A DNA stretch of 63,570 nt, the filler included, from Platydemus manokwari (Eukaryota), in NCBI GenBank assembly GCA_037951405.1. It is 5 parts of 5 records of this genome, joined end to end, with 100 filler letters (N's around TTAATTAATTAA, not from the genome) between each part and the next. Parts side by side here need not be neighbours in the genome. Positions count along the whole stretch, not along the records: positions 15,855 to 27,589 come from JBBMOY010494442.1; 4 more parts are not named here. One strand, given 5' to 3'. Below the pieces are notes generated by a model, which saw nothing but the letters and a program-made list of their open reading frames with translations, made no database searches and had not been told where the DNA came from. Positions 1 through 63,570 of this stretch are shown here, piece after piece. The position numbers and the translations under genes were made by a program. Position 1 is the stretch's first letter. Each line of letters begins with the position of its first letter.

Positions 1-393
1 TATGTTTAAATGATTTGGTAAAACAAAAACTTTAAACAACTAAAAAACATGAATAACTTTTGACTCAGCCTAATAATTGTTTCAAATATCTAAGTGTTTA
101 TTTAACGAAATATTTAGATTCTTTTATCTCCTAAAATAATTTGTGGGAATTTTAATATTTCATTTGGTTTCAATAATAAACAGCTATAATACAAATATAT
201 ATCAAGTAATAATTAAATGTAAACAGATAATACAACATAATTAAGACATAAAAATCATCTCATTATAAACTATTTAATGTATTAAGTGCGAAATATTTAA
301 TAATGATGAAATTACTTTTAAATATAAAAATAATATTTCAAATATAAATATCATGCCTAATTAGTTATTTCAATTTTTCGTTTCATTTAAACA

Positions 394-669
394 TTAAATG
401 ATGAAAATACAAGACAAACATAAAAACTCACGCATTTCAAAACCTGGTGTATTAATTAACATATCTGTCGTATATATACAATTGACATCACAATATGTAA
501 AACAATAACCATATGACTCATACGGATAACCATTGACGCATAAATTCGGACCATGGGCAATACGATATTTTTGAGTAGAACTATTAATACATACCGGATC
601 CTCAAAGATAAGATCTGGAAATAAATTGGCCATCTGCATGAAAATTAATAAGTGAAAAATGTTTATCAA
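394..669 (-). CDS. Possible small Cys-rich protein or terminal exon, unidentified
   Basis: 91-aa ORF with several Cys; a plausible acceptor (ttttcatgcag) precedes MANLFPD. No family recognised. Confidence 0.2.
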   Translation of the reverse strand: MINIFHLLIFMQMANLFPDLIFEDPVCINSSTQKYRIAHGPNLCVNGYPYESYGYCFTYCDVNCIYTTDMLINTPGFEMREFLCLSCIFII

Positions 670-2679
670 TGCAATAGCAAAATGAGATGTATTGAAAATA
701 TTTCAAGACTTGATGAAATAGAATTCTGATATTTCAATGAAGAGATTTTTGTTTCTTTGTCTTCAACATGTTTTTGTTAAGTGATTTGTCTGTGATGTGC
801 TCGATTATACGTGTATTAAAAGACAAGATGACACCAGATTTGTTTAACATAATAAAATCAAATCGAATATTTATTTAGCAAAATTCCTTCACAAAATAAC
901 ACATTTTAAAATTTTTGTTTTTAAATTAAATATCATTAAATAGAAATAGAAATTTATTTATGTATTTCGTTTATATTCAAATTACCAAACAATAACTGAT
1001 AACAAATTGTTTAATTAGAATCTTTAAACATACCACACAAAGTAAACAACCTTTTACAATGATCATAGTTAAATCCCAACAGTAATCATTTGCAAACACA
1101 TAACAACTTTGTATATGATCTGTTGGAAACTCTAGACGATATATATATAATGTCATACATATACAAATATTATGTCATCATATTTAAATAATTAATTATT
1201 ATTTATAAAAAGTATTTTATTTATAAATAATATCTTAAAAAAATTTATGAAAATTATAAAAATGATTTCAATTTTATTTCAATTGACATTTTAACAAATA
1301 CAAATAATTATTTAAACATTAAAATGATAATAAAATATTTTTTAATGATATTTCAATAAATAATTATATTTAATTAGATTAAAGCAATGTTAAAACATAA
1401 ACAAAATTCGAATTAATTAATTGAATAACAAAATAATATCTTAAATACTTACTCTTACAATGACTTACATTATCGCACATGTTTAAATAATTATTAAATC
1501 ATTAATTTATTGATTAATCTAATTTTAAATTATTCAATAAATAATATGACATCCTCATGTGGTTTATTATTACAAAATTTTTCATTTACAAAACGATTGG
1601 TTATTTTGTTTTAGAATTGAATATTTCATTTACGTTTGTGAGGATTAATTAAAATAATTAAAAAAATAACTCTTAACACATTTTGAAATTTAATATTGTT
1701 ATATAAAATGTTTTTAAAAAGTTTTGAAATGTTTTAAAAATATTAATTTCAAAATGTTTTTTTTAAAATTTTATTTTTAAAAAAAATGTTATAATTAAAA
1801 TTTTTAAAATAATTAATTAAATATATATTTATAATCCTGATCGAGGTAAATATTAAATGATAAAGCTTTCCAAATTTGTTTGAATAATGTTTTATTTGTT
1901 TTATTAAAATAAATTTGAGAAAATCCTAATCATGAGTTCTTTTGATGAAAAACCATTAAAAAGTGAAGTAGTGGCCATTATCAATATATTTGAAATATAT
2001 AAAAATGTTTTAATGAGCCAAATAAATCCTTGTTATTGGTCAGTTAATACGTCTATTTGAAAATTGATATTTTGATTTTTAAAATAATTTCTTAATCAGA
2101 AAGTATGTTCATCAAACGATTATGGCCGATACTCTTTTTAAAGAAGATAAACTTGTTTGTGTTTGAATAATTTTAGAAATATATTGGTATTTTGATTTGA
2201 GGACCCTAACGAACCAAAATTGAAGATATAGATAAAGAACATACACACGCACATATATATATTAGACTTTTAAAATTTTTTGCTTGAGGAACTTACTTAT
2301 TTCCGTCAGTGAATGTTGAATGATAGAAGACCACAATCTCATCAAAAAAAGCAACGCAACACACCCTTAAATCCTTATTTAGAAGTAGTTAAACTATTTT
2401 ATCTAATAAGGAACTTTTAATAAAAAGAGTAAATACATAAAATAACAAATTTCAATATTATTTATAAAATTTTACAATTTCTTCGTTCGTGTAAAATGAC
2501 TCAGAAATTTAGTTACATCCGAAAAAAAGAAGAGTTGAGAGATTAAAGGAAAGCTTTTTGAATAAAGAAAGGAAATTAAGATTGTGTTTGAGAGAATTTT
2601 TATGTTTTTATGAGAAATTTTGATGTATAAATGGAATAAAAACGTAAAATTAAATCTGGGCTAAAGTTAAAATTAAAGG

Positions 2680-3036
2680 ATCCTACAATAAATTTATAAA
2701 TTTATTGAGTGTATTGCAAAATTCTATATAGTTTATTTAATAATACTCTTAAAAAATATTTTGAATTTTTTATTTAAGTTTTTAAGAATAATTTTAGTTG
2801 TTTGAAATCAAATATTAAAAAGAATAGAGCTTAAAAATCTTCTAAAATTTGATTATTTGAAAAAAAATAAAGAAAAAAAGTCGAATTGCAATTGATAGAA
2901 AATTAACAAGAACCTCTTTGGTTAACATTAGAAGCAAATTGAAAGATATTCTCAATATTTACAATTATTTTATAAAAATAAGTAACGATATTATTGAACA
3001 TATCTGTAATTAACTAACTCGGTTTATAATTATAAA
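2680..3036. repeat. Dispersed ~360-bp AT-rich repeat, copy 1 (copy 2 at ~23235-23587)
   Basis: Colinear blocks shared with copy 2: tttagttgtttgaaat, ctaaaatttgattatttgaaaaaa, gtcgaattgcaatt, gaagcaaattga, catatctgt.attaactaactcg.tttataattataaa. Confidence 0.8.
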
Positions 3037-3699
3037 TATTTAGAAAGTTAAATAATCTTGTAGAAGTGTTGCGATTAGAATGGGAACTTGGTTTTAAAAC
3101 TATATTTTGTCACTATAAGATATCTTAGAAAATGAGATATTAATTGAATTATACGAATAAAGCAAACAGAATTTGTTACAAATATAAAATAATTGAAGTT
3201 GTGTACAAATGCTTATCGAAACTCAAGATAAACTGAATAAATATAATTTTGTTCCTTTAATTTACTTACAATTTCATAAGATTCATTTTTTATTTTTATT
3301 TTTGTTTTTTTTATTTGTGAATTATCAATTAAATTATTTTAAATAAATCAAATCTATCAAATTAGCAAGACCATAATTTCTAAAATTGAATTCAAAATAT
3401 AATTTCAATAAAAATAGTATTTATTTAAACAAAAGTCAAGGTTAAAATATATTTATTTATTTAAAACATTTAAAATTTGTTGGTAAAACACGAAAAATAT
3501 AACAACAAACTTGTTTGATATTTTCAGAATTTCTACAAAAGAGCAATGCATGTAATTTGTAAATATTTTCCAATATCGGGAACCATTTCATGTCATTCAG
3601 TGATGAAGCTTTGATTATGATTTAGAATATGAGTTACTAATAATTATCAGGTAGTTTCTTTGGGTGATAGATATGTGCAAATCATTTCTTTTGAGACAA

Positions 3700-6600
3700 T
3701 GAGGATCGTCATAGATGATCATCACCAACTAAATCAAATTTTCAATTCAATGCGCGAGCAAGTAATGTAGGTCTATATAGCTTATATTATTTCAATCATC
3801 TCAAATTTTATATAAAAAAATGAACGGCTTTGATATAAATAAAAGGATTGGAGAATTAAGAAAGATTATAGATTCAAGAAAATTTTTTTCATTTTAATAG
3901 TAAACATAAAGGACATTATGCTCGTTTTTATAAGATTGATGAATAGTTTTAATGTAGCGGACGAAAATGCAAAGATAATTTCGAACAGATGTTAAGGATG
4001 TCAAATTTGTGAATACCGAAAAAAGAAGCATCATACTAGAAGAGAACAATGTCTCGAGCTTGAATATACTTTAGATGAAAGATTATAATTTGTTGGATAT
4101 GAGTGACTGGAAACAACTTAAGTCAAGGAAATCTAGGCACAACCAATTTAAATAGATCGATGACAATTATGAGTAGTTTATGAATATGCAAGGAATTAAA
4201 CCAAGTAGAATGTTGATAGTCGATTGCAAGGTTGAAAATGAGAAAGTGAAGACACTCTTTGATATGGAGCTGAACTTAATATAATAAGCGAAGACTTATT
4301 CAATGGACTAATTAAAAATGATGATTCAATCAAAATGAGAAGATTTCCTAAAAGAATTACCTCTGTAAATGAATTAATAATAAAACCTTCAAAACAGGTT
4401 TATTTAAGAGTTGTAATTGGCGCGAGAGAATTATTTCAATATTTTGATGTAAAATCAGGAGTATTCCACTAATGTTTTATGGATGAAATTTCGGTCGTAC
4501 CCAGTAAACATTGCATTTTGTTTCTTAACTGCAGATAGAATCTTTAAACTGTTATGTGTCAGGTTCAAGGATAAGAATACTACAGAACTAGAAGCGGAAA
4601 TCCAGAATAATAAACGAGGAATTTTAACGAATGATGTGCTAATATCATAGAATAGAACATATAATGACCAACCAATAGCTGGAAAACCTGTAGAATTCAA
4701 TTAGGATTGGAAGAAGTTAAACATCAAATCGATAAAATGTTAGAATCAAACCTTATTAGCTTAGCTGATGTAGTGAGCAATTCCCAAATAGTGCTACTAT
4801 AGAAAAAGATGGAGCAACTAGAATGTATGTAGATTAAAGGGAAGCTAACTGCAGCTACGTCCAAACCGATTTTTCCAATACCGTATTTTGAAGAAGTACT
4901 TAATGTTGTAAAAAGGGTCAGATTTTTTTAACATTAGATTTGGCGAAAGGATATCATCGAATGAAGTTTGAGTAGAACGCAAAAGGAAAAAAAGCATTCA
5001 GCACCAGATACGGACATTTTCAGATTGATCGAATGCTTTGTCGATTATGTTCAACATTTTAGAAATTTTTAAATGTTGTTTGTAAAACCGAAAATTTTAC
5101 AAACTGCGTAATTTATATGGACAATATTCTGATATTTGGACGAGCAGTGAATGAACATAATAAAAGGATTGAAGAAGTTTTAAATCGAATCGATGTTGAT
5201 GGGCTAATAACAGCTCCAAAGAAGTGATTTTTTTTTAAAATAAATAAATTAAGTATTTAGGAAATGTGATTGATGTAAATGATATGCTAATAGATAGAGA
5301 CAAGGGATGCGATGAATCTCTTCTCGCTGCTCGAATATGCATCACAACAGAACAAAGACCTCAATCTGTACTGGATCGAACTCAAAGAAGCTTTTCCAAG
5401 CCTGATCCACGATGTCATCTGGTACACACTCAAATCAATGTGCTGCAACTTTCACTATAACGAAATAATCCAGGCCTTATACGACGACCGCAAAACCACA
5501 TACACTTGCTGGATGATCAAGACTCCACCAATACCGATCAATCGTGGTGTCAAACAAGGTTCCCTCTTGTCAATAACACTGTTCCGTCTCTCAATCGACT
5601 TTATTACTCGCTCATCATCGTATATTTTAGAACAGTTAACAGTCCACAGCACCCAATACTCCACACTGGCATACACTGATGACATTGTCATCTTAGCAAA
5701 TTCTGGAGAAAACTTAGAACACAGGCTCAATCACATTATCAGCACAACAAACAAAATTCAACTCACAATTAACACCATGCAGATACTTAACCAAAAACCC
5801 GAGGAACAGGATAGATCGTCAAATCAACGACGAACAAATACCGATCATTGACGCAGATAATCTATACAGATACCTTGGCGTATCTTTTAGACTCCCGAAG
5901 CGTTCTCCAGTCAACAACATTCTGCAAACAATCATATCAGACATCGAAGCCATCGCGACTTCACCCATCACAGAAGTTCTTAGCGTACAACATCTTCCTG
6001 CCACCTCTCAACTGATGTATGGATATTAGTCCACCAAGCAAGAAACAACCTCCTTCTGCTCAACTACACTTCATATTTTATCAAAATGTGATATTCCTTT
6101 CATAGCCGAAGATGCACTACTGAAAGAGAAACCGATGCTCATATCTTTATACACTACTCAGAGGTACCAGGACTTGCATCGAAAGACATGCTCCAATTCT
6201 CGACCATCTCGGACATTATCTCAGATCATTAGGCTATGACAGGGACATCGACACAAGTCAATCGGAAGTCAATACAAAGCTCGTTCTTGTCATCATTATT
6301 ATGAACAAAGCAAAACGTCATGCCTATATCGTGGATCTGAAATTTCCATTCGACATCGCCGACAATTTTGAGAAGCACAGATTACTAAACTTCGAAATAC
6401 AGGTCATTCTCCTCCGATATCAGGACCAAAACTCGCTTTGAAACCAGCTAAGACGTACTTTGTCTCGCAGTGCTCGGATCTTGGGACCCAAAGAACAATG
6501 AAGTTCTCTCAAACATCGGCTTCGACAAACCCCAAATCACATTCATCGCTGGATTCCTGATTCCTCATTGCTTAAAGACGTCATCGCCAGCTAAAAGGCT

Positions 6601-7345
6601 CACACGGATATGCGAAACCTCAAGCACCCATCATGGAACACTGCAAACAACTCACCAGACTTTGCAATGATTTGAAAGAGAATCGACAAGAACTCTAAGG
6701 AACCTGATTTGGAAACCTTATCAACAAAATATCCAAAGACTTCGGAAAGGTATATATTATAAAAATGATTCGAGGACTTGTGTTACCGCATTGCCAAGAT
6801 TGTTACGTTTATGTGAAAAAAATTTTAGTTTTTTTATCAAAATTGGTTAAAACCTTAATGTTTCAAGGAAGTACAGGGATTTCTGGGATTATGTAGTTAG
6901 TATATGTGTTTTATAAATGATTTTGCAAGTATTAAATAACCACTATATCAATTAATGAAGAAAGAGATTAAGTTTGAGTGGAACGATCTGGCAACTGCAT
7001 CTTTGTACAAATTAAAAGCATCTGTAATTTCAAGACGAGTTCCAATTTCACCATGAAAATAAAGGAAATATATTTTGTATACTGATGCATTTTTCGGTGA
7101 TACCGGAGCCGTGCTTTCTTAAACACATAACGTTGAAGAACGCGTGATAGCATAAGCATAAAAAATACTGACCAAAGAACATCGTAAATTTTGTATAACA
7201 AGAAAAAGGTTCCTAGTCATTTAACAAATAGGTCACAATATTGTATATGAAAAGCAGAGATGGAAATATTTGAAATGGAAATAGAATATAGGAAACGGAA
7301 AAACACATGAATGAAGATAAAATATTGAGAACCCGGTTTTTCTGA
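3700..7345 (+). mobile_element. Degenerate Ty3/Gypsy LTR retrotransposon (protease, RT, RNase H remnants) interrupted by a non-LTR fragment
   Basis: Broken frames: protease DCKVENEKVKTLFD-GAELNII (~4220-4290); RT EVKHQIDKMLESNLI, KKDGATRMYVD, LDLAKGYH, IYMDNILIFG, KYLGNVIDVNDMLIDRDK (4710-5304); resumes NWLKP*CFKEVQGFLGLCS and RNase H YTDAFFGDTGAVLS (6840-7120). Left boundary approximate. Confidence 0.85.
5305..6760 (+). mobile_element. 5'-truncated, decayed RLE-type non-LTR retrotransposon (NeSL/R5/Utopia-like)
   Basis: RT motifs WIELKEAFPSL, RGVKQGSLLSITLF, LAYTDDIVIL; knuckle remnant RRCTTERETDAHIF; RH motif RHAPILDHL; endonuclease remnant AYIVDLKFPFD and LGSWDPKNNEVL; clear shift to more C-rich composition. 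Confidence 0.85.
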
Positions 7346-7356
7346 AGATGGGTGGA

Positions 7357-7461
7357 TGTGATATATACACACATATATGTGTTTATGTTGAGATCCAAAT
7401 ATAATTGAAGGTACTTTTCAATAAATATTATTATTATTGTTAATATTATTTCAATCTTACA
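7357..7461 (+). repeat. Candidate short 3' LTR (TGT...ACA) after a purine tract
   Basis: gaagatgggtgga followed by TGTGA...TTACA, contains AATAAA; no matching 5' LTR seen in the window. Confidence 0.3.
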
Positions 7462-8454
7462 GTAACTATGGAAACAAATGGTGAAGAGTTCCTGAACTTA
7501 CAAATTAGTTACGGATCAATCCTAGAGATATATGTATATCTCTTAATTCATTTTGCTTCACAGTATAGATTCCATTGTCGCATAACTCGTCAATATAGGC
7601 AATATCCATTTAATTTATTTTTTTGACTTGCGGTCATTAAATGTTACTCTATGTTTTGTCTCTTCCTTACCTGACTGTGATTTTTAGACAACAATTTTTA
7701 TATAATTTTTATCTATTCTTTTATGGACGAATCTCATGATGTTCAATATTTTTCTGAAAAAATAAATTGTATATATTTTATTTAAATTTGCACTCTAATG
7801 CCAACTCTTTTCGACATCCGTTTTCCTTAGGATTGGAACGTGATGAAATTTAACAAAAATAAATAAGCAGTGCACTACGATAAATGAAGAATAAATAAAT
7901 TAACTTTTATAGATCTATTAAGTATCCCTATCTTCCTAAGTATGTATGATGAGTTATGAAATAGTCTTTGGAAGCTACATATATATTTAACTGTTGATTT
8001 TTATGCTAAATCTACGGATGCAAATTGTTTTAATATACTCAAAAATGTGTTTTTCAGTCCTAAAGTTACACTTGAAATAAACCACAATCAAAAAGACGCA
8101 GTCAATCAAGAATTTACAATTGAGAACGGCTCCCGAAGAATGAAATAGCAATGCAAAACAATTAATACCAAGAGAAAATTAATGACTATGTAAATCTTGC
8201 AGTTACTGGTGAGATTAAACTTCTTTTATAAACTTGCAGTCTGTGTTTGGGGTCCAGTTATATTTTGTTTATAGAACCTTCTATATGTAGTAGATTATCG
8301 AACAAATCTCGTTCCATTAGCCTATTTAATTTGTTGCATGTTGGTTACATGCATCAATTGATAATAAAATCATATTTATGTATTGATATTTTGGAGTTAT
8401 ATGATAGGCTATTTAACAAGTAGGTTAATCGAATTTGTGCATATATCCATTAAC

Positions 8455-8557
8455 ATGATTAAATAAAGAAACGCGTTGTATTTGTTAAAATAATTGGTTG
8501 GCGGACTAGTGTAGTTTTTTAGATAAATATTATCCCTGAAAGTGTTAATAACGTAAC
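8455..8557 (+). repeat. 5' LTR (or its retained part)
   Basis: atgattaaataaagaaac...agataaatattatccctgaaagtgttaat matches 10405-10506. Confidence 0.8.
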
Positions 8558-10404
8558 TGGCGACCACGCCATACAAATCGATGCAATCACAAGGAATCAG
8601 CAGAAGAAACAGTTATTAGAGAGTTTGCCGAAACAAGCACAAGAAATGCTCAATTTGAATATTCGAAAATTCAATGGGAGAAATTTAAATGAGGTGGCAA
8701 AGCAGATACGCGATACAGAGGTGTGGCTATTAATGAAAAGTTTTAGCCTGATTAGTGCCTTTGATTTACTCCATCCAGACGAGACAGATAAGAGTTCACA
8801 GATTGGTTGAGATGGTGATAAATTCCGAATTGAAACAAGATTCCGTGGTGAAAGATACCATCAGCAAAAGAACACGATCGAATGTGTTTAAAGACGCTCT
8901 TGCCTTAAAGCCAGACTTGAATATCATAGAATTTATGAGTGCTGCAAAGTTCTTTGAGAATCGAGAACAAAGTTTACAACGAGATTCAAAGACAGTCAAT
9001 ACAGTCTATAGAGCCAGCTATGCTATAACGCTAAAAACTAGAAGAAGCAACCGTTGGAATAACTTGCTCAAAACAGAAACCAAAGAGTCAAGTAATTATA
9101 AACCACTACATTCTATCAGAACACGGAAATCTTATCAAATAGTTTTAGAAATGAAAACACTTCAGATAGAGAGAGACCAGTATATTCGATGAAACACATA
9201 GCCAAGATGCATGCCAGATCCAAAAGAAGAACTATTATTTGAAGACAATTGCTTCTTCTGTGGAGAAAGCTGAAACTACAGAAGCCAGTACCCCTTAAGG
9301 CACAAGTGATTAATAGGCGGACAGGAAGGCTATCATTTCAGATCGTGCCATTTAATACGAGGTGCAAGACACAGAGTAGAAGGTAGAATTTTATTTATTC
9401 AGAACGAGATCGGAGAACAATTCGATCCAATTGAAGACCCAATAATACACGAGGAAAAATATCAAAAAAACTTCAACAACTCCATAGCATACATTTTGTT
9501 GGTGGGTTGAATCAATTGATAACAAGAAAATTTGAAATGAAACCAGGCGTGAAGGGATGTTTAAGAAGGACGACGCTAGGGTGTGGAGTTAAGTGTTTAT
9601 CAAGGGAGCTGAAGTAGAGATGTTGTGGACAGGCTTATTACAAAGTCGAACTACGTCCGAAATCCCAACATTTCTCAGCTTTTGGCACAAGAACAGGTCA
9701 ATACTGTTTTAACAGACTTTCGTTTGGACTATCTACAGCACCATCAACCTTTCAAAAACTAATGTACAAGTTGTTGGATGGATTGATTTTTAAAGGCATT
9801 GTTAAATATTTGGATGATGTGCTGATATACGGAAAAACTCAGAAAGAGTTTGACGATCTACAGGAAGTCGTTTTTTACAAATTCAAGAGTCGAGTCTGAA
9901 AGTGAATTCGGAGAAATGTACACTTATCAAAGATGAAGTAAGGTTTATCAGGACGGTACGAGATATGATAACAGCTACTTTAGAGAGTAAGAGCCATGAG
10001 AAAAATTGGGCTGAATTATTGCCAAGGATAGAATTCTGAATCAACGCAACACATCAATCAAGAACGAAGTTTTCGCCTTTCGAGATAATTTACTGGCGAA
10101 AAATCAATGTTCATACAGATGTGAATCACAAGAACCAAACTCGAGATGATATTGCAGAGAAAACTTTAAAGTGGCAGCCGACATAATGTCTAATCGAGGC
10201 AGGTAAAAAAAAACATCGAACATTTTAGGTGGGAGAGAATGTGATCGAGCAGATCTCCATTAGAGGGAGAAGAATGGATACCAGTACGAAGGTTCTTATC
10301 GAATTACCGGATTCAAATCAGGCAGACAAATGAAGATTAAATTTCCTCATGCGATAAAATCCTGACGATTAGAATGGGTGAAAAGGTGAAGTAGGCCTTA
10401 AGTG

Positions 10405-10506
10405 ATGATTAAATAAAGAAACACGTTGTATTTGTTTAAATGATTGGTTGTCGAATTAGTGTAGTTTTTTAGATAAATATTATCCCTGAAAGTGTTAATG
10501 ACTTAA
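10405..10506 (+). repeat. 3' LTR
   Basis: Direct repeat of 8455-8557. Confidence 0.8.
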
Positions 10507-10788
10507 TTTACCCTTTTCAGAGTTATTTTTCAAACATTCAACAATATTATAGCAGTACATAAGTCATTTAAACCAGATTCACCAATTTTTTTAAAAGACC
10601 ATAGATACAATACAAAGTAACATGAAATTGATAACTAGCTCCAAATACGTTTATAAAAATTGACCCCGAAAAAACATTAATATTCTAAAAAAATAATTTC
10701 ACATATCAAAAATTTTATTATTTATTTCAACATAAAATCATTTTAATGTTCCTTAATCTGCAGTAATTTAATCAATATTAAATTTTAA

Positions 10789-11738
10789 TCACAATTTGTA
10801 TGCACCTGCACCATTATTGTAAAGGTAACAATGGATTTCAGATTTCATTGAAAATGAAACACAATTCGCGGACAGAAAACAATTCTTTGCACATTCTAGG
10901 TGAGAGATGTTCTCAATTATTTTCACTGGAATGATTTCTTTGTACTCCGAACGAGTTTCAGATTTAGTAACTATAGACATCATGAACATCAAAATAAGGA
11001 TAATCATTAATTACATAATGAAGGATTTGATTTCGTAAATCGGCTTTCGAATATCTCGACTTCACAGAAATTAATTGGTTTTGCCTCGTGCGGTTTAGTT
11101 ATAACTATTGTTCTTGCAATCTAAATATATTAAATATGAGCGTTTCGAATGAATAATGTGCAATATTTTACAATTCCAGTTAGAGTTATGTTGACAATCC
11201 TTTTTGCTGCTATTTTATTACCATGATAATAGCCAATTTTGAAGAATTTAGACGAATTTTGTACAAATCTCGTTTGAACTTCCAAACTGGCATAAAATGT
11301 TAAAAGACCTGTCCGATAAGCTAAAGTATAACTATTAGATTTATATTATCAAATTTGAATGATCAAACCACAGCAATCAGTTCTAGCATAAATTCGAATC
11401 ATTGAAATGTCGGAAATATTTTTTAGCACTATAAGCCACCATTTGTCGACAAAATGGAGAAAGCTGTGGTAACAAGAATCTGGAAATTCATTATTGCTTG
11501 TTATTAATTTATTTCATATATCACTAGCACTTGAGTTGCTATTGTAATTTCCATCCACGGCATTAGATGCGGAGAAATTTAAAAATACATGATAGTGAGT
11601 ATTTAACGCAAATGTAGGCTGATTCCTGGATAAAATTTTACCTGGATGTGGAGACTTATCAAAGTAGTATAAAAAATTTTAATAACCGATTTCAGCAGAA
11701 TCAATAAAACTAACTAGCCATAATTTAAGAATAAGCAT
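10789..11738 (-). CDS. F-type lectin (fucolectin) domain + C-terminal PAN/apple domain protein, 6 exons
   Basis: Removing five ~44-51 nt GT-AG introns gives an open frame: MLILKLWLVSFIDSAEIG..FSASNAVDGNY..SCYHS..KWWLIVL..IRIYARTDCCAYR..INFCEVEIF..SHLECAKNCFLSANCVSFSM..CYLY. Fucolectin motif H-x27-RxD-x4-R and PAN Cys pattern present; a further upstream exon is possible. Confidence 0.85.
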
Positions 11739-12827
11739 TTCGAAATGAGATGGACGCGTCAATAAGTTATTTTTATCCGAAGGGAACTATGATTTTATTA
11801 AATAAGCCAATCATAATATTTGAAAAGAATATTTTCTAATGGTTTTTATGTTTACTACAATTCTTTAACTTGACTTTTCGTCGAGACCAATTAGTAACCA
11901 ATGATTTCATTGTGATAAGACAAATTCAGGACAAATAATGTTCTATCACCAACATAATGCTCATATTCCAGTATTATGTGTCTTATTTTTATTAAAGCTA
12001 TTGTTAATCACTAAATAACAACAAATATCGCTTATCATGCTTACCGTTCCTCTCATCTAAACATAAATATAATCATCACTTTACAAACAAATTGGTGCCT
12101 TTCATTTAAAATCCAATTGTTAATCATGGAAGGTTTGAAAAGAAAATTAAATAAAAAATAATAAAATATATTTGCACAGTAAAAATCGACCTGAAACAAT
12201 ATAAGAATCCTATTCATAGCTTATAACTGCTAAGCTGTGGAAATAACCAATCATGAGCACACTATTCTCCAGTTACACAAGATTTAAAAGAAAATCAAAC
12301 TTAAAACAATATTTTGTTATGTAAAGCAGTGTTGAAAACATCATTATCATAATCATCATTACTATAACTTTTATATTTCTCTTCGTTATTAAATTTACAG
12401 AACAAAAATCTTGAAGGGTAGAGATATGGGCAATGCACAATAATAAGTAAATACATAAGTGTATATATGTACAAATAATTCATAATAATAATTCAAAATA
12501 TAAATGAGGTAGTAGAAATTATAGCAACACAAATAAGTAAATTATGAATAATATAAATTATTAATATATGTTTCCGTAGTAATACAATAGAAATTTATTT
12601 TTAAATTCAAAAAAATTCAAATCATCATGGTAGCATAAGAAATGAGCGAGGAAAATGAGAAAAATTTGAAAGAAATTATCATGCCCCAAAATATTGATTT
12701 AAGTCCGATTTTTATTAAAACCCGTGTGACTTGAAAATTGGTTATTTTGAGAACTGGTTGTTCGCGCAAATCAGCAATTATCAGTATGAATAAGATTCTA
12801 ATATTTTTCAGGTCTATTTTTACTATT

Positions 12828-14600
12828 AAAATAAATTCATAACAAGCAATAATGAATTTCTAGATTCATGTTACCATAGCTTTCTTCATTTTTTCGACGA
12901 ATGGAGGCTTATAGTTCTAATTATATCATGAATTAATTGAACATGTTTATTAAGGTTTTCTTTTCAAATTTATTATCATTTTTGTCCATTATTTTAGTAA
13001 AGTTCTTATTTTTCTAGATTTTACGTTGTTCGTGGTATTCCTTGAAATATGCTCTTTGCAAAACACATTGTCCTGGATCTTCTTCATTACATCAATTCAA
13101 TAATAACGTTCTTCTTTTCAACAGCATCAAGTGGACTCTTAGATTTAATTTGATTTTACTACAAGAAAATATGTCTTTAATAAATGCTCTCATTTTACAA
13201 TTTACATATACATATATAACACTCGAAATTAAAAAATATTATTGTTAATATTACAAAATTATTTTACAATTTACATACACACACATATATATAAGACATG
13301 AAATTAAAAATTATGAATGTTTTTATTCCAATATTATAAAAATTAGACTATTATTCTATAGCCAAGAACAATGACTTTAATAAATTGGAGACAGAAAATC
13401 GTTGTCATCTGACAATTTTAGATTATTGGAAAACTAAAACACATAACATTCCTTTTCGTTTAATGTTTTATAACATTGTTGGCACCTAATGATTATATCT
13501 ATGTTGATTAGCAAAATAAAATCTTCTGCATTGAGACCATCAGTTAATAATTCATGAATACTGATTAAAATAAAAAGAAGATATATTGAATGAGAAAATC
13601 GGTGTAACCACAATAATCATTATAAAAGCCTGGTGCACAAAATTTATATTGTTAATTAGGTCAACAATGAATTTAATTATTCTCATTTGTTTTTGTCATT
13701 TTATCATGCTTTTTGTAAATCGATCCATTTATTATTAAAATTATTTTACAATTTTGATAAATTTATCATCTTTACTTAAACTTCAGTCCAGAAATCAGCT
13801 TGCATTTGCACTGAATATTTACCGTCTTTAAATCATCAATTTCCCTTTTCCTAAAGTCATTTTGTGGCAACTCTAACAGCAAATCAAATCATAGTGATTT
13901 TGTAAATAATTGAATTATTTGTTATAATTCTTACAAGATTCTTTCAACAAATATTAGGTAATCGTATTGAAAAATATTTCTGATATTTCAATGACCCGAA
14001 TTCATGCTAGAATCGATTGTTGCAGTTATCATATTTACATTTTGTTACTATTTTTATTAATATTATGAAATTAATTGGACAGATTTGTGATCGTCCTATG
14101 AAAGTTTTAAAAAATCCAACGATATTTGAAAAAAAATTCATCTCAATTCTATAAAGTGGATTGTTATCACGGTAACAAACAAAATCACCCGATAAAATAG
14201 TCAACATGAAACTACCTGGAATTGCGCAAAAATTGTTTTTAACAATCGCATTTTAAAACATTCAGACAACCAAAACGATTGTTATTACAAAACCACCTGA
14301 AGCAAAACCAAATGATTTTTGTGAAGTTAAGATATTCGAGGACCGATATGTGAATTCATAAATCCTTCGATTTGTGAGTAATGCTATCTTTATTTTTTTG
14401 CAAACAATGTTCTTGCTAATTATATGTGTAAATCGTCTGGCATGAAAAGATATCATTAAAGTGCAAATTCTTGTGAATATTTTCCATCTAATGATGTGCC
14501 AAGAATTGATTTATCTGTGCTGATTGTGTTTCATTTTCAATGAAATCTGAAACCAATTGTCATCTGTACAATAATACTGGTGACTCAAATAATTGTGATT
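12828..14600 (+). pseudogene. Inverted, disrupted paralog of the F-type lectin-PAN gene
   Basis: 12828-12920 (SCYHSFLHFFDEWRLIVL) and ~13968-14600 (KNISDISMTRIHARIDCC, KPNDFCEVKIFE, DCVSFSMKSETNCHLYNN) match the minus-strand gene; split by ~1 kb of unrelated DNA, with frame damage in the PAN exon. Confidence 0.75.
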
Positions 14601-14869
14601 CTAAACAGTTATATAATTCAATTATCGATTGCATCATGACATCAATATTAAATTTCCCATTTATTTTGTCAACAAATTTGTTTTGATTTTTGGAATCAAT
14701 ATTCAAATACGTATTATTTCAAATGAATTTTATATCGTTAACAACCACTTAAAATCAGGACTTCCATAATTAAGATCATATAAATGGAATTTATACCGCA
14801 AGGAACTGGTTTAATATCGTGAAAGTAAAATGAAATTTTTACATTCACTATAGATTTTGTTCAATGTAT

Positions 14870-15754
14870 CGATGATTTTGATATCTATTCAACAATGTTT
14901 ATCATGTTTGGTTTCGCAAATTGATAATAATAAATCGTGAATAAGTTGATCAATCTAAAATACAACACAGCTTCGTCAATAAAGTTTGTTTTTAACAACT
15001 CCGATTGTTTGCTATATCGGGACATGTTCTTAATTTTCATGGATCATTCGAATACAAGTTTCAATATTTCATTGAAGTACTGTACACCTAGCAATTTCGT
15101 TTTCCTTATAGTATAATCAGCTCTAATTTCCAAGTATTCATTCTCGTTCTAAATATTCTTAAAACACAGAATTTTTGAAAAATATTTTTGATAACGCAGC
15201 TGATTCCATTTATTACAATTTCTATTTATTCATCATTATTTTTATCTCTAAATCTGTCTTGTTCTAGTCGATAAAAAACTTTCTAATCTTTGTTTTTTAT
15301 ATTCCTCTTTTATATTATTTCTTTAATGTGGGTTGTGTTGCTTTATATAGCATTTTTCACAATGAGGAAATCATAATATTTTATCTGTGTTCACGTGTTT
15401 TTTCTTTTTACTAAATTCTTTTGCATTTCAAATATTTCCAGCTCTGCTTTCCATGTATAATATTATGATGTTTTTGAAGAATCCCAATTCCGCAACTATT
15501 TCAGAGCTTCGTGATCAGTTCTGATAATTAATTTTTTACCATAAATTGTCTAACAAACACAAGCTCTCAACTCTTTTCTTGTTATACAATATTTACGCTG
15601 TTCTTTGGTCAGTATTCTTGATGCGTCCTATATCACTCGTTCTTCACTGTTTTGATTTTGGGAAAGCACGGCTCCTGTAGAAACATTTTCTCATGCCAAA
15701 ACAGTATATGACAAGGTTCAAGATTTGGCAACAATGCAACAAAGGCCAGATGAA
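14870..15754 (-). mobile_element. Decayed Gypsy RNase H/integrase-proximal fragment, same family as 3700-7345
   Basis: Minus strand TGAVLSQNQNSEERVI*DASRILTKEQRKYCITRKEL and RTDHEALK; nucleotide similarity to 7100-7330. Left boundary approximate. Confidence 0.75.
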
Positions 15755-15854
15755 NNNNNNNNNNNNNNNNNNNNNNNNNNNNNNNNNNNNNNNNNNNNTT
15801 AATTAATTAANNNNNNNNNNNNNNNNNNNNNNNNNNNNNNNNNNNNNNNNNNNN
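15755..15854. other. Artificial contig spacer (44N-TTAATTAATTAA-44N)
   Basis: Same 100-nt layout at four places; the linker puts stops in all six frames. Confidence 0.97.
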
Positions 15855-16630
15855 ACTTTGAATATTTAATATCGACTTAATTTCATTATTTATTGATTTT
15901 AATTTTATAAAATAAAATAAAATTTAAAATAAAAATTTATTCATTATCACTTTTTATTTGTTGTGATGTGAGTAGTTGACATTCGAATCAGTACCTTGAA
16001 ATTATATTAAGAAATATTGGACTGAAAACGTGTTTGGAATTGAAATGAATGATTTTAGTCGTAAATAATGTGTATCAAGTGACTGTGAGCCTTATTGTAG
16101 ACTTAATTTTGATTTCGGGTTGACTATCTGTCATAATTCTTTCGAAATTTAGAAAACATGAAAATCGATCAGAAATTGTTTGACAATCATTAGTTAGGGT
16201 TTGTAAAGAAATAATATTGAAATTGACAACGATTTGATCACAGGAATTCGCGAAAGGAATTGTTAGGAAATTAATTAAAAATGTGAGTAATTGGGATTCG
16301 AAACTGTGCCGTAAGATATTATTAATAAATAATTGAGTGACAATGTGATTAAAAATGATTTCTATTTTTGTCTACAATTTTATTTTCTACAAGCGCTATA
16401 ACTGGCATTACTTCGATTTAAAAATTTGATAAACATTTAGACGTAAAATAAAATTATAAATTGTCACTCAATTTGTTTTAATAAATATAAAAATGTAAAA
16501 CAGAATGTTTAAGGGGAACTATAAGCAGTTTGGTTTAACTATTTTACAACGAAATCAGCATGAAATGTTTTAACTTTTACAGTTGAGAGATTGTTTTAAA
16601 TTATTTAATAAGCGCATGTTTTTAAATTAT

Positions 16631-16670
16631 TAATAACAATAACAATAACAATAACAATAACAATAACAAT
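16631..16670. repeat. (AATAAC)n microsatellite, ~6 units
   Basis: Read directly. Confidence 0.9.
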
Positions 16671-17615
16671 ATCACTTTTCTATATGAATATAAATAATTT
16701 TTTGAATAAAAGATTTCTAAAATATCACAATTCGTTGATTTTATCAAAGCCATGAACAATTATTAAAATATCAGAACACTTTTATATCAATGTCAAGCGG
16801 TGGTTCGAATCCCAGATTGTTCACATTTTTATTGATTTTCCAACAATTCTTCTCACATATTGTTATGATAAAAAAAATTGTATCAACTAAAATATTACAC
16901 TCAAAGTCTCAGCAATAACAACAGCGAATCTTTTTACAATTCAGAAAATCACTTAAGACAAAATCAGCACCTGAAAATCAAATACAGAATGAAAAGTAAT
17001 GAAAAAGATTGATGATTAAAATCACACATAAGCTAGGCACTCGAGCTTCTTTTATAGTCCTATTGGTTGTGTATGTGATGTCACGGATCTTCGTTTTCCA
17101 TTTTGGTGAATTTGTTTGTGGATTGATTTACTTGAGTTTTTCCTTATAGCTCAAGTAATATTTCAGCTTGCTGCCATTTGGAGGTATGCACCTGTTGATT
17201 CGTAGCTTCTAAATATGATTTAACAGTAGAACGACTCTGATTGGTTAACATTGGTTTTCATCGGTTCTATGTGTATTAACCTTTTTCGGATTCTTTGGCT
17301 GGTTCTTGTGACTCTTCTCATTGATTGGTGATGTACTCAACAGAATTAATAAACCCGTAATATAGGATTGGGTGATTTTATCTTATATTTTTTGATAAGT
17401 CTTCAATTTCGAATTCTGATGGTCATCGAAGCAATCTAGCTAGTTTCATTGATCAAAAATAATGAACTACAAGTTAATTTAGATTTTCTTAAAAATTTTG
17501 AAAATAACATTTGATGTCCAGATGCAAATATTCTCAATCAATCAATAAATATCCTATTTCATATGATTTCTATTCAGTTATCGATTTTAAGTTTAGTATC
17601 TGTTCAGTGATAAAT

Positions 17616-17837
17616 AAAATGTAAAGATTTATGTTGGATATTTGTATTGCATGATTATTCACTTCCTAACACCAGAACCCGGGTTGGAGAACAACTGTTA
17701 TCGGATCCGGCATTACAGTTGTTCGCCGACAAGTGCTGGTCGATTAGGTTGCGATATAATCGTGTAACAATGCAAATATCCAATATTTCATAAATCCGGC
17801 TCTCACGTAGTTGAGTTACAGACGCGCCACGTCCAGC
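17616..17837 (-). ncRNA. 7SL/SRP-like Alu-domain RNA, copy A (~220 nt, rod-like body, shortened helix-3 loop)
   Basis: 5' GCTGGACGTGGCGCGTCTGTAACTCAACTACGTGAGAGC; nested stems GATTTATG/CATAAATC, TTGGATATTTG/CAAATATCCAA, GATTAT/ATAATC, CCTAA/TTAGG, ACCAG/CTGGT, AACAACTGT/ACAGTTGTT; ends TTTACATTTT. Confidence 0.75.
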
Positions 17838-17911
17838 CATTTTCCAATTCTATATTTATTAACTTCAATTAAATGATAATCGCGTCTACTTACAACTATT
17901 AGTAGATAATT
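17838..17911 (-). promoter_or_regulatory. Putative external Pol III promoter of copy A (upstream box -74..-48, TATA-like about -24..-17)
   Basis: AATTATCTACTAATAGTTGTAAGTAGA ... TAATAAAT at the same spacing in all four full copies. Confidence 0.6.
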
Positions 17912-18555
17912 TGAACATTATTTTTTATTAGATGCTATTGAACTATTTTTTCACAAATAAATAAAAATTTTATTTCAAATTATTTAATTTATGTCAAATT
18001 CAATCATTTTGTAAAAATAAAATCATTCTTAACTTTTTGTAAAGAACAAAATCGAAATCGACATTGATTTGATCACAGAATTTAATTAAAAATGCGAATA
18101 ACTGGGATTCGAATCTGTGACTTAAAATTATGTTAAGAAATATTGGACTGAAAATTTGAATTATCATCTGAAGCTGTGATGACAAGTTGTGATGACAAGA
18201 CTAGAGAAGCGATATACAATAATTGATAAAAAATATGAGCAGCCAAGAATACGAACCGGTTTTTCTTAAATGAATCAATACATTCATGCTAATGGATTGA
18301 ATGATTTGAGGTTATATTCTTTGATAAATCTACAATTTTGAATGCTGATGGTAATCGAAACAATCTGGCTAGATTCATTGAACAAAAATAATGAACTACA
18401 AGTTAATTTAGATTTTTATGATTATTTTATAAATAACATTTGGTGTTCATATTCTCAATAAATCAATAGATATCCTGTTCCATATGATTTCTATGCATTT
18501 ATCGATTTTAAGTTTAAATATATTTTCAAAAACATTTTTAGTGATAAACAAAATG

Positions 18556-18767
18556 AAAAGATTTATGTTGTGATGGAGCACATGAATATCCCTTCCTACA
18601 CCAGCCCCAGGTTCTAAACTTCTATCTTCTATCTTTGTAGATGTTTGTCTTTACCATGGTCTGTTTGTATAGCTTGTGGGATAATCATATAGCATTGTAT
18701 TTATTCGTCACTTCATAAATCCGGCTCTCAGGTAGTTGAGTTACAGACGCGCACCACCACGCCCAGC
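18556..18767 (-). ncRNA. 7SL/SRP-like Alu-domain RNA, copy B (~212 nt)
   Basis: 5' GCTGGGCGTGGTGGTGCGCGTCTGTAACTCAACTACCTGAGAGC; loop-loop complement GGTGGT/ACTACC; stems GATTTATG/CATAAATC, GTGA/TCAC, TATCCC/GGGATA, CTATAC/GTGTAG; ends TTTT. Confidence 0.8.
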
Positions 18768-18841
18768 CATTTTCCTATTCTATATTTATTAACTTCAATT
18801 GAATAATAATCGCTTCTACTTACAATTAAAAGTAGATAATT
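18768..18841 (-). promoter_or_regulatory. Putative external Pol III promoter of copy B
   Basis: AATTATCTACTTTTAATTGTAAGTAGA at -74..-48; TAATAAAT near -24. Confidence 0.6.
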
Positions 18842-19699
18842 TTAAATTTATTTTTAATTAAATGTTATTGTTCATAAATTATAGTGAAATCGATAAAATA
18901 GTTCACTTGTAAATTATTGCAGAATGAACTCTAAATTGATCATTGATTGACTCCAGTTCAAATCAATGGTTTTGTAAATCTTTAGAAATATGAGAAATGA
19001 ATTCGCGAGTTTTTCATTGAATATTATCAAGCATACAAATGTTATAAAATTACATTTGTTATCTGATTGATTTTCAAATTTGATATCTTTAACTTGAAAT
19101 AAATCAATAAATCAATATTAAAAATTTTATTAAATCAAATATAAAATTTATTGACTAAGAATCGTATTGAAGTAACGCCAAAAAATTTATTATTGATTAT
19201 TCAAAGAGGACATTTGCTCGTTTCCTTGTAAGATGATGCGTGAAAGCGTTACTGATGATGAGAAAATAATGTTAACTGGTACTAAAGGAAAAGATACAAT
19301 TCCAATAGTGGATCAGACACGTGAAAAGCTACCATAACAAGGTACAATAAAAGACACGAAAGAATGGAGGAGCATAAATAAATAATTGATTTGGATTGTG
19401 ATGACACGTGCTTATAATTTTGAATGATCCAATTAATTATCAAATCATCAGCTATTTCACATTTGATAAAATTAAAAATACTAAATAAAACTCGAGTGAT
19501 AATGGAACAATAGACCTAGAATCAATAAACACGATATTAATTGATTTATTGAATTATCATTAAATATTTGAGTGAGATTGGTGCAGTAATTCATCAGCCT
19601 TTATCAAGCGTAGGCGTTTTTCTGAAAAAGAGAAAAACAAAAAATACAATAAAATATGGCGTCTATCAAACAATTGGAAAATTATATCAAGCCATCATA

Positions 19700-20560
19700 A
19701 TCCATTCAATCAATTTCTTAATACAATTCTCTCCTTAAATAATTTTCTTTCATTTTCTATTATATCAGGATATCTTGAAACCAATTTCAAATATATACAA
19801 GAAAGAATTTGGTTGTTTATGATTTCAGTGTCTTTTCCTATTTGTTCTTCTTTTGGAATATTTACACATTCTTTATCAGCAACAATTATAAAAGGAACTG
19901 GTATTTGATGTTTATGTTTTAAAATTTTAACATGTTGTTGTAAGGGAAACTTTGTTCATTTCCATTATCTTTCATATTTGGCCGAATTATTTTTGGTTAT
20001 CTTTTTCCATCTTTTCCACATATTATTTGGTGATTTATAGAAACATTTTCTTTTACAAAGTAAGAACAACATTTATCACAGACATCTAATTTATCATTTT
20101 GTTTTCATTTATAATTCAATTCTCCACCCATAAATTGTTTAAAATTTTAATGAGAGCATGATGGGTTTTACCATTGTTTTTCTAAATGTAACAACTTGAT
20201 ATCTTGATTATATTCTTTATTTTTAGAAATATATTTTAGAAATAATTTATAGTTTTTTTTCCTCCTTTCTTCTTTCCTTCCTTAATTAGGCATTTTATTT
20301 CATCAGCATTGATTTTAAATTATTGTTCTTTTCATATATTTTTTATTTCACTAATGGGTATTGGAAATGTTACTCCATCTATATTTAATTAGTCAAAATG
20401 TTTTGTGAATTGATATAAATAATTCTCTACATCAACTATATTATTAGAGACAAAAGATAAAGATACATAATTACTTCAGGATAGTACATTTATGTTTGAA
20501 ATGTTTACTTTTATGCCCCTAATTCAAATATATTCTAACCACTGCCTTTAACCTTTAACA
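19700..20560 (-). mobile_element. Decayed Polinton/Maverick-type DNA polymerase B N-terminal region
   Basis: Broken minus frames LNIDGVTFPIPISEIK..EKNNNLKIN and KHQIPVPFIIVADKECV resemble the Polinton pPolB FP..I..FEK.N and VPFVIYADFE motifs. Confidence 0.65.
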
Positions 20561-21676
20561 AATCATCATCTAGTTTCTGTGGAAATTCATTGGTGGATTC
20601 TAATGATTGATCTGCATTCATTGGATCTTCTCTTATTTTCGATGTCTGATCTGAACTTAATGGTATTGTAATGCAATCATATTCATTTGTATTGTGATTT
20701 ATATTTTACAGGATAATCTTAACATTTATTTGTTCTATAATACTACTTCTTTGAATACAGAAAACTGAAGGGAAATTTCGGAAGGTTATCGATTTACGGA
20801 TATTGAAAAATTAGAAATATTTTTATTGGAACCGAATAGATGTTATTTTTGTTCAGAGAGTAATATTCGAGGAAATTGTTTCCAGAATATTTGTACACTC
20901 ATCAACTTTAATTGTAAAATATTCGAGGACGTTGCTCTCTAAAATCGGTAAATCAAAAACGTTTAGTGTAGTGAGTCTGTAACTGTTTATTGCGCCTCTT
21001 GTATTGTAACATAGGTCAGTAGTAGATAAAAATTGTTAGCGAACTGGTTATGTGATTTGTTGTTAACTTGAATATAAGATTGGACTCTTGATTGTGATAT
21101 TGCAATTTAAATAAACGATCGTAAAGTTGTTTTAAAAATAAATCTTACTATTCAACCGCCATCTTTTTGGAGTTAGATAGACAGAATCTAATGAGTATTT
21201 ATCGCGATCTACAGCAGGTAGACTCAATAAATTTGTGATATACTTTTTTCAACATGTTGGTGTAAAAGGAATTTGTACTGGAGCAAAACATGGAAGTGCT
21301 TTCTTGGTTAATAATTATGAAACAAAATCTATAAATATGTGTGTGTGTTGATAAAAGCTCTTATCCTTATTTAAGAAAGAAACGAAATTCTATATCTACA
21401 AAACCTAAATTATTAATATGTGAATTTAATAAACCACCAAATAATGGGTTTTCTATTTACTTAATTAATAAATTACTTAAAGATTTAAAGACTATATAAA
21501 ATTATTTAATTTATTGGTAATATATTTTCTAATAGATCATCAAAGAGTAATCTCCTGGAATTTATAATATTTAATAAAAGTTTATCCGATAATGAAAGTT
21601 CAGACATCAAAGATTTTTTTTACAGAAAATTATCGTGATTTGGAGTATTACTAAATTCTATATTAAATTAAATAAA

Positions 21677-22140
21677 ATGGAAGATCAAAAACTTTACCCT
21701 AACCTTGATAATTTTAATGATTCAATTGCCCCACCAGATTCTAAAACGATGAGTCCATCTTTTCTAAGCTATGAAAACGATAAGTGAAAAATAAATATTA
21801 ACATCTTTAAAATAGAAAAATTTTGGAATAAGAAAACAGTTTTAGAAGAATTATCAAATCATTATGATAAATAAAAAATTAAATGAAGTAAAGTAGATAA
21901 TGGTTTAAAGTATTCAATTATCATATATGGTTGTGTTTTAGCGGTTGTGTCAATTATTTTACCAACTCTTTCTGATGTTGGAATTTAACTTATAATTACT
22001 TTATATTGTGGAGTTGGAATTGGTTTATTCACGATAATAAAATCAATTATTGGGGAAACATTTCATATTGGTTTAAGCAGTAAAAAGAATAAAAATGTAT
22101 AAAGAAGTTTGCGAAGTGATAAAACATGATATTTCAATGC
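21677..22140 (+). mobile_element. Decayed Polinton-like small ORF (LYP.L / hydrophobic segments)
   Basis: MEDQKLYPNLDNFNDSIAPP followed by broken helical and hydrophobic segments; lies next to the pPolB remnant. Confidence 0.4.
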
Positions 22141-22502
22141 AATATTTCTTAATCTAATTTTAGGGCACAGTTTCGAATCCCAACGAATCAAATTTTTAAT
22201 TAATTTCTAATTTAAAACGAATTCCTGTGATCAAATCACTCTCAATTTCGATATTATTTCTTTTCAAAAAGTTAAGAATAATTGTCCTACATAAAAACAG
22301 TGCTACTAGAAGGATTTTGAGCAACAACCTATATATTACATCGGTTGTCAAAATATTTTAACTCGTAGATGTGGTTTGCTTCTTGGTTTATTATATTATT
22401 ATACATCAGTGCAACATCCTTGTTGGACTTAAGAAACGATTTCATATTAACTATTAAGTTTTCAAAAATTAAAATTCTTTTCGATTTGGAAATAATTTTT
22501 TC

Positions 22503-22858
22503 AAAAGATTTGTGTTGATTTGAATTGCATGATATCAGCTTAGACTTCGTTTTATATTTTTTTTCGGTTTTCCTCTTTCGATCTGACATAACTTTAGTCG
22601 ATCTACTCGATTGTTTTCCGTTTTTGGTTTATTGCTTTTTTTTGTATTTTTTCATTTTATAATTTTTTTTTTTTTTATTTTTGAATTTTTTTTTTTTTTT
22701 TGATTTTTTGATTTTTTTGATTTTATAATATTTTTTCAACTCAGTTCCAAACAGAATATCATGGTGAATATGATTTAACAATATATCACCCATAATTCAA
22801 ACTTCACAAATCCAGCTCTCAGGTAGTTGAGTTACAGACGCGCACCGCCACGTCCAGC
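22503..22858 (-). ncRNA. 7SL/SRP-like Alu-domain RNA, copy C (~356 nt, A-rich interior)
   Basis: 5' GCTGGACGTGGCGGTGCGCGTCTGTAACTCAACTACCTGAGAGC; stems GATTTGTG/CACAAATC, TTTGAATT/AATTCAAA, CATGATAT/ATATCATG; ~120-nt A-rich tract; first TTTT only at the 3' end. Confidence 0.75.
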
Positions 22859-22932
22859 TGAATTTTGTTTAGCTATTTATAAATTTCAACTAAGCGATGA
22901 TGTGTTCTATTGACAACTGAAAGTAGATAATT
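22859..22932 (-). promoter_or_regulatory. Putative external Pol III promoter of copy C
   Basis: AATTATCTACTTTCAGTTGTCAATAGA at -74..-48; TTATAAAT near -24. Confidence 0.6.
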
Positions 22933-23234
22933 TTCAATTGATTTTTATTACTTGACAAAAAAAATCACAACTAATACAATTCAAAATCACTAATTTAATA
23001 TAAATACACGCACGAATATTAGATGAATACTGAAGATTAAGTTGGATGTAAAAAACTACTAATAGAAGGATGATGTCGAATTATTGTATGTATATGAAAC
23101 ATCTTGAATACAATACGAATACATCGAGAATACTTTATATAAGCGCTGAGACACTCACATTTATATTGATTTTTAAATAATTCTTCTCACATATTTTTAT
23201 GAAAAAATAATTGGCCAAAGGTAAAAAAGGGTAC

Positions 23235-23587
23235 CAAAATAAATTTTTTAATTTGTTTAAGGGTATTGCGAAAATTTATATAGTTTATTTAATTATATTC
23301 TTTAAAAAACATTTATTTAATTTTTTATTAAAGTATTTAAGAAGAATTTTAGTTGTTTGAAATAAAATATTAAATAAACTAGATCTTAAAAATCTCCTAA
23401 AATTTGATTATTTGAAAAAATGAAAATAGAAGGTCGAATTGCAATTTATTGAAAATTAGCGAGGATCCTTTTTCTAACACACGAAGCAAATTGAGATGTC
23501 ATCTAAATTTTTACAATAACTCATAAAAATAACCAATGATATTATTAAACATATCTGTGATTAACTAACTCGATTTATAATTATAAA
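23235..23587. repeat. Dispersed ~360-bp AT-rich repeat, copy 2
   Basis: Colinear with 2680-3036. Confidence 0.8.
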
Positions 23588-24525
23588 AAATTAAATTTAA
23601 AAACTTAAATTTAAAAACATATAAAGTTAAGTTATAAAATTATTTCAGGCGCTAAATTTCATAATAACGAAAGTAGGTCAAAGGTCTAATTTTCTTAACT
23701 TAAGCCAAATAATTAATAATTTCGATATTTTTCATTTACCAAACATCATCAGTGATCGAAAAAGTATGTCTGCTGAAAAATAGATATTTTAAAAATTTAA
23801 AGATTAGTGAGAGAGAAGTAATTTGAATAATCATCTGAAGGTGTGATGACAAGATAAGTGAATCAATACACAGTAATTCATAAAAAATATGAGCAATCTA
23901 GAATACAAACCGGTTCCTCTACAATTTCTAATTTTGCTATCTTCATCGATTAAGAATAAAGTACTCTAGTTAATTCAGTATTTCTCAAGAATTTTATAAA
24001 TAACATTTCGTTACCAGATGAAAATATTTTTCATGGGCCAATGAATTTAATTCCTAATATACTTTAACTCATGCATTCAGAATGTCAATCAATTTATTTG
24101 TCAGTTGTTTGTTTTAATTACTGATATTCTGACTATAAAATGTTAGTTATTGACTGCGAAAAAATAAATATATCTAGAACTATAAATGAAATTATTCCAA
24201 ATATTTTTTGATGTTAAATTGATTTATCGGGTTTCACTTCTCAATCAATCCAAGTACTTTTGTTTTAATTATTAAATGATCGGTTTTTAAAAAAATTTTT
24301 CACAATGTGACAAAATTACGATAGCGAACGAATATTTAAAGGTGTTGTTAGAAGTGAGATGTGATTTATAATAGCTCTTTTACCTCTACTGATATACAAT
24401 ATAAATATAGTATACATATAATATCAATAAAATTTTATACTCATAGTATGTTTCAACGTACCATCAGTCTTACTCGTACTAGTACGTATGAGTAGATTTT
24501 ATATTTTAAAGTAAGATTTATAAAA

Positions 24526-24732
24526 ATGAATCCAAATAAAATTCGATACGATGTTTATACTGGTGATGAATTGTCAGTAATAGATATTAACATAAGATAT
24601 CCAGACCAAAAAAACCAATTAGAGTCTGCTTGTGATCCAAGACTAGGAGCAAGTAATGTAGGTTTATGTAATCTAAGTGAGAAAAAGGTTATTATTATAC
24701 ACCCTAAAATAATAAAAAAAGATACCCCCTAA
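24526..24732 (+). pseudogene. Fragment resembling the N-terminus of an RNA polymerase largest (beta-prime/RPB1-like) subunit
   Basis: KIRYDVYTGDELSVIDINIRYPDQKNQLESACDPRLGASNVGLC resembles the I.FG..S..E....I..P....DPRLG....C start of RPB1-family subunits; stops after 68 codons. Confidence 0.5.
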
Positions 24733-24816
24733 TAAGTGCATGTTTTCAAATTAAGAAACGATAACAAATAAGTTTTTATAAATTAAAATTCTATTCGATT
24801 TGGAAATAATTTATTC

Positions 24817-25106
24817 AAAAGATTTGTGTTGATTTGAATTGCTTGATATCAGCTTAGAATTTCGATACACTTTTAATATCTTTATGTGCTTTCAGCATGG
24901 TGGCAGAAAGTACATCTGTATTTTTTTCTATTCAATTCCAAGCTAAACATCATGGTGAATATGATTTAGCAATAGAACCCTCACGGCGCTAACCTTTCGT
25001 AAGTCATCATGGTGAATATGAACTATTATTTAATCACCCTTCATTCAAACTTCACAAATCCAGCTCTCAGGTAGTTGAGTTACAGACGCGCACCACCACG
25101 TCCAGC
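24817..25106 (-). ncRNA. 7SL/SRP-like Alu-domain RNA, copy D (~290 nt)
   Basis: 5' GCTGGACGTGGTGGTGCGCGTCTGTAACTCAACTACCTGAGAGC; stems GATTTGTG/CACAAATC, TTTGAAT/ATTCAAA, TAGCTTGGAATT/AATTCTAAGCTG, GATGTACTTT/AAAGTGTATC; ends TTTT. Confidence 0.8.
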
Positions 25107-25180
25107 TGATTTTTGTTTAGCAATTTATTAATTTCAGTTAAACCATAATGTGCTCTATTGACACCTGATATTAGATAATT
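25107..25180 (-). promoter_or_regulatory. Putative external Pol III promoter of copy D
   Basis: AATTATCTAATATCAGGTGTCAATAGA at -74..-48; TAATAAAT near -24. Confidence 0.6.
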
Positions 25181-26879
25181 TTTAATTGATTTTTATTAGA
25201 TGACCAATTTGAAAAAAACTATCCTTCTCAGTTCACCATTGATACACCAGAAATAAGAAAATCGATTATATCAATGTAGACCTTGGATGTTGGAACAATG
25301 TTTTATTATCATGAGATTGAAATATAATTATTCACTAGATAAGAAGTTTTGATTTTACAAATATTTCTGTGCACTTAAACGACAGAGGAGTAAAATCAAT
25401 TTTTTAACAGCTTTTCAATCAAAACCGATAAATAAGAGGAATAAGAGGATGTTGAGGTAAATAACTAATGATCTTACCACTATTAATGCTTACTGATCCT
25501 CTTATTGGTGTTGGATTGAAAAATCTTCTCAAAATAAAATCAATATCAAAGTGATCTTTCAGTAATTTACTGGGTATATGACTTTCGAAGATTTGAGCAA
25601 TTTGACTGGCTTGATCTCTTACGCAACTGAATTTTGTTGCTAGTGGTTTAATAATGAGTAAGTCTACTGATGTTGTGAGCCTATTTATATGGTTGTTTAT
25701 TTGAGTGCAACTTCCTTATCAAATAGACGTATTATTCAAATGTACATTATGTGAATAATTCACATTATCAGGTTCAGGAGTACAATTACAAGAGTTTCGA
25801 GTTTAGTTCAAACTTGCCTTGAGGTTCAGCTCAAGCGTAACAGCAAAATATTAGGTGCTCAAACAAGTAATGACAGTTATCGTCCATAAGATCATCACAT
25901 TTTATCCAAGTTCAAATTGGAAGATAAATTGATTATTTCTTTGTAAGAGAGACTCATACTGACAAGATATAGAGTGTTTTAAAGCTTGTTATGATTTATA
26001 TAACAAAATCTATTGTACAAGGTTGCACTAAAATCTGTGATTGGAGAAACCATTTCAGTGAGTACGATAGATGAGCAATTAACAGTTCTTATCAAAATCG
26101 TTACAATCCAATTGTTATCAAATGCAATTGTCTAAAATGACAAACCCAGTGACGTGAGACTTGTAGTAAAAAACCGTTCATTAATATACCCAGCAAATGA
26201 AGCGTCTTGTCAAGGGCTTCACTATATGGACTTGGATGTAAATTGTTTATTTACAAAGTGTGAGACATTGCAATTCCAATATTTCGTAACATAATCATAA
26301 GGCACAGATTCGAATCTCAAACTACCCACATTTTTAAAATATTGGAAATTAGATGTTAATATTATTTTCATTATCTATATCTCCAAGAATTAAACTCTTA
26401 AAATTAGGTGTTAATGGAATATTATTTGCATCAGCTGAATAAGCATTATTATCGAATTCAATAATTAAATATTGAATTACATTGATTTTCATAAATAAGA
26501 AATCCATACCATTTAAAATCTTTAATTCGAAAGATAATATGTATGGACTTGAGTATGATATTTCCCAATCGAATTTTAATAAATTAGGATTTGCATATGC
26601 AGATTTTGGTTTATTTTCTTGAATATTTTTCTTTGAATTTACATTATTTATATTTTCTTGTTTATTTTTAATACCTTTTAAATTTTAATTTCCCTCTTCT
26701 ATTGCTAATTGTGGTTTTTACTGATTTCAAAAAGATGTAGGAAATAAGACGATAGCTTGATTTAACAAAATTTTTGAATATTGTTGTTCTTCAGCTTTAC
26801 TTACTTTTATTGATGTCAAAACCATTTATTCATAGCCATTCTTTAAAACTAAATCGATTTAATTTTTCAGTTACAACAT

Positions 26880-27589
26880 AACAATTGAAATGAATGATTA
26901 TAATCTTAAACAATAATGTGTAAATAATGTGTATCAAGTGAATGTGAGACTTATTGTAGTTTAAACTACGACTTCGGGTTAATTATCTGTCATAATTCTT
27001 TCTAAATATGAAAATATGAATCTCGATCAGAAATTGTTTGACAATCATTTGTAAAGAAATAATATCGAAATCGACATTGATTTAATCACAGAAATTCGTG
27101 AAAGGAATTGTTAGGAAATTAACTAAAAATGTGATTAGTTGGGATTCGAACCTGTGACTTAGAATAATATTAAGAAATATTGGACTGAAAATGTGAATGG
27201 TCATCTGAAGCTGTGATGGCAAGACTAGAGAAGCGATATACAGTTATTTATAAAAATTATTGGTAGCCAAGAATACGAACCAGTTCCTCTTAAACGAATC
27301 AATACATTCATGTTAATAGATTGAGTTAGTTGAGCATATTTTATTTGATAAGTCTACAATTTTGAATGCTGATGGTCATCGAAGTAATCTAGCTAGATTC
27401 ATTGATCAAAAATAATGAACTACAAGTTAATTTAGATTTTCTTAAAAATTTTGAAAATAACATTTGGTGTGCAGATACAAATATTCTCAATCAATCAATA
27501 AATATCCTGTTCCATATGATTTCTATTCAGTTATCGATTTTAAGTTTAGTATCTGTTCAGTGATAAATAAAATGTAAAGATTTATGTTG
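26880..27589. repeat. Repeat module forming the 3' flank of A/B/E-type 7SL-like genes; contains a B-box
   Basis: Homologous pieces at ~15970-16320, 17370-17636, 18000-18570, 23825-24030 and inverted at 22140-22290; GGTTCGAATCCC on the minus strand at 27141-27152. Confidence 0.85.
27569..27589 (-). ncRNA. 3' end of a fifth 7SL-like copy (E), cut by the assembly gap
   Basis: CAACATAAATCTTTACATTTT and its flank are nearly identical to the 3' end of copy A. Confidence 0.65.
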
Positions 27590-27689
27590 NNNNNNNNNNN
27601 NNNNNNNNNNNNNNNNNNNNNNNNNNNNNNNNNTTAATTAATTAANNNNNNNNNNNNNNNNNNNNNNNNNNNNNNNNNNNNNNNNNNNN
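27590..27689. other. Artificial contig spacer
   Basis: 44N-TTAATTAATTAA-44N. Confidence 0.97.
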
Positions 27690-28489
27690 GCCAACGATAT
27701 TCTCATTCTCCAACCTCCACTAAAATGTTTCACTGCTTTGTTTTGCATATCCTTTGTAAATCCCAACCCGAAAAGTATTTCTGCAGCTCTTTTCTCTGCC
27801 CTCTCAACGTCCAAATCATCTAATCTTTCATAAACCTCAACTAGTCTATCCTGTGATTCAATATCATCTTGTAGCGCAAGATGTTCGGCCTCTTGTTCTA
27901 ATCGTAAACGTTCAGAATCGGCTTCAATAACAGATTCCAAAGCCGTTTTTTCAGATGGAGGCATCTCACGTTGTAATAAATAATGATCGATATGTGAAGG
28001 AATGGGTAATTCATTGTTTGATAGAACAGCAAACAATGTAGATTTTCCACACCCATTTAATCCAATCAATCCATAACGTCTACCATTATTCAATTCGATA
28101 GATGTATCTAATAAGATTTCCTGACCATGAAATGTAACACAAACACTGCCAAATTGCACGTCACGAGATTCTTTCTGTGATGCTAAAACCCCAGTGACAC
28201 TTCTATATTGCGCTACTCTCTCGCTGCATAAGTTCAAGCTTTCAATTTCTTTAATTAAAGCTGCAGCTTTTGAATCATCTTCGTCTTCACTGCCCATAAA
28301 TTCATCATCAATTTCATGTTTGGACAATTTTTGATCATGATTATTATTGTCACCATTGGTGATGACTAATTTGTCATCGATTGGCTTACTATTTTCAATA
28401 ATTTCATCTTTCTTAGTTGCACCATTCTGACGTTTCTTGCCTCCTAATTTCTTAGCTGCAGCTTTAGCTTTTTTATTATCAGAGGGCAT
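27690..28489 (-). CDS. ABCF2: ABC-F family ATPase ABCF2, N-terminal part (truncated by gap)
   Basis: MPSD start, VTGVLAS, TFHGQEILLDTSIELNNGRRYGLIGLNGCGKST (Walker A), EVYERLDDLD, LGFTKDMQ, FSGGWRMRISL signature. Confidence 0.95.
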
Positions 28490-31400
28490 TTCTAAAATTA
28501 ATAATTAATAGCGACTAACAAAAACACGATCTAACATTTTCAAATTAAAAAGTAACTTAAACAAATTATTTTTTTAATCATTATAATTTTTATTTTTAAG
28601 AAAAATTTTGAATTTTACAATGATATTTATCAATAAAAGTTTTAACTGAAGTTTAAAATTTATTCAAATTTTTCAACTATTCTTTAAATTCTTATATTTC
28701 TTAAATGGTTAAAAAAAATTTAATAATTTTTTATACTATTTAGATTTTATTCATAGATTATTGTTGAATTTTTTACTCTTATTTCAAATTTGGTTATTTT
28801 TCAAGTGCTTTTCAACTTATGTGCCAAGTAATACGAAAAGACGATAATAAATATAGATAATTAGAATTGCTCTTCATAACATTCTCAACGACATGTTTGA
28901 TTTTTATTCATCATCTTGTTTTTTCGAAAATTTGAATGCAATTAGTAATTTTTCAAGATAGTAAGTGATAAGTCTCTGTGTTTCTTAATATATGTTAACA
29001 TATGTTATATTTGGTTCAAAATGAGTAGTTGAAATCATTAATAAGTCATTTAAATGTTCATCAGACAACCGTGACATGTAGCAAGATTTTTGTCATAATG
29101 TTCGTGTGTTTCATAGTAAGCTTGGCGGGCTGTACTTTGGATACCCCTGATATAAGGCAACAGTAACAATTACCACTCACATTTTTGATACACATTTTTA
29201 GACAGATTGTTACCAGACAAATCGTTTCAATAAGCGCGATAGCATCAACAAATAAATTACGATCCAACACAAGATAAGAAGATCGTTCTGAATCGGGCAT
29301 CATAATTTCTGGAAGATCTCACAACAGGATATGCTGACCAATACATTAGTTCAACGTTAATCTCATGTTATCACGCTGTGTCTTTCAATTTTCTGAGGTA
29401 ACTGGTTTTGCTCCAATAGCCGGGTCTATTAACCGTCACTTGTTCCAAGAAGTTGTTAAGGTTCGTTATAAGATTTGATGTATAGTCTAGTATTAAAATT
29501 AGTTAGTTTTTTTATTTGTTGGTCAGTAGTAACGTTGCAATTTAGTAATAAACATTTGAAGTAGCAAGCCTTGGTTATTGATTAAATAGGACGATAAATC
29601 ATTGCTAATTGTCATACTGAATCATTCATCTAAATATCAATGTAAAGTACAGCCAAGAACAAGCTTGGGTGGAATTTAGTAAATTTTATTCTTCGTTTAT
29701 TATACAAATTCATAATAAGAAGACCGTGTTTTTATTTTTCCACAATATCTTCATTTTTAAAATTTTTACTTTGTAAGTTATCTTAAATTGGAATTTTTGA
29801 AATTGTTGAGGATACACCCAGCATCACATAGTCATCCTTACAATATCTTAAATTTAATACACATTCAATCATAATCTCACGTATTATCTTGGATTAATCT
29901 CCAATAATTCAAGCAACAATACCCAATTCAGTCGACAAACAAACTCACATGTTTCATCCACATAGAATTATCAAATTCCGTTTAATTGAAAAATTACTGA
30001 TTTGATAATTCTTCATTATTTATCCTCTTTAGAATTTGATAAAAAATTTTATATTTGTCTTTTTATCTTTGCAAATTGCCTTTATAATCATTGGTGTTAA
30101 GTTTATAAAGGAATTTATTATTATTTCTGATATATTTGTGTGAAAATTATTGAAATGTAATTTTATTGACGAATATTTGAAGATGGATGTTATGTCGGGT
30201 TTTGGGAAAAAAGACATTATTTTGCATCCATATTTTAAGTGTATAAAAGTAGTCTGTTATTTCTAATTGTATTTTTATTCTTTTTATTTTTTATCATTCC
30301 GGACAAGCGAATTAAAAGAAATCTTTAATAACAAAAATAGTCATATAAATAAAATAAGATTATAAAAGAATAGAACCGGTTTATTAACCCGAAATAGAAA
30401 TAAACCCTTTGAATTTTCGCATAACAACTAGAAAATAGCCCTTATAAAAATACCCTGATGCAAAAATAACTCGCAAAAAAGATCGAAAAATGAAAATCAT
30501 CCGCATTAATTCGGCTGGCAACAAGAAAATAACCCCGAATAAATTAAATATTCTTTATAAAATAATAAAGAACATCAAATTTCGCCCGCATTAAAAGACT
30601 GACAACCCGCAGTCAAAAATATTCATTCAGATTAAAATAAATAGAGCCCTCATTTTAATCAAAAATTTCCATCAAATAAATCCAGTATAAATAGGACTTT
30701 AAAATCACTAGTCCTCGCCCCAATATTAGAAACCACTAGCGTAGTGTGCCCGAGCTAAGAAAATCAAGTATTCGTTGCCGAGTTGAAGAAGCCGAAAGCC
30801 ATCATTCCTGTTGCCATTATATGCTCAGATTTATCTGGAAGAACAATTTTAACAATTGTTTATCGATTCAATAGGAGATTGCGCAAGGATAAAGTAAGAT
30901 CAATACGTGTAAAATTATCATTTATTTACACCATCAAAGACGTATATTCTTCCTATTTATAGGACTAAGTCCAAATACCTTTAACACCTGGTTCTACCTC
31001 TATTGGAGGATTGTTACCTTAGCTTGTCTGGAATTGTGCCATAATTGTTCCATCGTTTCAGTGTATAAAAGTATTGTTATATTTTAACATACTTGTATAA
31101 AAGTAGTGCTAGTCGTATAAAAGTAGTCAATTTTTATTGTAATTTGGTTAAACAATATAATTTTAGTAGTCATAAACCGAGTTACTTTTGATTTGACAAG
31201 TGTCCTAAGAAATCATTCGTATTTCTATAAAAATTATCATCATTGTCAACTCATTACCTTTTAATAAAAGGGTGCAAAGAGAGTCGTGTAATATTAAAGT
31301 GAGACTGATACCAATAAACAATATCATTGAGCCGTTCATCCCGTCTTCATACGGTGAGAGCAACGATCCAGGCGAAAAAAGATCAAATAATAACATAGGT

Positions 31401-32799
31401 TTAGTTGATACCTAGAGGTTAATAGAACCACGAAGAGACTGATTAGACTCTGGTATTGCACAATCAAAAAGGTTACAATTAAAAGAGACTGATAGTAAAA
31501 TACCAAAAACCAACAGCTCTTGATGCTTCTTGTTTTAAATCTTCAAACTGTAGAGTGCTCTTTTCAAAAATCAATTTGGTTGTTTATGTGAAAAGAAATC
31601 TTAATCTTCCTCAAAATAACATTAGAATAAGTTATTCATCCCGATCTAACAGATGGTCTTACTACCTTTCACAACAAATCTCTGTCCTTATCGAAAATTT
31701 TTCATTTGTCGACTGCTGTTGCTCGGGATCATTTTCTACGTAGATTTGACAAAAAGACTGTCTTTCCATTTAACATTGTCTTATTAAGCTCATGGTAGGT
31801 GAAGCAGTTGAGAAGAGAGTATGTGTTTTACTCTAAAGCCATTCTACGCAAAAATTCTATACTCATCGATTCCGTCGTTGATCCCGAGTTCGAAACAAAT
31901 TGACAACCATTTTGGATAAAGTTTTCTTTAGCCAATGAATAATTCTTTCTGTGTTTCTTTTCCATTTTACGCTGATAAGTTCAAAAACCAACAAATATCT
32001 TCTGAAAAAATCGGGGGGTTTAGGATTTCACTTTGATGGCGGAAATCTATCTTCTTTCAATCTAACCTAACATTTCAACCTCGAAACCAAGATGTTTACA
32101 ATCTTTGTCTCTCATCTTCACACAAGCAACAACCGGCCAGTTATCTTCTCGAATTGGGATGCAATGAGAAAATACGAGTTATACTCAAAAGAGTATGTGA
32201 TCCTGATAGGCTTCGGTTTTTCAATAGTGCTATTTCAAAAAGACATGTGAACTACAATTGGACTTTGTTTTTGAAAGCAAAGCTACTCCGAAAAACGAAA
32301 TATCAAGTCGATCGAAAAATTATTTCTATTTTCTTATATTTGATAAATTTTTCAAACATTTCTTATACGTGTTGTTTTTTTTAAATATTGCTTTTTAATT
32401 TTTTGACGGGTTTCTATTAATATTAATAATGCTGTAACTAGAAATCAATAACGGGGGAGTTTGCCTAAACAGGTACAAGAAGCCTTGCATTTTTACGTTC
32501 GGAAGTTAGATTGAGAAAAATACATGGAACCCGCAAAGAGTCCATGCTATTAGAGAAATTTATTTTTCTTCATGAATATGTGTTGTGTGTTTTAAAAAAG
32601 TGCAGAAAATAATTCATTACCAATTCATATCATCTTGAACTCGGCTCAAAAACCGATTAGATCCCAGTTTCAAACATGAATTGCAAATTCGCAAGAGTCT
32701 TATTTCAAATTTAAATACATGGAAATTGAGAAATAGGAACCATAAAGTTCCTGAAATAACAACTATGGATAACACAATCCACTAGAGAATTTTGAAGTG

Positions 32800-33060
32800 G
32801 CTATATATAACTATAGTTCCTCGAAGTAGATTATTAACTTCTTCCTTTGCTACCAGTTAATCTTTCTTCTCATCGACTGTCACATCCATGAGTCCATATT
32901 GATGCGTCCTTTAATCTACTATTCCTGTTCTTGGGATGATCACATGTGAATATACCAATTCACCTTGGTAATCCATAATATTTATTTCTATCAAAACAAG
33001 CTCACTAGCGAATTCCGGTTATGCTAATGCCCCATGAACAAATCGCACTCTTCTCATTAT
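32800..33060 (-). pseudogene. Decayed DEDDh 3'-5' exonuclease (REX4/ISG20-like) fragment
   Basis: LVLIEINIMDYQGELVYSHVIIPRTGIVD*RTHQYGL..KEEVNNLLRGTIVI matches the VS.V...G..LY...V.P...V.DYRT..SGI / V..LL.G.I.VGH pattern, with stops. Confidence 0.5.
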
Positions 33061-33584
33061 TTCCTTCTGTGTCATTTTCATACTTAGGGAGAATCTATTT
33101 AGAGACAGTCATTGTTCAATTATCCAATTTTTTCTTTTGATTGCCTAGGTATCTTGCCCCAGTTTGGTTGGGTTTTATCAAATATGGTCAACAACCACAT
33201 TTAGCTTCTTCACTAAAGTTCGAAATTACAATCTTCTTGAGATCCGCACTGGGTCCATCGATCTTGATATTGAACTTACATAATGGCAACCGAAAACCAA
33301 CTAAATGTCTAAAAGATATTTACATTTAACCACGCGGTTTTTATACTATTTTTTGAATTACCAACAGAAACGTTATCAAAAACAAATATTATTTGATATA
33401 TTATTAATTGAATAATATGATAATATAAATACAATCTATACAAAATTAAGAGAGAAATTATATTTTTTATAAAGCTCAAATAATAATAATAATATCAAGA
33501 TAATAATGAAGAATAAATAAAATGTCTGATATTTATTACATTAAAAATTTACAAACTTTTAAAACATGCTCAGATAAATTATTA

Positions 33585-36500
33585 TTAATTAAAACCATTT
33601 GGCCTTAATATTTGATCTGAATATAAAAACTGTTGATTTTGACAATCTTGAAATCGGAAATCCTTATCCATCGTATTATTAACTTGATCATAAGTGTCAG
33701 TAGATGATTCTGGGATATATACGCTTACACCATGTCTAAATTGAGTTTGAAATTTATTTCGATCTAATGTTGATGCGTATGATGAATTAGCTCCACGATT
33801 ATATTGATAATAATTCGATCGACCACTTCCACCACCACCTCCACTGATTGAATAAGAATTATTGTGATATGCAGGAGTTGTGTAATTTTCTGCAGAGTTA
33901 ACTTCCAAGCTGTCATTGCTGTCACTACTTTCGATCTTTGCGAACAACTGAAATAATTTTGTATTTAATTCGTTTTTCATGTCTTCTCGCTTAACTTTCT
34001 TTGCTTGAGAAGGCTCTGGAGATTCTTCAGACTTTTTCACATCACTAAACCTTTTCAGTTTTTTCCCATGATCAAGATCTGATAAACCAACAAGATTTTC
34101 CGTTGGATCATACGGTCTATCATATAATGGTGATTCAATTCTTTGAATGGAGTTTTGAGTTTTATATAATGCCTTTTTACCAACATTAAGAGTATTATCT
34201 TCCAACCGAACATTATCGATGGGAGAATTTATCGACAACTTAAATGATATTTCATCAAATTTAAGTGTTACATTAGTGGCTATGCCACAGATCTGGCGTA
34301 ATTTGGATTTTTGAATGGTATTTTGGCCATTAATAGATTGTCGTAATACATTTAATGATATAATGGATTCATTTATATGATTATCTTGAATATTACAAGC
34401 GTTCAATAATTTGTTTTTCAATTCATTCTCAACGGAGTCATCTAATAATGTCAATATTTAATGATATTTTTAAATATGAATTAAAAATCAATATCAAATT
34501 CATTAATAAAATAATTTATTATTAATGTTAATAAGTGATGAAAAATATTGTATTTGTTCAGAATATCTTGTATAATATCTCATAAAATCATTGTATATTA
34601 AATAATCATGCATCTAATATATATGCAACTATTTTTGTTTCATAAAATGTTTCCTTCTCATGACAATAATGTTTCAACATTGACAATTTGACATGATAAA
34701 TTCTAGATATATAAGCATTATTATTGCACAACAATAAATCATTAATTATGATAGAGAAATGTTTGATTTGTTTCTATCTATTTATTATACAATATGAATT
34801 AATATTCAGTTTGAGTTATTATTAAAACTGTGAAATGAATTTGTATTAAATCTAATCAATATATAAATGAAACATATAAAATTAATAAAAATAGACATCA
34901 TTAAGATATTAAATTATTGATTAGTCAAATATTACAATTTCATTTGAAAAGTTGCCAATGATAAATGAGCATCACGTGATTGTGATTGGCTAATAATATT
35001 GCTGAATTGTATAAAAGCTATAAAATCGTTAATGAATCAAATAATCTTTACAGAATGAAATGGCTTTGCCCCAGTATAAGATATTTTCAAAGGCTTGTAA
35101 TTATAAAAATAGCAATATAATAATTGCCTTATTTTACTATTAAAGTATTGTTTTATATTGCGTGATAATTGTCAATGTGAATAATCAATAAAGGAGCTGT
35201 GTATTTTTTAAAATATTCTATATATTGCTTTTTAAATTATATTTAACTATGTTTCAAGATCGATACAGATGATGTTTAATTAAAAATCTCCACTGAATCA
35301 ACCTCGCCTGTATCAACCTTCTATCAAACCCCCCATATAAATATCAGTAAAATCTATAAAAACTTACCGATATTCAAATTAGACAAACTATAATCAAGTG
35401 ATTTATTTGTGATTAATAATAAATGTAGATAATTGACATCAAGAGTTCTCACTGAAGGAATACCTGGGTGCAGAAATAAATTATTAAAACAACATCAAAA
35501 AATTCCAAACCAAAATTCTGAGATAAATTGCTGTCGGGAAATACAAATAACAATGAATCTGAGTTATCGTTTATACGAATTCGACCCACCTTAACAACAG
35601 TTAATATTTATAATTAAAAAATATAATTAAGCAAACAGTTTTCGTTTCAAGGAAATGTTCGACCAATCGGGCCATCTTAGCACGATCACGACTTGGCTCA
35701 TTGACTACCATTCGAAAATAATTGACATATTGAGTGCCAAATGTTGCCAATTTCATTGAATCTATCATGTTTTTAGTGAATTTATTTTCAATATTACGGC
35801 TAATTGTTACACGCTTTTTAAAGACGTCACTTAAACTAAAATTGTCTTCTTGTGTAACATCAGATCGATCCCTTACAAGCGGTTGGATAAAACCTTTTTC
35901 AAATGCTGACCATTCCATTAGTTCACAAATCTGCCAACAAGGTGTCATCCTGGATGAAAGGCAATATTGTGAATTAATTGTAAATATAAAATATGCTAAC
36001 AGTGGATCAAACGGGGCCCACGATGAATGATACGATAATATTGTTACTGGAATATCCAATGGCAATACTTCTGGAGAATCGTCATCTTTCTGTAATTTAG
36101 GCAACTTCAATTGAAGCTGCGTACAAAACACGGGAGTTGAGTCTGTGTAAATCTGTTTAATTCGCTGAGGCGGACACCCGGTAGTTCTATTATTAGACCT
36201 TGGTCTCTTATCTAAAATTTTGTTGGATGAATCTTTGTTATTTGCGTCAGAGGTTGGGGGTGCAAGAGAAATTGGTATGGAAAGAAGCTTATACAAGGGG
36301 GCACCAACCCATGTGAACTCAACAGCAGCCCAAGGTAAAATCTGGCTTGGTTCGTCTACTAAATCAAAATCGTCGGAATACTCGTACATGTAAATCTAAG
36401 ATTATTTATTAAAAACTATATAAATTCTCTGATAAATAAACTTGAGTTGAATGAAAAGCTCTTGCCATAGAGGCATAAGATTCTTGATTATAATTTTTAG

Positions 36501-37173
36501 ATATATGACAATCATAATTTGGTTGTGGTTCCATAGGATTACTGTCTTCTACTACATAGTAAACACGACCTCGTAAATATTTGACTATCAGTAAAAGCCC
36601 ATTACGAGGAAAATTTTTGCCATCACCAGGGTGATATATATCTGAAAATTGACTAACACACACTCCTAAAATTGTCTTAAAATCTGCCATAATTAAAAAT
36701 TAATTACCCATATCTGCCTTTCCTAATACTGACTCTTTAAGATTACCAATACGTAACATTTCACTTTTGACAAGATTTTTGAATTCGCCCATATTACTTA
36801 AATATACAAAGCCATAGCTCTCGGTGGCTGACTGTGAAGAAAAATCTTTCTTAAAATTTTGTTTTCTCTTGTTAAATTTCTTCTCAATTTCTGGATTACA
36901 AATTGTATATGCAGATAATATTTTTAGTGATGTACATGAATTTGAATTTTTATAACTTGTAACAATTTTAGGATAAATGTTATCTTTATAATCGTTAGAC
37001 TGTAAAGGTACTTTTTCAAATGAACCTAATTGAAAATGTGACTAAGACTAGAAGTGCTACACAAAAAACTTACATTTGTTTGTTAAATTCTTTTTAGGGA
37101 CTTTAAAAGTTTGGAGTTTTTTTAGATCAGTGTTATCATAATTTGGAAACCTGTCATCATCGTCGATGTCCAT
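33585..37173 (-). CDS. TASOR: TASOR/TEX15-family protein (DUF3715 pseudo-PARP domain, probable SPOC-like region), ~810 aa, 7 exons
   Basis: Exons 37074-37173, 36708-37025, 36442-36665, 35637-36395, 35511-35589, 35368-35463, 33585-34441; all GT-AG, total 2433 nt in frame. Motifs FKVPKK, NPEIEKKF, ESYGF, RIGNLKESVLGKADMGVCVSQFSDI, MEPQPNYDCHISKN, RAFHSTQIYMYEY, PSQILPWAAVEFTW parallel TASOR FQIPRK, NELLEKEF, ESYAF, LGSPSMGVYLSRYADL, LDPTPKHECHVSKN, RAYELTQYYFYEY, PRHVCPYAVVSFTY (recalled, not searched). Confidence 0.85.
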
Positions 37174-40100
37174 ATTTTAAAATTATATTATTAAAGAAAA
37201 TGTATATTTAAATAAGTCAGTTTATAAATATAAATTAAAACAAAATAAAATTAAAATGTTAAGCATTCAAATTCAAATAAATAATGAAAAGTATTAAAAA
37301 TGAAAATATTTATTCTATTAATCAATTTCTAAGAATATATTTTGATTTCTATGAACGACAATAAAACCGCTTCAGCTATTTTATGCATCAATTGAATTTC
37401 AGAAATTGTTAATGATATTATACAGCCTAGTAAAAGCTGTCGGATTTTTATTAATTTAGGTTATATTTGACGAAATAGTTTATACAAGTTATATATTTCT
37501 TCCGAACAAGTATAAATATTTCATTTCTATAGATACTCATAACAGTTAAATAACATAACATTCAGACCAATAATCAAAAGTATTACGAAATTTTAAACTT
37601 TGATAAAAATAATTATTTATTCTTCACATGTATCGATCTTCATCATGACTTTTATTCAATCTTAGTAAATTTAGCTTTAAGGTCGTTCTGCTAAATTTCC
37701 TATATCAATATTGTGTTTGTTAATATTCTAAAAATATTACTATATTCAAAATCAGATGTTAAAGTAATTTTAAAACTTAATAATTTGTTTTAAATATTTA
37801 AAAAATTACCATATTAAGCCAAATTTTGCAGAATATTCAAAGAAATAGATGTTGTGCTTAAAGCATTATATTATATTAACGCAAGTATAAATATATCACT
37901 AATTATGTTTCTTAAACAAACTAGTAAAGTGTATTTAATAAGATTATTTCATCTATTCTAACGCATCTTTTCTTACCAATAAAATTATTACCAATTTTTG
38001 TATTTTTCATAAACGTTCAGGTTGATATGAAATTAATTTTCTTACTTGAAATAATTTATCAAAATCTTTTACCTAGAGAATTTTGTACGAACTACTAGGG
38101 AATAACAATATGTGTTAAAAATCAATTAAAACTTTACCTTAACTTAAACCTTACTGTATGAACACTTCCAAATAAGATCCACAACATATTGTTAATTACC
38201 AAATGGAATCTTACATGAATCTATGTTCATCTTATTAAGAGTTATTCATGTGAATAGGTGATAGGTAGTTGGATTCATCGGGATTTTGTTATCATCAATG
38301 GGTTTTGTCAAGATACACTTCCCAACAAATAAATTCACATGACGATAATACATGTTGACAAGTGGTTTTATTCTAGAACACTAAATGAAAATACCGCATG
38401 TAAAATTGTTTAGAATGACAACAGGTATTATGTAACTTTTTAAAATACAATAATCATGCAAGAAATTTTCGAGAGATTAGTTGCTGATTGAAAGTTGTAA
38501 CGCACAGTAGTTTTATTGGTGAAAAGCTTTTACGACAATTATTATCCATCGACAATAATAATTTAAATAGCATTGTTAAATCACAATAAAAACAAGTTAC
38601 TCAGTATCTGAAAGAGAGAAGTTACGGTCAATCCTATGCATATCTGTGGATTTCCATGTTTTCAAACAATTAATTTAAGCTTAAATAATCAATGCATTTC
38701 ACATTTCATACTGTTAGGCTTAATAAGTTTTTAGATGCTATATAATATGGATCAAAATAAATTAAATATTACGGGAAAAGATTTTTTTGTATATAATTTG
38801 AATTAATGCGTGTGTTGAGCTCTCGAATATTTTATAGACAATTTTCTTAGGTACACTTAACTCTTATTTATTTGTCGCTGTTAATGAGCGATATCTCATT
38901 GCCTATTGATATTTTATAAATTAGTTTATTATTTTAGTGAATTTCGACGGGTTTGCTATTGGTGGTTTTATTAGTATTATTATTTTATGTATATATATTG
39001 TTGGGTTGTGGTAGATGTTTATTTGCTGTTCAATCAACTCAACAGCGTGAGTCCCTTTATATTTTTTATAAATCAACATCACTCAAAATTATCAACAATT
39101 TAGCTCAAAGCAATTTAACTTACACAAATTTATATAAAAAAATTGAGTATGGTTATCCCTCAGAGACCGATGGAACCAAAATTAATTCCTTATTACTTTA
39201 CTATAGATTTTATAAATCATATAAATCCTTTAGAGTCAAATGGTTTGGGTTTAATTTACAAATAATCATTTATTATTACTTTCCAAAAATTATTTATGCT
39301 TTAAAAGAATATTCGAAATTTTCTTCCTCAATGAATTCTAAATCTTAGATAACCAAATTTTATCGAATTTTTAGAGCGTGAATTGTGATGGAAATCTATT
39401 AGCTTATATAGATGCGGAGATTCGGTACTTTGTAACTAGGTTTATGATTTGATCGATGATTAGGGCTAATGGTACCGTAGCCACTACTATTAAAAACTTA
39501 AGTCAATAAATTTAAGAATAGTTTGCACTTCAGTTGAATTTTCTTTGAGCTAAAGTATTTATGATTAAAGTATACCAAAAAAAGTTTAATAATTAAATAT
39601 CACTTTGACTTTACAAAGATTTTGAAAATCAAATTGGAGGATAATTTCCATTACCACGACTCTCTAGTTAACACAAGGTGAATGAAACTCATCGTTTGAT
39701 CTTTTGAAAATAATAATTGCAAATTTATCCAATTTGGTAGAACCGTTCTCCTTTATTTCAAGGCTTTGGTTTGTCATTAATAATGATTTACAGAATTCGA
39801 AGATCTTTTTTAAATAGTAATTTTCTGTTTACTTATTTTTTCTCTTAAAACTGGATCAGAGAGTCAACTAAGTCAACAACTGCTGACTGAGCTAGATTTT
39901 GTAAATTAATAGCAGTTATTGAGTTCATTAAATTGGGTTATTTGATGGCAGTCATTAGCTTTAGCTCCGAAAGGATTGTGATTAAATGTCTAGTGTTTTA
40001 AAACTTGAAAAATCGTTAAAGACTAGAAAAAGATTATATGAAGATGCCCAATGCACCAAGTAAAAGGAGTATTGGAAGATCGAAACAGACGGAGAAGATA

Positions 40101-41081
40101 AGTAGCTTGAATTAGTATGAAAAATGAATAGTTGAATTTTAATAGTTAAATTATCGATGGTTATGTGATTGCTAAAATTTAAATTAGAAAAACGTAGCAA
40201 AGTACCTATTCTTGCTTCTTCGTACAAAGTTGATAATCCATGATTAGATGAAAATCCATACTAGTGATTAAATCAATAACTGCTTTCTCTGTTAATTACC
40301 TCTGTAGAATAATTATTTGGAGACCTTGCTGTCGATTTGCACTTTAAATAAGATCCAAATCAATCAGTGGCTAGTGGTTGTTCTTAATGTTTAGTTGTGT
40401 TGTGATCTTCATTGATCTGATCCACCACTATTAATATTATTTTTTCTTTGTGTGAAGCGCGCGTGATACTCACCCAACCCATATTTTATGGTAATTGACC
40501 ATATTTATAATTAATATTGTTTGAAATTCTTATTATCGTTAATTATGTATATCAATAATATAATAAAATAATCAAAATTGATCCTTAGATTACTAGTGGT
40601 TTGTCACGACTCTTACTGCTTAATGATTTTGTAAATGTGAATAAAAACCCATCTTGCATAACAAATACATTAGAAAACTTGTTAAATTAATTTAAAATTA
40701 TTATGAGCCAACAACAGAAAAAATATTCGATATATAAATTGGGAAAAATTGATGAATGGGATTTCATGAAACAAGGAAAAAATGCTGCTTTATTTTTATC
40801 TATTTAGAAAGAAATTAAAAAAAATAATTCATCAATATTTCTTACTAGTAGTATGAATATTTTATTAACTTGATTCTGTTATTATGATAAGTTCATGATT
40901 TTTTAGAGATTCCTTTTAATTAAAATTTATACTGTTATTGTGACAGAATTAAAAAAATTCCGAATTTTCTCTGATATAACTGAAAAATACTTTGGTTATC
41001 TATTTTAATTGAATTTTAAAATTTTAATATGAATTTTGAACTATCCTTGTTTTACTTAACCAATTATTATAATTTTTTCAA

Positions 41082-42313
41082 ATGTTGACTCGAAATCGTT
41101 TAACTTCGCATTCCCTATCAGAAATTGACCAAGGCCTATTTAAAAGTTGGATATTTTTAGCTCTGGATTAAATTAGATTATTTCTTCAGATGCGGTTATA
41201 AGTGTTGGGAAAGATTTCCAAGCAAAATTACCTTCCCTTGAAAAGACTTCATCATTAATTTATTATAAATCTCAAAAAAGAAAATTTGAAATAATGCTTT
41301 GGAGTCCAAGCTTAATTAAAATACCTAATGATAAAATTCAAGAATTTATTTCTAATACTAGAATACATTACAAGTTTGATTATTTAAAGAAAGACTAAAT
41401 TAAAAATTTGAAATTAGTTACACTGAGGAAATGACATTAGGAATCATTAAATGGCACAAAGGCGATTTGGATGCTGTTCAAAATGATTTAACAAATTATG
41501 TGCCCAAAAAGGATTATTGGAATACAGATGACAGAGCTAAATTCTTCATGGCTTTAGATTCCCACAATAAAAATTTCAATGTAATTAAAGATTTGGTATT
41601 AATTTTTATCATTGAAACTTTAATTATGTTTGATTTAAGTTTCCTAAAAAAACAATAGGTCAGCTTGTTTCAGCATATTATTTATTTAAAAAAAATGTAA
41701 ATGTTCTCAGAGATATGAATATACTTCTTTTTCCGGGAGCTCCAGTTGGGAGTTCTGTGTTACATAAAATAAAAAAATTTGATAATGTGATGCCAAAACA
41801 TTTCCTTAATAAATTTGGTGGTATAATCAGAAGCCTCCCTTTGTCGGTGAGTTTATGCTTGTTTGTAAAACATGTACATATTCTAAATTGGATAGAATAA
41901 TACAAATGTGCATTTGTCTAATCAATCTATATGGAGCGACCATGAAATGGCAGATTCGGTTAGGCAAGTTATGCGCCAAATAGAAATTAATCAAAATCGC
42001 CATTGCATGAATCGTTTACCAGAACAAACAAGGGATTTATTACTTGATCAAGGAAGAAGTACAAGACGGATTCAGAAAAGATCTCATCAATGCATTAGTG
42101 AACATAAAAGGTTTATCGAAGTTTCTTTTTATTATATAATCCTTGGTTAGGTGGTTGCGTGATTTCTATCGTTCTTACAGTCACCAAGAATTACTTCAAC
42201 ATTTACAAATTGGAGAGGAATGTAAAACTGATGCCATTGATCAAGAAATTAATGCAACAAGTCATTTAATTTTATCTGTCCAACCAGTAAGAAAAATAAT
42301 ATTTACTTGCTAA
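41082..42313 (+). CDS. RCOR: CoREST/RCOR-like ELM2-SANT corepressor, ~6 exons
   Basis: ELM2 ISVGKDFQAKLP..MLWSP..YNYTEEMTLGIIKWHKGDLDAVQNDLTNYVP; SANT WNTDDRAKFFMALDSHNKNFNVIKDLFPKKTIGQLVSAYYLFKK after removing ~40-49 nt introns; start codon and last exon less certain. Confidence 0.8.
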
Positions 42314-42908
42314 CTTTTAAACGTTTCTTTCGAATAAACAATATATGATTTAAATGTTTCGTTATTATATGACATATATTCATTAATGTTTAATGATTTC
42401 AGAATTAATCATGTTTTCATTTATATGAAATCAAATCAAATAATAATTGAAATGAATTGTATTTATAAGATTATACAGAAACGGTTGATGTATAAAATAA
42501 AGAATAATTATATTTTTAATCCGTGTTATGTGATTCTATTGAAATTTATGTAAATTCACAAATTTCTAAATATTTCACAGATATATTAAGTCAACCCTGA
42601 TGAAATGCAGTTCTAATTGACCTTCAATGTGTTCAGCCAAGCATTACATTATATCATTTACATAATAGAAAATATCATTTATTAAGATTTAATAAATTCT
42701 TTATTATTTTCACCATTTGAATTTTATTCATAAATATATGTATGTTTTGATTCAGGATATTATGAATAAATCTAAACAGCTCATTGATCAACTCAAATAT
42801 TGCAAGCAACAATTGCCAAAGGTATGCTAACAAATAAGTTCTACCAGGCTGAAACGTCACGATGACATTTTGCGGGTGTTAGCGAAATCGAAACCAACGC
42901 CTGTCACC

Positions 42909-43008
42909 NNNNNNNNNNNNNNNNNNNNNNNNNNNNNNNNNNNNNNNNNNNNTTAATTAATTAANNNNNNNNNNNNNNNNNNNNNNNNNNNNNNNNNNNN
43001 NNNNNNNN
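42909..43008. other. Artificial contig spacer
   Basis: 44N-TTAATTAATTAA-44N. Confidence 0.97.
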
Positions 43009-45310
43009 TTATTGTAATACGTTTAATAAATATTATACGCTTCAATTTGTTGTTTTGTATTGTCATAAGGGTATTAAGAGTGCTAATATTCGCAATCCTT
43101 GGAGTCAGATTGCCAATTATCAAATCGCTCAATCCGTGAGATACGAAATCTCCACAATACAATTAATACAAATTTGAATACAATTATTAATTATGAGGCA
43201 ATAACCAGGTAGAATATTTGAAGTTATTATTATGTAGGATTCTATCGTTAATATTCGAAATTGCAGCGTAAGATCTCTCTTTGCTGAATAGCCGACTGGT
43301 TTGTGAGCCAACTAGTGCAAGTAACCACTCTTTTATAAATGATTTTTTGCTTATGGGTTTTAGGTATTACTTACGAGAATGATTGTGCTGGGTCCAAGCC
43401 ATTTAAGTCATTCACAATTATGGAGTAAGATGATATCGTAATAATACAGTAAAATTGCATTATGAAACTTAAAAGGTGGAAAATTCTTCGACGAAATTTC
43501 TTGTGTCTTTTCTTAATAGTGAATAGATTATTATAATTATTCTCATGAGAAAATTATAATTTAAAAATTGTAAATTAATCTTAAAAGCAAATTATCGACT
43601 AAACTTGCAATCGACAATAAATTAATTTATAGTGCTATTATGTGTATTTGGCGTTGTTTAATATTTTTCAGTCGTATTTATATTGCCATATTTTTCCTAA
43701 TTATTAATTTTATTTTAGTTTGGCTTTTTTTATTTGCTAATTAGATCCGTTTTTATTTTTTGTTTCTCTTTTTATGTATTATTATTTTATTGTTCTATTT
43801 TTATTCTTTTTATATTTTAAATTTATTTTCTATTCTATTTTTAGACTATTTCGAAAACCTTTTGCCTATTGTTTATTCTTCTTAATTTGCATGGGGCTTA
43901 ACACCCACTAATATAATGTCAATTATTCCGAGCAAAGAAAGGATGTATCTATTGTTATCTTTATTTTAAAACTCAAGTTTATTATTATTCTGAAATTTGC
44001 AACTTTTATTGCCATTATTTTGAAACCAAACAATGAACTTACACTAAAAAATTATGACAATATTAAGTAATCATAGTTTACTTCAAAATTATGCAAAAGA
44101 AAGACCAATTAATTACAAAGGTACATAATCATAAACAGTAAAAGAATTATAAATATTCGTTATAAATAGTCCTCAATATTGAACATTTTATTGGCCCAAC
44201 ATTTCTTCAATTCCTCCTGCCAAGTCTGCGCTGACTTGTTGAGGGTGCTCTCCGTTGATTATCGGTCACTACAGAATTCGTCCACGGAGCTTTCGGGCTA
44301 TTTTTCATGTCGATAATCATGTTTTTTAATTCAAAATATTAAATGACTTTTTCTCTGTATGTATACGTAAACTGATTGGTAATAGCACGCTGTTGTTTAA
44401 GACATTGTCTTTCTCAATGTATTCCGAACACATCTTTACAAACTACCATTCTAGTTCTGAATAATTTCAACGAATTATACAATGGATAAAGATCAAAGAT
44501 AACCTTCGCAGAATTTCAGAAAAAAAAGGACTATTACCTACCATTTTTATTTATAAAAATTAGTTATAGCACTAGGTAATAGTTGATGATTAGTACTCTG
44601 CCAGCTTATATGTTTAAATAGTGACTTTATAGAAGTAAAACCCTTTATATTTTTAACATTTAAAAACATTAAAACTTAATATGATTTTGACTATAAACTT
44701 TTTGTTCACTTGATTTCGATATTGACCAAATATTGAGAACTGCTTTAAGTATAGTTCGAGATTATACTATACCATTTGATAAATAAAAACAGAATGTAAA
44801 TTTAATGTAAAAATTTTTAAATAAGTAAAGATAGATTAGTAAACAACATATTGGAAAAAACGCCAGTTCTATCAACATATATAATGATGTGTTGACTGAA
44901 CAGAAATAAATGAAATTTTTGATTATATTACAAGTTTTTATTCAATTTTTCAGTATATAAAAACTGTCATCAACCATCATAACCTACATAAACTATTCAG
45001 TGAACGATCAAGAATAAACTCATCAAATAATTATTAACAATAAATTTTATACAGACACACAAATTGAATTCAACTTAATTATATTGTAACAGTAAAAGAT
45101 GTTGAAAAGTTGGCAACAATAAACAATAGTTGATATTCTTAATTAGTATTTTTAAAGGTTATAAAATAAAATATAGTAAAATAATTTCATATAAAATATT
45201 TAAATATCAAAATTTAAACAATATATTTGAATCGATAACCTAGCAAAATTCAAATTTGGTAGTTCATTTGAATTTGTATTTTATTATCGCTATCCCATAA
45301 AAATCTAAAA

Positions 45311-47599
45311 ATGGCAAGATGGGGATATGGCGCTGAAGATGGTTCGTTTCTAAATTACATAAACATTTTAGATTAATATTACATTTGTAGGTCCACATAC
45401 GTGGCATGCTAGCTTTCCATCAGCTGGAGGATGCCGACAATCACCTATCAATATCGAATTAGATAAGCTGAAATACGACATAACACTCAACATTCGACCA
45501 CTCACTGTTGCATTTGATATTGAACGACAACTTTCACAAACTTTGGTTTATACTGGCCATAACTTTCGTATTGATGTAGCTGGTGGATCATGTTTGTCTA
45601 AAATATTAAACATTGTTTTCATTGAATATTTTTAACAATATTGTCAGGCGTCTCTGGTGGACCGGTACCTACTGGTCAGACATGCATTTTAAGTCATTTT
45701 ACTTTTCATTGGGGTAGTACTGATTACAGTGGATCAGAACATTTAATAAATGGTCATCAATTTCCTGCAGAACTTCATATGGTCTGTTTCAATGCTAGTA
45801 AATATAGATGCTTTGAAGAGGCAATGGCTCAACCAGATGGTTTGTTGATTGTAGCTATTTTATTGCACGTTAGTTTAGCTTGTTTCACCTAGTATCCTGG
45901 TATAATCATTTGATGTTCATTTTTTATTTTCTCTCATTTATTGTATCAATCACTTTTCATAAGGTTTATTTATTAATGTTTACTTATATTCGATTTATAA
46001 ATACCAATAATTCATAAAGCTTTAATATTGAGAAGCAAATCTGTCAACTCAAATATCAATCGCTTCAATACAGTGACATAGGATGCTGTTTGTTATATGA
46101 ATCGATTTTTTTCTGACGAATCGAAAAGCTTTAGATGAAATTTATTTTTAGAAACATTCATTAAATGAAAATTTGAACACACCTACATGTTAATAAAATT
46201 GATCAAAAAAATTGAAAGATCATAAATTGTCCGACTTCTTTGTCTTCTATCTTGTTAGTAGTAATTCTATTACCGTCAAAGATTATCATGAGAAACCAAA
46301 TACTTCAATTTTTTAAAAATACTCAAATGTTTTACTTTAATTCTTTATAATTTTAAATTTATAAATTTTATATAGGCAAAATAATTCAACTTTTATTCAG
46401 TTTTTTCCATATGGCAGTGCCAAAAAAATTTCAAGAATAACCTCGCAGAAATAATTTTATATTTTATGTATTTTAATACTTTAAATTTTTACAATTATTT
46501 TATAAAAATAATTAACATTTGAAAGTCGAGTTGTGACAATCCTCGAATGAAAATTGGCAAAATAAATATAAAAATTAACAATTAAAGTATTACTTTATGT
46601 ATAATTGATGATAAATGAACCCGGATCAATCACTTTGAGGGTTTAACGGAGGTCTTACAAATGTCTTCCAAACTTTGGTTATCAAAATGGCACTCTGAAG
46701 CATTCTAAATGCTTTGTAAAAGCGGATAACCGAGACCTTTATGCTGAAAATAAAATATGAACATTAAATTGTGATTGTTGTTTTTTCTGATAGAATTTAG
46801 CTGTTCGTATAATTTTTCATATAAAATTGAATTTTGAGTCAAAATATGATAAAAATACCATTATATATAAATTTTAAAATTAAATAATTTACGAAAAATC
46901 ACTACATTAAAATAAAGTCAAGGACCCTTTTTCTTAATTTAACCCGAATAATAATAACCCCTAAAGTAAATTTCAGATTCTTTTAAATAAATTTATATTA
47001 TCTGTTAATTTTTACTATGATTTGTTTTAAAATTAATTTTTATAACAAAGCAATATTATCACTGTCTAACAATGATTGCAGCTAATTATAATCGCTAAAT
47101 GAATTTTCATATTCAACATAATCAATAACAGTTTTCAGATAAATGATTTTTTCTATCTCTAGATTGGTAGTAAGAATTCTACAATTGAACGATTAGTAGG
47201 TCCATTGACGTCGATTCAATTTTTTAGACAACACGATTTTAGACAAGAATCATCTTTGCTTGATTTAACTCAAATATTACCACGTAATTAAATTGAAACA
47301 AACTATTAATTATGAAATTGTTTATTCTTAAAATTAGGTAATATGTGTCGTTACTATACTTATCCTGGTTCATTAACAACTCCCCCTTGTTATGAATCAG
47401 TAACATGGTTAATATTTGAAGAGACTGTCGGGATTGATTCTGATCAAGTATAAAATTTTGATATCTTTTTTAATTATTACTTCATTTTCAGTTACTTATG
47501 TTTCGTAAAATTCATATGGGCGATAGTTGCTGCGGTCCAGATAACTTTCGTCCAATTTGCCCAATCGGTGAAAGAATAGTTTGCAAAAACTTTCCTTAA
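45311..47599 (+). CDS. Cytosolic-type alpha-carbonic anhydrase or CA-related protein, 6 exons
   Basis: Exons 45311-45341, 45391-45591, 45648-45868, 47163-47283, 47338-47447, 47492-47599. Motifs WGY, GPHTW, RQSPINI, TGHNF, HFTFHWG, GSEH, FPAELHMV, PDGL, YYTYPGSLTTPPCYESVTW, DNFRP. Confidence 0.93.
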
Positions 47600-47909
47600 A
47601 TTTCTGAAATTATTTTCTTATTTACATTTAAGTTTACTTTTATTTTTGAAAATCACACATAAATAACTTTGGTTGTATTATTTTTATACAAATACAGATT
47701 ACTTAAAATAGATAAGTTTTTTATGTCATTATGAAATTTAATTAAAAAAATCAATATTGAATTTCGAATTTTAAAATTATTAAACAGTTGAATTTTAATA
47801 ACGTGCAGAAATTTATTCAATTTTATGTCTTGTGTTTTTATTGGTTTTCGATTCTGATTGGTCATTTGATTTATTCTATTTTTGGATATTTTATTGATCT
47901 TCTAACAAC

Positions 47910-48851
47910 ATGGCGGAAAATAATGTATTTCATAAATTACCAGCCCAAATATTATTACAAGATTCGAGTGTAACGTATTCTGGTACTTTGGAAAGAAAAA
48001 TTTCATTACTTTCATTCAAGCATTGGACAAAATGCTATGTGGTGATATCCAGTGGAAATATTTACATTTATCCTAGTAATATTTCACCTAAACCAAATTT
48101 GGTATGCGTTTTAGGAGCATTTCATCAAATTCAGATTATAAAAAATCGAATTCAACCTCCATTTTGGGTTTTTATTCTCAAGCCTCTTATTGTATCAGTG
48201 CCGGAATTGAAATTTGCTGCTGCTTCGGAACGAGAAATGAACTCATGGATTTGCGAATTTAAATCAGGAATTATTTTCTCGAAAAATGCTCAACTAAAAA
48301 ATGATACAGAAAAACTATTCAGTCGACCTTATAGAGATAGTATGGAGGGAAGTATTTATTCAACTGCATCAGAAAGAAATCAAGTAGTTGATACTCTTTT
48401 AAATTCATCCCAAACTAATATTTACGAAGAACCTGATGAATTGATGTTTCCATCCAATCCTATTTCACCAAGTGCACCACCATTGTATCCGTCTTTATGC
48501 CAAATTGATAATTTGTCACTTATCTCAGACATTGAAAATGAAGATATTGATAATGCAATTTTTTATGGATCACGAGAAGGGGCTTTTACAGAATTATCAA
48601 AATGCTTATTTCTTGGTTCGTATTTAGTTCGTCAGGAAACTGAAAGACAAATTTTAACTGTTAAGTGTGAGAATAATATTGTGAAATTTTGTTTGCTGAT
48701 AGAATCAAAAACTAATCGAATTTTCATCGCTGGCCAGAAAGAATCGTTTGAAAATTTGCATCATTTATTATCTTATTATCATGAACACAATCTTCCAAAT
48801 CAGAGTTGCAAACTTTTAATTCCATTTAAGATAGCTTTAAGTAAAAACTGA
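47910..48851 (+). CDS. Intronless PH + SH2 adaptor (SH3BP2-like), paralog 1
   Basis: PH: YSGTLERK..WTKCYVVI..IYIY..LKFAAASEREMNSWI; Tyr/Pro linker IYEEP, PSAPP; SH2: FYGSREGAFTEL..GSYLVRQ..FENLHHLLSYYHEHNLP. Confidence 0.85.
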   Translation: MAENNVFHKLPAQILLQDSSVTYSGTLERKISLLSFKHWTKCYVVISSGNIYIYPSNISPKPNLVCVLGAFHQIQIIKNRIQPPFWVFILKPLIVSVPELKFAAASEREMNSWICEFKSGIIFSKNAQLKNDTEKLFSRPYRDSMEGSIYSTASERNQVVDTLLNSSQTNIYEEPDELMFPSNPISPSAPPLYPSLCQIDNLSLISDIENEDIDNAIFYGSREGAFTELSKCLFLGSYLVRQETERQILTVKCENNIVKFCLLIESKTNRIFIAGQKESFENLHHLLSYYHEHNLPNQSCKLLIPFKIALSKN

Positions 48852-51800
48852 GTTGAAAAATCTATAACTGTTGTGTGGTTATGGTGATAATTTAATTGAA
48901 GTTTATATTTAAAATTGTTCAACACATTTTTATTTTATATATAAATAAAGGAATGATCATTCTCCTGGATTTTTGTGTATTTAATTTTATTAAATTACAA
49001 GATTTACATTTTGCTGAATATTACTATAATAAAAATCTTCGAAAGTTTAAATCTGTTATTTCATCATTATCGGGTTATTTTCTTGTGCAGTATTCCGGAT
49101 CGGTATTTTTAAAATGAATTACCGTTCAAATAATTTTGATAGTGTTTTGTACCAGTGCCTTGGAATCAAAAATTTTGTCCTACTTTTTGGAAGTGTTCGT
49201 AAATTAAAACCAGCAATAATTGAAATCGTCCATTGAATATGTTAGGAAAATCAAATCAGATTTACTTTAATAAAAGCTTAATAACTTTAATAAGTCTCAA
49301 ATATATTTTTGCACTAAATTATTTAAAATAAAATTATTCGTGTAATCATATTATTACTCTGCCCGAGGAATTATTGAGAAAAAACTTAAATAATTTTATA
49401 TTTAGTTAAAATTTTGAATCAAGTTTTCAATATTGAATTTAAAATTATGTGTAAGAAAACAAAAATGTTCACAAGTCAAAGTAGAGTCTATAATGTTTGG
49501 AATAACTAGTCAGAAAAACGAATAGATTATTTGAAGTTCAGGAAAACGAAAGTCAGATGAACTTCCTAATTTCAGAGTGGTTCTAGTGTATAGAAACTGA
49601 TTACAAAAAAGAAACTGTTATTGACACTAATACCACTTACAATTGATTGCCATGATTGAAGAAATGACTTAGAAATTCATTGTGTTATCCCAGGTCATAA
49701 TGAACTGCACATATGTATGTTTGCTGCATAGATACATCCGAAAAGGTTCAAATTTCAACTTTAATGATAATGAGATGGAGAATATACAGAATATTCTTAA
49801 AAAGAAAGACTCCTAATCACAACAAAATCACCTATAACAGCATAAAAACGGCAAGTCAGAAAATTGTTATATAGTTTATTAACAAATAAAAATAAGATCA
49901 GATACTGAAATGGGAAAAACGAAAAATTATTATTATTAAATAAATATAAATTTAAAATCTGTAAGCATCGGTAGGAACATAATGTATATATAGACGGAGT
50001 ATTTCATAACAATCACTCACTAACAAAATCTTAAGTTCGTTGCAGAAGTGAAGGTTATCAGAAAAGACTACAAATTCTTACTACTGACTAAAGGGATTTT
50101 GAGAGTGAGTAAATTTTTATCTTATAGTAGAATTATGGTTTAATTTTAATTAATCAATAATTAATTTAATTGATCTCGTATTAACAGTTGCTTAGATTTG
50201 ATTATCCGATAACCCTCCTGTGGATACTTAACAGTAATCTACTTGCGCAATGCATTGCGTATTTTGCTAATATTTTTGTTCTTTTGAATTTTGTTAAACT
50301 TTCGTTTCCCTAAACGAATCTTATTAAAATCAACGGTGTCATTAATATTCTCTACGCACATCGAATAATAATATTTATATTATTCTATTATTGTGTACGT
50401 TTAGTACTAGACAAACTTACTGCTGCGGAACCAATTATTCTTATTGCAACTGTCAATAATTTATATTGCTTCAACCATTAGATGTTTCAGTCATTTTTCT
50501 GTAACTTCGTTCTCATACGAGTTACTGAAGCCCTCTAGGATCACTAAAAGCTAGCAATAAACCATGTTATATAATGTATAACATTAAACTACCTCAACAC
50601 CATTCGATTAATAATTATATAACTACCATTTTTTAGCATAATTCTATTAACTAGATTTTTATAAGAATTTATTAGAAGTGATTATTATGACTAAAAATTT
50701 TGTTAACGTTATTTCTGTAACCTGAATTTTATTAGGATGTTTTGTTTTGACTTAGAAATTTTAGGAAGTTTATTCCATCTTATTTTATACTTTTAATTTA
50801 TCGAATTTTTTCATTGGAATCGAAAAAAATCATTTGTAAAACTATTAACATTTTTTAATTTATTGTATACAAATAAAGTCGTTGGTGTAACACTACGGTA
50901 GTAATAACATCAGGTATTTTTAAAACGTTTTATTTAATTTATTTTTATTTAATTTCATTTTAATACAGACAGAGAGAATATAATAATAAGTAAAAATAAT
51001 AATGATCAATTTATATGTGAAATTTGGAAAAATTGGCTATTGCAAAAGATGTTTAATATATTTAATAACAATGAAATAAGTGAACCAAATTAAAAATCAT
51101 TCAACCGCATGGAAAAATTTATTCAACCGGATAACTTAAATAATCAGCTGGTTAATTTGCCCAGTAACTAGAAAAACATTCATCATTTTCCAAAAAATAA
51201 AACCGTAATAAAATAAAGTCGAAATAATTAATAATTAATGGCCCACTTAGAACACGGTTTATAGATGGAAATAGGAATTTTCATACGTTTTATCGAGTGC
51301 CCCTGTTGTGATTATATAATTAAGAAAAACATAATTCACATACTTTTATTACAATATTTTTACAATCAGTGCATTTATACTTGTAACTTACAAAAGCATA
51401 TTATTGCCTGATTGATTGTTATGTTTGGACCTTATGTATTTTATTTTATTCTATTGTTATTCAAATTTTTGGGGATCGCTGACACCTTAATCACCCTCAA
51501 TGAGCTGTGATTCACGGCCACAGATGCTTACTTTTATGCTTAATTTTTTCACCTCTCACAGCTATATCATATGACGATAATACTTGCAGCAACAATGATC
51601 CTATGTATTTTATTATCAGTCTCAATTCTATTAAATTCCGGGACACTTATGGTTTTTATACAATGTATTATTATTAACTCATCGATTAATAAACAACTTG
51701 GATACAGTAAGATTTATTGACTAATACAAGGATTATAATGAATGTAAAAATCACAATTAACAATGGTTTTTAAATCACAATGTACAATTAAACTTTACAC

Positions 51801-52446
51801 GCTAATTAAACCTTAACAAAGCCCTGGACCAAAAAACGGTTGATAAACTCCTTCTCTTGGAACAAAACCAATGCACTGAAGATGTTGTTTTGAGGCACAG
51901 CTCGATAATAAATTGATGCACTATAGATATATAATATCGATCAGTAGCTTATAAAAAATTGAGCTCACTTTTTGCTGTAGGCTTGACAAAATGTCTGTTG
52001 AGCAAATCCACGTAAAGATCTCTCCTAGTGGTTTCCTAGTACTAACTAGGGGTAACGTTCTACTGATTTTAACCTATATTTATATGTTTTATTTCACATA
52101 GTCAATCGAGCTTTTATTGTGTCTAATTTATTAATTCCAATAAAATTATTCTTAATCCTAACCCTATTATTTGGAAATACTTTTAAACTTTATTTTCATG
52201 AAAAGTTACTCAAATTTTTATTAAAATATTATGTAACTCGAGATTAATAGACGTTTTTAAAACAGACTTATAACATTTATGTTATACTGCAACAATAGTG
52301 CAAAAATTTATTAGATACATATCACTGAAATTATTATTTCATTATCTAAACAAAAAAACGTAATAAGTGTTGTATCATTTTTTGATCACAATTGTTTCAT
52401 CATTTATTGTTTTGGATTATAAGTTAAATAACAATATACAATCGAA

Positions 52447-53337
52447 ATGGCAGAAATCAAAGAACAGTCAGCTCAGACATTGCTGATAGATCCACGAGTG
52501 AAGTTTTCTGGATATCTGAATCACAAAAAATTATTTCTATTGTCCAGAAAGTGGATACTGAGGTTTGTGATAATATTAAATGGAGTAATTTATATATACT
52601 CGAAAGATACTTCAACCAGACCTAAAATAATTCGGAAAATATCTGATATACAAAACATTTCAGTTGCTACTCGAAAACGTCATCCTTGTTGGATTTTTAT
52701 TTTAAATGCTTTGAGCAAAACTTTAAAACCGATCATATTGTCTGCTGCCTCGGAAAGGGAAATGAATAAATGTATTGAAATATTCAACAAATGTATTTAT
52801 GATTCCAGTCGATGTTGTCTTCAAAACAATACACCAACAACTGTGTGTGATTCATCGATGCGGGAATTACCATCACCTGATATTCCAACTGTGTCTAAAA
52901 GAAAAATGATTCACGAAGCGGACAATTATGATGTCCCAGAAAATTATACTCCATCACCAGTTCCAATAACAAATGAGTTTATTAATCGAAATATCCTATT
53001 TACTGGAACACGTGAAGAGGCTTTCGACGAGTTGACGAAATTTAATGTGATTGGTTCGTATTTGGTTCGTCAAAATGAAAACAGATTGATATTAACTGTT
53101 CGTTCCACGAATAAAGTTATAAAATATATATTAATTAAAGATTTTGTAGATAATACTATCCTAATAGAAGGACAGGAAAAAATATTTAATGATATGCAGT
53201 CTTTGCTAACATATTACCATGAAAATTGTGTTCCCAATTACGATTTCAAGCTGACTGTTCCTTTTAAATTAATAAATAATACGTCTATTTATTCATTTAT
53301 TTCAATTTTTAAAAATGTTTTAACTAATTATATCTGA
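52447..53337 (+). CDS. Intronless PH + SH2 adaptor (SH3BP2-like), paralog 2
   Basis: PH: FSGYLNHK..WILRFVII..IYIY..LSAASEREMNKCI; linker NYDVPENYTP; SH2: FTGTREEAFDEL..GSYLVRQ..FNDMQSLLTYYHENCVP. Confidence 0.85.
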   Translation: MAEIKEQSAQTLLIDPRVKFSGYLNHKKLFLLSRKWILRFVIILNGVIYIYSKDTSTRPKIIRKISDIQNISVATRKRHPCWIFILNALSKTLKPIILSAASEREMNKCIEIFNKCIYDSSRCCLQNNTPTTVCDSSMRELPSPDIPTVSKRKMIHEADNYDVPENYTPSPVPITNEFINRNILFTGTREEAFDELTKFNVIGSYLVRQNENRLILTVRSTNKVIKYILIKDFVDNTILIEGQEKIFNDMQSLLTYYHENCVPNYDFKLTVPFKLINNTSIYSFISIFKNVLTNYI

Positions 53338-53886
53338 AATTATATCAAATAGATATAATTAATAAAGAAACAATTAAACCATTAATAATTACATTTTCTT
53401 GTGTTTCTAGGCCTTACGATAGAATCCATTATAATTATTTTGAATAACTATTTTTGTAAAAATATTCTATTTATATATTTGCTTTAAAAAGCTAATCAAC
53501 ACATTAACAATACCTTAGATTGTATCAAGAGATTATAGACTGAACTCACTATTTATAATAGAGATAACAATGGGTTAGTAATTTTAACAATATCAGACTG
53601 AAATAAAAATTAAATATGCATTGATTTATTTGCATTGATTAAATTTATCTTTAGTTGGCTAGGTATTTGGTCTACCGGATGTAGAGCACAACAAGAGTTA
53701 TTATTTATTAATCTGACTCCAAGATGTATTTATTATTACACTGTGCAAGCTCTTTCACTGTATTGGGTCTATAACTTAATAACCGGAATTTGACACCAGA
53801 TGTAAACACTGTGTGTGTGCTGTAGCAAATCATTAACATACACGTCATTTTGAAGCTCTATTCATAAGCTATCAAAATCAGTCAAC

Positions 53887-53986
53887 NNNNNNNNNNNNNN
53901 NNNNNNNNNNNNNNNNNNNNNNNNNNNNNNTTAATTAATTAANNNNNNNNNNNNNNNNNNNNNNNNNNNNNNNNNNNNNNNNNNNN
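53887..53986. other. Artificial contig spacer
   Basis: 44N-TTAATTAATTAA-44N. Confidence 0.97.
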
Positions 53987-54012
53987 ATCTATCTATTTAT
54001 CTATCTATCTAT
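53987..54012. repeat. (ATCT)n microsatellite at contig edge
   Basis: Read directly. Confidence 0.8.
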
Positions 54013-56680
54013 AAATAATACAATTAAATAAATTTATATTAATATAATTAAATAAATATTTAATTATATTTTCAAAAATTAAATTTCAAATTTAGATTTT
54101 TCATTATTTTTTTATATAAGAAAATTAATTAAATTATAATTTTTATAATTATTATAATTATCGTTAAAGTTTCTATAAGCGTTATACTTCATCGAAGCTC
54201 CATTAAATCTTAATAATTATTTAGTTAAAATATCGATTTTTGTAATGGTTATATTTAAATTTTCTGTGAATCTTAAGATCCCTGAAAATCTTAGAATCAC
54301 CAGTTATATTAAAATTACTTATCATTAACAACTATTTCTAAATTAATCCATTTAAGTTATCTACGCTCATCTAGGATGATTAGCAGTCCTTATTAATCTT
54401 TCTTCAATGAACACCTTCCACTACCTATAATTTAACCGCGGTTTAAAATCAAACTTTAAAATTAACGGAGCTTCAAATTAAACCCATTCAAATCATAAAG
54501 TTCCACTTAAAACCATAATGGTCCATATTTATCGCTAATCGGCTCTGTGACCTGAATGTTATTTGAGTAAAAAAAGTTCATGACTTTTCGAAAATTCAAT
54601 GGATCTAGAGTATAACAAAAATCAAATTTAAAGTCTTATTCAGACTCTGGTTATTTCCTTTATGCTGTATTTCATAATCAATGAAATTTGATTTACTTTA
54701 TTAAAAGGTTATGTTGTCGGAAGGCTTGATTTATGATTAAGTTTATTGACTGCGCTTTAACATTATACTCGCTCTGAAGGGATGTTGATAACGGGTATGA
54801 AGACCACGTTATCGGAAAAGTTACCGAAAAATTCTAAAGGTCCAGTTAAAGCAAATAACACCGTAACGGATTTAATTTAATTATAATGAGAAAGCTGAGT
54901 TTGATTAGAATAGGTTGATCGCTGTATTCTAAAGTTAATATAAATTTAATTATTAGTTAAACTCTGAAGCTAATTTGTTCAAAAGACGGTAATGGGATTA
55001 GTTGTCGATAATCTGTATGTTATGTGTTAGAAAAGGCACTACAAGATGGATGCTATAAAATAATGTATTTAGAAAAAACAAATAACACAAGTTGAATTAA
55101 TAACAAAAAGAATTTGTATCAATTGCCAAAGCAATTAGCCGACGAAATCCGAAAATGAGCGAAGCAGTGGTCAATATATGGAAGATAGATTTTGGCAGAT
55201 TCTCGATAGTTATTATTAATCATAAAATAATAAATGTGCAATTATGATAACGTCATATAAGAGAAATTAGTTAAATTATGATTAAATAAAAATGGTGCAA
55301 TTATAATGTCGAAACAAAGAAATTAAATATTAATGATATGATGATCAACAAATGCATATAATACCAAATAAAGCTTACTTTACGCAATTATGATAAGTGT
55401 TATGACTTGAAAAACGATGCAAACTTCCTAGAATTGTAAATCCTTAAATTTGGCTCCGTTTAATTTCCAAATTCGTCAATGATAATTTTCTGTGGTTGAT
55501 CTGCTATTGTAATTCTCTTCACTAGCTCGGTGTTTTTATTTTGTCGGGGTTTCAATGTACATGGCTCGGCGTTTATATCACAATGCCGTTTTTAAATTTG
55601 GCTGTCTACACAGTGGTTAGTTGGGTGGTATTCCAAACAACTTTATTTTTGTGTGTAGATAACACATATATGTTGATTAGATCAAAAATCAACCAAATGG
55701 TTACATGAACCAAGGAAATAATCCCAAAAAGGGTTGACACACACAGATCCGAAAAGCGCATGCGCCGTCAGCCAATCAGATTCGTTATAATATTAATCCT
55801 TATTTAGAAGTTAAGAATCGACAGGCACATACCTACAAATGACAACAAACTTAACTATCTGCCTATAGCATAATAGATACTAGGAAAATCACAAGTAGAC
55901 CGAATTACGAACGAATTCAACAAATGGAAAACGAAGATCCTTCACATCATGCAGACACACTCAATAGGTTTATAAAAGAGGTTTAGGTCCATGAGTAATT
56001 GTAAGCCTTGTTTGGTAGGTAACTTATGTATTAATCTTAACTGTGTGTGATTTTCAGTAACCAGCCTTTTGGTTGCTTTTTATTCTGTCTTTGACTTTGG
56101 TGCAGGTCCTATCTTGTTTGACAGTCTATCGTTGATTTGAGAAGAGGTTTAACTGTAGCTGTTGTGATTGATGTTGTAACATTTTGGACAATATAATTAT
56201 CAGGTTTAAATTGTTGATTATAATACCCATAGATAAAGATAACTATTTATTGATTTTATTCAATAAATATAAATGCTCACATTCTCGATTTACATTATTT
56301 CCATGAGAACACTAGTATCACTACATGAATTAATCACATTCAAGCTGTTTAAACCAAAATTTAATCACGAAATACATTATTCTTTAATAATTATTTATGT
56401 TTATATTAATTGTGTAATAAATAAACTATTTCCATACTTTTTCTTAAAATATTTTAATTTCTAACACTTAATTAAAATAAAAATTTAAAAGTAAATAAAA
56501 TTAAATTATTATTATCTCTATTCATCTTATCAAACAGGAAATTTTACAATTGATTTTTATTTATCTTATAAATTGATGTTTAGTATCTTATTTTTTTAAT
56601 TTTTTTGTTTATGAAATTTTTAATATTTTACAATTATTTTTTAAAAATTTTCTTTCTGTGATTTACCTTTCAAATTGTAG

Positions 56681-57172
56681 CCCGGTTGTATATGCAAGGC
56701 TTTCGCTTGGGTTCCATCAAGACCAGAAGAATCTGGGGAATTTTGGCTTCCTAAACGACGTGATTTCAATTTGGCAGCCTATCGTGCCAAGTGTCGATGT
56801 AAGCATACTCACGAGGAACATGAAGCACACCCATCACCTCATAGATGCATGATAAAAGGTTGCGGGTGCCAATTATTTCATTCTGCCTTTGTATGCGCTG
56901 CCTGTGATATGCATTGGCACAAACACAGCACTGTTTTCGAAACAGAAGCAGACAGAAAACGGGATAAAAGACCGGTTAGGGAAGAATGGTTTCCTTTTTC
57001 TGAACTTCCGGATCTCTGTCAGATAGCGTTAACTGGGCAAGATAATCCTTCTGTTCAGGTATTGGCTGATGCTCTTCCACCACATTTAAGGGAGAAAATG
57101 TACCTTGAACAAAATAAGAACAAACAAGGTGGCCCTTCGGGAAATGATGAAATAGTAAATTATAAAAAATGA
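56681..57172 (+). CDS. FAM221B: FAM221B-like (DUF4475) protein, terminal exon
   Basis: After acceptor caaattgtag: PGCICKAFAWVPSRPEESGEFWLPKRRDFNLAAYRAKCRCKHTHEEH..CGCQLFHSAFVCAACDMHWHKHSTVFET; upstream exons not found in this contig. Confidence 0.88.
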   Translation, partial: PGCICKAFAWVPSRPEESGEFWLPKRRDFNLAAYRAKCRCKHTHEEHEAHPSPHRCMIKGCGCQLFHSAFVCAACDMHWHKHSTVFETEADRKRDKRPVREEWFPFSELPDLCQIALTGQDNPSVQVLADALPPHLREKMYLEQNKNKQGGPSGNDEIVNYKK

Positions 57173-60100
57173 AAACATAGCTAAGAAGGATGTACTTCAA
57201 ATTGTGTAAAACATTTCATTTTGTGAAAATCTGGGGTTGTTTGATTCACACATTGATAATAAAGTATTTAATTAATTTCTGGACAGTTATTTAACTTTAT
57301 TTATCGGAATATTTTGAAATTTCTATTTAATTTCACTTAAAATTTAATTATTCATAATTTTCTGTCTAAATTTTTCGATCTATTTACTCAATTATAATGT
57401 TGTGTCTTCATTCTGATAACCAAATAATAACTGGCTCCAAAATTCGAAAGTTGTAAGCTTTATTTTTAGCTATCACAAAGTATCACAAAATTACAACTAA
57501 AACTTGATTTTCAACTACACCTGCACTATTCAACACGATTCACAAATTTAATACAATGTCTTAAAAAATGTAACTCAAACTTGGCTTCTGATTATCAGGT
57601 GGCCATCTTTACATAAATATTGGAGATCTGTGTGTATTGATTTTTGATTTGATCTTTACTTTTTTTATGTTTCTATTGGGCTTATTGGTTTTTGTCTGAG
57701 TGGGATGTCCCTTTTTCATATAACTCCGCTCTGATTGGTTGATTACAATGTCTGGTTGTGTAACATGCAAATGTCTCATTCAGCAATATTTTTGTTAATA
57801 ATAAATCGTTTCTGTACCAAATCAAGAAACCACTGATTTATACTTACTGTTGTCTTTCATCAACTCGATAGTTTGTCTAGAACCTTAATTCTCTTGATTT
57901 AAATTCATCATAAATTTAGAAATTTAGGCATTAATATTTTATCATTCATTAAATAACTAATCGATGATTGTGTTGGTTTAGAATTAACCCTTAATCATAT
58001 AATGCTGTTCTTTTATGTATTTTAATCTCATTGTCAAAATTTGCAACCAACGGCATCCAAACTGATCAATGAACACAAATCATAAAATTAACCATATGAT
58101 TGATGGTTGGATTGGAGTTATGACTTAATTTTTTTTATATACATTCATATATTTTTATAATATACTTTGTAACTTTTTATTAGACTTTTATCTTCTTTGA
58201 AATCTATTTTCAATAAGTACATCATTTTGTGGAAAGAGTTTAACGAAGAAAACACAAAAGTTGGATAGCTATTTGAAACTACTGCGGAAGCTTTTCTTAT
58301 TTAAATTTTTGAGATAATAAAAATCTTGCGAAAATCGATTGATTGAAATATGTATACGCCTCAATATAAACCAGATGTGAAGGCACAGTCTGCTTTATAT
58401 GGGTTTAGATGAGTTTACAGTGCCAATATATGAAGAAAATGGGCACTCGAATTTATTTTAGATATTGAAATATTGCACTCAGTCACATGTGACTCTAAAT
58501 TCAAATATAGAAATTACTTTAGGAAAGAGAGAATATTTGATTCGTCAAACCTTGCTTTTGATCAATTTAAAAACATAAATAGTTAAATGTGATTAGCGAT
58601 ATTAATTTTTATTTTCTCTATTTATGATTGTTCTCAATTGTTTCGTTATCACTCAAAGACTTTATGTTTTGTATCCATATTAGCTGTTTCCACAAATATA
58701 TTTCCATTTGGTTCAAGACAATTCATTTTGTCTCACTACAAGGTGAATTGAATATGTATTTACATTTGTATGTTGCCTGATAATTCACTCAAAGATTTTT
58801 AACGGTTCAATCTTAGTTTTTTTGGATTACAGAAAATTTCTTTATCTTTATTTTTTGAATATATAATCCTGGCACCAAAAACATATGACATATCAATTAT
58901 GTTGGGATTTTGGGCTCATCAAATTTTATAAATATCAATTATCAACTGGTTCAATTAGATTAGCAACTGACAAAAATTATCGATGTGATTTTTTAAATGT
59001 TTAATAATAAAAAATTATAATAATGTACAAAAGCATAATCGGTTAAAAAAAACAATTTAATATTTTTTTGTTGAAGTGATTTTTATTTTATATTTTATTT
59101 TATTTGGAAAATTGTATTGATTTTGTATTCGAGTTTAAATTTTATGGGAAATTAACATCAAAGGAAAATAAAATCATTAAATTAATCAGTGCACTAAAAT
59201 CTTCCATTAATAAATTGCTATTAGAAATGAAAATTCCCAAGAATGAAAAATTAATTGGTATTTAAAAGTAAGTGAATTGGTTTTAAATAATCGAAAGCCT
59301 GAGCCCAGAATAAAATTAAATGCTTTAGGGTTTCTCAATGCTTAACTACCAATACCTTACTAAGTCATTAATATTTAAGCACTGATAGAGAGTGGGAGTG
59401 ACCATCAGTCCATTATTCCAGTTGTTTGCAAGTGTTGCCTGTGTTTAATAACACTGACTGTCAAAATTGTAATTATCTATCACAATTCTACATGCTAAAT
59501 TAAATTGTCAAATAAGGACTACACGAAATCTCATTCACAATATTGAAGCCAATAATCAGTTCACAAAGGGATCAGAATCCGAAAAATAGAACTGAAACAG
59601 AAAAAGCGACGATAAGAGAATAATCTCTCAAAGAAGTAAGTCAGTCAAAAATTACCTGCCAAAAAAGACTGGTAGTTACTTTTCCGATCTGTATCTATTT
59701 ACCTATTGGCTTAATCTTTTTATATTCGCTAAAACAATCTACATACTAATTTATTAGTAGGTTTACTTCTAACTCTCTTGGCATTGGCTTACCTTAGTGT
59801 TTATTACCTGTTGTTATGAGCCATTTGATAATCGAATGCTATTCAATGATTGGAATTTTGAGGCAACTTATTGGCTATTGGTACGTAGGGTCGAAACTTT
59901 TAAGAATTTTTTGTTGTTTTCTTGCTTTAGTTTTGTTGCACACTCAACACAAATAAGAATTCAGTTGTTTGTCAGTGGGAGTGCATGTGCATTTACCACA
60001 TTACCGATGCATGCCTACCATTATCTATGATATTTAAGTAATTTTCGTAGTTGTAAAAATTATTATGTCAAGATTCATCTTCAATGCTATGAAGATGAAA

Positions 60101-61648
60101 GAAATCATAGACTTAATTTTGCAGTTGTATTTGCAGCTTGTGTGTCTAAAATAATATTCATATTTGCCTAATTATATTTATTATTTGTTTATTGGTCTTA
60201 GTTCTCAATTTATGTAATTGTATAGTAATTGTGTCATCACATTTGGCTCATTTTATTATCATTGTAGGTAATATAATCGTTATAAACTCAATATTACTTT
60301 AACCACCTTTTTAGTTGCAAGAGAAATTTGTTAATATTAAAGTCAGATGTCAATGATATTAAATTTAACCATAACTATTAATTTGAGTAGTTATTAAAGC
60401 CTTTTAAATTATTAAAGCTATTAGAGTTAGTAAAGTTATTAAGGTTATTATCAGTGTGCAGACAAATCAGATTTAAAATTTAGTGCATAACGATTTTTTA
60501 TAACTATTTCTTATATAAATTTCTGTCTTAATTTGTGGTTTTTAGTTATTTATAGTATTAATAACAATTTTATTTACATACCATCCGTGATTTTTGAGTT
60601 ATTTGAATTTAATTTTGTGAAATGAGTTTATTTAATTTATTGTAGTTTATTGTCTTTTCATACCATTAATGACTTGAATATCTGTTGGATAATTACTTTT
60701 ATTTACAAGTTATTCATGATTTTTGGTTGTTTGAATTTTAACATTGTGGAGTTTGAGGTCGAATTTTATCAGTGTCAATCTCCAAAAATACTAGATTATC
60801 AGAAATTGCTCAAGAATTGTGATTGCAAACATTGAAATGAAGCCTATAAGGATATAAATACCCTCGGATAACACAAGCAGTGTCAATTCACAGACCTTCA
60901 ATTTTGCTTTTTGATAGGTACATACTCATAAAAAGCTCCAACATAAGATAAAAAGCAAAATCACTAATAGGTTGGTCTTCAAACAGTTCTAACAAAATAT
61001 TCTAAACAACAGAACTGTATAATCAACGTAGCCCATAAATAAAATTGAATGCCGAGAATAACTACCAGTATTTTATAGTCAATAACTATCTATATAATCA
61101 TCATTGTGTGATTATTCTTATTCTTAAAATGTTTTTCCCTGAGTATCAGAAAATACAATTTGTGAATGTCAATGATAGTTTTATTAGTTTTTCAAGTGAC
61201 TTTAAACATAACAATGCGTATCTGATGGATGAATTTAATTATATTAATATATCAGTTTCTTTATGATTTTATAATCTATTTTATAATATTGTATTTGATT
61301 GATAAAAATTTTGTTTTTGTTAACTTAATTGTAAATTTAAGTAAATTTTTTCAATAATTTTAAAATTATATTATCTACGTTTCAGCGTGTAAAGTTGTCA
61401 AAATTTAAATATTTTTCTATTTAATTTAATAAAAAATACTTGTATAAAAATCTTTGACCATGAAAAATTTTCCAAATAAAATTAATAAATATATGAATTT
61501 AAACATAATGTAACTTAAATTAGAAATTTCGCATTGTTTTAATAGTTTCGTAGTAAACTGTTACTGAGAAATTATTATCAAATTCTTCGAATTTTAAAAT
61601 TTAACATTTACACATGCTTGGAATATATGATAGATTTTAAGAAACATA

Positions 61649-61973
61649 ATGTATACACCATTAAAATCAGAAGTTCCAGGATTTATAGAAAAGACAAAAA
61701 GAGAAAGAGAAACCCGGCGTCTGGAAGGAATAAGACAAAAATCCGCAATAACAATTCAGGTAATTTTCTTTATTCCATTTCATATTGAAAGTGAATTACA
61801 TAGAGATATTATCGTGGTTTTAGTTATCGAAAAAAATTTATAAATCAAACTAGGTAAAAAATGTTATTAATAAACATTTGATTATATAATATTTGTTGAG
61901 AAATTTAGGAATGATTTTAGGAGATATTTAGATATTCAGACGGATGATGCATGCAAATATGAGTTGATTGAAG
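61649..61973 (+). CDS. UBE3B: UBE3B/UBE3C-like HECT ligase, first three exons (IQ motif)
   Basis: Exons 61649-61759, 61804-61853, 61909-61973: MYTPLKSEVPGFIEKTKRERETRRLEGIRQKSAITIQRYYRGFSYRKKFINQTRNDF; downstream candidate exons do not splice cleanly. Confidence 0.7.
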
Positions 61974-63570
61974 GTGATTTTTTATGAAATAATGTAGCCA
62001 AAGAAATTTTAATTACTTCCTTAAAAATTTTGTTTTATGAAGTTTATTGAGTTTTATGGAATTTTAAATAATTTTAATTAATCGTAATTTTAAAATGATA
62101 ACATTTAAAATTGATGTTTTCTTAATAATATATTATCAAACAATATTATTCTACAAGGATTTTAGTGGTTGTAATTTATTTGAACTTGAAATGCTAATTA
62201 AATTAAAAATAACTCGCGTTATGCGAACAATTTCGCGTTTATTATATAATATTTTTTTTAAATATCGAACATAAGGCGAGGTACTTTCTATTGGCTTATA
62301 AATTAATAAAGAAATTTTTTTATGTATTTTTTTAGTTTAGCTTTTTGAGCGAACAATTCGCATTTTGATAAAAGTTTAAATGTCGAGCCAAATTAAGGAT
62401 TATTAATAGATTTAATGAAATGATAAATATTAAATTGAACTGGTTATGAAATAAGATGTGGTCTGTTACGAATAATTCGCGCTTTTCAAAAATATAAAAA
62501 TTAAATGCAACCCAATTGAAGATATAATGGAATTATTATTTATTACAAGAGATATCTCGCAATTAATTCTTTAAAAATTCAAATTCTTTTGATTATTGAT
62601 TGTTTGATGGGTGTGCGTGTGTCTATCTATGTCTATTTAATTTCAGTCATCTGACCAAAGTTTTACAGTATAAATATTTTATAAGACAAGAAGTGGCCGG
62701 CATTTTTGATAATTTTTAAAACAGAAAAATCAATAGCAAGTCAATTCCTTTTTTAATTGAGAGATTTTAATCAACTAGAAGTGTTAACGATATTAATCAC
62801 GACATTAAAGTTATTGCAGTTGCTAATGCAGTGAATGAAATAAGTGATAACATCTCCGTACTGAGGGAATTTAAGAATTTTAATATTTTAAAATTTCGAG
62901 TTATTGAAGAGCGAATTCGTCTTTCAACTAATGAAAATATCGTACATTTTGAAAATAAAAATTGAAGGGGGGCTTTGTAAAATAAGGCTAGGGGAATTCA
63001 TATGGAAACATATGTGTAAATCTATCCCATAGAACGAACACGCCAATTTTTGTAGTTGTAAGAAATTAAAATCTGAAATTAAGAAATCTGTTGTAGTAGA
63101 CTTCATTAATAAATAAAATATGGGATTATATATGGAACATTTCACGATTATTGGAAATATTTGAATATATACGAATATCTCGCGAGATGCGAACAATTTG
63201 CACACTGCAGACAACAAATAGATAGACTTTACAAAAATAATGCGGGTGTATTGTAGAAACAGACATAAATAAAACCGAGCAGAGATTAAAAGTAAAGATA
63301 TAAATATAGGATTATAATATCATGTTAAAGTGTCTTTTATCAAATTTTTATATATTTTCAACTCTCTCAGAAATTATGATTAAAATACTTGATTTATATT
63401 TTCTTTCACAGTCAATAATCTGATGAAAGCAATCAAATGTTTGAAATACAAATTCAAAATGAATGTTGATAAAAAAGTAAAATAATCGATCATATATGAG
63501 CCCTTGATTATGAAAGTGGTATAAGTCATTTCAAACTTTCAAAACCAAATTTCCATTTAAAAATGGTAAT

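Follow-up and report, generated by a model that had tools for sequence, protein, structure and literature searches.

A small, locally duplicated family of predicted Pol III genes for Alu-domain RNAs is, at a rough probability of 0.55, our reading of a cluster in Platydemus manokwari. Its four complete units, which descend from the SRP (7SL) RNA gene, retain the Alu 5′ domain and have lost the S domain. The cluster lies in an 11.7-kb piece (JBBMOY010494442.1) of the window, the whole 63,570-nt stretch of DNA that was analysed. It is a candidate analogue of rodent 4.5SH and primate BC200, and we know of no stand-alone Alu-type RNAs reported previously outside vertebrates.

The initial annotation had placed four co-oriented minus-strand copies here, each closing with a long helix and ending at its first TTTT, together with the 3′ end of a fifth copy at the edge of the piece. 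Coordinates, strand, and lengths proved exact (Table 1), and in copies A–D the T-run follows the closing helix immediately. The absence of an internal TTTT from the bodies is weakly informative, with a joint probability of ~0.03 given each gene's own T-poor composition (22–29% T in the RNA strand vs 36% in the background). At the edge of the piece, 21 nt (27589–27569) match the 3′ end of A (17636–17616) with 100% identity and the next 300 nt (27289–27588) are 90% identical to the downstream flank of A (17336–17635); these 21 nt are therefore taken to be a fifth, edge-cut copy, E. Copy D contains a 57-nt internal duplication or insert flanked by a 15-nt direct repeat (25020–25006 and 24963–24949). 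The genome is very AT-rich, and the surroundings of the cluster are rich in repeats and TEs, without intact ORFs.

Table 1. Positions of the 7SL-derived units and their parts, counted along the window.
Feature	Position	Strand	Description
Copy A	17616..17837	(-)	222 nt; Alu 5′ domain with 5-nt L2 deletion, ~75-bp imperfect rod, T-run
Copy B	18556..18767	(-)	212 nt; Alu 5′ domain intact, A-rich internal loops in the rod, T-run
Copy C	22503..22858	(-)	356 nt; Alu 5′ domain (L2 = GGCGGU), helix-5-like rod, ~190-nt A-rich apical insert
Copy D	24817..25106	(-)	290 nt; intact Alu 5′ domain, branched rod
Copy E (A-type, 3′ end only)	27569..27589	(-)	truncated by the edge of the piece
Alu 5′ domain, reference copy B	18721..18767	(-)	47 nt
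Alu 5′ domain, equivalents	A 17796-17837; C 22812-22858; D 25060-25106	(-)	
PSE-like upstream motif	A 17901..17913; B 18831-18843; C 22922-22934; D 25170-25182	(-)	-76..-64
TATA-like box	A 17853..17862; B 18783-18792; C 22874-22883; D 25122-25131 (one mismatch)	(-)	-25..-16
Downstream flank co-duplicated with A/B/E-type genes	17336..17635; other copies 18265-18564, 27289-27588	(-)	

The Alu 5′ domain of copy B comprises helix 2 (GCU/AGC), helix 3, loop L2 (GGUGGU), the U-turn UGUAA (bearing the triad G4/U23/G24), helix 4 (CUCA/UGAG), and loop L1.2 (ACUACC). That each copy starts with a near-invariant SRP Alu 5′ fold, as had been claimed, is borne out by identity at 44–46 of 47 positions among B, C, and D; copy A differs from the others by the L2 deletion and one change in L1.2. 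The complementarity of L2 to L1.2 described earlier, complete in B and D and interrupted by a single mismatch in C, is likewise present, and one loop–loop pair departs on both sides from the metazoan consensus, with U and A in place of C (L2) and G (L1.2). The U-turn triad, defined as an SRP9/14-binding determinant in PMC12265939, is found in B, C, and D; copy A has it at the equivalent positions. MFE folds computed independently for all four copies give the same Alu 5′ domain and one long 5′–3′ closing helix.

The best-scoring Rfam family or SRP model for the copies is the metazoan one, RF00017 (Metazoa_SRP). It matches copy B with 40.1 bits (E = 1e-7) and copy D with 42.7 bits (E = 2e-8; nt 1–98 only), both below its gathering score of 70, and returned no match for copies A and C; copy A has an R1 covariance-model match of 79.6 bits. 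In these alignments, nt 1–44 of both B and D fall on helices 2–4 and on the UGUAA turn with a posterior probability of ~1, and 124–209 S-domain positions are deleted, the score coming from the Alu domain. Together with the folds, the alignment supports the proposed descent from 7SL with the Alu 5′ domain kept.

Upstream, a PSE-like motif, AAAATTATCTACT, lies at an equal distance from all four starts with 0–1 mismatch. The block at −33..−14, which includes the TATA-like box, is identical at 20/20 positions between A and B. These motifs and the T-run suggest Pol III transcription. The distance from the TATA-like box to the proposed start is a few nucleotides shorter than in typical type-3 promoters, which counts against this reading.

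The main rival is that the units are decaying, non-functional 7SL pseudogenes. A 7SL gene would have been segmentally duplicated together with its promoter, deletions, insertions, and expanding microsatellites would have removed the S domain, and the Alu ends would look conserved because they were copied recently or were converted by neighbouring functional 7SL genes. We consider this account unlikely, though a serious one. It fits interiors that are unconstrained in sequence and length, with an A-rich low-complexity insert in C and the internal duplication in D, and it fits the repeat- and TE-rich surroundings; among RNA runs, none contained the locus. The interior is also more diverged between A and B than the flank (61% vs 80% identity, p = 4e-5), which could mean no constraint plus mutation-prone hairpins. 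Since copy A of the window has a damaged L2 loop, in addition to the altered L1.2, and mismatches in its rod, at least this copy may be decaying.

Contigs from an independent DNA run, X1, were compared with the piece. One contig matches 18387–18753 (copy B) exactly, and another joins 22541 to 22730 in copy C, omitting the A-rich part. The X1 depth over copy A belongs entirely to a 97%-identical version, in which a 5-nt insertion restores the normal L2 loop and three of the eight substitutions convert rod mismatches to pairs (MFE −86 vs −74), an observation in favour of the family reading.

The pseudogene account is harder to reconcile with the comparison of the two subfamilies, A/B and C/D. 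Between them, the Alu domain is identical at 44–45 of 47 positions (94–96%), nt 48–56 at 8/9, the PSE-like motif at 12–13/13, and the −33..−14 block at 15/20, whereas the adjoining spacers are at chance level (4–5/13 at −13..−1; 5/14 at +57..+70). For B vs D, the difference between conserved islands and spacers has a Fisher p of 3e-8. Separate islands (−76..−64, −33..−14, and +1..+56) split by spacers of chance identity would not arise from decay or a single conversion tract. Between C and D, the gene ends remain 83–98% identical, while the flanks have reached saturation upstream of −100 and more than 50 nt past the gene end. One pair of the 9-bp helix-5 base shows a compensatory change, being A-U in A/B (GGAUUUAUG / CAUAAAUC) and G-C in C/D (GGAUUUGUG / CACAAAUC). 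Searches found no relatives from other species, so the covariation evidence comes from four paralogs only. The TTTT-free RNA strand is kept in 4/4 bodies, and 4/4 interiors still form closing rods better than shuffled sequences do, both points against pseudogenes. Promoter motifs and Alu domain are thus conserved as islands in two subfamilies that cannot otherwise be aligned, which speaks for constraint and against plain decay; with the spacers between them randomised, selection explains the islands better than recent copying or a gene-conversion tract does. Conversion from a canonical 7SL gene may nevertheless maintain the Alu domain.

The middles are highly variable, as had been noted: they differ in sequence and length (~100 to ~250 nt), are mutually unalignable or barely alignable, and are homologous neither to one another nor to the S domain. 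The initial annotation had further called them structured cargo. This is borne out in part. When each interior is folded by itself, all four exceed their dinucleotide-shuffled versions in stability (z = −5.2, −3.1, −2.3, and −3.4), and the full-length copies have z scores of −5.9 (A, MFE −74.3), −2.7 (B), −3.6 (C), and −3.0 (D), but position-by-position covariation of the interiors among the four paralogs did not exceed slid-partner controls. Such rods could instead make the units Pol III-driven long-hairpin precursors, processed to small RNAs, with the Alu end serving only as promoter, leader, or stabiliser. The near-perfect ~75-bp duplex of the A-type rod, with perfect stems of 16–17 bp and 7 bp in its X1 version, and the arm-to-arm pairing maintained in fast-evolving interiors are in keeping with this idea, which is improbable given that the rods of B and C are broken by large A-rich loops and that it leaves unexplained the strict conservation of every SRP9/14 determinant in the Alu domain.

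The absence of an intact helix 8 from any copy, claimed at the outset, is confirmed by the deleted S-domain columns and by a search for the AGG-N3-GNRA-N3-AGCA motif, which is absent from every copy and from the whole piece even with two mismatches allowed. This result bears on whether the units are simply the ordinary SRP RNA genes of this organism, with a non-canonical S domain that neither motif searches nor the Rfam models recognise. The units do resemble a working 7SL gene in promoter, Alu domain, closing helix, and terminator, and non-canonical SRP RNAs such as that of Cryptococcus reportedly escaped earlier computational searches (PMC4605306). The piece shows no canonical 7SL gene, but 11.7 kb of genome is too little for this absence to be informative. 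Against this explanation, which is very improbable, the rods of A and B are unbranched and lack a helix-6/helix-8 junction, and the four middles, being unalignable and of such different lengths, cannot all present one SRP54/SRP19 site.

Copies A and B are arranged as a tandem unit of ~930 bp (repeat family D1, start-to-start spacing 929–930) with flanks 74–86% identical. Because the promoter (upstream 100 nt) and as much as 500 nt of the downstream flank were copied with the gene body, the family arose by DNA duplication, as first proposed. Retroposed SINEs were rejected for want of an A-tail and for the low copy number. A 7SL-derived, SINE1-like SINE or other non-autonomous element with a 7SL head would account for a head without S domain (the SINE1 architecture; PMC7245038), the A-rich tract of C, and the many repeats of the region, yet it is scarcely credible in view of the fixed-position motifs copied with the body, the ending of the copies in a T-run next to the closing helix and not in an A-tail or a LINE-derived tail, the lack of visible target-site duplications at unit borders, the X1 contig depth, which summed across the genes amounts to only a few single-copy equivalents, and the tandem arrangement of A and B.

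In the preferred reading, that of a family of Alu-domain RNA genes, each gene keeps its upstream promoter, a complete Alu 5′ domain, an oligo-T terminator, and a helix-5 base joining the 5′ and 3′ ends. A helix-5-like rod that changes fast between copies has taken the place of the S domain, that is, of helices 6 and 8 with the SRP19 and SRP54 sites. With the S domain lost, the RNAs would therefore be unable to act as SRP RNA in signal-sequence recognition. By analogy with mammalian scAlu, BC200, and Alu RNPs, they may act through the Alu module by binding SRP9/14, and would either titrate this dimer or recruit it to ribosomes, possibly affecting translation. The variable rod may be a spacer or a partner-specific part.

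Rodent 4.5SH genes were amplified as DNA units of gene plus flanks, in tandem repeats, and the copies here were likewise duplicated together with their flanks. 4.5SH is also a small RNA gene derived from 7SL without the S domain and a Pol III gene with an upstream TATA-like box and a T-run terminator (PMC10137851), Pol III use being predicted here. It differs in being ~94 nt long, in having arisen via the B1 SINE, and in its hundreds of near-identical units that rely on internal A and B boxes, whereas the copies here are a handful, of 212–356 nt, with the 7SL Alu 5′ domain in full, helix 5 as closing helix, a PSE-like motif upstream, and strongly divergent interiors, and nothing points to a SINE intermediate. 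An Alu domain without the S domain is also found in primate BC200 and scAlu/Alu RNAs, along with the G/U/G U-turn triad and loop–loop complementarity needed by SRP9/14 (PMC12265939), and BC200 has an A-rich tract 3′ of the Alu part, as in copy C; Alu RNPs reportedly regulate translation via SRP9/14 (PMC4357698). BC200 and Alu are unlike the copies in their retroposition origin and internal promoters, and the A-rich region of BC200 is followed by a unique single-stranded tail, whereas here, as in 7SL proper, the 3′ end is base-paired to the 5′ part. Metazoan SRP RNA (RF00017) shares the Alu 5′ domain, the helix-5 base closing both ends, the 3′ oligo-U, and the gene-external promoter, but the copies lack helices 6 and 8 and score at most 40–43 bits against 70. 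SINE1 elements (Alu, B1, hagfish SINE1-1_EBu, and the shrew-mole dimeric SINE) likewise underwent an independent central 7SL deletion with the Alu domain kept (PMC7245038; PMC13023118), and 7SL-derived SINEs are reported in the surveyed literature from mammals and hagfish only; the copies here differ from them in lacking a retroposition signature, in their low copy number, and in the co-duplication of promoter and flanks.

The genes considered here lie in a single piece of the window (15855–27589, JBBMOY010494442.1), which is ~26% G+C and rich in dispersed repeats. Long open reading frames are absent from this piece, and alternative genetic codes likewise yield no convincing ones. Four 7SL-like units, A–D, are complete, and in all of them the first TTTT marks the 3′ end. 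A fifth, A-type copy (E) is cut by the piece edge, as indicated by the terminal 21 nt, which are identical to the 3′ end of A, and by the 300 nt downstream of them, which match the downstream flank of A at 90%. A covariance model of nucleotides 1–60 of A–D scores the four copies at 80–93 bits and finds no further degenerate copy in the piece. The initial annotation had placed the four units at exactly these coordinates on the minus strand, and its assertions that each ends at the first TTTT and that the 3′ end of a fifth copy abuts the gap are equally correct.

Features of the piece, in window coordinates
Feature	Position	Strand	Remark
Copy A	17837-17616	minus	222 nt
Copy B	18767-18556	minus	212 nt
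Copy C	22858-22503	minus	356 nt
Copy D	25106-24817	minus	290 nt
Copy E, 3′ end only	27589-27569	minus	last 21 nt of the piece
TTCGAATCCC core	27141-27150, 18104-18113, 16293-16302	minus
TTCGAATCCC core	16804-16813, 22172-22181	plus
Degenerate TTCGAATCCC core	26307-26316
Degraded ORF pieces	19713-20104	minus	frameshifts and stops
Very high-copy repeat	21364-22099
Extra DNA in downstream flank of A	16376-17335		~960 bp
(TGTTAT)6 microsatellite	16633-16668		inside the extra flank DNA of A
GC-richer, TTTT-free stretch	17021-17458	minus	437 nt
D6 repeat	18184-18271, 23838-23925, 27208-27295	plus	88 bp
Weak snoR27-like matches	17375-17458, 27343-27411	minus	near D6

At curated gathering thresholds, Rfam gives no match anywhere in the piece. 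With reporting by E-value, the metazoan SRP RNA model (RF00017, gathering score 70 bits) is the best match for the units, scoring 42.7 bits for D (E = 2e-8) and 40.1 bits for B (E = 1e-7), both below gathering; A, which has a 5-nt deletion in loop L2, and C, which has a long insert, give no SRP match, searches of short stretches included. This search, proposed in the initial annotation, bears out the relationship for B and D, at sub-threshold scores, and not for A and C. The scores derive from nucleotides 1–44 plus the base of helix 5: in B and D, nucleotides 1–44 align to helices 2, 3, and 4 and the UGUAA U-turn with posterior probability of ~1. Independent minimum free energy (MFE) folds of all four copies place the Alu 5′ domain first, followed by one long helix in which the region after nucleotide 46 pairs with the 3′ end (z-scores of −5.9, −2.7, −3.6, and −3.0 for A–D). 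In every copy, helix 5 joins the 5′ and 3′ ends by 9 bp, with the T-run (3′ oligo-U) directly after it. The Alu 5′ fold that had been proposed by eye is therefore recovered both by the RF00017 alignment and by four concordant MFE folds.

The nucleotides critical for the Alu fold and for SRP9/14 association in 7SL, G4, U23, and G24 (PMC12265939), occur in B, C, and D, and A has them at equivalent positions. Loop L2 (GGUGGU) is complementary to loop L1.2 (ACUACC); in the window copy of A, L2 is shortened. Relative to the metazoan consensus, C has been replaced by U in L2 together with G by A in L1.2, a joint change that, on our understanding of the Alu crystal structure, would keep one loop–loop pair.

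The S domain, which comprises helices 6 and 8, is missing from the units. The RF00017 alignments delete 124–209 model positions, which make up this domain. In helix 8, the SRP54 site, AGG and AGCA loops lie on either side of a GNAR/GNRA tetraloop; the corresponding motif AGG-N3-GNRA-N3-AGCA is found in none of the copies, in line with the lack of an intact helix 8 stated in the initial annotation, and with two mismatches allowed it matches only outside the genes. The helix 6 hairpin and three-way junction on helix 5 that form the SRP19 site are also absent from A and B, which fold as unbranched rods, and the fold of D has branches that cannot be aligned to the RF00017 model.

Upstream of the Alu domain, the element AAAATTATCTACT occupies positions −76 to −64 in all four copies with 0–1 mismatch, and a TATA-like box, TT(A/T)ATAAAT(A/T), lies at −25 to −16 in A–D; this arrangement is that of a predicted Pol III promoter of the upstream, type-3-like kind. 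The RNA strand is low in T, with 22–29% T in the genes versus 36% on the strand overall. Given the genes' own composition, the joint probability that TTTT is absent from the gene bodies until their ends is ~0.03, so that the TTTT-free length is weakly significant as evidence. As judged from sequence, the units are discrete putative genes, with Pol III signals, for an RNA of Alu type that lacks the S domain, and the most economical interpretation is a small family of putative Pol III genes derived from a 7SL gene. Such genes would have kept the parts needed for transcription and for an Alu ribonucleoprotein and would have lost those for signal recognition.

The interiors, called highly variable in the initial annotation, do span about 100 to 250 nt in A–D, differ in sequence, and cannot be aligned between the A/B(/E) and C/D subfamilies. 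That of C has a ~190-nt A-rich insert, that of D a 57-nt duplication or insert between 15-nt direct repeats, and that of A a near-perfect hairpin rich in G+C. With the Alu domain and the helix 5 base removed, the interiors are more stable than dinucleotide shuffles (z = −5.2, −3.1, −2.3, and −3.4 for A–D), and each alone again folds into the closing, helix 5-like rod. When a fold is projected onto the closest paralog, 52–63% of positions pair versus 29–51% with slid partners; compensatory double changes number 2–5, no excess over slid controls among these few sequences, so that the counts speak neither for nor against pair-by-pair covariation. Rod formation is, in a general sense, kept across the copies. 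Between the tandem neighbors A and B, the interior is 61% identical and the 300 nt downstream are 80% identical (Fisher p = 4e-5). That the interior, the predicted transcribed but sequence-unconstrained part, outpaces its flanks is a measurable oddity, for which transcription-associated mutation, hairpin-driven change, interior exchange between paralogs, and diversifying selection are possible causes.

Conservation between the two subfamilies is confined to islands. In blocks counted from the gene start, identity is about half at −100 to −77, 12–13/13 at −76 to −64, about 60% at −63 to −34, 15/20 at −33 to −14, 4–5/13 at −13 to −1, 44–45/47 at +1 to +47, 8/9 at +48 to +56, and 5/14 at +57 to +70, beyond which the sequence into the genes is unalignable. 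The contrast of the Alu block with its immediate neighbors is significant in the comparison of B with D (Fisher p = 3e-8). The base of helix 5 carries one compensatory change, A-U in A/B and G-C in C/D. Between C and D, identity is at chance level beyond −100 and past ~+50 after the terminator, and the gene ends are 83–98% identical. Near-identity islands separated by randomized spacers point to selection on the promoter elements and the RNA domain; contiguous identity would instead be expected from recent copying or from one tract of gene conversion. The same island pattern argues against the main and still plausible rival interpretation, in which the units are decaying 7SL pseudogenes, as do the compensatory pair in the helix 5 base and the maintained rods. 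That the units are ordinary, if odd, SRP RNA genes is unlikely, since four non-homologous middles cannot all carry an SRP54 site, even though non-canonical SRP RNAs that went undetected have a precedent (PMC4605306).

Among public sequencing runs, none from RNA covers the locus; one from DNA does, and this independent sample, used as contigs only (X1), was compared with the genes. One exact contig spans most of B. Over A (window 17500–17837), the entire contig depth comes from a version that is 97% identical to the window copy and carries eight substitutions and a 5-nt insertion after 17824, changes that restore a normal L2 (GGCGGU, as in C) and convert three rod mismatches into pairs, with an MFE of −86 kcal/mol versus −74 kcal/mol in the window copy. 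The normal L2 of this version indicates that the damaged L2 in the window reflects allelic variation, strain variation, or an assembly error and is not a feature of the family. Another contig joins 22541 to 22730 and represents a C-like copy or allele without the 188-nt A-rich middle, so that middle length varies either as a polymorphism or from one further paralog to another. Summed contig depth, a rough measure, is 43–71 over the genes versus 12–31 for exact single contigs, which suggests that the genome holds a handful of gene copies rather than a SINE-like number.

Other features of the piece were recorded alongside. A dispersed repeat of ~100–300 bp (D4, D5, and D7) has a tRNA T-arm/B-box-like core, TTCGAATCCC, and a T-run follows some of its copies; three copies belong to the flank that was duplicated along with genes A, B, and E. 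Despite the T-arm-like motifs, ARAGORN and Rfam detect no tRNA at these repeats or elsewhere in the piece, and the repeat may be a tRNA-derived SINE or a MITE relic. The D6 repeat has a GUGAUGA C-box-like motif and gives only weak, sub-threshold matches to snoRNA models (GlsR5, 17.5 bits). The downstream flank of A has extra DNA relative to that of E, and the GC-richer stretch on the minus strand, which contains CCAAT boxes together with the motif TATAAAAG, may be a solo LTR or a Pol II promoter. The very high-copy repeat has a summed depth of ~14,400 in X1, compared with 12–31 for unique contigs. The degraded ORF encodes a C..C...H...C motif followed by VPFIIVADKEC, which we take to resemble the N-terminus of Maverick/polinton-type protein-primed DNA polymerases; it has no Pfam match, and its only Atlas matches are eukaryotic hypothetical proteins. 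A weak taxonomic hint from these matches and the best SRP fit being the metazoan model both point to an animal host.

Searches for relatives with two Alu-domain patterns against metagenome, prokaryote-genome, and viral contigs returned nothing or chance matches. Three candidates (L001, L002, and L004) were rejected as GC-rich bacterial or viral coding DNA. A fourth, the 1.2-kb metagenome contig Ga0182190_1010958 (L003:814-834), has a 21-mer in common with helix 3 and the U-turn and is vaguely Alu-like there; Rfam detects nothing SRP-like in it, so that it is probably unrelated.

By analogy with scAlu, Alu, and BC200 (PMC4357698, PMC12265939, PMC10351891), we infer that the RNAs might act through SRP9/14 and the ribosome. 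A fuller and rather improbable reading, to which we assign a probability of roughly 15%, is that of a modular, non-vertebrate Pol III RNA family in which the Alu domain would serve as a constant “handle” that binds SRP9/14 and docks at the ribosomal factor site, while the fused rods diversify rapidly to give each paralog its own partner or target. The interiors would then outpace non-genic DNA through diversifying selection or cassette swaps, and the RNAs would be programmable translation regulators independent of mammalian Alu, BC200, and 4.5SH. Quite apart from this reading, such a gene family outside vertebrates would show that the Alu domain has repeatedly been put to use as an independent module, and it would offer a natural system in which the roles of the Alu domain and of SRP9/14 in arresting elongation or controlling translation can be studied separately from signal recognition.

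In the literature searched, S-domain-less 7SL-derived RNAs are described from mammals and hagfish only, by retroposition, and 7SL-derived SINEs are stated to be restricted to Euarchontoglires, hagfish, and one additional mammal (PMC7245038, PMC13023118); the known stand-alone derivatives 4.5SH and BC200 are mammalian (PMC10137851). In our literature search, reports of such genes were confined to vertebrates, and the unit sequence itself yielded nothing. On condition that it is expressed, the gene family outside vertebrates would differ from these in being made by DNA duplication, in retaining the upstream promoter and the closing helix of 7SL, and in having variable middles. Its spread is by DNA duplication, as the initial annotation had held in preference to retroposition. 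The duplicated DNA takes in, besides the genes, ~100 nt of upstream and 50 to ~500 nt of downstream sequence, and A and B form ~930-bp tandem units whose downstream 300–500 nt are common to E. The copies in the piece end in a T-run and show no A-tail, LINE-like tail, or target-site duplications, and the piece holds no sign of a SINE ancestor such as B1 or an Alu monomer. In having a 7SL-derived head without an S domain, the units resemble the 7SL-derived SINEs (SINE1). Retroposed SINE1 copies, by contrast, sit between unrelated flanks, show target-site duplications, and carry a 3′ tail that is A-rich or derived from a LINE, and it is in their flanks and tail that the units described here differ from them.

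What the first reader, a model, noticed from the sequence alone, without database searches (positions are those of the whole stretch)
17616..25106. Compensatory base-pair change defines two subfamilies of the 7SL-like RNA
Seen: the closing helix is GATTTATG/CATAAATC in A and B (E keeps the CATAAATC side) and GATTTGTG/CACAAATC in C and D. That is an A-U to G-C swap across 150-300 nt. The next helix changes sequence yet still pairs: TTGGATATTTG/CAAATATCCAA in A, GTGA/TCAC in B, TTTGAAT/ATTCAAA in C and D. The UGAA/AACA junction is kept in all four. Upstream and downstream flanks sort into the same two groups. Inference: structure is under selection after duplication.
Basis: seen in the sequence. 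Interest (0 to 1): 0.7.

Follow-up and report, generated by a model that had tools for sequence, protein, structure and literature searches.

The report
Cluster of truncated 7SL-like RNA genes

Summary
The closing helix reads GATTTATG/CATAAATC in copies A and B, with one arm in E, and GATTTGTG/CACAAATC in C and D. The flanks sort into the same two groups.

The RNAs lie on the minus strand. Each starts with a complete SRP-RNA Alu 5' domain. The Metazoa_SRP model matches B and D at E about 1e-7 to 2e-8, which is below the Rfam gathering score. Each RNA closes with the 3' strand of helix 5 followed by a U-run. A 28-nt upstream element sits at -47 to -74 and a TATA-like block at -24 to -13 in all four copies.

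No copy has a recognisable S domain (helices 6 and 8). Unrelated, hairpin-forming bodies of 141-285 nt take its place.

In the 71-column Alu module no substitution breaks a pair. The subfamily-diagnostic changes form one certain compensatory pair (A-U to G-C). A second (G-C to A-U) counts only if transcription starts one base upstream. The module evolves more slowly than its flanks.

Inside the bodies, pair-breaking changes outnumber pair-keeping ones.

Best reading: a cluster of Pol III-type genes for S-domain-less 7SL derivatives. Decaying 7SL pseudogenes are the main rival. I could obtain no expression data and no other genomic copies.

The parts
17616..17838 (-). Copy A. RNA from GGCUGG (17838) to CAUAAAUC (ends 17626), then UUU-ACA-UUUU (to 17616). 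It has a 5-nt deletion in the helix 3 loop and a C>G change in the helix 4 loop. Its 150-nt body forms a near-perfect rod.
   Evidence: Sequence; model R1 scores 79 bits; fold -78.5 kcal/mol, z -7.0; no Rfam SRP hit.
18556..18768 (-). Copy B. Intact Alu 5' domain, a 141-nt body related to A's (59% identity), closing helix, then UCUUUU.
   Evidence: Metazoa_SRP 40.1 bits, E 1.2e-7, with 124 S-domain model positions skipped; R1 89.7 bits; fold z -3.45; a 367-nt contig of run X1 covers 18387-18753 with no difference.
22503..22859 (-). Copy C. Intact Alu 5' domain and a 285-nt body that includes about 170 nt of A-rich sequence in RNA sense. Closing helix GGAUUUGUG/CACAAAUCU, then UUUU.
   Evidence: R1 89.3 bits; fold z -3.6; no Rfam SRP hit.
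24817..25107 (-). Copy D. Intact Alu 5' domain. Its 219-nt body shares its two ends with C's body. Closing helix GGAUUUGUG/CACAAAUCU, then UUUU.
   Evidence: Metazoa_SRP 42.7 bits, E 2.2e-8, local to the ends; R1 90.2 bits; fold z -3.1.
27579..27589 (-). Copy E. Only the last 11 nt of the RNA (CAACAUAAAUC) remain, because the piece ends here. The flank below it (27289-27578) is 90% identical to A's.
   Evidence: Sequence; repeat family D1.
17885..17912 (-). Upstream element AAATTATCTACT...AGTTGT.A.TAGA at -47 to -74 of copy A. The same element sits at 18815-18842 (B), 22906-22933 (C) and 25154-25181 (D), always at the same distance.
   Evidence: Four matches against 0 expected; alignment A1.
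17851..17862 (-). TATA-like block TTAATAAATATA at -24 to -13 of copy A. Equivalent blocks lie at 18781-18792 (B), 22872-22883 (C) and 25120-25131 (D).
   Evidence: Alignment A1. Reading it as a promoter is inference.
17336..17615 (-). Flank downstream of the RNA, shared by the A/B/E group (also 18265-18555 and 27289-27578). It is part of the duplicated DNA unit, not of the RNA.
   Evidence: Repeat family D1.

Best explanation
The piece carries a head-to-tail cluster of small-RNA genes on the minus strand. They descend from the SRP RNA (7SL) gene by DNA-level duplication. Each copy keeps the Alu module: helices 2, 3 and 4, the UGUAA turn, and the base of helix 5 closed by the 3' end. Each has lost the S domain that binds SRP19 and SRP54. 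In its place sits a lineage-specific, self-pairing body.

Inferred mechanism:
- RNA polymerase III starts about 47 nt downstream of a conserved upstream element and about 13-24 nt downstream of a TATA-like block.
- It stops at the U-run directly after the closing helix.
- The RNA folds into an Alu domain on top of a rod. The Alu domain would bind SRP9/14, as it does in SRP RNA, Alu, B1 and BC200 RNAs.
- Without helix 8 the RNA cannot act in signal-peptide recognition.

Selection acts on the Alu module and probably on the promoter, not on the body. The cellular role of such an Alu particle is not known. Translation control or titration of SRP9/14 are the precedents.

Shown here: strand, homology of the ends, absence of the S domain, conservation pattern, and the covarying pairs. 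Inferred: transcription, the polymerase, protein binding and function.
For: - Strand and homology: Metazoa_SRP matches on the minus strand at E 2e-8 (D) and 1e-7 (B), with the Alu 5' domain aligned at posterior probability near 1.
- Pair conservation: in the 71-column module none of 24 pairs is broken in any copy. The four subfamily-diagnostic columns are exactly two pairs, G-C<->A-U and A-U<->G-C. Random placement would give that with P = 3e-4. If the 5'-most base is not transcribed, P is about 0.03 for the single pair.
- Slower divergence: module mismatches against flank mismatches give Fisher p = 0.0009 for C/D and 0.006 for B/D. Identity is 84-98% in the 5' domain and 91-100% in the 3' strand. 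It is 63-80% upstream and 37-59% in the body; unrelated sequence gives 53%.
- Promoter-like signals: the upstream element sits at a fixed distance in 4 of 4 copies with 0 expected.
- Terminator: a U-run follows the closing helix in all copies and no TTTT lies inside any sense strand. About 24 would be expected at the background rate.
- Plus-strand reading is unlikely: C and D would be cut short by many T-runs (56 and 5 AAAA runs in RNA sense).
- Origin by DNA duplication: copies share upstream and downstream flanks and one orientation.
- Copy number: summed contig depth of 175-200 over the core and promoter, against 11-27 for single contigs, hints at further copies in the genome.
Against: - There is no expression evidence. 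The only public run that holds the stretch is kept as contigs, its kind is not on record, and no holder is on record as RNA.
- The absence of TTTT is weak once each copy's own T-poor composition is allowed for (combined P about 0.03).
- The rods fold about as well on the antisense strand, so G-U pairs give no strand signal.
- Copy A has a 5-nt deletion in the helix 3 loop and a change in the helix 4 loop. Both loops form the tertiary contact in known Alu domains, so A may be decaying.
- A versus B differ almost as much in the module as in the upstream flank.
- The TATA-like block lies closer to the presumed start than in well-studied type 3 promoters.
- The covariation is one or two events on a single branch. 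It could have been inherited from functional parent genes.
- The organism is unknown, and so is whether a canonical SRP RNA gene exists elsewhere in the genome.
Confidence: 0.5

Rival explanations
1. The copies are dead 7SL pseudogenes made by segmental duplication. Deletions and insertions destroyed the S domain. The Alu module looks conserved because the copies are young or because gene conversion with functional 7SL genes homogenises them. The compensatory pairs arose in functional parent genes and were inherited.
For: - The bodies change freely, and more pairs break than are kept.
- Copy A carries lesions in both tertiary-contact loops.
- Copy D has a 57-nt internal duplication or insertion and C has a 170-nt A-rich expansion.
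- Avoidance of TTTT is only marginal after correcting for composition.
- The rods give no strand signal.
- No RNA data exist.
Against: - C and D differ at 1 of 71 module columns but at about 15% of aligned flank columns. Youth alone does not explain that.
- Gene conversion would have to be confined to 57 + 14 nt on either side of an unrelated body.
- Promoter blocks and terminators are intact in all four copies.
- Every body still pairs end to end better than shuffled sequence does (z -2.5 to -5.6).
Confidence: 0.3
2. These are the organism's working SRP RNAs, with an S domain so divergent that covariance models miss it.
For: - The Alu domain, closing helix and terminator are canonical.
- A and B are about 210 nt long and 42% GC in a 27% GC region.
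- Unusual SRP RNAs are known in some eukaryotic lineages (PMC4605306, title and abstract only).
Against: - No helix 8 motif and no GNAR-capped hairpin was matched in any copy, even when A and C were searched alone with lax filters.
- The bodies of the two subfamilies are unrelated (37-46% identity). A region that binds SRP54 should not be.
- A metazoan-type Alu domain normally comes with a canonical S domain (general knowledge of the family).
Confidence: 0.07
3. They are copies of a 7SL-derived SINE (Alu/B1-like retroposon).
For: - The central part of 7SL is missing, as in all known 7SL-derived SINEs (PMC13023118).
- C has an internal A-rich tract.
- Depth hints at multiple copies.
Against: - At least 100 nt upstream and 60-300 nt downstream are shared between copies.
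- There is no 3' A-tail or simple-repeat tail.
- The RNA ends in the 3' strand of helix 5 plus a T-run.
- All copies lie in one orientation within 10 kb.
Confidence: 0.05
4. It is a DNA-level palindromic repeat, or a plus-strand transcript, with no RNA-structural meaning.
For: - The rods fold equally well on both strands.
- A's apex is a near-perfect DNA palindrome.
- A T-run also follows the conserved block on the plus strand.
Against: - The 5' domain is not a palindrome and matches the SRP model on the minus strand only.
- The compensatory pairs are 40-300 nt apart.
- A plus-strand Pol III transcript of C or D would meet many T-runs.
Confidence: 0.03

Closest known systems
SRP RNA / 7SL RNA (Rfam RF00017 Metazoa_SRP, clan CL00003)
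   Same: Alu 5' domain with helices 2, 3 and 4 and the UGUAA turn; helix 5 base closed by the 3' end; a 3' U-run.
   Different: Helix 6 and helix 8 (the S domain) are absent, scores fall below the gathering cut-off, and unrelated bodies sit in place of the S domain.
Monomeric 7SL-derived SINE precursors (FLAM, pB1; also hagfish Ebu1-1 and shrew-mole Urop)
   Same: 7SL ends kept and central region lost. PMC13023118 states that all known 7SL-derived SINEs arose after a central deletion of about 183 nt, and that independent origins are very rare.
   Different: These copies spread as DNA segments together with their promoter and flanks. They have no A-tail or LINE-derived tail, and the centre is replaced rather than simply deleted.
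BC200 RNA (primates) and 4.5SH RNA (rodents)
   Same: Genes for small RNAs that derive from 7SL through its Alu part. BC200 has an Alu domain followed by an A-rich stretch, as copy C does. 4.5SH genes are amplified as tandem DNA repeats. (From my own knowledge.)
   Different: Those RNAs arose from retroposed Alu or B1 elements in mammals. Here the 3' end pairs back onto the 5' strand of helix 5, the genome region is 27% GC, and the Alu sequence is not of the mammalian type.
Vault RNA and Y RNA gene clusters
   Same: Only the layout is similar: several Pol III paralogues in a row, with conserved paired ends and variable middles. (From my own knowledge.)
   Different: There is no sequence or structural relation; here the conserved end is an SRP Alu domain.

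Membership tests
SRP RNA (7SL), Rfam RF00017 | Alu 5' domain: helices 2, 3 and 4 with the UGUAA turn | tested here: met
   cmscan aligns model positions 1-47 with high posterior probability in B and D. The same 57 nt are 84-98% identical in all four copies. A has a 5-nt loop deletion.
SRP RNA (7SL), Rfam RF00017 | Helix 5 closed by the 3' end, followed by a U-run | tested here: met
   A 9-bp helix GGAUUU[A/G]UG / CA[U/C]AAAUCU is present in all folds and is followed by UUUU.
SRP RNA (7SL), Rfam RF00017 | S domain: helix 8 with a GNAR loop and the SRP54-binding loops; helix 6 | tested here: not met
   The model's S-domain positions are skipped (124 in B, 209 in D). A and C searched alone give no SRP match.
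SRP RNA (7SL), Rfam RF00017 | Score at or above the curated gathering cut-off (70 bits) | tested here: not met
   No hits at gathering. The best scores are 42.7 and 40.1 bits.
7SL-derived SINE (Alu/B1 type) | 7SL ends with the central region missing | tested here: met
   Here the centre is replaced by 141-285 nt of other sequence.
7SL-derived SINE (Alu/B1 type) | Retroposed copies: 3' A-rich or LINE-derived tail, target-site duplications, unrelated flanks | tested here: not met
   Flanks are shared between copies. The RNA ends in a T-run and has no tail.
7SL-derived SINE (Alu/B1 type) | High copy number, dispersed through the genome | not testable with these tools
   Only this 11.7-kb piece is available. 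Contig depth hints at roughly ten copies, but the tool warns that depth is not a copy number.
Pol III gene with an upstream (type 3-like) promoter | Conserved upstream element plus a TATA-like box at fixed distance, and a T-run terminator | tested here: inconclusive
   The element at -47 to -74 and the A/T block at -24 to -13 are conserved in 4 of 4 copies, and a T4 run follows the RNA. The TATA spacing is shorter than in textbook cases, and neither the start site nor the polymerase was tested.
Expressed non-coding RNA | A transcript of the predicted strand and size | not testable with these tools
   No public run on record as RNA holds the stretch. The one run laid consists of contigs.

The most novel reading that the evidence does not exclude
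An AT-rich, evidently non-mammalian eukaryote has independently evolved a small family of expressed 'Alu-domain RNAs'. These would be Pol III genes that keep the SRP9/14-binding end of 7SL under selection while freely swapping the rest. They would be either a new class of Alu-type regulatory particles or the gene-stage precursor of a 7SL-derived SINE, an origin so far reported only in supraprimates, hagfish and a shrew mole.
Probability: 0.3. Interest if true: 0.65.

Novelty: new variant of a known kind. Interest (0 to 1): 0.45.

Why it matters
7SL RNA has given rise to other RNAs very rarely. The literature lists supraprimates, hagfish and one shrew mole (PMC13023118), and each origin began with loss of the central S domain.

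This cluster shows the same loss at the gene stage. The promoter and terminator are still attached, the region is 27% GC, and the Alu sequence is not of the mammalian type.

If the copies are expressed, they offer a natural case of an Alu domain kept for its own sake. They would also be a system for asking what free Alu particles do outside mammals. If they are silent, they are ordinary pseudogenes, and the compensatory pairs only record selection on their parent genes.

Tried and rejected
- Rfam at gathering thresholds gave nothing. Searching A and C alone with lax filters gave no SRP match.
- Two scans of metagenome contigs and one of viral contigs for the Alu core found 0, 6 and 0 loci. All six loci are chance matches in unrelated contigs of 46-71% GC without any SRP hit. 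So no relatives were available for a larger covariation test.
- I tried to name the organism from coding content and failed. No ORF with a start codon exceeds 86 aa and the longest stop-free stretch is 111 codons. There are no Pfam families and no word-sharing homologue. No exact-product record exists for two ORFs.
- A short ORF at 24526-24732 reminded me of an RNA polymerase N-terminus, but Pfam does not support that.
- A G-U strand-bias test on the rods was inconclusive.
- RNAalifold on MAFFT pairwise alignments misaligned the bodies. I replaced it with my own pair mapping, which is itself sensitive to the alignment.
- I did not run the count of structure pairs on alignment A5, because it needs a 363-character typed structure string. 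The same counts were made in a script.


Full report
**What is there.** The piece (15855-27589) is 26.8% GC. It has no tRNA gene and no ORF with a start codon longer than 86 aa. Its longest stop-free stretches carry no protein family.

It contains four complete copies and one cut-off copy of a small element.
- GATTTATG...CATAAATC in A (17626-17633 and 17789-17796) and B (18560-18567 and 18714-18721).
- GATTTGTG...CACAAATC in C (22507-22514 and 22805-22812) and D (24821-24828 and 25053-25060).
- One arm in E (27579-27586), just before the piece ends.

A 27-nt core occurs four times with at most one mismatch, against 0 expected. A covariance model built from the four 5' domains scores 79-90 bits on them and no more than 7.6 bits anywhere else in the piece.

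**Strand and identity.** The RNA sense is the minus strand. Nothing reaches an Rfam gathering score. At E-value thresholds, Metazoa_SRP matches D (25009-25106, 42.7 bits, E 2.2e-8) and B (18557-18767, 40.1 bits, E 1.2e-7), both on the minus strand.

The alignment covers helices 2, 3 and 4 and the UGUAA turn at high posterior probability, and it also covers the last nucleotides of helix 5. It skips 124 model positions in B and 209 in D, and those positions are the S domain. A and C give no SRP match even when searched alone. A has a 5-nt deletion in the helix 3 loop and C has a very long body.

So '7SL-like' is correct for the Alu module only. No copy has helix 6 or helix 8, and none can be filed as an SRP RNA.

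**Gene-like features (sequence shown, function inferred).** In RNA sense each copy is preceded by a conserved 28-nt element at -47 to -74. It matches 4 times against 0 expected. A TATA-like block TTAATAAATA(TA) lies at -24 to -13.

Each closing helix is followed directly by UCUUUU. In A and E it is UCUUU-ACA-UUUU. No TTTT lies inside any sense strand, although the local background predicts about 24 over the 1,063 nt. With each copy's own T-poor composition that absence is only marginal (combined P about 0.03).

Read on the plus strand, C and D would contain many T-runs. All copies point the same way and share flanks:
- A, B and E share about 300 nt downstream of the RNA.
- C and D share about 60 nt downstream.
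- All four share about 100 nt upstream.

The copies therefore spread as DNA segments, not by retroposition. There is no A-tail and no target duplication around a copy.

**The covariation claim.** I built a 71-column alignment of the module, made of the 5' 57 nt plus the last 14 nt. I applied the SRP Alu structure plus the 9-bp closing helix, which gives 24 pairs.
- No pair is broken in any copy.
- Five substitutions fall in paired columns and all keep the pair.
- One of them is an A-U to G-U change in B.
- The other four are the only columns that separate A/B from C/D, and they form two pairs.

The second pairs the base just 5' of GCUGG with the base after GAGAGC. It is G-C in A/B and A-U in C/D (17838/17798, 18768/18723, 22859/22814, 25107/25062).

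Four random columns would form two pairs with P = 3e-4. The second pair counts only if transcription starts at that purine. The Rfam model does not include it, although RNAfold predicts it in A and B. Without it, three diagnostic columns include one pair, and I estimate P at about 0.03.

The module also diverges less than its flanks. C versus D has 1 mismatch in 71 columns against 31 in 204 aligned flank columns (p = 0.0009), and B versus D gives p = 0.006. This supports selection on the Alu module, or gene conversion confined to it.

**The interior.** Bodies are 150 nt (A), 141 nt (B), 285 nt (C) and 219 nt (D). A and B are related (59% identity). C and D share their two ends. The two groups are unrelated to each other (37-46% identity, against 53% for unrelated sequence).

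Each body pairs end to end better than shuffled sequence does, with z of -5.6, -2.5, -2.5 and -3.4. That pairing is not held by conserved pairs:
- Reading A's pairs in B gives 23 unchanged, 7 changed but kept, 16 broken and 12 lost to gaps.
- B read in A, C read in D and D read in C look alike.
- B has lost the partner strand of A's 11-bp helix.

The rods fold as well on the antisense strand. This mapping depends on a sequence alignment, so it is rough.

**Other data.** One public run holds the stretch. It is kept as contigs, its kind is not on record, and no holder is on record as RNA. Laid on 17300-18900, a 367-nt contig confirms B's body exactly. A's body is not covered, which the tool says proves nothing.

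Summed depth is about 175-200 over the Alu core and promoter, against 11-27 for single contigs. That hints at further copies elsewhere, perhaps around ten. The tool warns that depth is not a copy number.

Scans of metagenome and viral contigs gave no relatives. I could not determine the organism.

**Comparison with what is known.** According to PMC13023118, 7SL-derived SINEs are known only from supraprimates, hagfish and a shrew mole, and all began with a central deletion of about 183 nt. The present copies show the same loss of the centre. They differ in keeping an upstream promoter-like region and a terminator, and in having multiplied as DNA.

They resemble a FLAM or pB1-type RNA at the gene stage. 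From my own knowledge they also resemble 7SL-derived small-RNA genes such as BC200 and 4.5SH. They are not members of the SRP RNA family as defined by Rfam, nor of the SINEs.

**Verdict.**
- Best reading (0.5): a cluster of Pol III-type genes for S-domain-less 7SL derivatives, whose Alu module is under constraint and whose bodies drift.
- Main rival (0.3): decaying 7SL pseudogenes whose module is kept similar by youth or gene conversion.

Expression data and a genome-wide family alignment would decide between them.

Noticed in passing
16267-16375, 18078-18186, 27115-27223 (+); inverted at 22132-22208 and 26265-26320: A repeat of about 110 nt carries a tRNA T-arm-like motif (GGGATTCGAA.CTGTG). 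It lies a few hundred bases downstream of the RNA in copies B, C and E. A's copy lies about 1.3 kb away, beyond an extra ~1-kb stretch that E's flank lacks. ARAGORN finds no tRNA, so it may be a tRNA-derived SINE or a relic.
   Followed up: partly
24948-25021: Copy D has a 17-nt direct repeat (CATCATGGTGAATATGA at 24948-24964 and 25005-25021) around a 40-nt segment. That segment includes a GC-rich 30-mer absent from copy C. It is an internal duplication or an insertion with a target-like repeat inside the RNA body.
   Followed up: no
22560-22730: The body of copy C holds about 170 nt of A-rich low-complexity sequence in RNA sense (T-rich on the plus strand). The layout recalls the A-rich linkers of Alu dimers and BC200.
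   Followed up: no
17798/17838, 18723/18768, 22814/22859, 25062/25107: A second covarying position pair separates the subfamilies (G-C in A/B, A-U in C/D). It extends helix 2 by one base pair and is real only if transcription starts one base upstream of GCUGG.
   Followed up: yes
17375-17458 and 27343-27411 (-): Weak snoR27-like matches (27.4 and 24.5 bits, gathering score 41) lie in the flank shared by A and E. The D box is poor, so these are probably chance.
   Followed up: no
16376-17335: Copy A's downstream flank carries about 1 kb that is absent from the otherwise collinear flank of copy E (16038-16375 plus 17336-17635 against 26883-27589). This is an insertion or a replacement after duplication.
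   Followed up: no
21676-22100 (+) and 19640-20700 (-): Some frames run on for 140-400 codons with only scattered TAA, TAG or TGA stops and no frameshift. They may be decayed coding sequence. The stop density is close to random for this base composition, and no protein family was found in the pieces I tested from the second stretch; none from 21676-22100 was scanned.
   Followed up: partly

What the first reader, a model, noticed from the sequence alone, without database searches (positions are those of the whole stretch)
17838..25180. Indel-free 74-bp upstream promoter shared by all four 7SL-like genes
Seen: AATTATCTA starts exactly 74 nt before +1 in A (17838-17911), B (18768-18841), C (22859-22932) and D (25107-25180). 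A TGT.A.TAGA block ends at -48 and T(A/T)ATAAAT sits at about -24..-17. The -16..-1 spacer differs between A/B and C/D but keeps its length. Known: type-3 Pol III genes (U6, 7SK) need a fixed PSE-TATA distance. Inference: selection on a working external promoter, which argues the genes are expressed and gives a candidate PSE for this species.
Basis: partly seen in the sequence, partly recalled or inferred. Interest (0 to 1): 0.7.

Follow-up and report, generated by a model that had tools for sequence, protein, structure and literature searches.

The report
Shared promoter of 7SL-like RNA genes
Five neighbouring genes (one cut off by the piece edge) encode small RNAs that keep only the "Alu" end of signal-recognition-particle RNA, and the four complete ones share a ~100-bp upstream block with a TATA-like box at a fixed distance, most likely an external RNA polymerase III promoter, though expression is untested.

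Summary
On the minus strand, AATTATCTA starts 74 nt before the G of GCTGG in all four copies. TGTMARTAGA ends at -48 and TWATAAAT lies at -24..-17. No indel occurs from -88 to -1.

Three corrections apply:
- Homology starts near -100, not -74.
- Within each pair (A/B, C/D) the 3' flanks are as conserved as the upstream block, so only the A/B versus C/D comparison is informative.
- The genes are not 7SL proper. They keep a complete SRP Alu domain but have no S domain, and Rfam scores are 40-43 bits against a cut-off of 70.

Between the two types, only three regions align: -100..-17 (72-76% against a 32% background), about +1..+65, and the last ~32 nt ending CAACAYAAATCTTT(T). The -16..-1 spacer is at chance level but keeps its length. 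The RNA bodies (212-356 nt) contain no TTTT. One helix-5 pair covaries (A-U/G-C).

This favours constraint on an external promoter and Pol III transcription units. The block lacks the CCC-type USE of plants and ciliates. No RNA data or other snRNA genes were available, so the PSE assignment stays a hypothesis. Verdict: plausible promoter of a low-copy, clustered family of 7SL paralogues; moderately interesting.

The parts
17838..17937 (-). Copy A upstream block (-1..-100): distal A/T block, AATTATCTACT 17901-17911, AGTTGTAAGTAGA 17885-17897, TTAATAAAT 17854-17862, spacer 17838-17853
17623..17837 (-). Copy A RNA (~215 nt): Alu-domain 5' part with a 5-nt deletion in the helix-3 loop, long near-perfect helix-5 hairpin, 3' end CAACATAAATCTTT followed by a further TTTT at 17616-17619
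   Evidence: a near-copy elsewhere in the genome carries the 5 missing nt
18768..18867 (-). Copy B upstream block: AATTATCTACT 18831-18841, AATTGTAAGTAGA 18815-18827, TTAATAAAT 18784-18792, spacer 18768-18783
18556..18767 (-). Copy B RNA (~212 nt): intact helices 2-4, helix-5 hairpin, ends CAACATAAATCTTTT
   Evidence: (40.1 bits to RF00017)
22859..22958 (-). Copy C upstream block: AATTATCTACT 22922-22932, AGTTGTCAATAGA 22906-22918, TTTATAAAT 22875-22883, spacer 22859-22874
22503..22858 (-). Copy C RNA (~356 nt): Alu-domain 5' part, ~170-nt A-rich internal tract (about 22575-22740), 3' strand of helix 5 and CAACACAAATCTTTT
25107..25206 (-). Copy D upstream block: AATTATCTAAT 25170-25180, AGGTGTCAATAGA 25154-25166, TTAATAAAT 25123-25131, spacer 25107-25122
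24817..25106 (-). Copy D RNA (~290 nt): Alu-domain 5' part, variable interior carrying an internal 57-nt duplication, 3' strand of helix 5 and CAACACAAATCTTTT
   Evidence: (42.7 bits to RF00017, S domain deleted in the alignment)
27575..27589 (-). 3' end (CAACATAAATCTTTA) of a fifth, A-like copy (E), cut off by the edge of the piece. Its 3' flank 27319-27574 is 93% identical to that of A

Best explanation
The piece holds a same-strand cluster of at least five paralogous small-RNA genes derived from SRP (7SL) RNA. Each keeps a complete Alu domain: helices 2-4 at the 5' end, plus both strands of the base of helix 5. The S domain is replaced by a fast-changing interior.

The ~100 bp in front of each gene is a gene-external promoter, read as follows:
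- A TATA-like element (TWATAAAT, -24..-17) probably positions TBP/TFIIIB.
- The bipartite block at -74..-48 (AAATTATCTAMT ... TGTMARTAGA), 23 nt upstream of it, is the candidate taxon-specific PSE/USE-type element.
- The A/T-rich block at -100..-75 may add to it.
- RNA polymerase III starts at the G of GCTGG and stops at the T-run directly after the 3' strand of helix 5.

Shown here: the homology, the fixed spacing, the uneven conservation, the Alu-domain fold, the TTTT-free bodies and the 3' T-runs. Inferred: promoter function, the polymerase, the factor that binds the -74..-48 block, and expression.
For: - Between the two gene types, only three regions align: -100..-17, about +1..+65, and the last ~32 nt.
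- Over -88..-17, cross-type identity is 72-76% against a 31.6% background. The adjacent -16..-1 is 31%, which is chance level, yet exactly 16 nt in both types. The probability of 5 or fewer matches in 16 at p=0.7 is 1.6e-3. So neutral sites look saturated and the conserved blocks need constraint.
- The TATA-like nonamer is 9/9 identical in A, B and D and 8/9 in C.
- No indel occurs in -88..-1, although the units carry 13-14 gap events elsewhere. P(0) is 0.06 for A/B and 0.03 for C/D.
- The RNA side behaves like a Pol III gene. None of the bodies of 212-356 nt contains TTTT, whereas only 10%, 10%, 2% and 5% of windows of the matching lengths in the piece lack it. Each ends CAACAYAAATCTTT(T).
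- Helices 2, 3, 4 and the base of helix 5 are 99% paired, against 22-51% when the partner is slid. One pair shows a compensatory A-U to G-C change between types.
- Full-length folds are better than shuffles, with z of -5.2, -2.3, -3.6 and -3.0.
- There are no target-site duplications.
- Copy number is low: depth is a few-fold above the flanks, against 16,800-39,000 for a true repeat in the same stretch.
- The architecture (a taxon-specific upstream element plus a TATA box at fixed distance) is that of type-3 promoters, which also drive SRP RNA genes (PMC8287931, PMC9841428).
Against: - No RNA run holds the locus, so neither expression nor the 5' end is shown.
- Within pairs, the 3' flanks are as conserved as the upstream block, and most indels sit inside the RNA interior rather than in the flanks. 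The indel-free argument is therefore weak within pairs.
- Only two independent lineages (A/B and C/D) carry the cross-type argument.
- The TATA-like box lies a few nt closer to +1 than the usual -30/-24.
- The -74..-48 block has no CCC core like the plant, ciliate or stramenopile USE (PMC8287931, Table 1).
- Conservation is spread over -100..-17 rather than sitting in two crisp boxes.
- Several copies look damaged: a 5-nt loop deletion in A, a 170-nt A-rich tract in C and a 57-nt duplication in D.
- The base at -1 is a purine in all four copies.
Confidence: 0.55

Rival explanations
1. The cluster is a decaying gene array. The copies are pseudogenes, or mostly so, spread by segmental or tandem DNA duplication. 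The shared upstream block reflects common descent plus occasional gene conversion from a functional 7SL master gene elsewhere, not present-day selection on these promoters.
For: - The units are ~0.9-1 kb repeats whose 3' flanks are as similar as the promoter.
- A, C and D carry lesions.
- The interior of A/B is the least conserved part, at 70%.
- Rfam scores are sub-threshold, and A gets no SRP hit at all.
Against: - A conversion tract spanning -100..+65 would also homogenise -16..-1, which is at chance identity between types.
- TTTT-free bodies, including a 356-nt A/T-rich one, are not expected in neutral DNA.
- Neither is a compensatory helix-5 change.
- All pairwise similarities stop at the same upstream point near -100.
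Confidence: 0.2
2. The upstream block is functional but is not a SNAPc-type PSE. As in mammalian 7SL and 4.5SH genes, an internal A-box-like element in helix 3 works together with upstream activator sites and a TATA-like box, giving a mixed type-2-like promoter.
For: - Mammalian 7SL genes combine internal boxes with a TATA-like box at -31/-24, a CRE at -51/-44 and Sp1 sites at -90/-60. The 7SL-derived 4.5SH genes share these (PMC7279448).
- Here GGCGTGGTGG at +5..+14 resembles the atypical 7SL A box (sequence reading).
- Conservation is spread over ~85 bp.
- TCTAMT...ARTAGA forms a dyad of the kind used by dimeric factors (perfect 6+6 in A/B, one mismatch in C/D).
Against: No B-box-like GGTTCGANNCC is visible at +50..+70 (sequence reading). 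Copy A has lost the A-box-like GTGGT, yet a near-copy of it is retained in the genome. Nothing here can tell which factor binds.
Confidence: 0.15
3. The unit from about -100 to the T-run is a mobile element (SINE-like or another non-autonomous element), or the upstream 100 nt is part of a longer transcript. On this reading the upstream block is element body, not promoter.
For: - All copies share the same 5' limit near -100.
- C carries a long A-rich tract.
- The surroundings are full of repeats.
Against: - No target-site duplications.
- Low copy number.
- All copies are clustered on one strand.
- The A-rich tract is internal, and C/D homology resumes after it.
- Copy B has TTTT at -64..-61, which would stop Pol III inside the block.
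Confidence: 0.05

Closest known systems
Type-3 (gene-external) Pol III promoters of U6/7SK/MRP/SRP-type genes: PSE/USE plus a TATA box at fixed spacing
   Same: Entirely upstream. A conserved block at about -74..-48 and a TATA-like box downstream of it sit at invariant spacing (23 nt between -48 and -24). PMC8287931 quotes 23-24 bp USE-TATA spacing for Pol III in Arabidopsis, though the measuring convention may differ. The gene ends in a T-run. PSE/USE sequences are taxon-specific (PMC9841428).
   Different: The sequence is unrelated to any PSE/USE consensus I could compare. The TATA-like box lies at -24..-17 rather than about -30..-24. Conservation continues to -100. Sharing of the motif with other snRNA genes, and SNAPc dependence, could not be tested.
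Plant, ciliate and stramenopile USE (CCCAYAA-like; RTCCCWTA in Stentor) in front of SRP, U6 and telomerase RNA genes
   Same: SRP RNA genes in these groups are driven by USE plus TATA (PMC8287931).
   Different: No CCC-containing motif occurs anywhere in -100..-1 of the four copies.
Mammalian 7SL genes and the 7SL/B1-derived 4.5SH RNA genes
   Same: A 7SL-derived small-RNA family sits in repeated genomic units. Its 5' flanks carry conserved elements at fixed positions (TATA-like box, -50 element, -90/-60 element) that are needed for transcription (PMC7279448).
   Different: Those genes rely on internal A/B boxes plus CRE/Sp1 sites, and 4.5SH arose through a retroposed SINE. Here there is no B box, the motifs are different, the copies look like DNA-level duplicates, and both strands of helix 5 are kept.
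Alu, B1 and BC200 RNAs (Alu-domain RNAs without an S domain)
   Same: The SRP Alu-domain fold is kept (helices 2-4, UGUAA motif) and the SRP54-binding S domain is lost. Copy C even has an A-rich middle part, as BC200 does.
   Different: These copies are not retroposed: they share an upstream flank, have no target-site duplications and are low in copy number. They are closed by the authentic 3' strand of helix 5. SINEs derived from 7SL are described as unique to Alu and B1 (PMC7279448).
Canonical SRP RNA (Rfam RF00017 Metazoa_SRP, clan CL00003)
   Same: The 5' 48 nt and the closing helix 5 align well to the model, and the 3' end has U's.
   Different: Scores are 40-43 bits against a gathering score of 70. 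The model's S domain is deleted in the alignments. A is not detected at all.

Membership tests
SRP RNA (Rfam RF00017 / clan CL00003) | Alu domain: helices 2, 3 and 4 with the UGUAA turn | tested here: met
   positions 1-48 align with high posterior, and all 14 pairs are standard in B, C and D. A lacks 5 nt of the helix-3 loop.
SRP RNA (Rfam RF00017 / clan CL00003) | Helix 5 closed by the 5' and 3' ends, with a 3' U-run | tested here: met
   nine pairs GGAUUURUG/CAYAAAUCU are present in all four, with one compensatory change.
SRP RNA (Rfam RF00017 / clan CL00003) | S domain (helices 6 and 8, the SRP19/SRP54 binding site) | tested here: not met
   the model's S domain is deleted in the alignments of B and D. 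The interiors differ between A, B, C and D.
SRP RNA (Rfam RF00017 / clan CL00003) | Score at or above the curated gathering threshold | tested here: not met
   no hit at gathering; 42.7 and 40.1 bits against 70. A gets no SRP hit.
Type-3 Pol III promoter | TATA box about 25-30 bp upstream of the start | tested here: inconclusive
   TWATAAAT at -24..-17 is conserved in all four. It sits slightly closer than usual, and the true start site is not mapped.
Type-3 Pol III promoter | Proximal/upstream sequence element at fixed distance from the TATA box | tested here: met
   TGTMARTAGA ends at -48 and AATTATCTA starts at -74 in all four, with no indel from -88 to -1.
Type-3 Pol III promoter | The same PSE/USE shared by the other snRNA-type genes of the genome (U6, U1-U5, MRP, canonical 7SL) | not testable with these tools
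   No other RNA gene lies in the piece. The rest of the genome is not available. Metagenome scans were empty.
Type-3 Pol III promoter | SNAPc and Brf2/TFIIIB recruitment, and independence from internal elements | not testable with these tools
   Needs ChIP or transcription assays.
Type-3 Pol III promoter | Termination at a T-run, with none inside the gene | tested here: met
   no TTTT in any of the four bodies. A T3-4 run follows directly after helix 5 in all four.
Plant/ciliate-type USE | CCC-core motif (CCCAYAA, RTCCCWTA and similar) | tested here: not met
   No CCC occurs in -100..-1 of any copy. Consensus sequences come from PMC8287931, Table 1.
7SL-derived SINE (Alu/B1-like retroposon) | High copy number, unrelated 5' flanks, a terminal A-tail and target-site duplications | tested here: not met
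   Depth is only a few-fold above the flanks. 100 bp of 5' flank is shared. The A-rich tract of C is internal. No target-site duplications were found.

The most novel reading that the evidence does not exclude
An AT-rich organism outside the primate/rodent lineage may have independently evolved free 'Alu-domain' RNAs. They would have arisen by DNA-level duplication of its 7SL gene together with the gene's external promoter, not by retroposition. The Alu domain and promoter stay under selection while the S domain is replaced by variable inserts. Such RNAs would be expected to bind SRP9/14 and act on translation or SRP assembly. The -74..-48 block would then be this lineage's own, so far undescribed, PSE.
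Probability: 0.3. Interest if true: 0.65.

Novelty: new variant of a known kind. Interest (0 to 1): 0.45.

Why it matters
If the block is a working promoter, it gives a concrete motif pair: AAATTATCTAMT-N3-ARKTGTMARTAGA, then 23 nt, then TWATAAAT, then 16 nt to +1. That pair can be used to find the Pol III or snRNA-type genes of a poorly annotated, AT-rich genome. It would also show that 7SL paralogues lacking the S domain are kept as expressed genes. 7SL-derived Alu-domain RNAs are otherwise known from primates and rodents, where they arose by retroposition. If the block is only shared ancestry in a decaying array, the finding is ordinary.

Tried and rejected
- Rfam at gathering threshold gave nothing.
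- ARAGORN found no tRNA, although a tRNA-3'-like motif is repeated.
- The search for sequencing runs found one holder of unknown kind, kept as contigs, and no RNA run. Expression could therefore not be tested. Laying that run's contigs gave only copy-number hints.
- Two metagenome scans with the invariant Alu-domain core gave 0 hits.
- Exact-protein look-ups for two ORFs found nothing on record.
- Pfam on ten stop-free pieces gave no credible family.
- The Atlas look-up was uninformative.
- The organism could not be identified.
- My impression that 19713-19955(-) resembles a Polinton-type DNA polymerase, and that 24526-24729(+) resembles an RNA polymerase N-terminus, got no support from Pfam and is dropped.
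- SINE/retroposon reading rejected: no target-site duplications, low copy number, shared 5' flank.
- Reading C and D as ~100-nt scAlu-like genes, as the Rfam alignment of D suggests, was rejected. The conserved 3' strand of helix 5 and the T-run lie 290 and 356 nt downstream of +1.
Full report
**Observation**

The piece (15855-27589, about 26% G+C) carries four copies of the 21-mer GCGCGTCTGTAACTCAACTAC, all on the minus strand. Each lies inside a sequence that begins GCTGG. The Rfam SRP model aligns to it from model position 1 in B (18767) and D (25106).

I took that G as +1: 17837 (A), 18767 (B), 22858 (C) and 25106 (D).
- AATTATCTA at -74..-66.
- AGTTGTAAGTAGA / AGKTGTCAATAGA at -60..-48.
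- TTAATAAAT (TTTATAAAT in C) at -25..-17.
- A 16-nt spacer that differs between A/B and C/D.

The ungapped register holds from -88 to -1. The similarity is not a product of base composition. Cross-type identity over -88..-17 is 72-76%. Random windows of the piece give 31.6 +/- 5.5%, with a maximum of 50%.

**Where the homology starts and stops**

The 74-bp limit is arbitrary. All four copies align up to about -100 (CATCTAAT-AAAAAT...), with a single 1-nt indel in an A-run. Beyond about -103, even A versus B and C versus D fall to chance.

Downstream the picture differs by comparison:
- A and B share about 600 bp (17365-17940 against 18294-18870, 76.6%).
- A's 3' flank is 93% identical to 27319-27589. 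That stretch ends with the last 15 nt of a fifth, cut-off copy (E).
- C and D share 22429-22959 against 24751-25207, with large indels.

Within pairs, the 3' flanks (84-88%) are as conserved as the upstream block (83-87%). The interior of the A/B RNA is the least conserved part, at 70%. Within-pair conservation says nothing about selection.

The absence of indels is unusual against the whole unit, with P(0) of 0.06 and 0.03. But most indels sit inside the RNA interior.

**The informative comparison: A/B against C/D**

Only three regions align between the types:
- -100..-17.
- About +1..+65.
- The last ~32 nt, ending CAACA(T/C)AAATCTTT(T).

The 16 nt between the TATA-like box and +1 are at chance identity (31%) but of identical length. 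Given 70% identity next door, 5 or fewer matches in 16 has P = 1.6e-3. Neutral positions therefore look saturated between the types. The retained blocks need either constraint or repeated, oddly interrupted gene conversion.

**What the genes are**

They are not canonical 7SL genes. Nothing reaches Rfam's gathering score. B and D score 40.1 and 42.7 bits against 70, with the model's S domain deleted in the alignment. A gets no SRP hit even when searched alone, because it lacks 5 nt of the helix-3 loop. A near-copy of A elsewhere in the genome carries those 5 nt.

C and D are not ~100-nt genes, as the Rfam alignment of D might suggest. The conserved 3' strand of helix 5 and the T-run lie at 22503-22540 and 24817-24854. 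The RNA lengths are therefore about 215 (A), 212 (B), 356 (C) and 290 nt (D).

All four fold into helices 2, 3 and 4 plus a helix 5 closed by GGAUUURUG and CAYAAAUCU. In this fold 99% of cells are paired, against 22-51% when the partner is slid. One pair changes A-U to G-C between types. I derived the structure from these same sequences, which flatters that comparison. Full-length folds beat shuffles, with z of -5.2, -2.3, -3.6 and -3.0.

The interiors are unrelated between types and unstable within them:
- A near-perfect long hairpin in A.
- A weaker hairpin in B.
- A ~170-nt A-rich tract in C.
- A 57-nt duplication in D.

So the conserved RNA part is a complete SRP Alu domain and nothing else.

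**Polymerase**

None of the four bodies contains TTTT, although they are A/T-rich. Only 10%, 10%, 2% and 5% of windows of the matching lengths in the piece lack TTTT. Each body is followed at once by T3-4, and A and B have further T-runs after that. B has TTTT inside the upstream block at -64..-61, which argues against that block being part of a Pol III transcript. Together with the TATA-like box, this fits a Pol III unit with a gene-external promoter.

**Not a mobile element**

No target-site duplications flank the units. All copies lie clustered on one strand. In the only public run that holds the locus (contigs, kind unknown), depth over the genes is a few-fold above the flanks. A real high-copy repeat at 21361-22124 reaches 16,800-39,000. 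The family is low-copy.

**Comparison with known systems**

Type-3 promoters consist of a taxon-specific PSE/USE plus a TATA box. They also drive SRP RNA genes (PMC9841428; PMC8287931). The present layout matches that architecture. Its 23-nt gap between -48 and -24 resembles the 23-24 bp quoted for Pol III genes of Arabidopsis, although the measuring conventions may differ.

The USE consensus sequences listed for algae, Blastocystis, Stentor and Plasmodiophora all have a CCC core. No CCC occurs in -100..-1 here, so the block is not a member of that USE type.

Mammalian 7SL genes, and the 7SL-derived 4.5SH genes, carry a TATA-like box (-31/-24), a CRE (-51/-44) and Sp1 sites (-90/-60) in their 5' flanks, and these work with internal boxes (PMC7279448). 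That is the closest analogue of a 7SL-derived multi-copy family with conserved 5' flanks. It also supplies the main functional rival: activator sites plus an internal A-box-like element, rather than a SNAPc-type PSE. Nothing here can tell which factor binds.

**What could not be done**

- No RNA run exists for the locus.
- Metagenome scans were empty.
- No other RNA gene lies in the piece.
- No protein family was recognised.
- The organism stayed unidentified.

**Verdict**

The promoter reading is the best-supported explanation (about 0.55), resting mainly on the cross-type pattern and the Pol III-like gene anatomy. Calling the block a PSE, and calling the genes 7SL, goes beyond the evidence.

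Noticed in passing
window 21361-22124: A very high-copy repeat: summed contig depth is 1,700-16,800 per bin and reaches 39,900 at single positions, with up to 68 variant contigs, against about 12-50 for single-copy contigs. It contains an ORF-like frame (about 21677-22100, + strand) with hydrophobic stretches. The frame is interrupted by in-frame TGA and TAA, and these are not among the best-supported differences in the other copies. That could point to a nuclear code in which TGA or TAA are sense codons, or simply to non-coding sequence.
   Followed up: partly
window 15966-16032, 16267-16348, 16790-16830, 18078-18159, 22132-22193, 26275-26337, 27124-27196: A repeated ~70-nt module whose consensus ends ...CACAGnTTCGAATCCCAACTACTCACATTTTT. 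It looks like the T-loop and 3' end of a tRNA plus a Pol III terminator, and occurs in both orientations. ARAGORN finds no tRNA, so it is probably a tRNA-derived repeat. In the A/B/E units one copy lies about 600 nt downstream of the 7SL-like gene, on the same strand.
   Followed up: partly
window 17366-17636, 18294-18570, 27319-27574; fragments at 23838-24028: A ~270-nt module directly downstream of the A-, B- and E-type genes is conserved (93% A/E, 84-88% A/B). It recurs as a fragment between C and D without any adjacent Alu-domain gene. There are weak, chance-level C/D-snoRNA hits (snoR27, E = 1.2 and 5.7) at 17375-17458 and 27343-27411.
   Followed up: no
window 22575-22740: A ~170-nt A-rich tract (T-rich on the + strand) lies inside the predicted RNA of copy C and is absent from D. 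The layout recalls the A-rich middle of BC200/BC1-type RNAs, but it may simply be a microsatellite expansion.
   Followed up: partly
window 24949-24974 and 25006-25031: Copy D carries an internal direct duplication (CATATTCACCATGATG and its neighbours), with the two copies 57 nt apart. C has the segment once.
   Followed up: partly
window 17885-17907 (and the same positions in B, C, D): Inside the upstream block, TCTACT and AGTAGA form an inverted repeat separated by 10 nt. It is a perfect 6+6 in A and B, with one mismatch in C and D. This is a possible dyad site for a dimeric factor.
   Followed up: no
window 17824 (copy A): The public run contains a near-copy of A (10 differences in 370 nt, depth about 50) with 5 extra nt at this position. 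So A's helix-3 loop deletion is private to this copy, and an intact sibling exists elsewhere in the genome.
   Followed up: partly
window 19642-20978: A moderately repeated region (depth 200-730) with stop-interrupted and frame-shifted ORF pieces on the minus strand, for example 19713-19955. From memory it resembled a Polinton-type polymerase N-terminus, but Pfam found nothing.
   Followed up: partly
window 24526-24732 (+): A 68-aa ATG-to-stop ORF containing ...ACDPRLGASN..., which from memory is reminiscent of the N-terminus of RNA polymerase largest subunits. There was no Pfam hit and no record of the exact product.
   Followed up: partly
window 16633-16671: An (AACAAT)n microsatellite.
   Followed up: no
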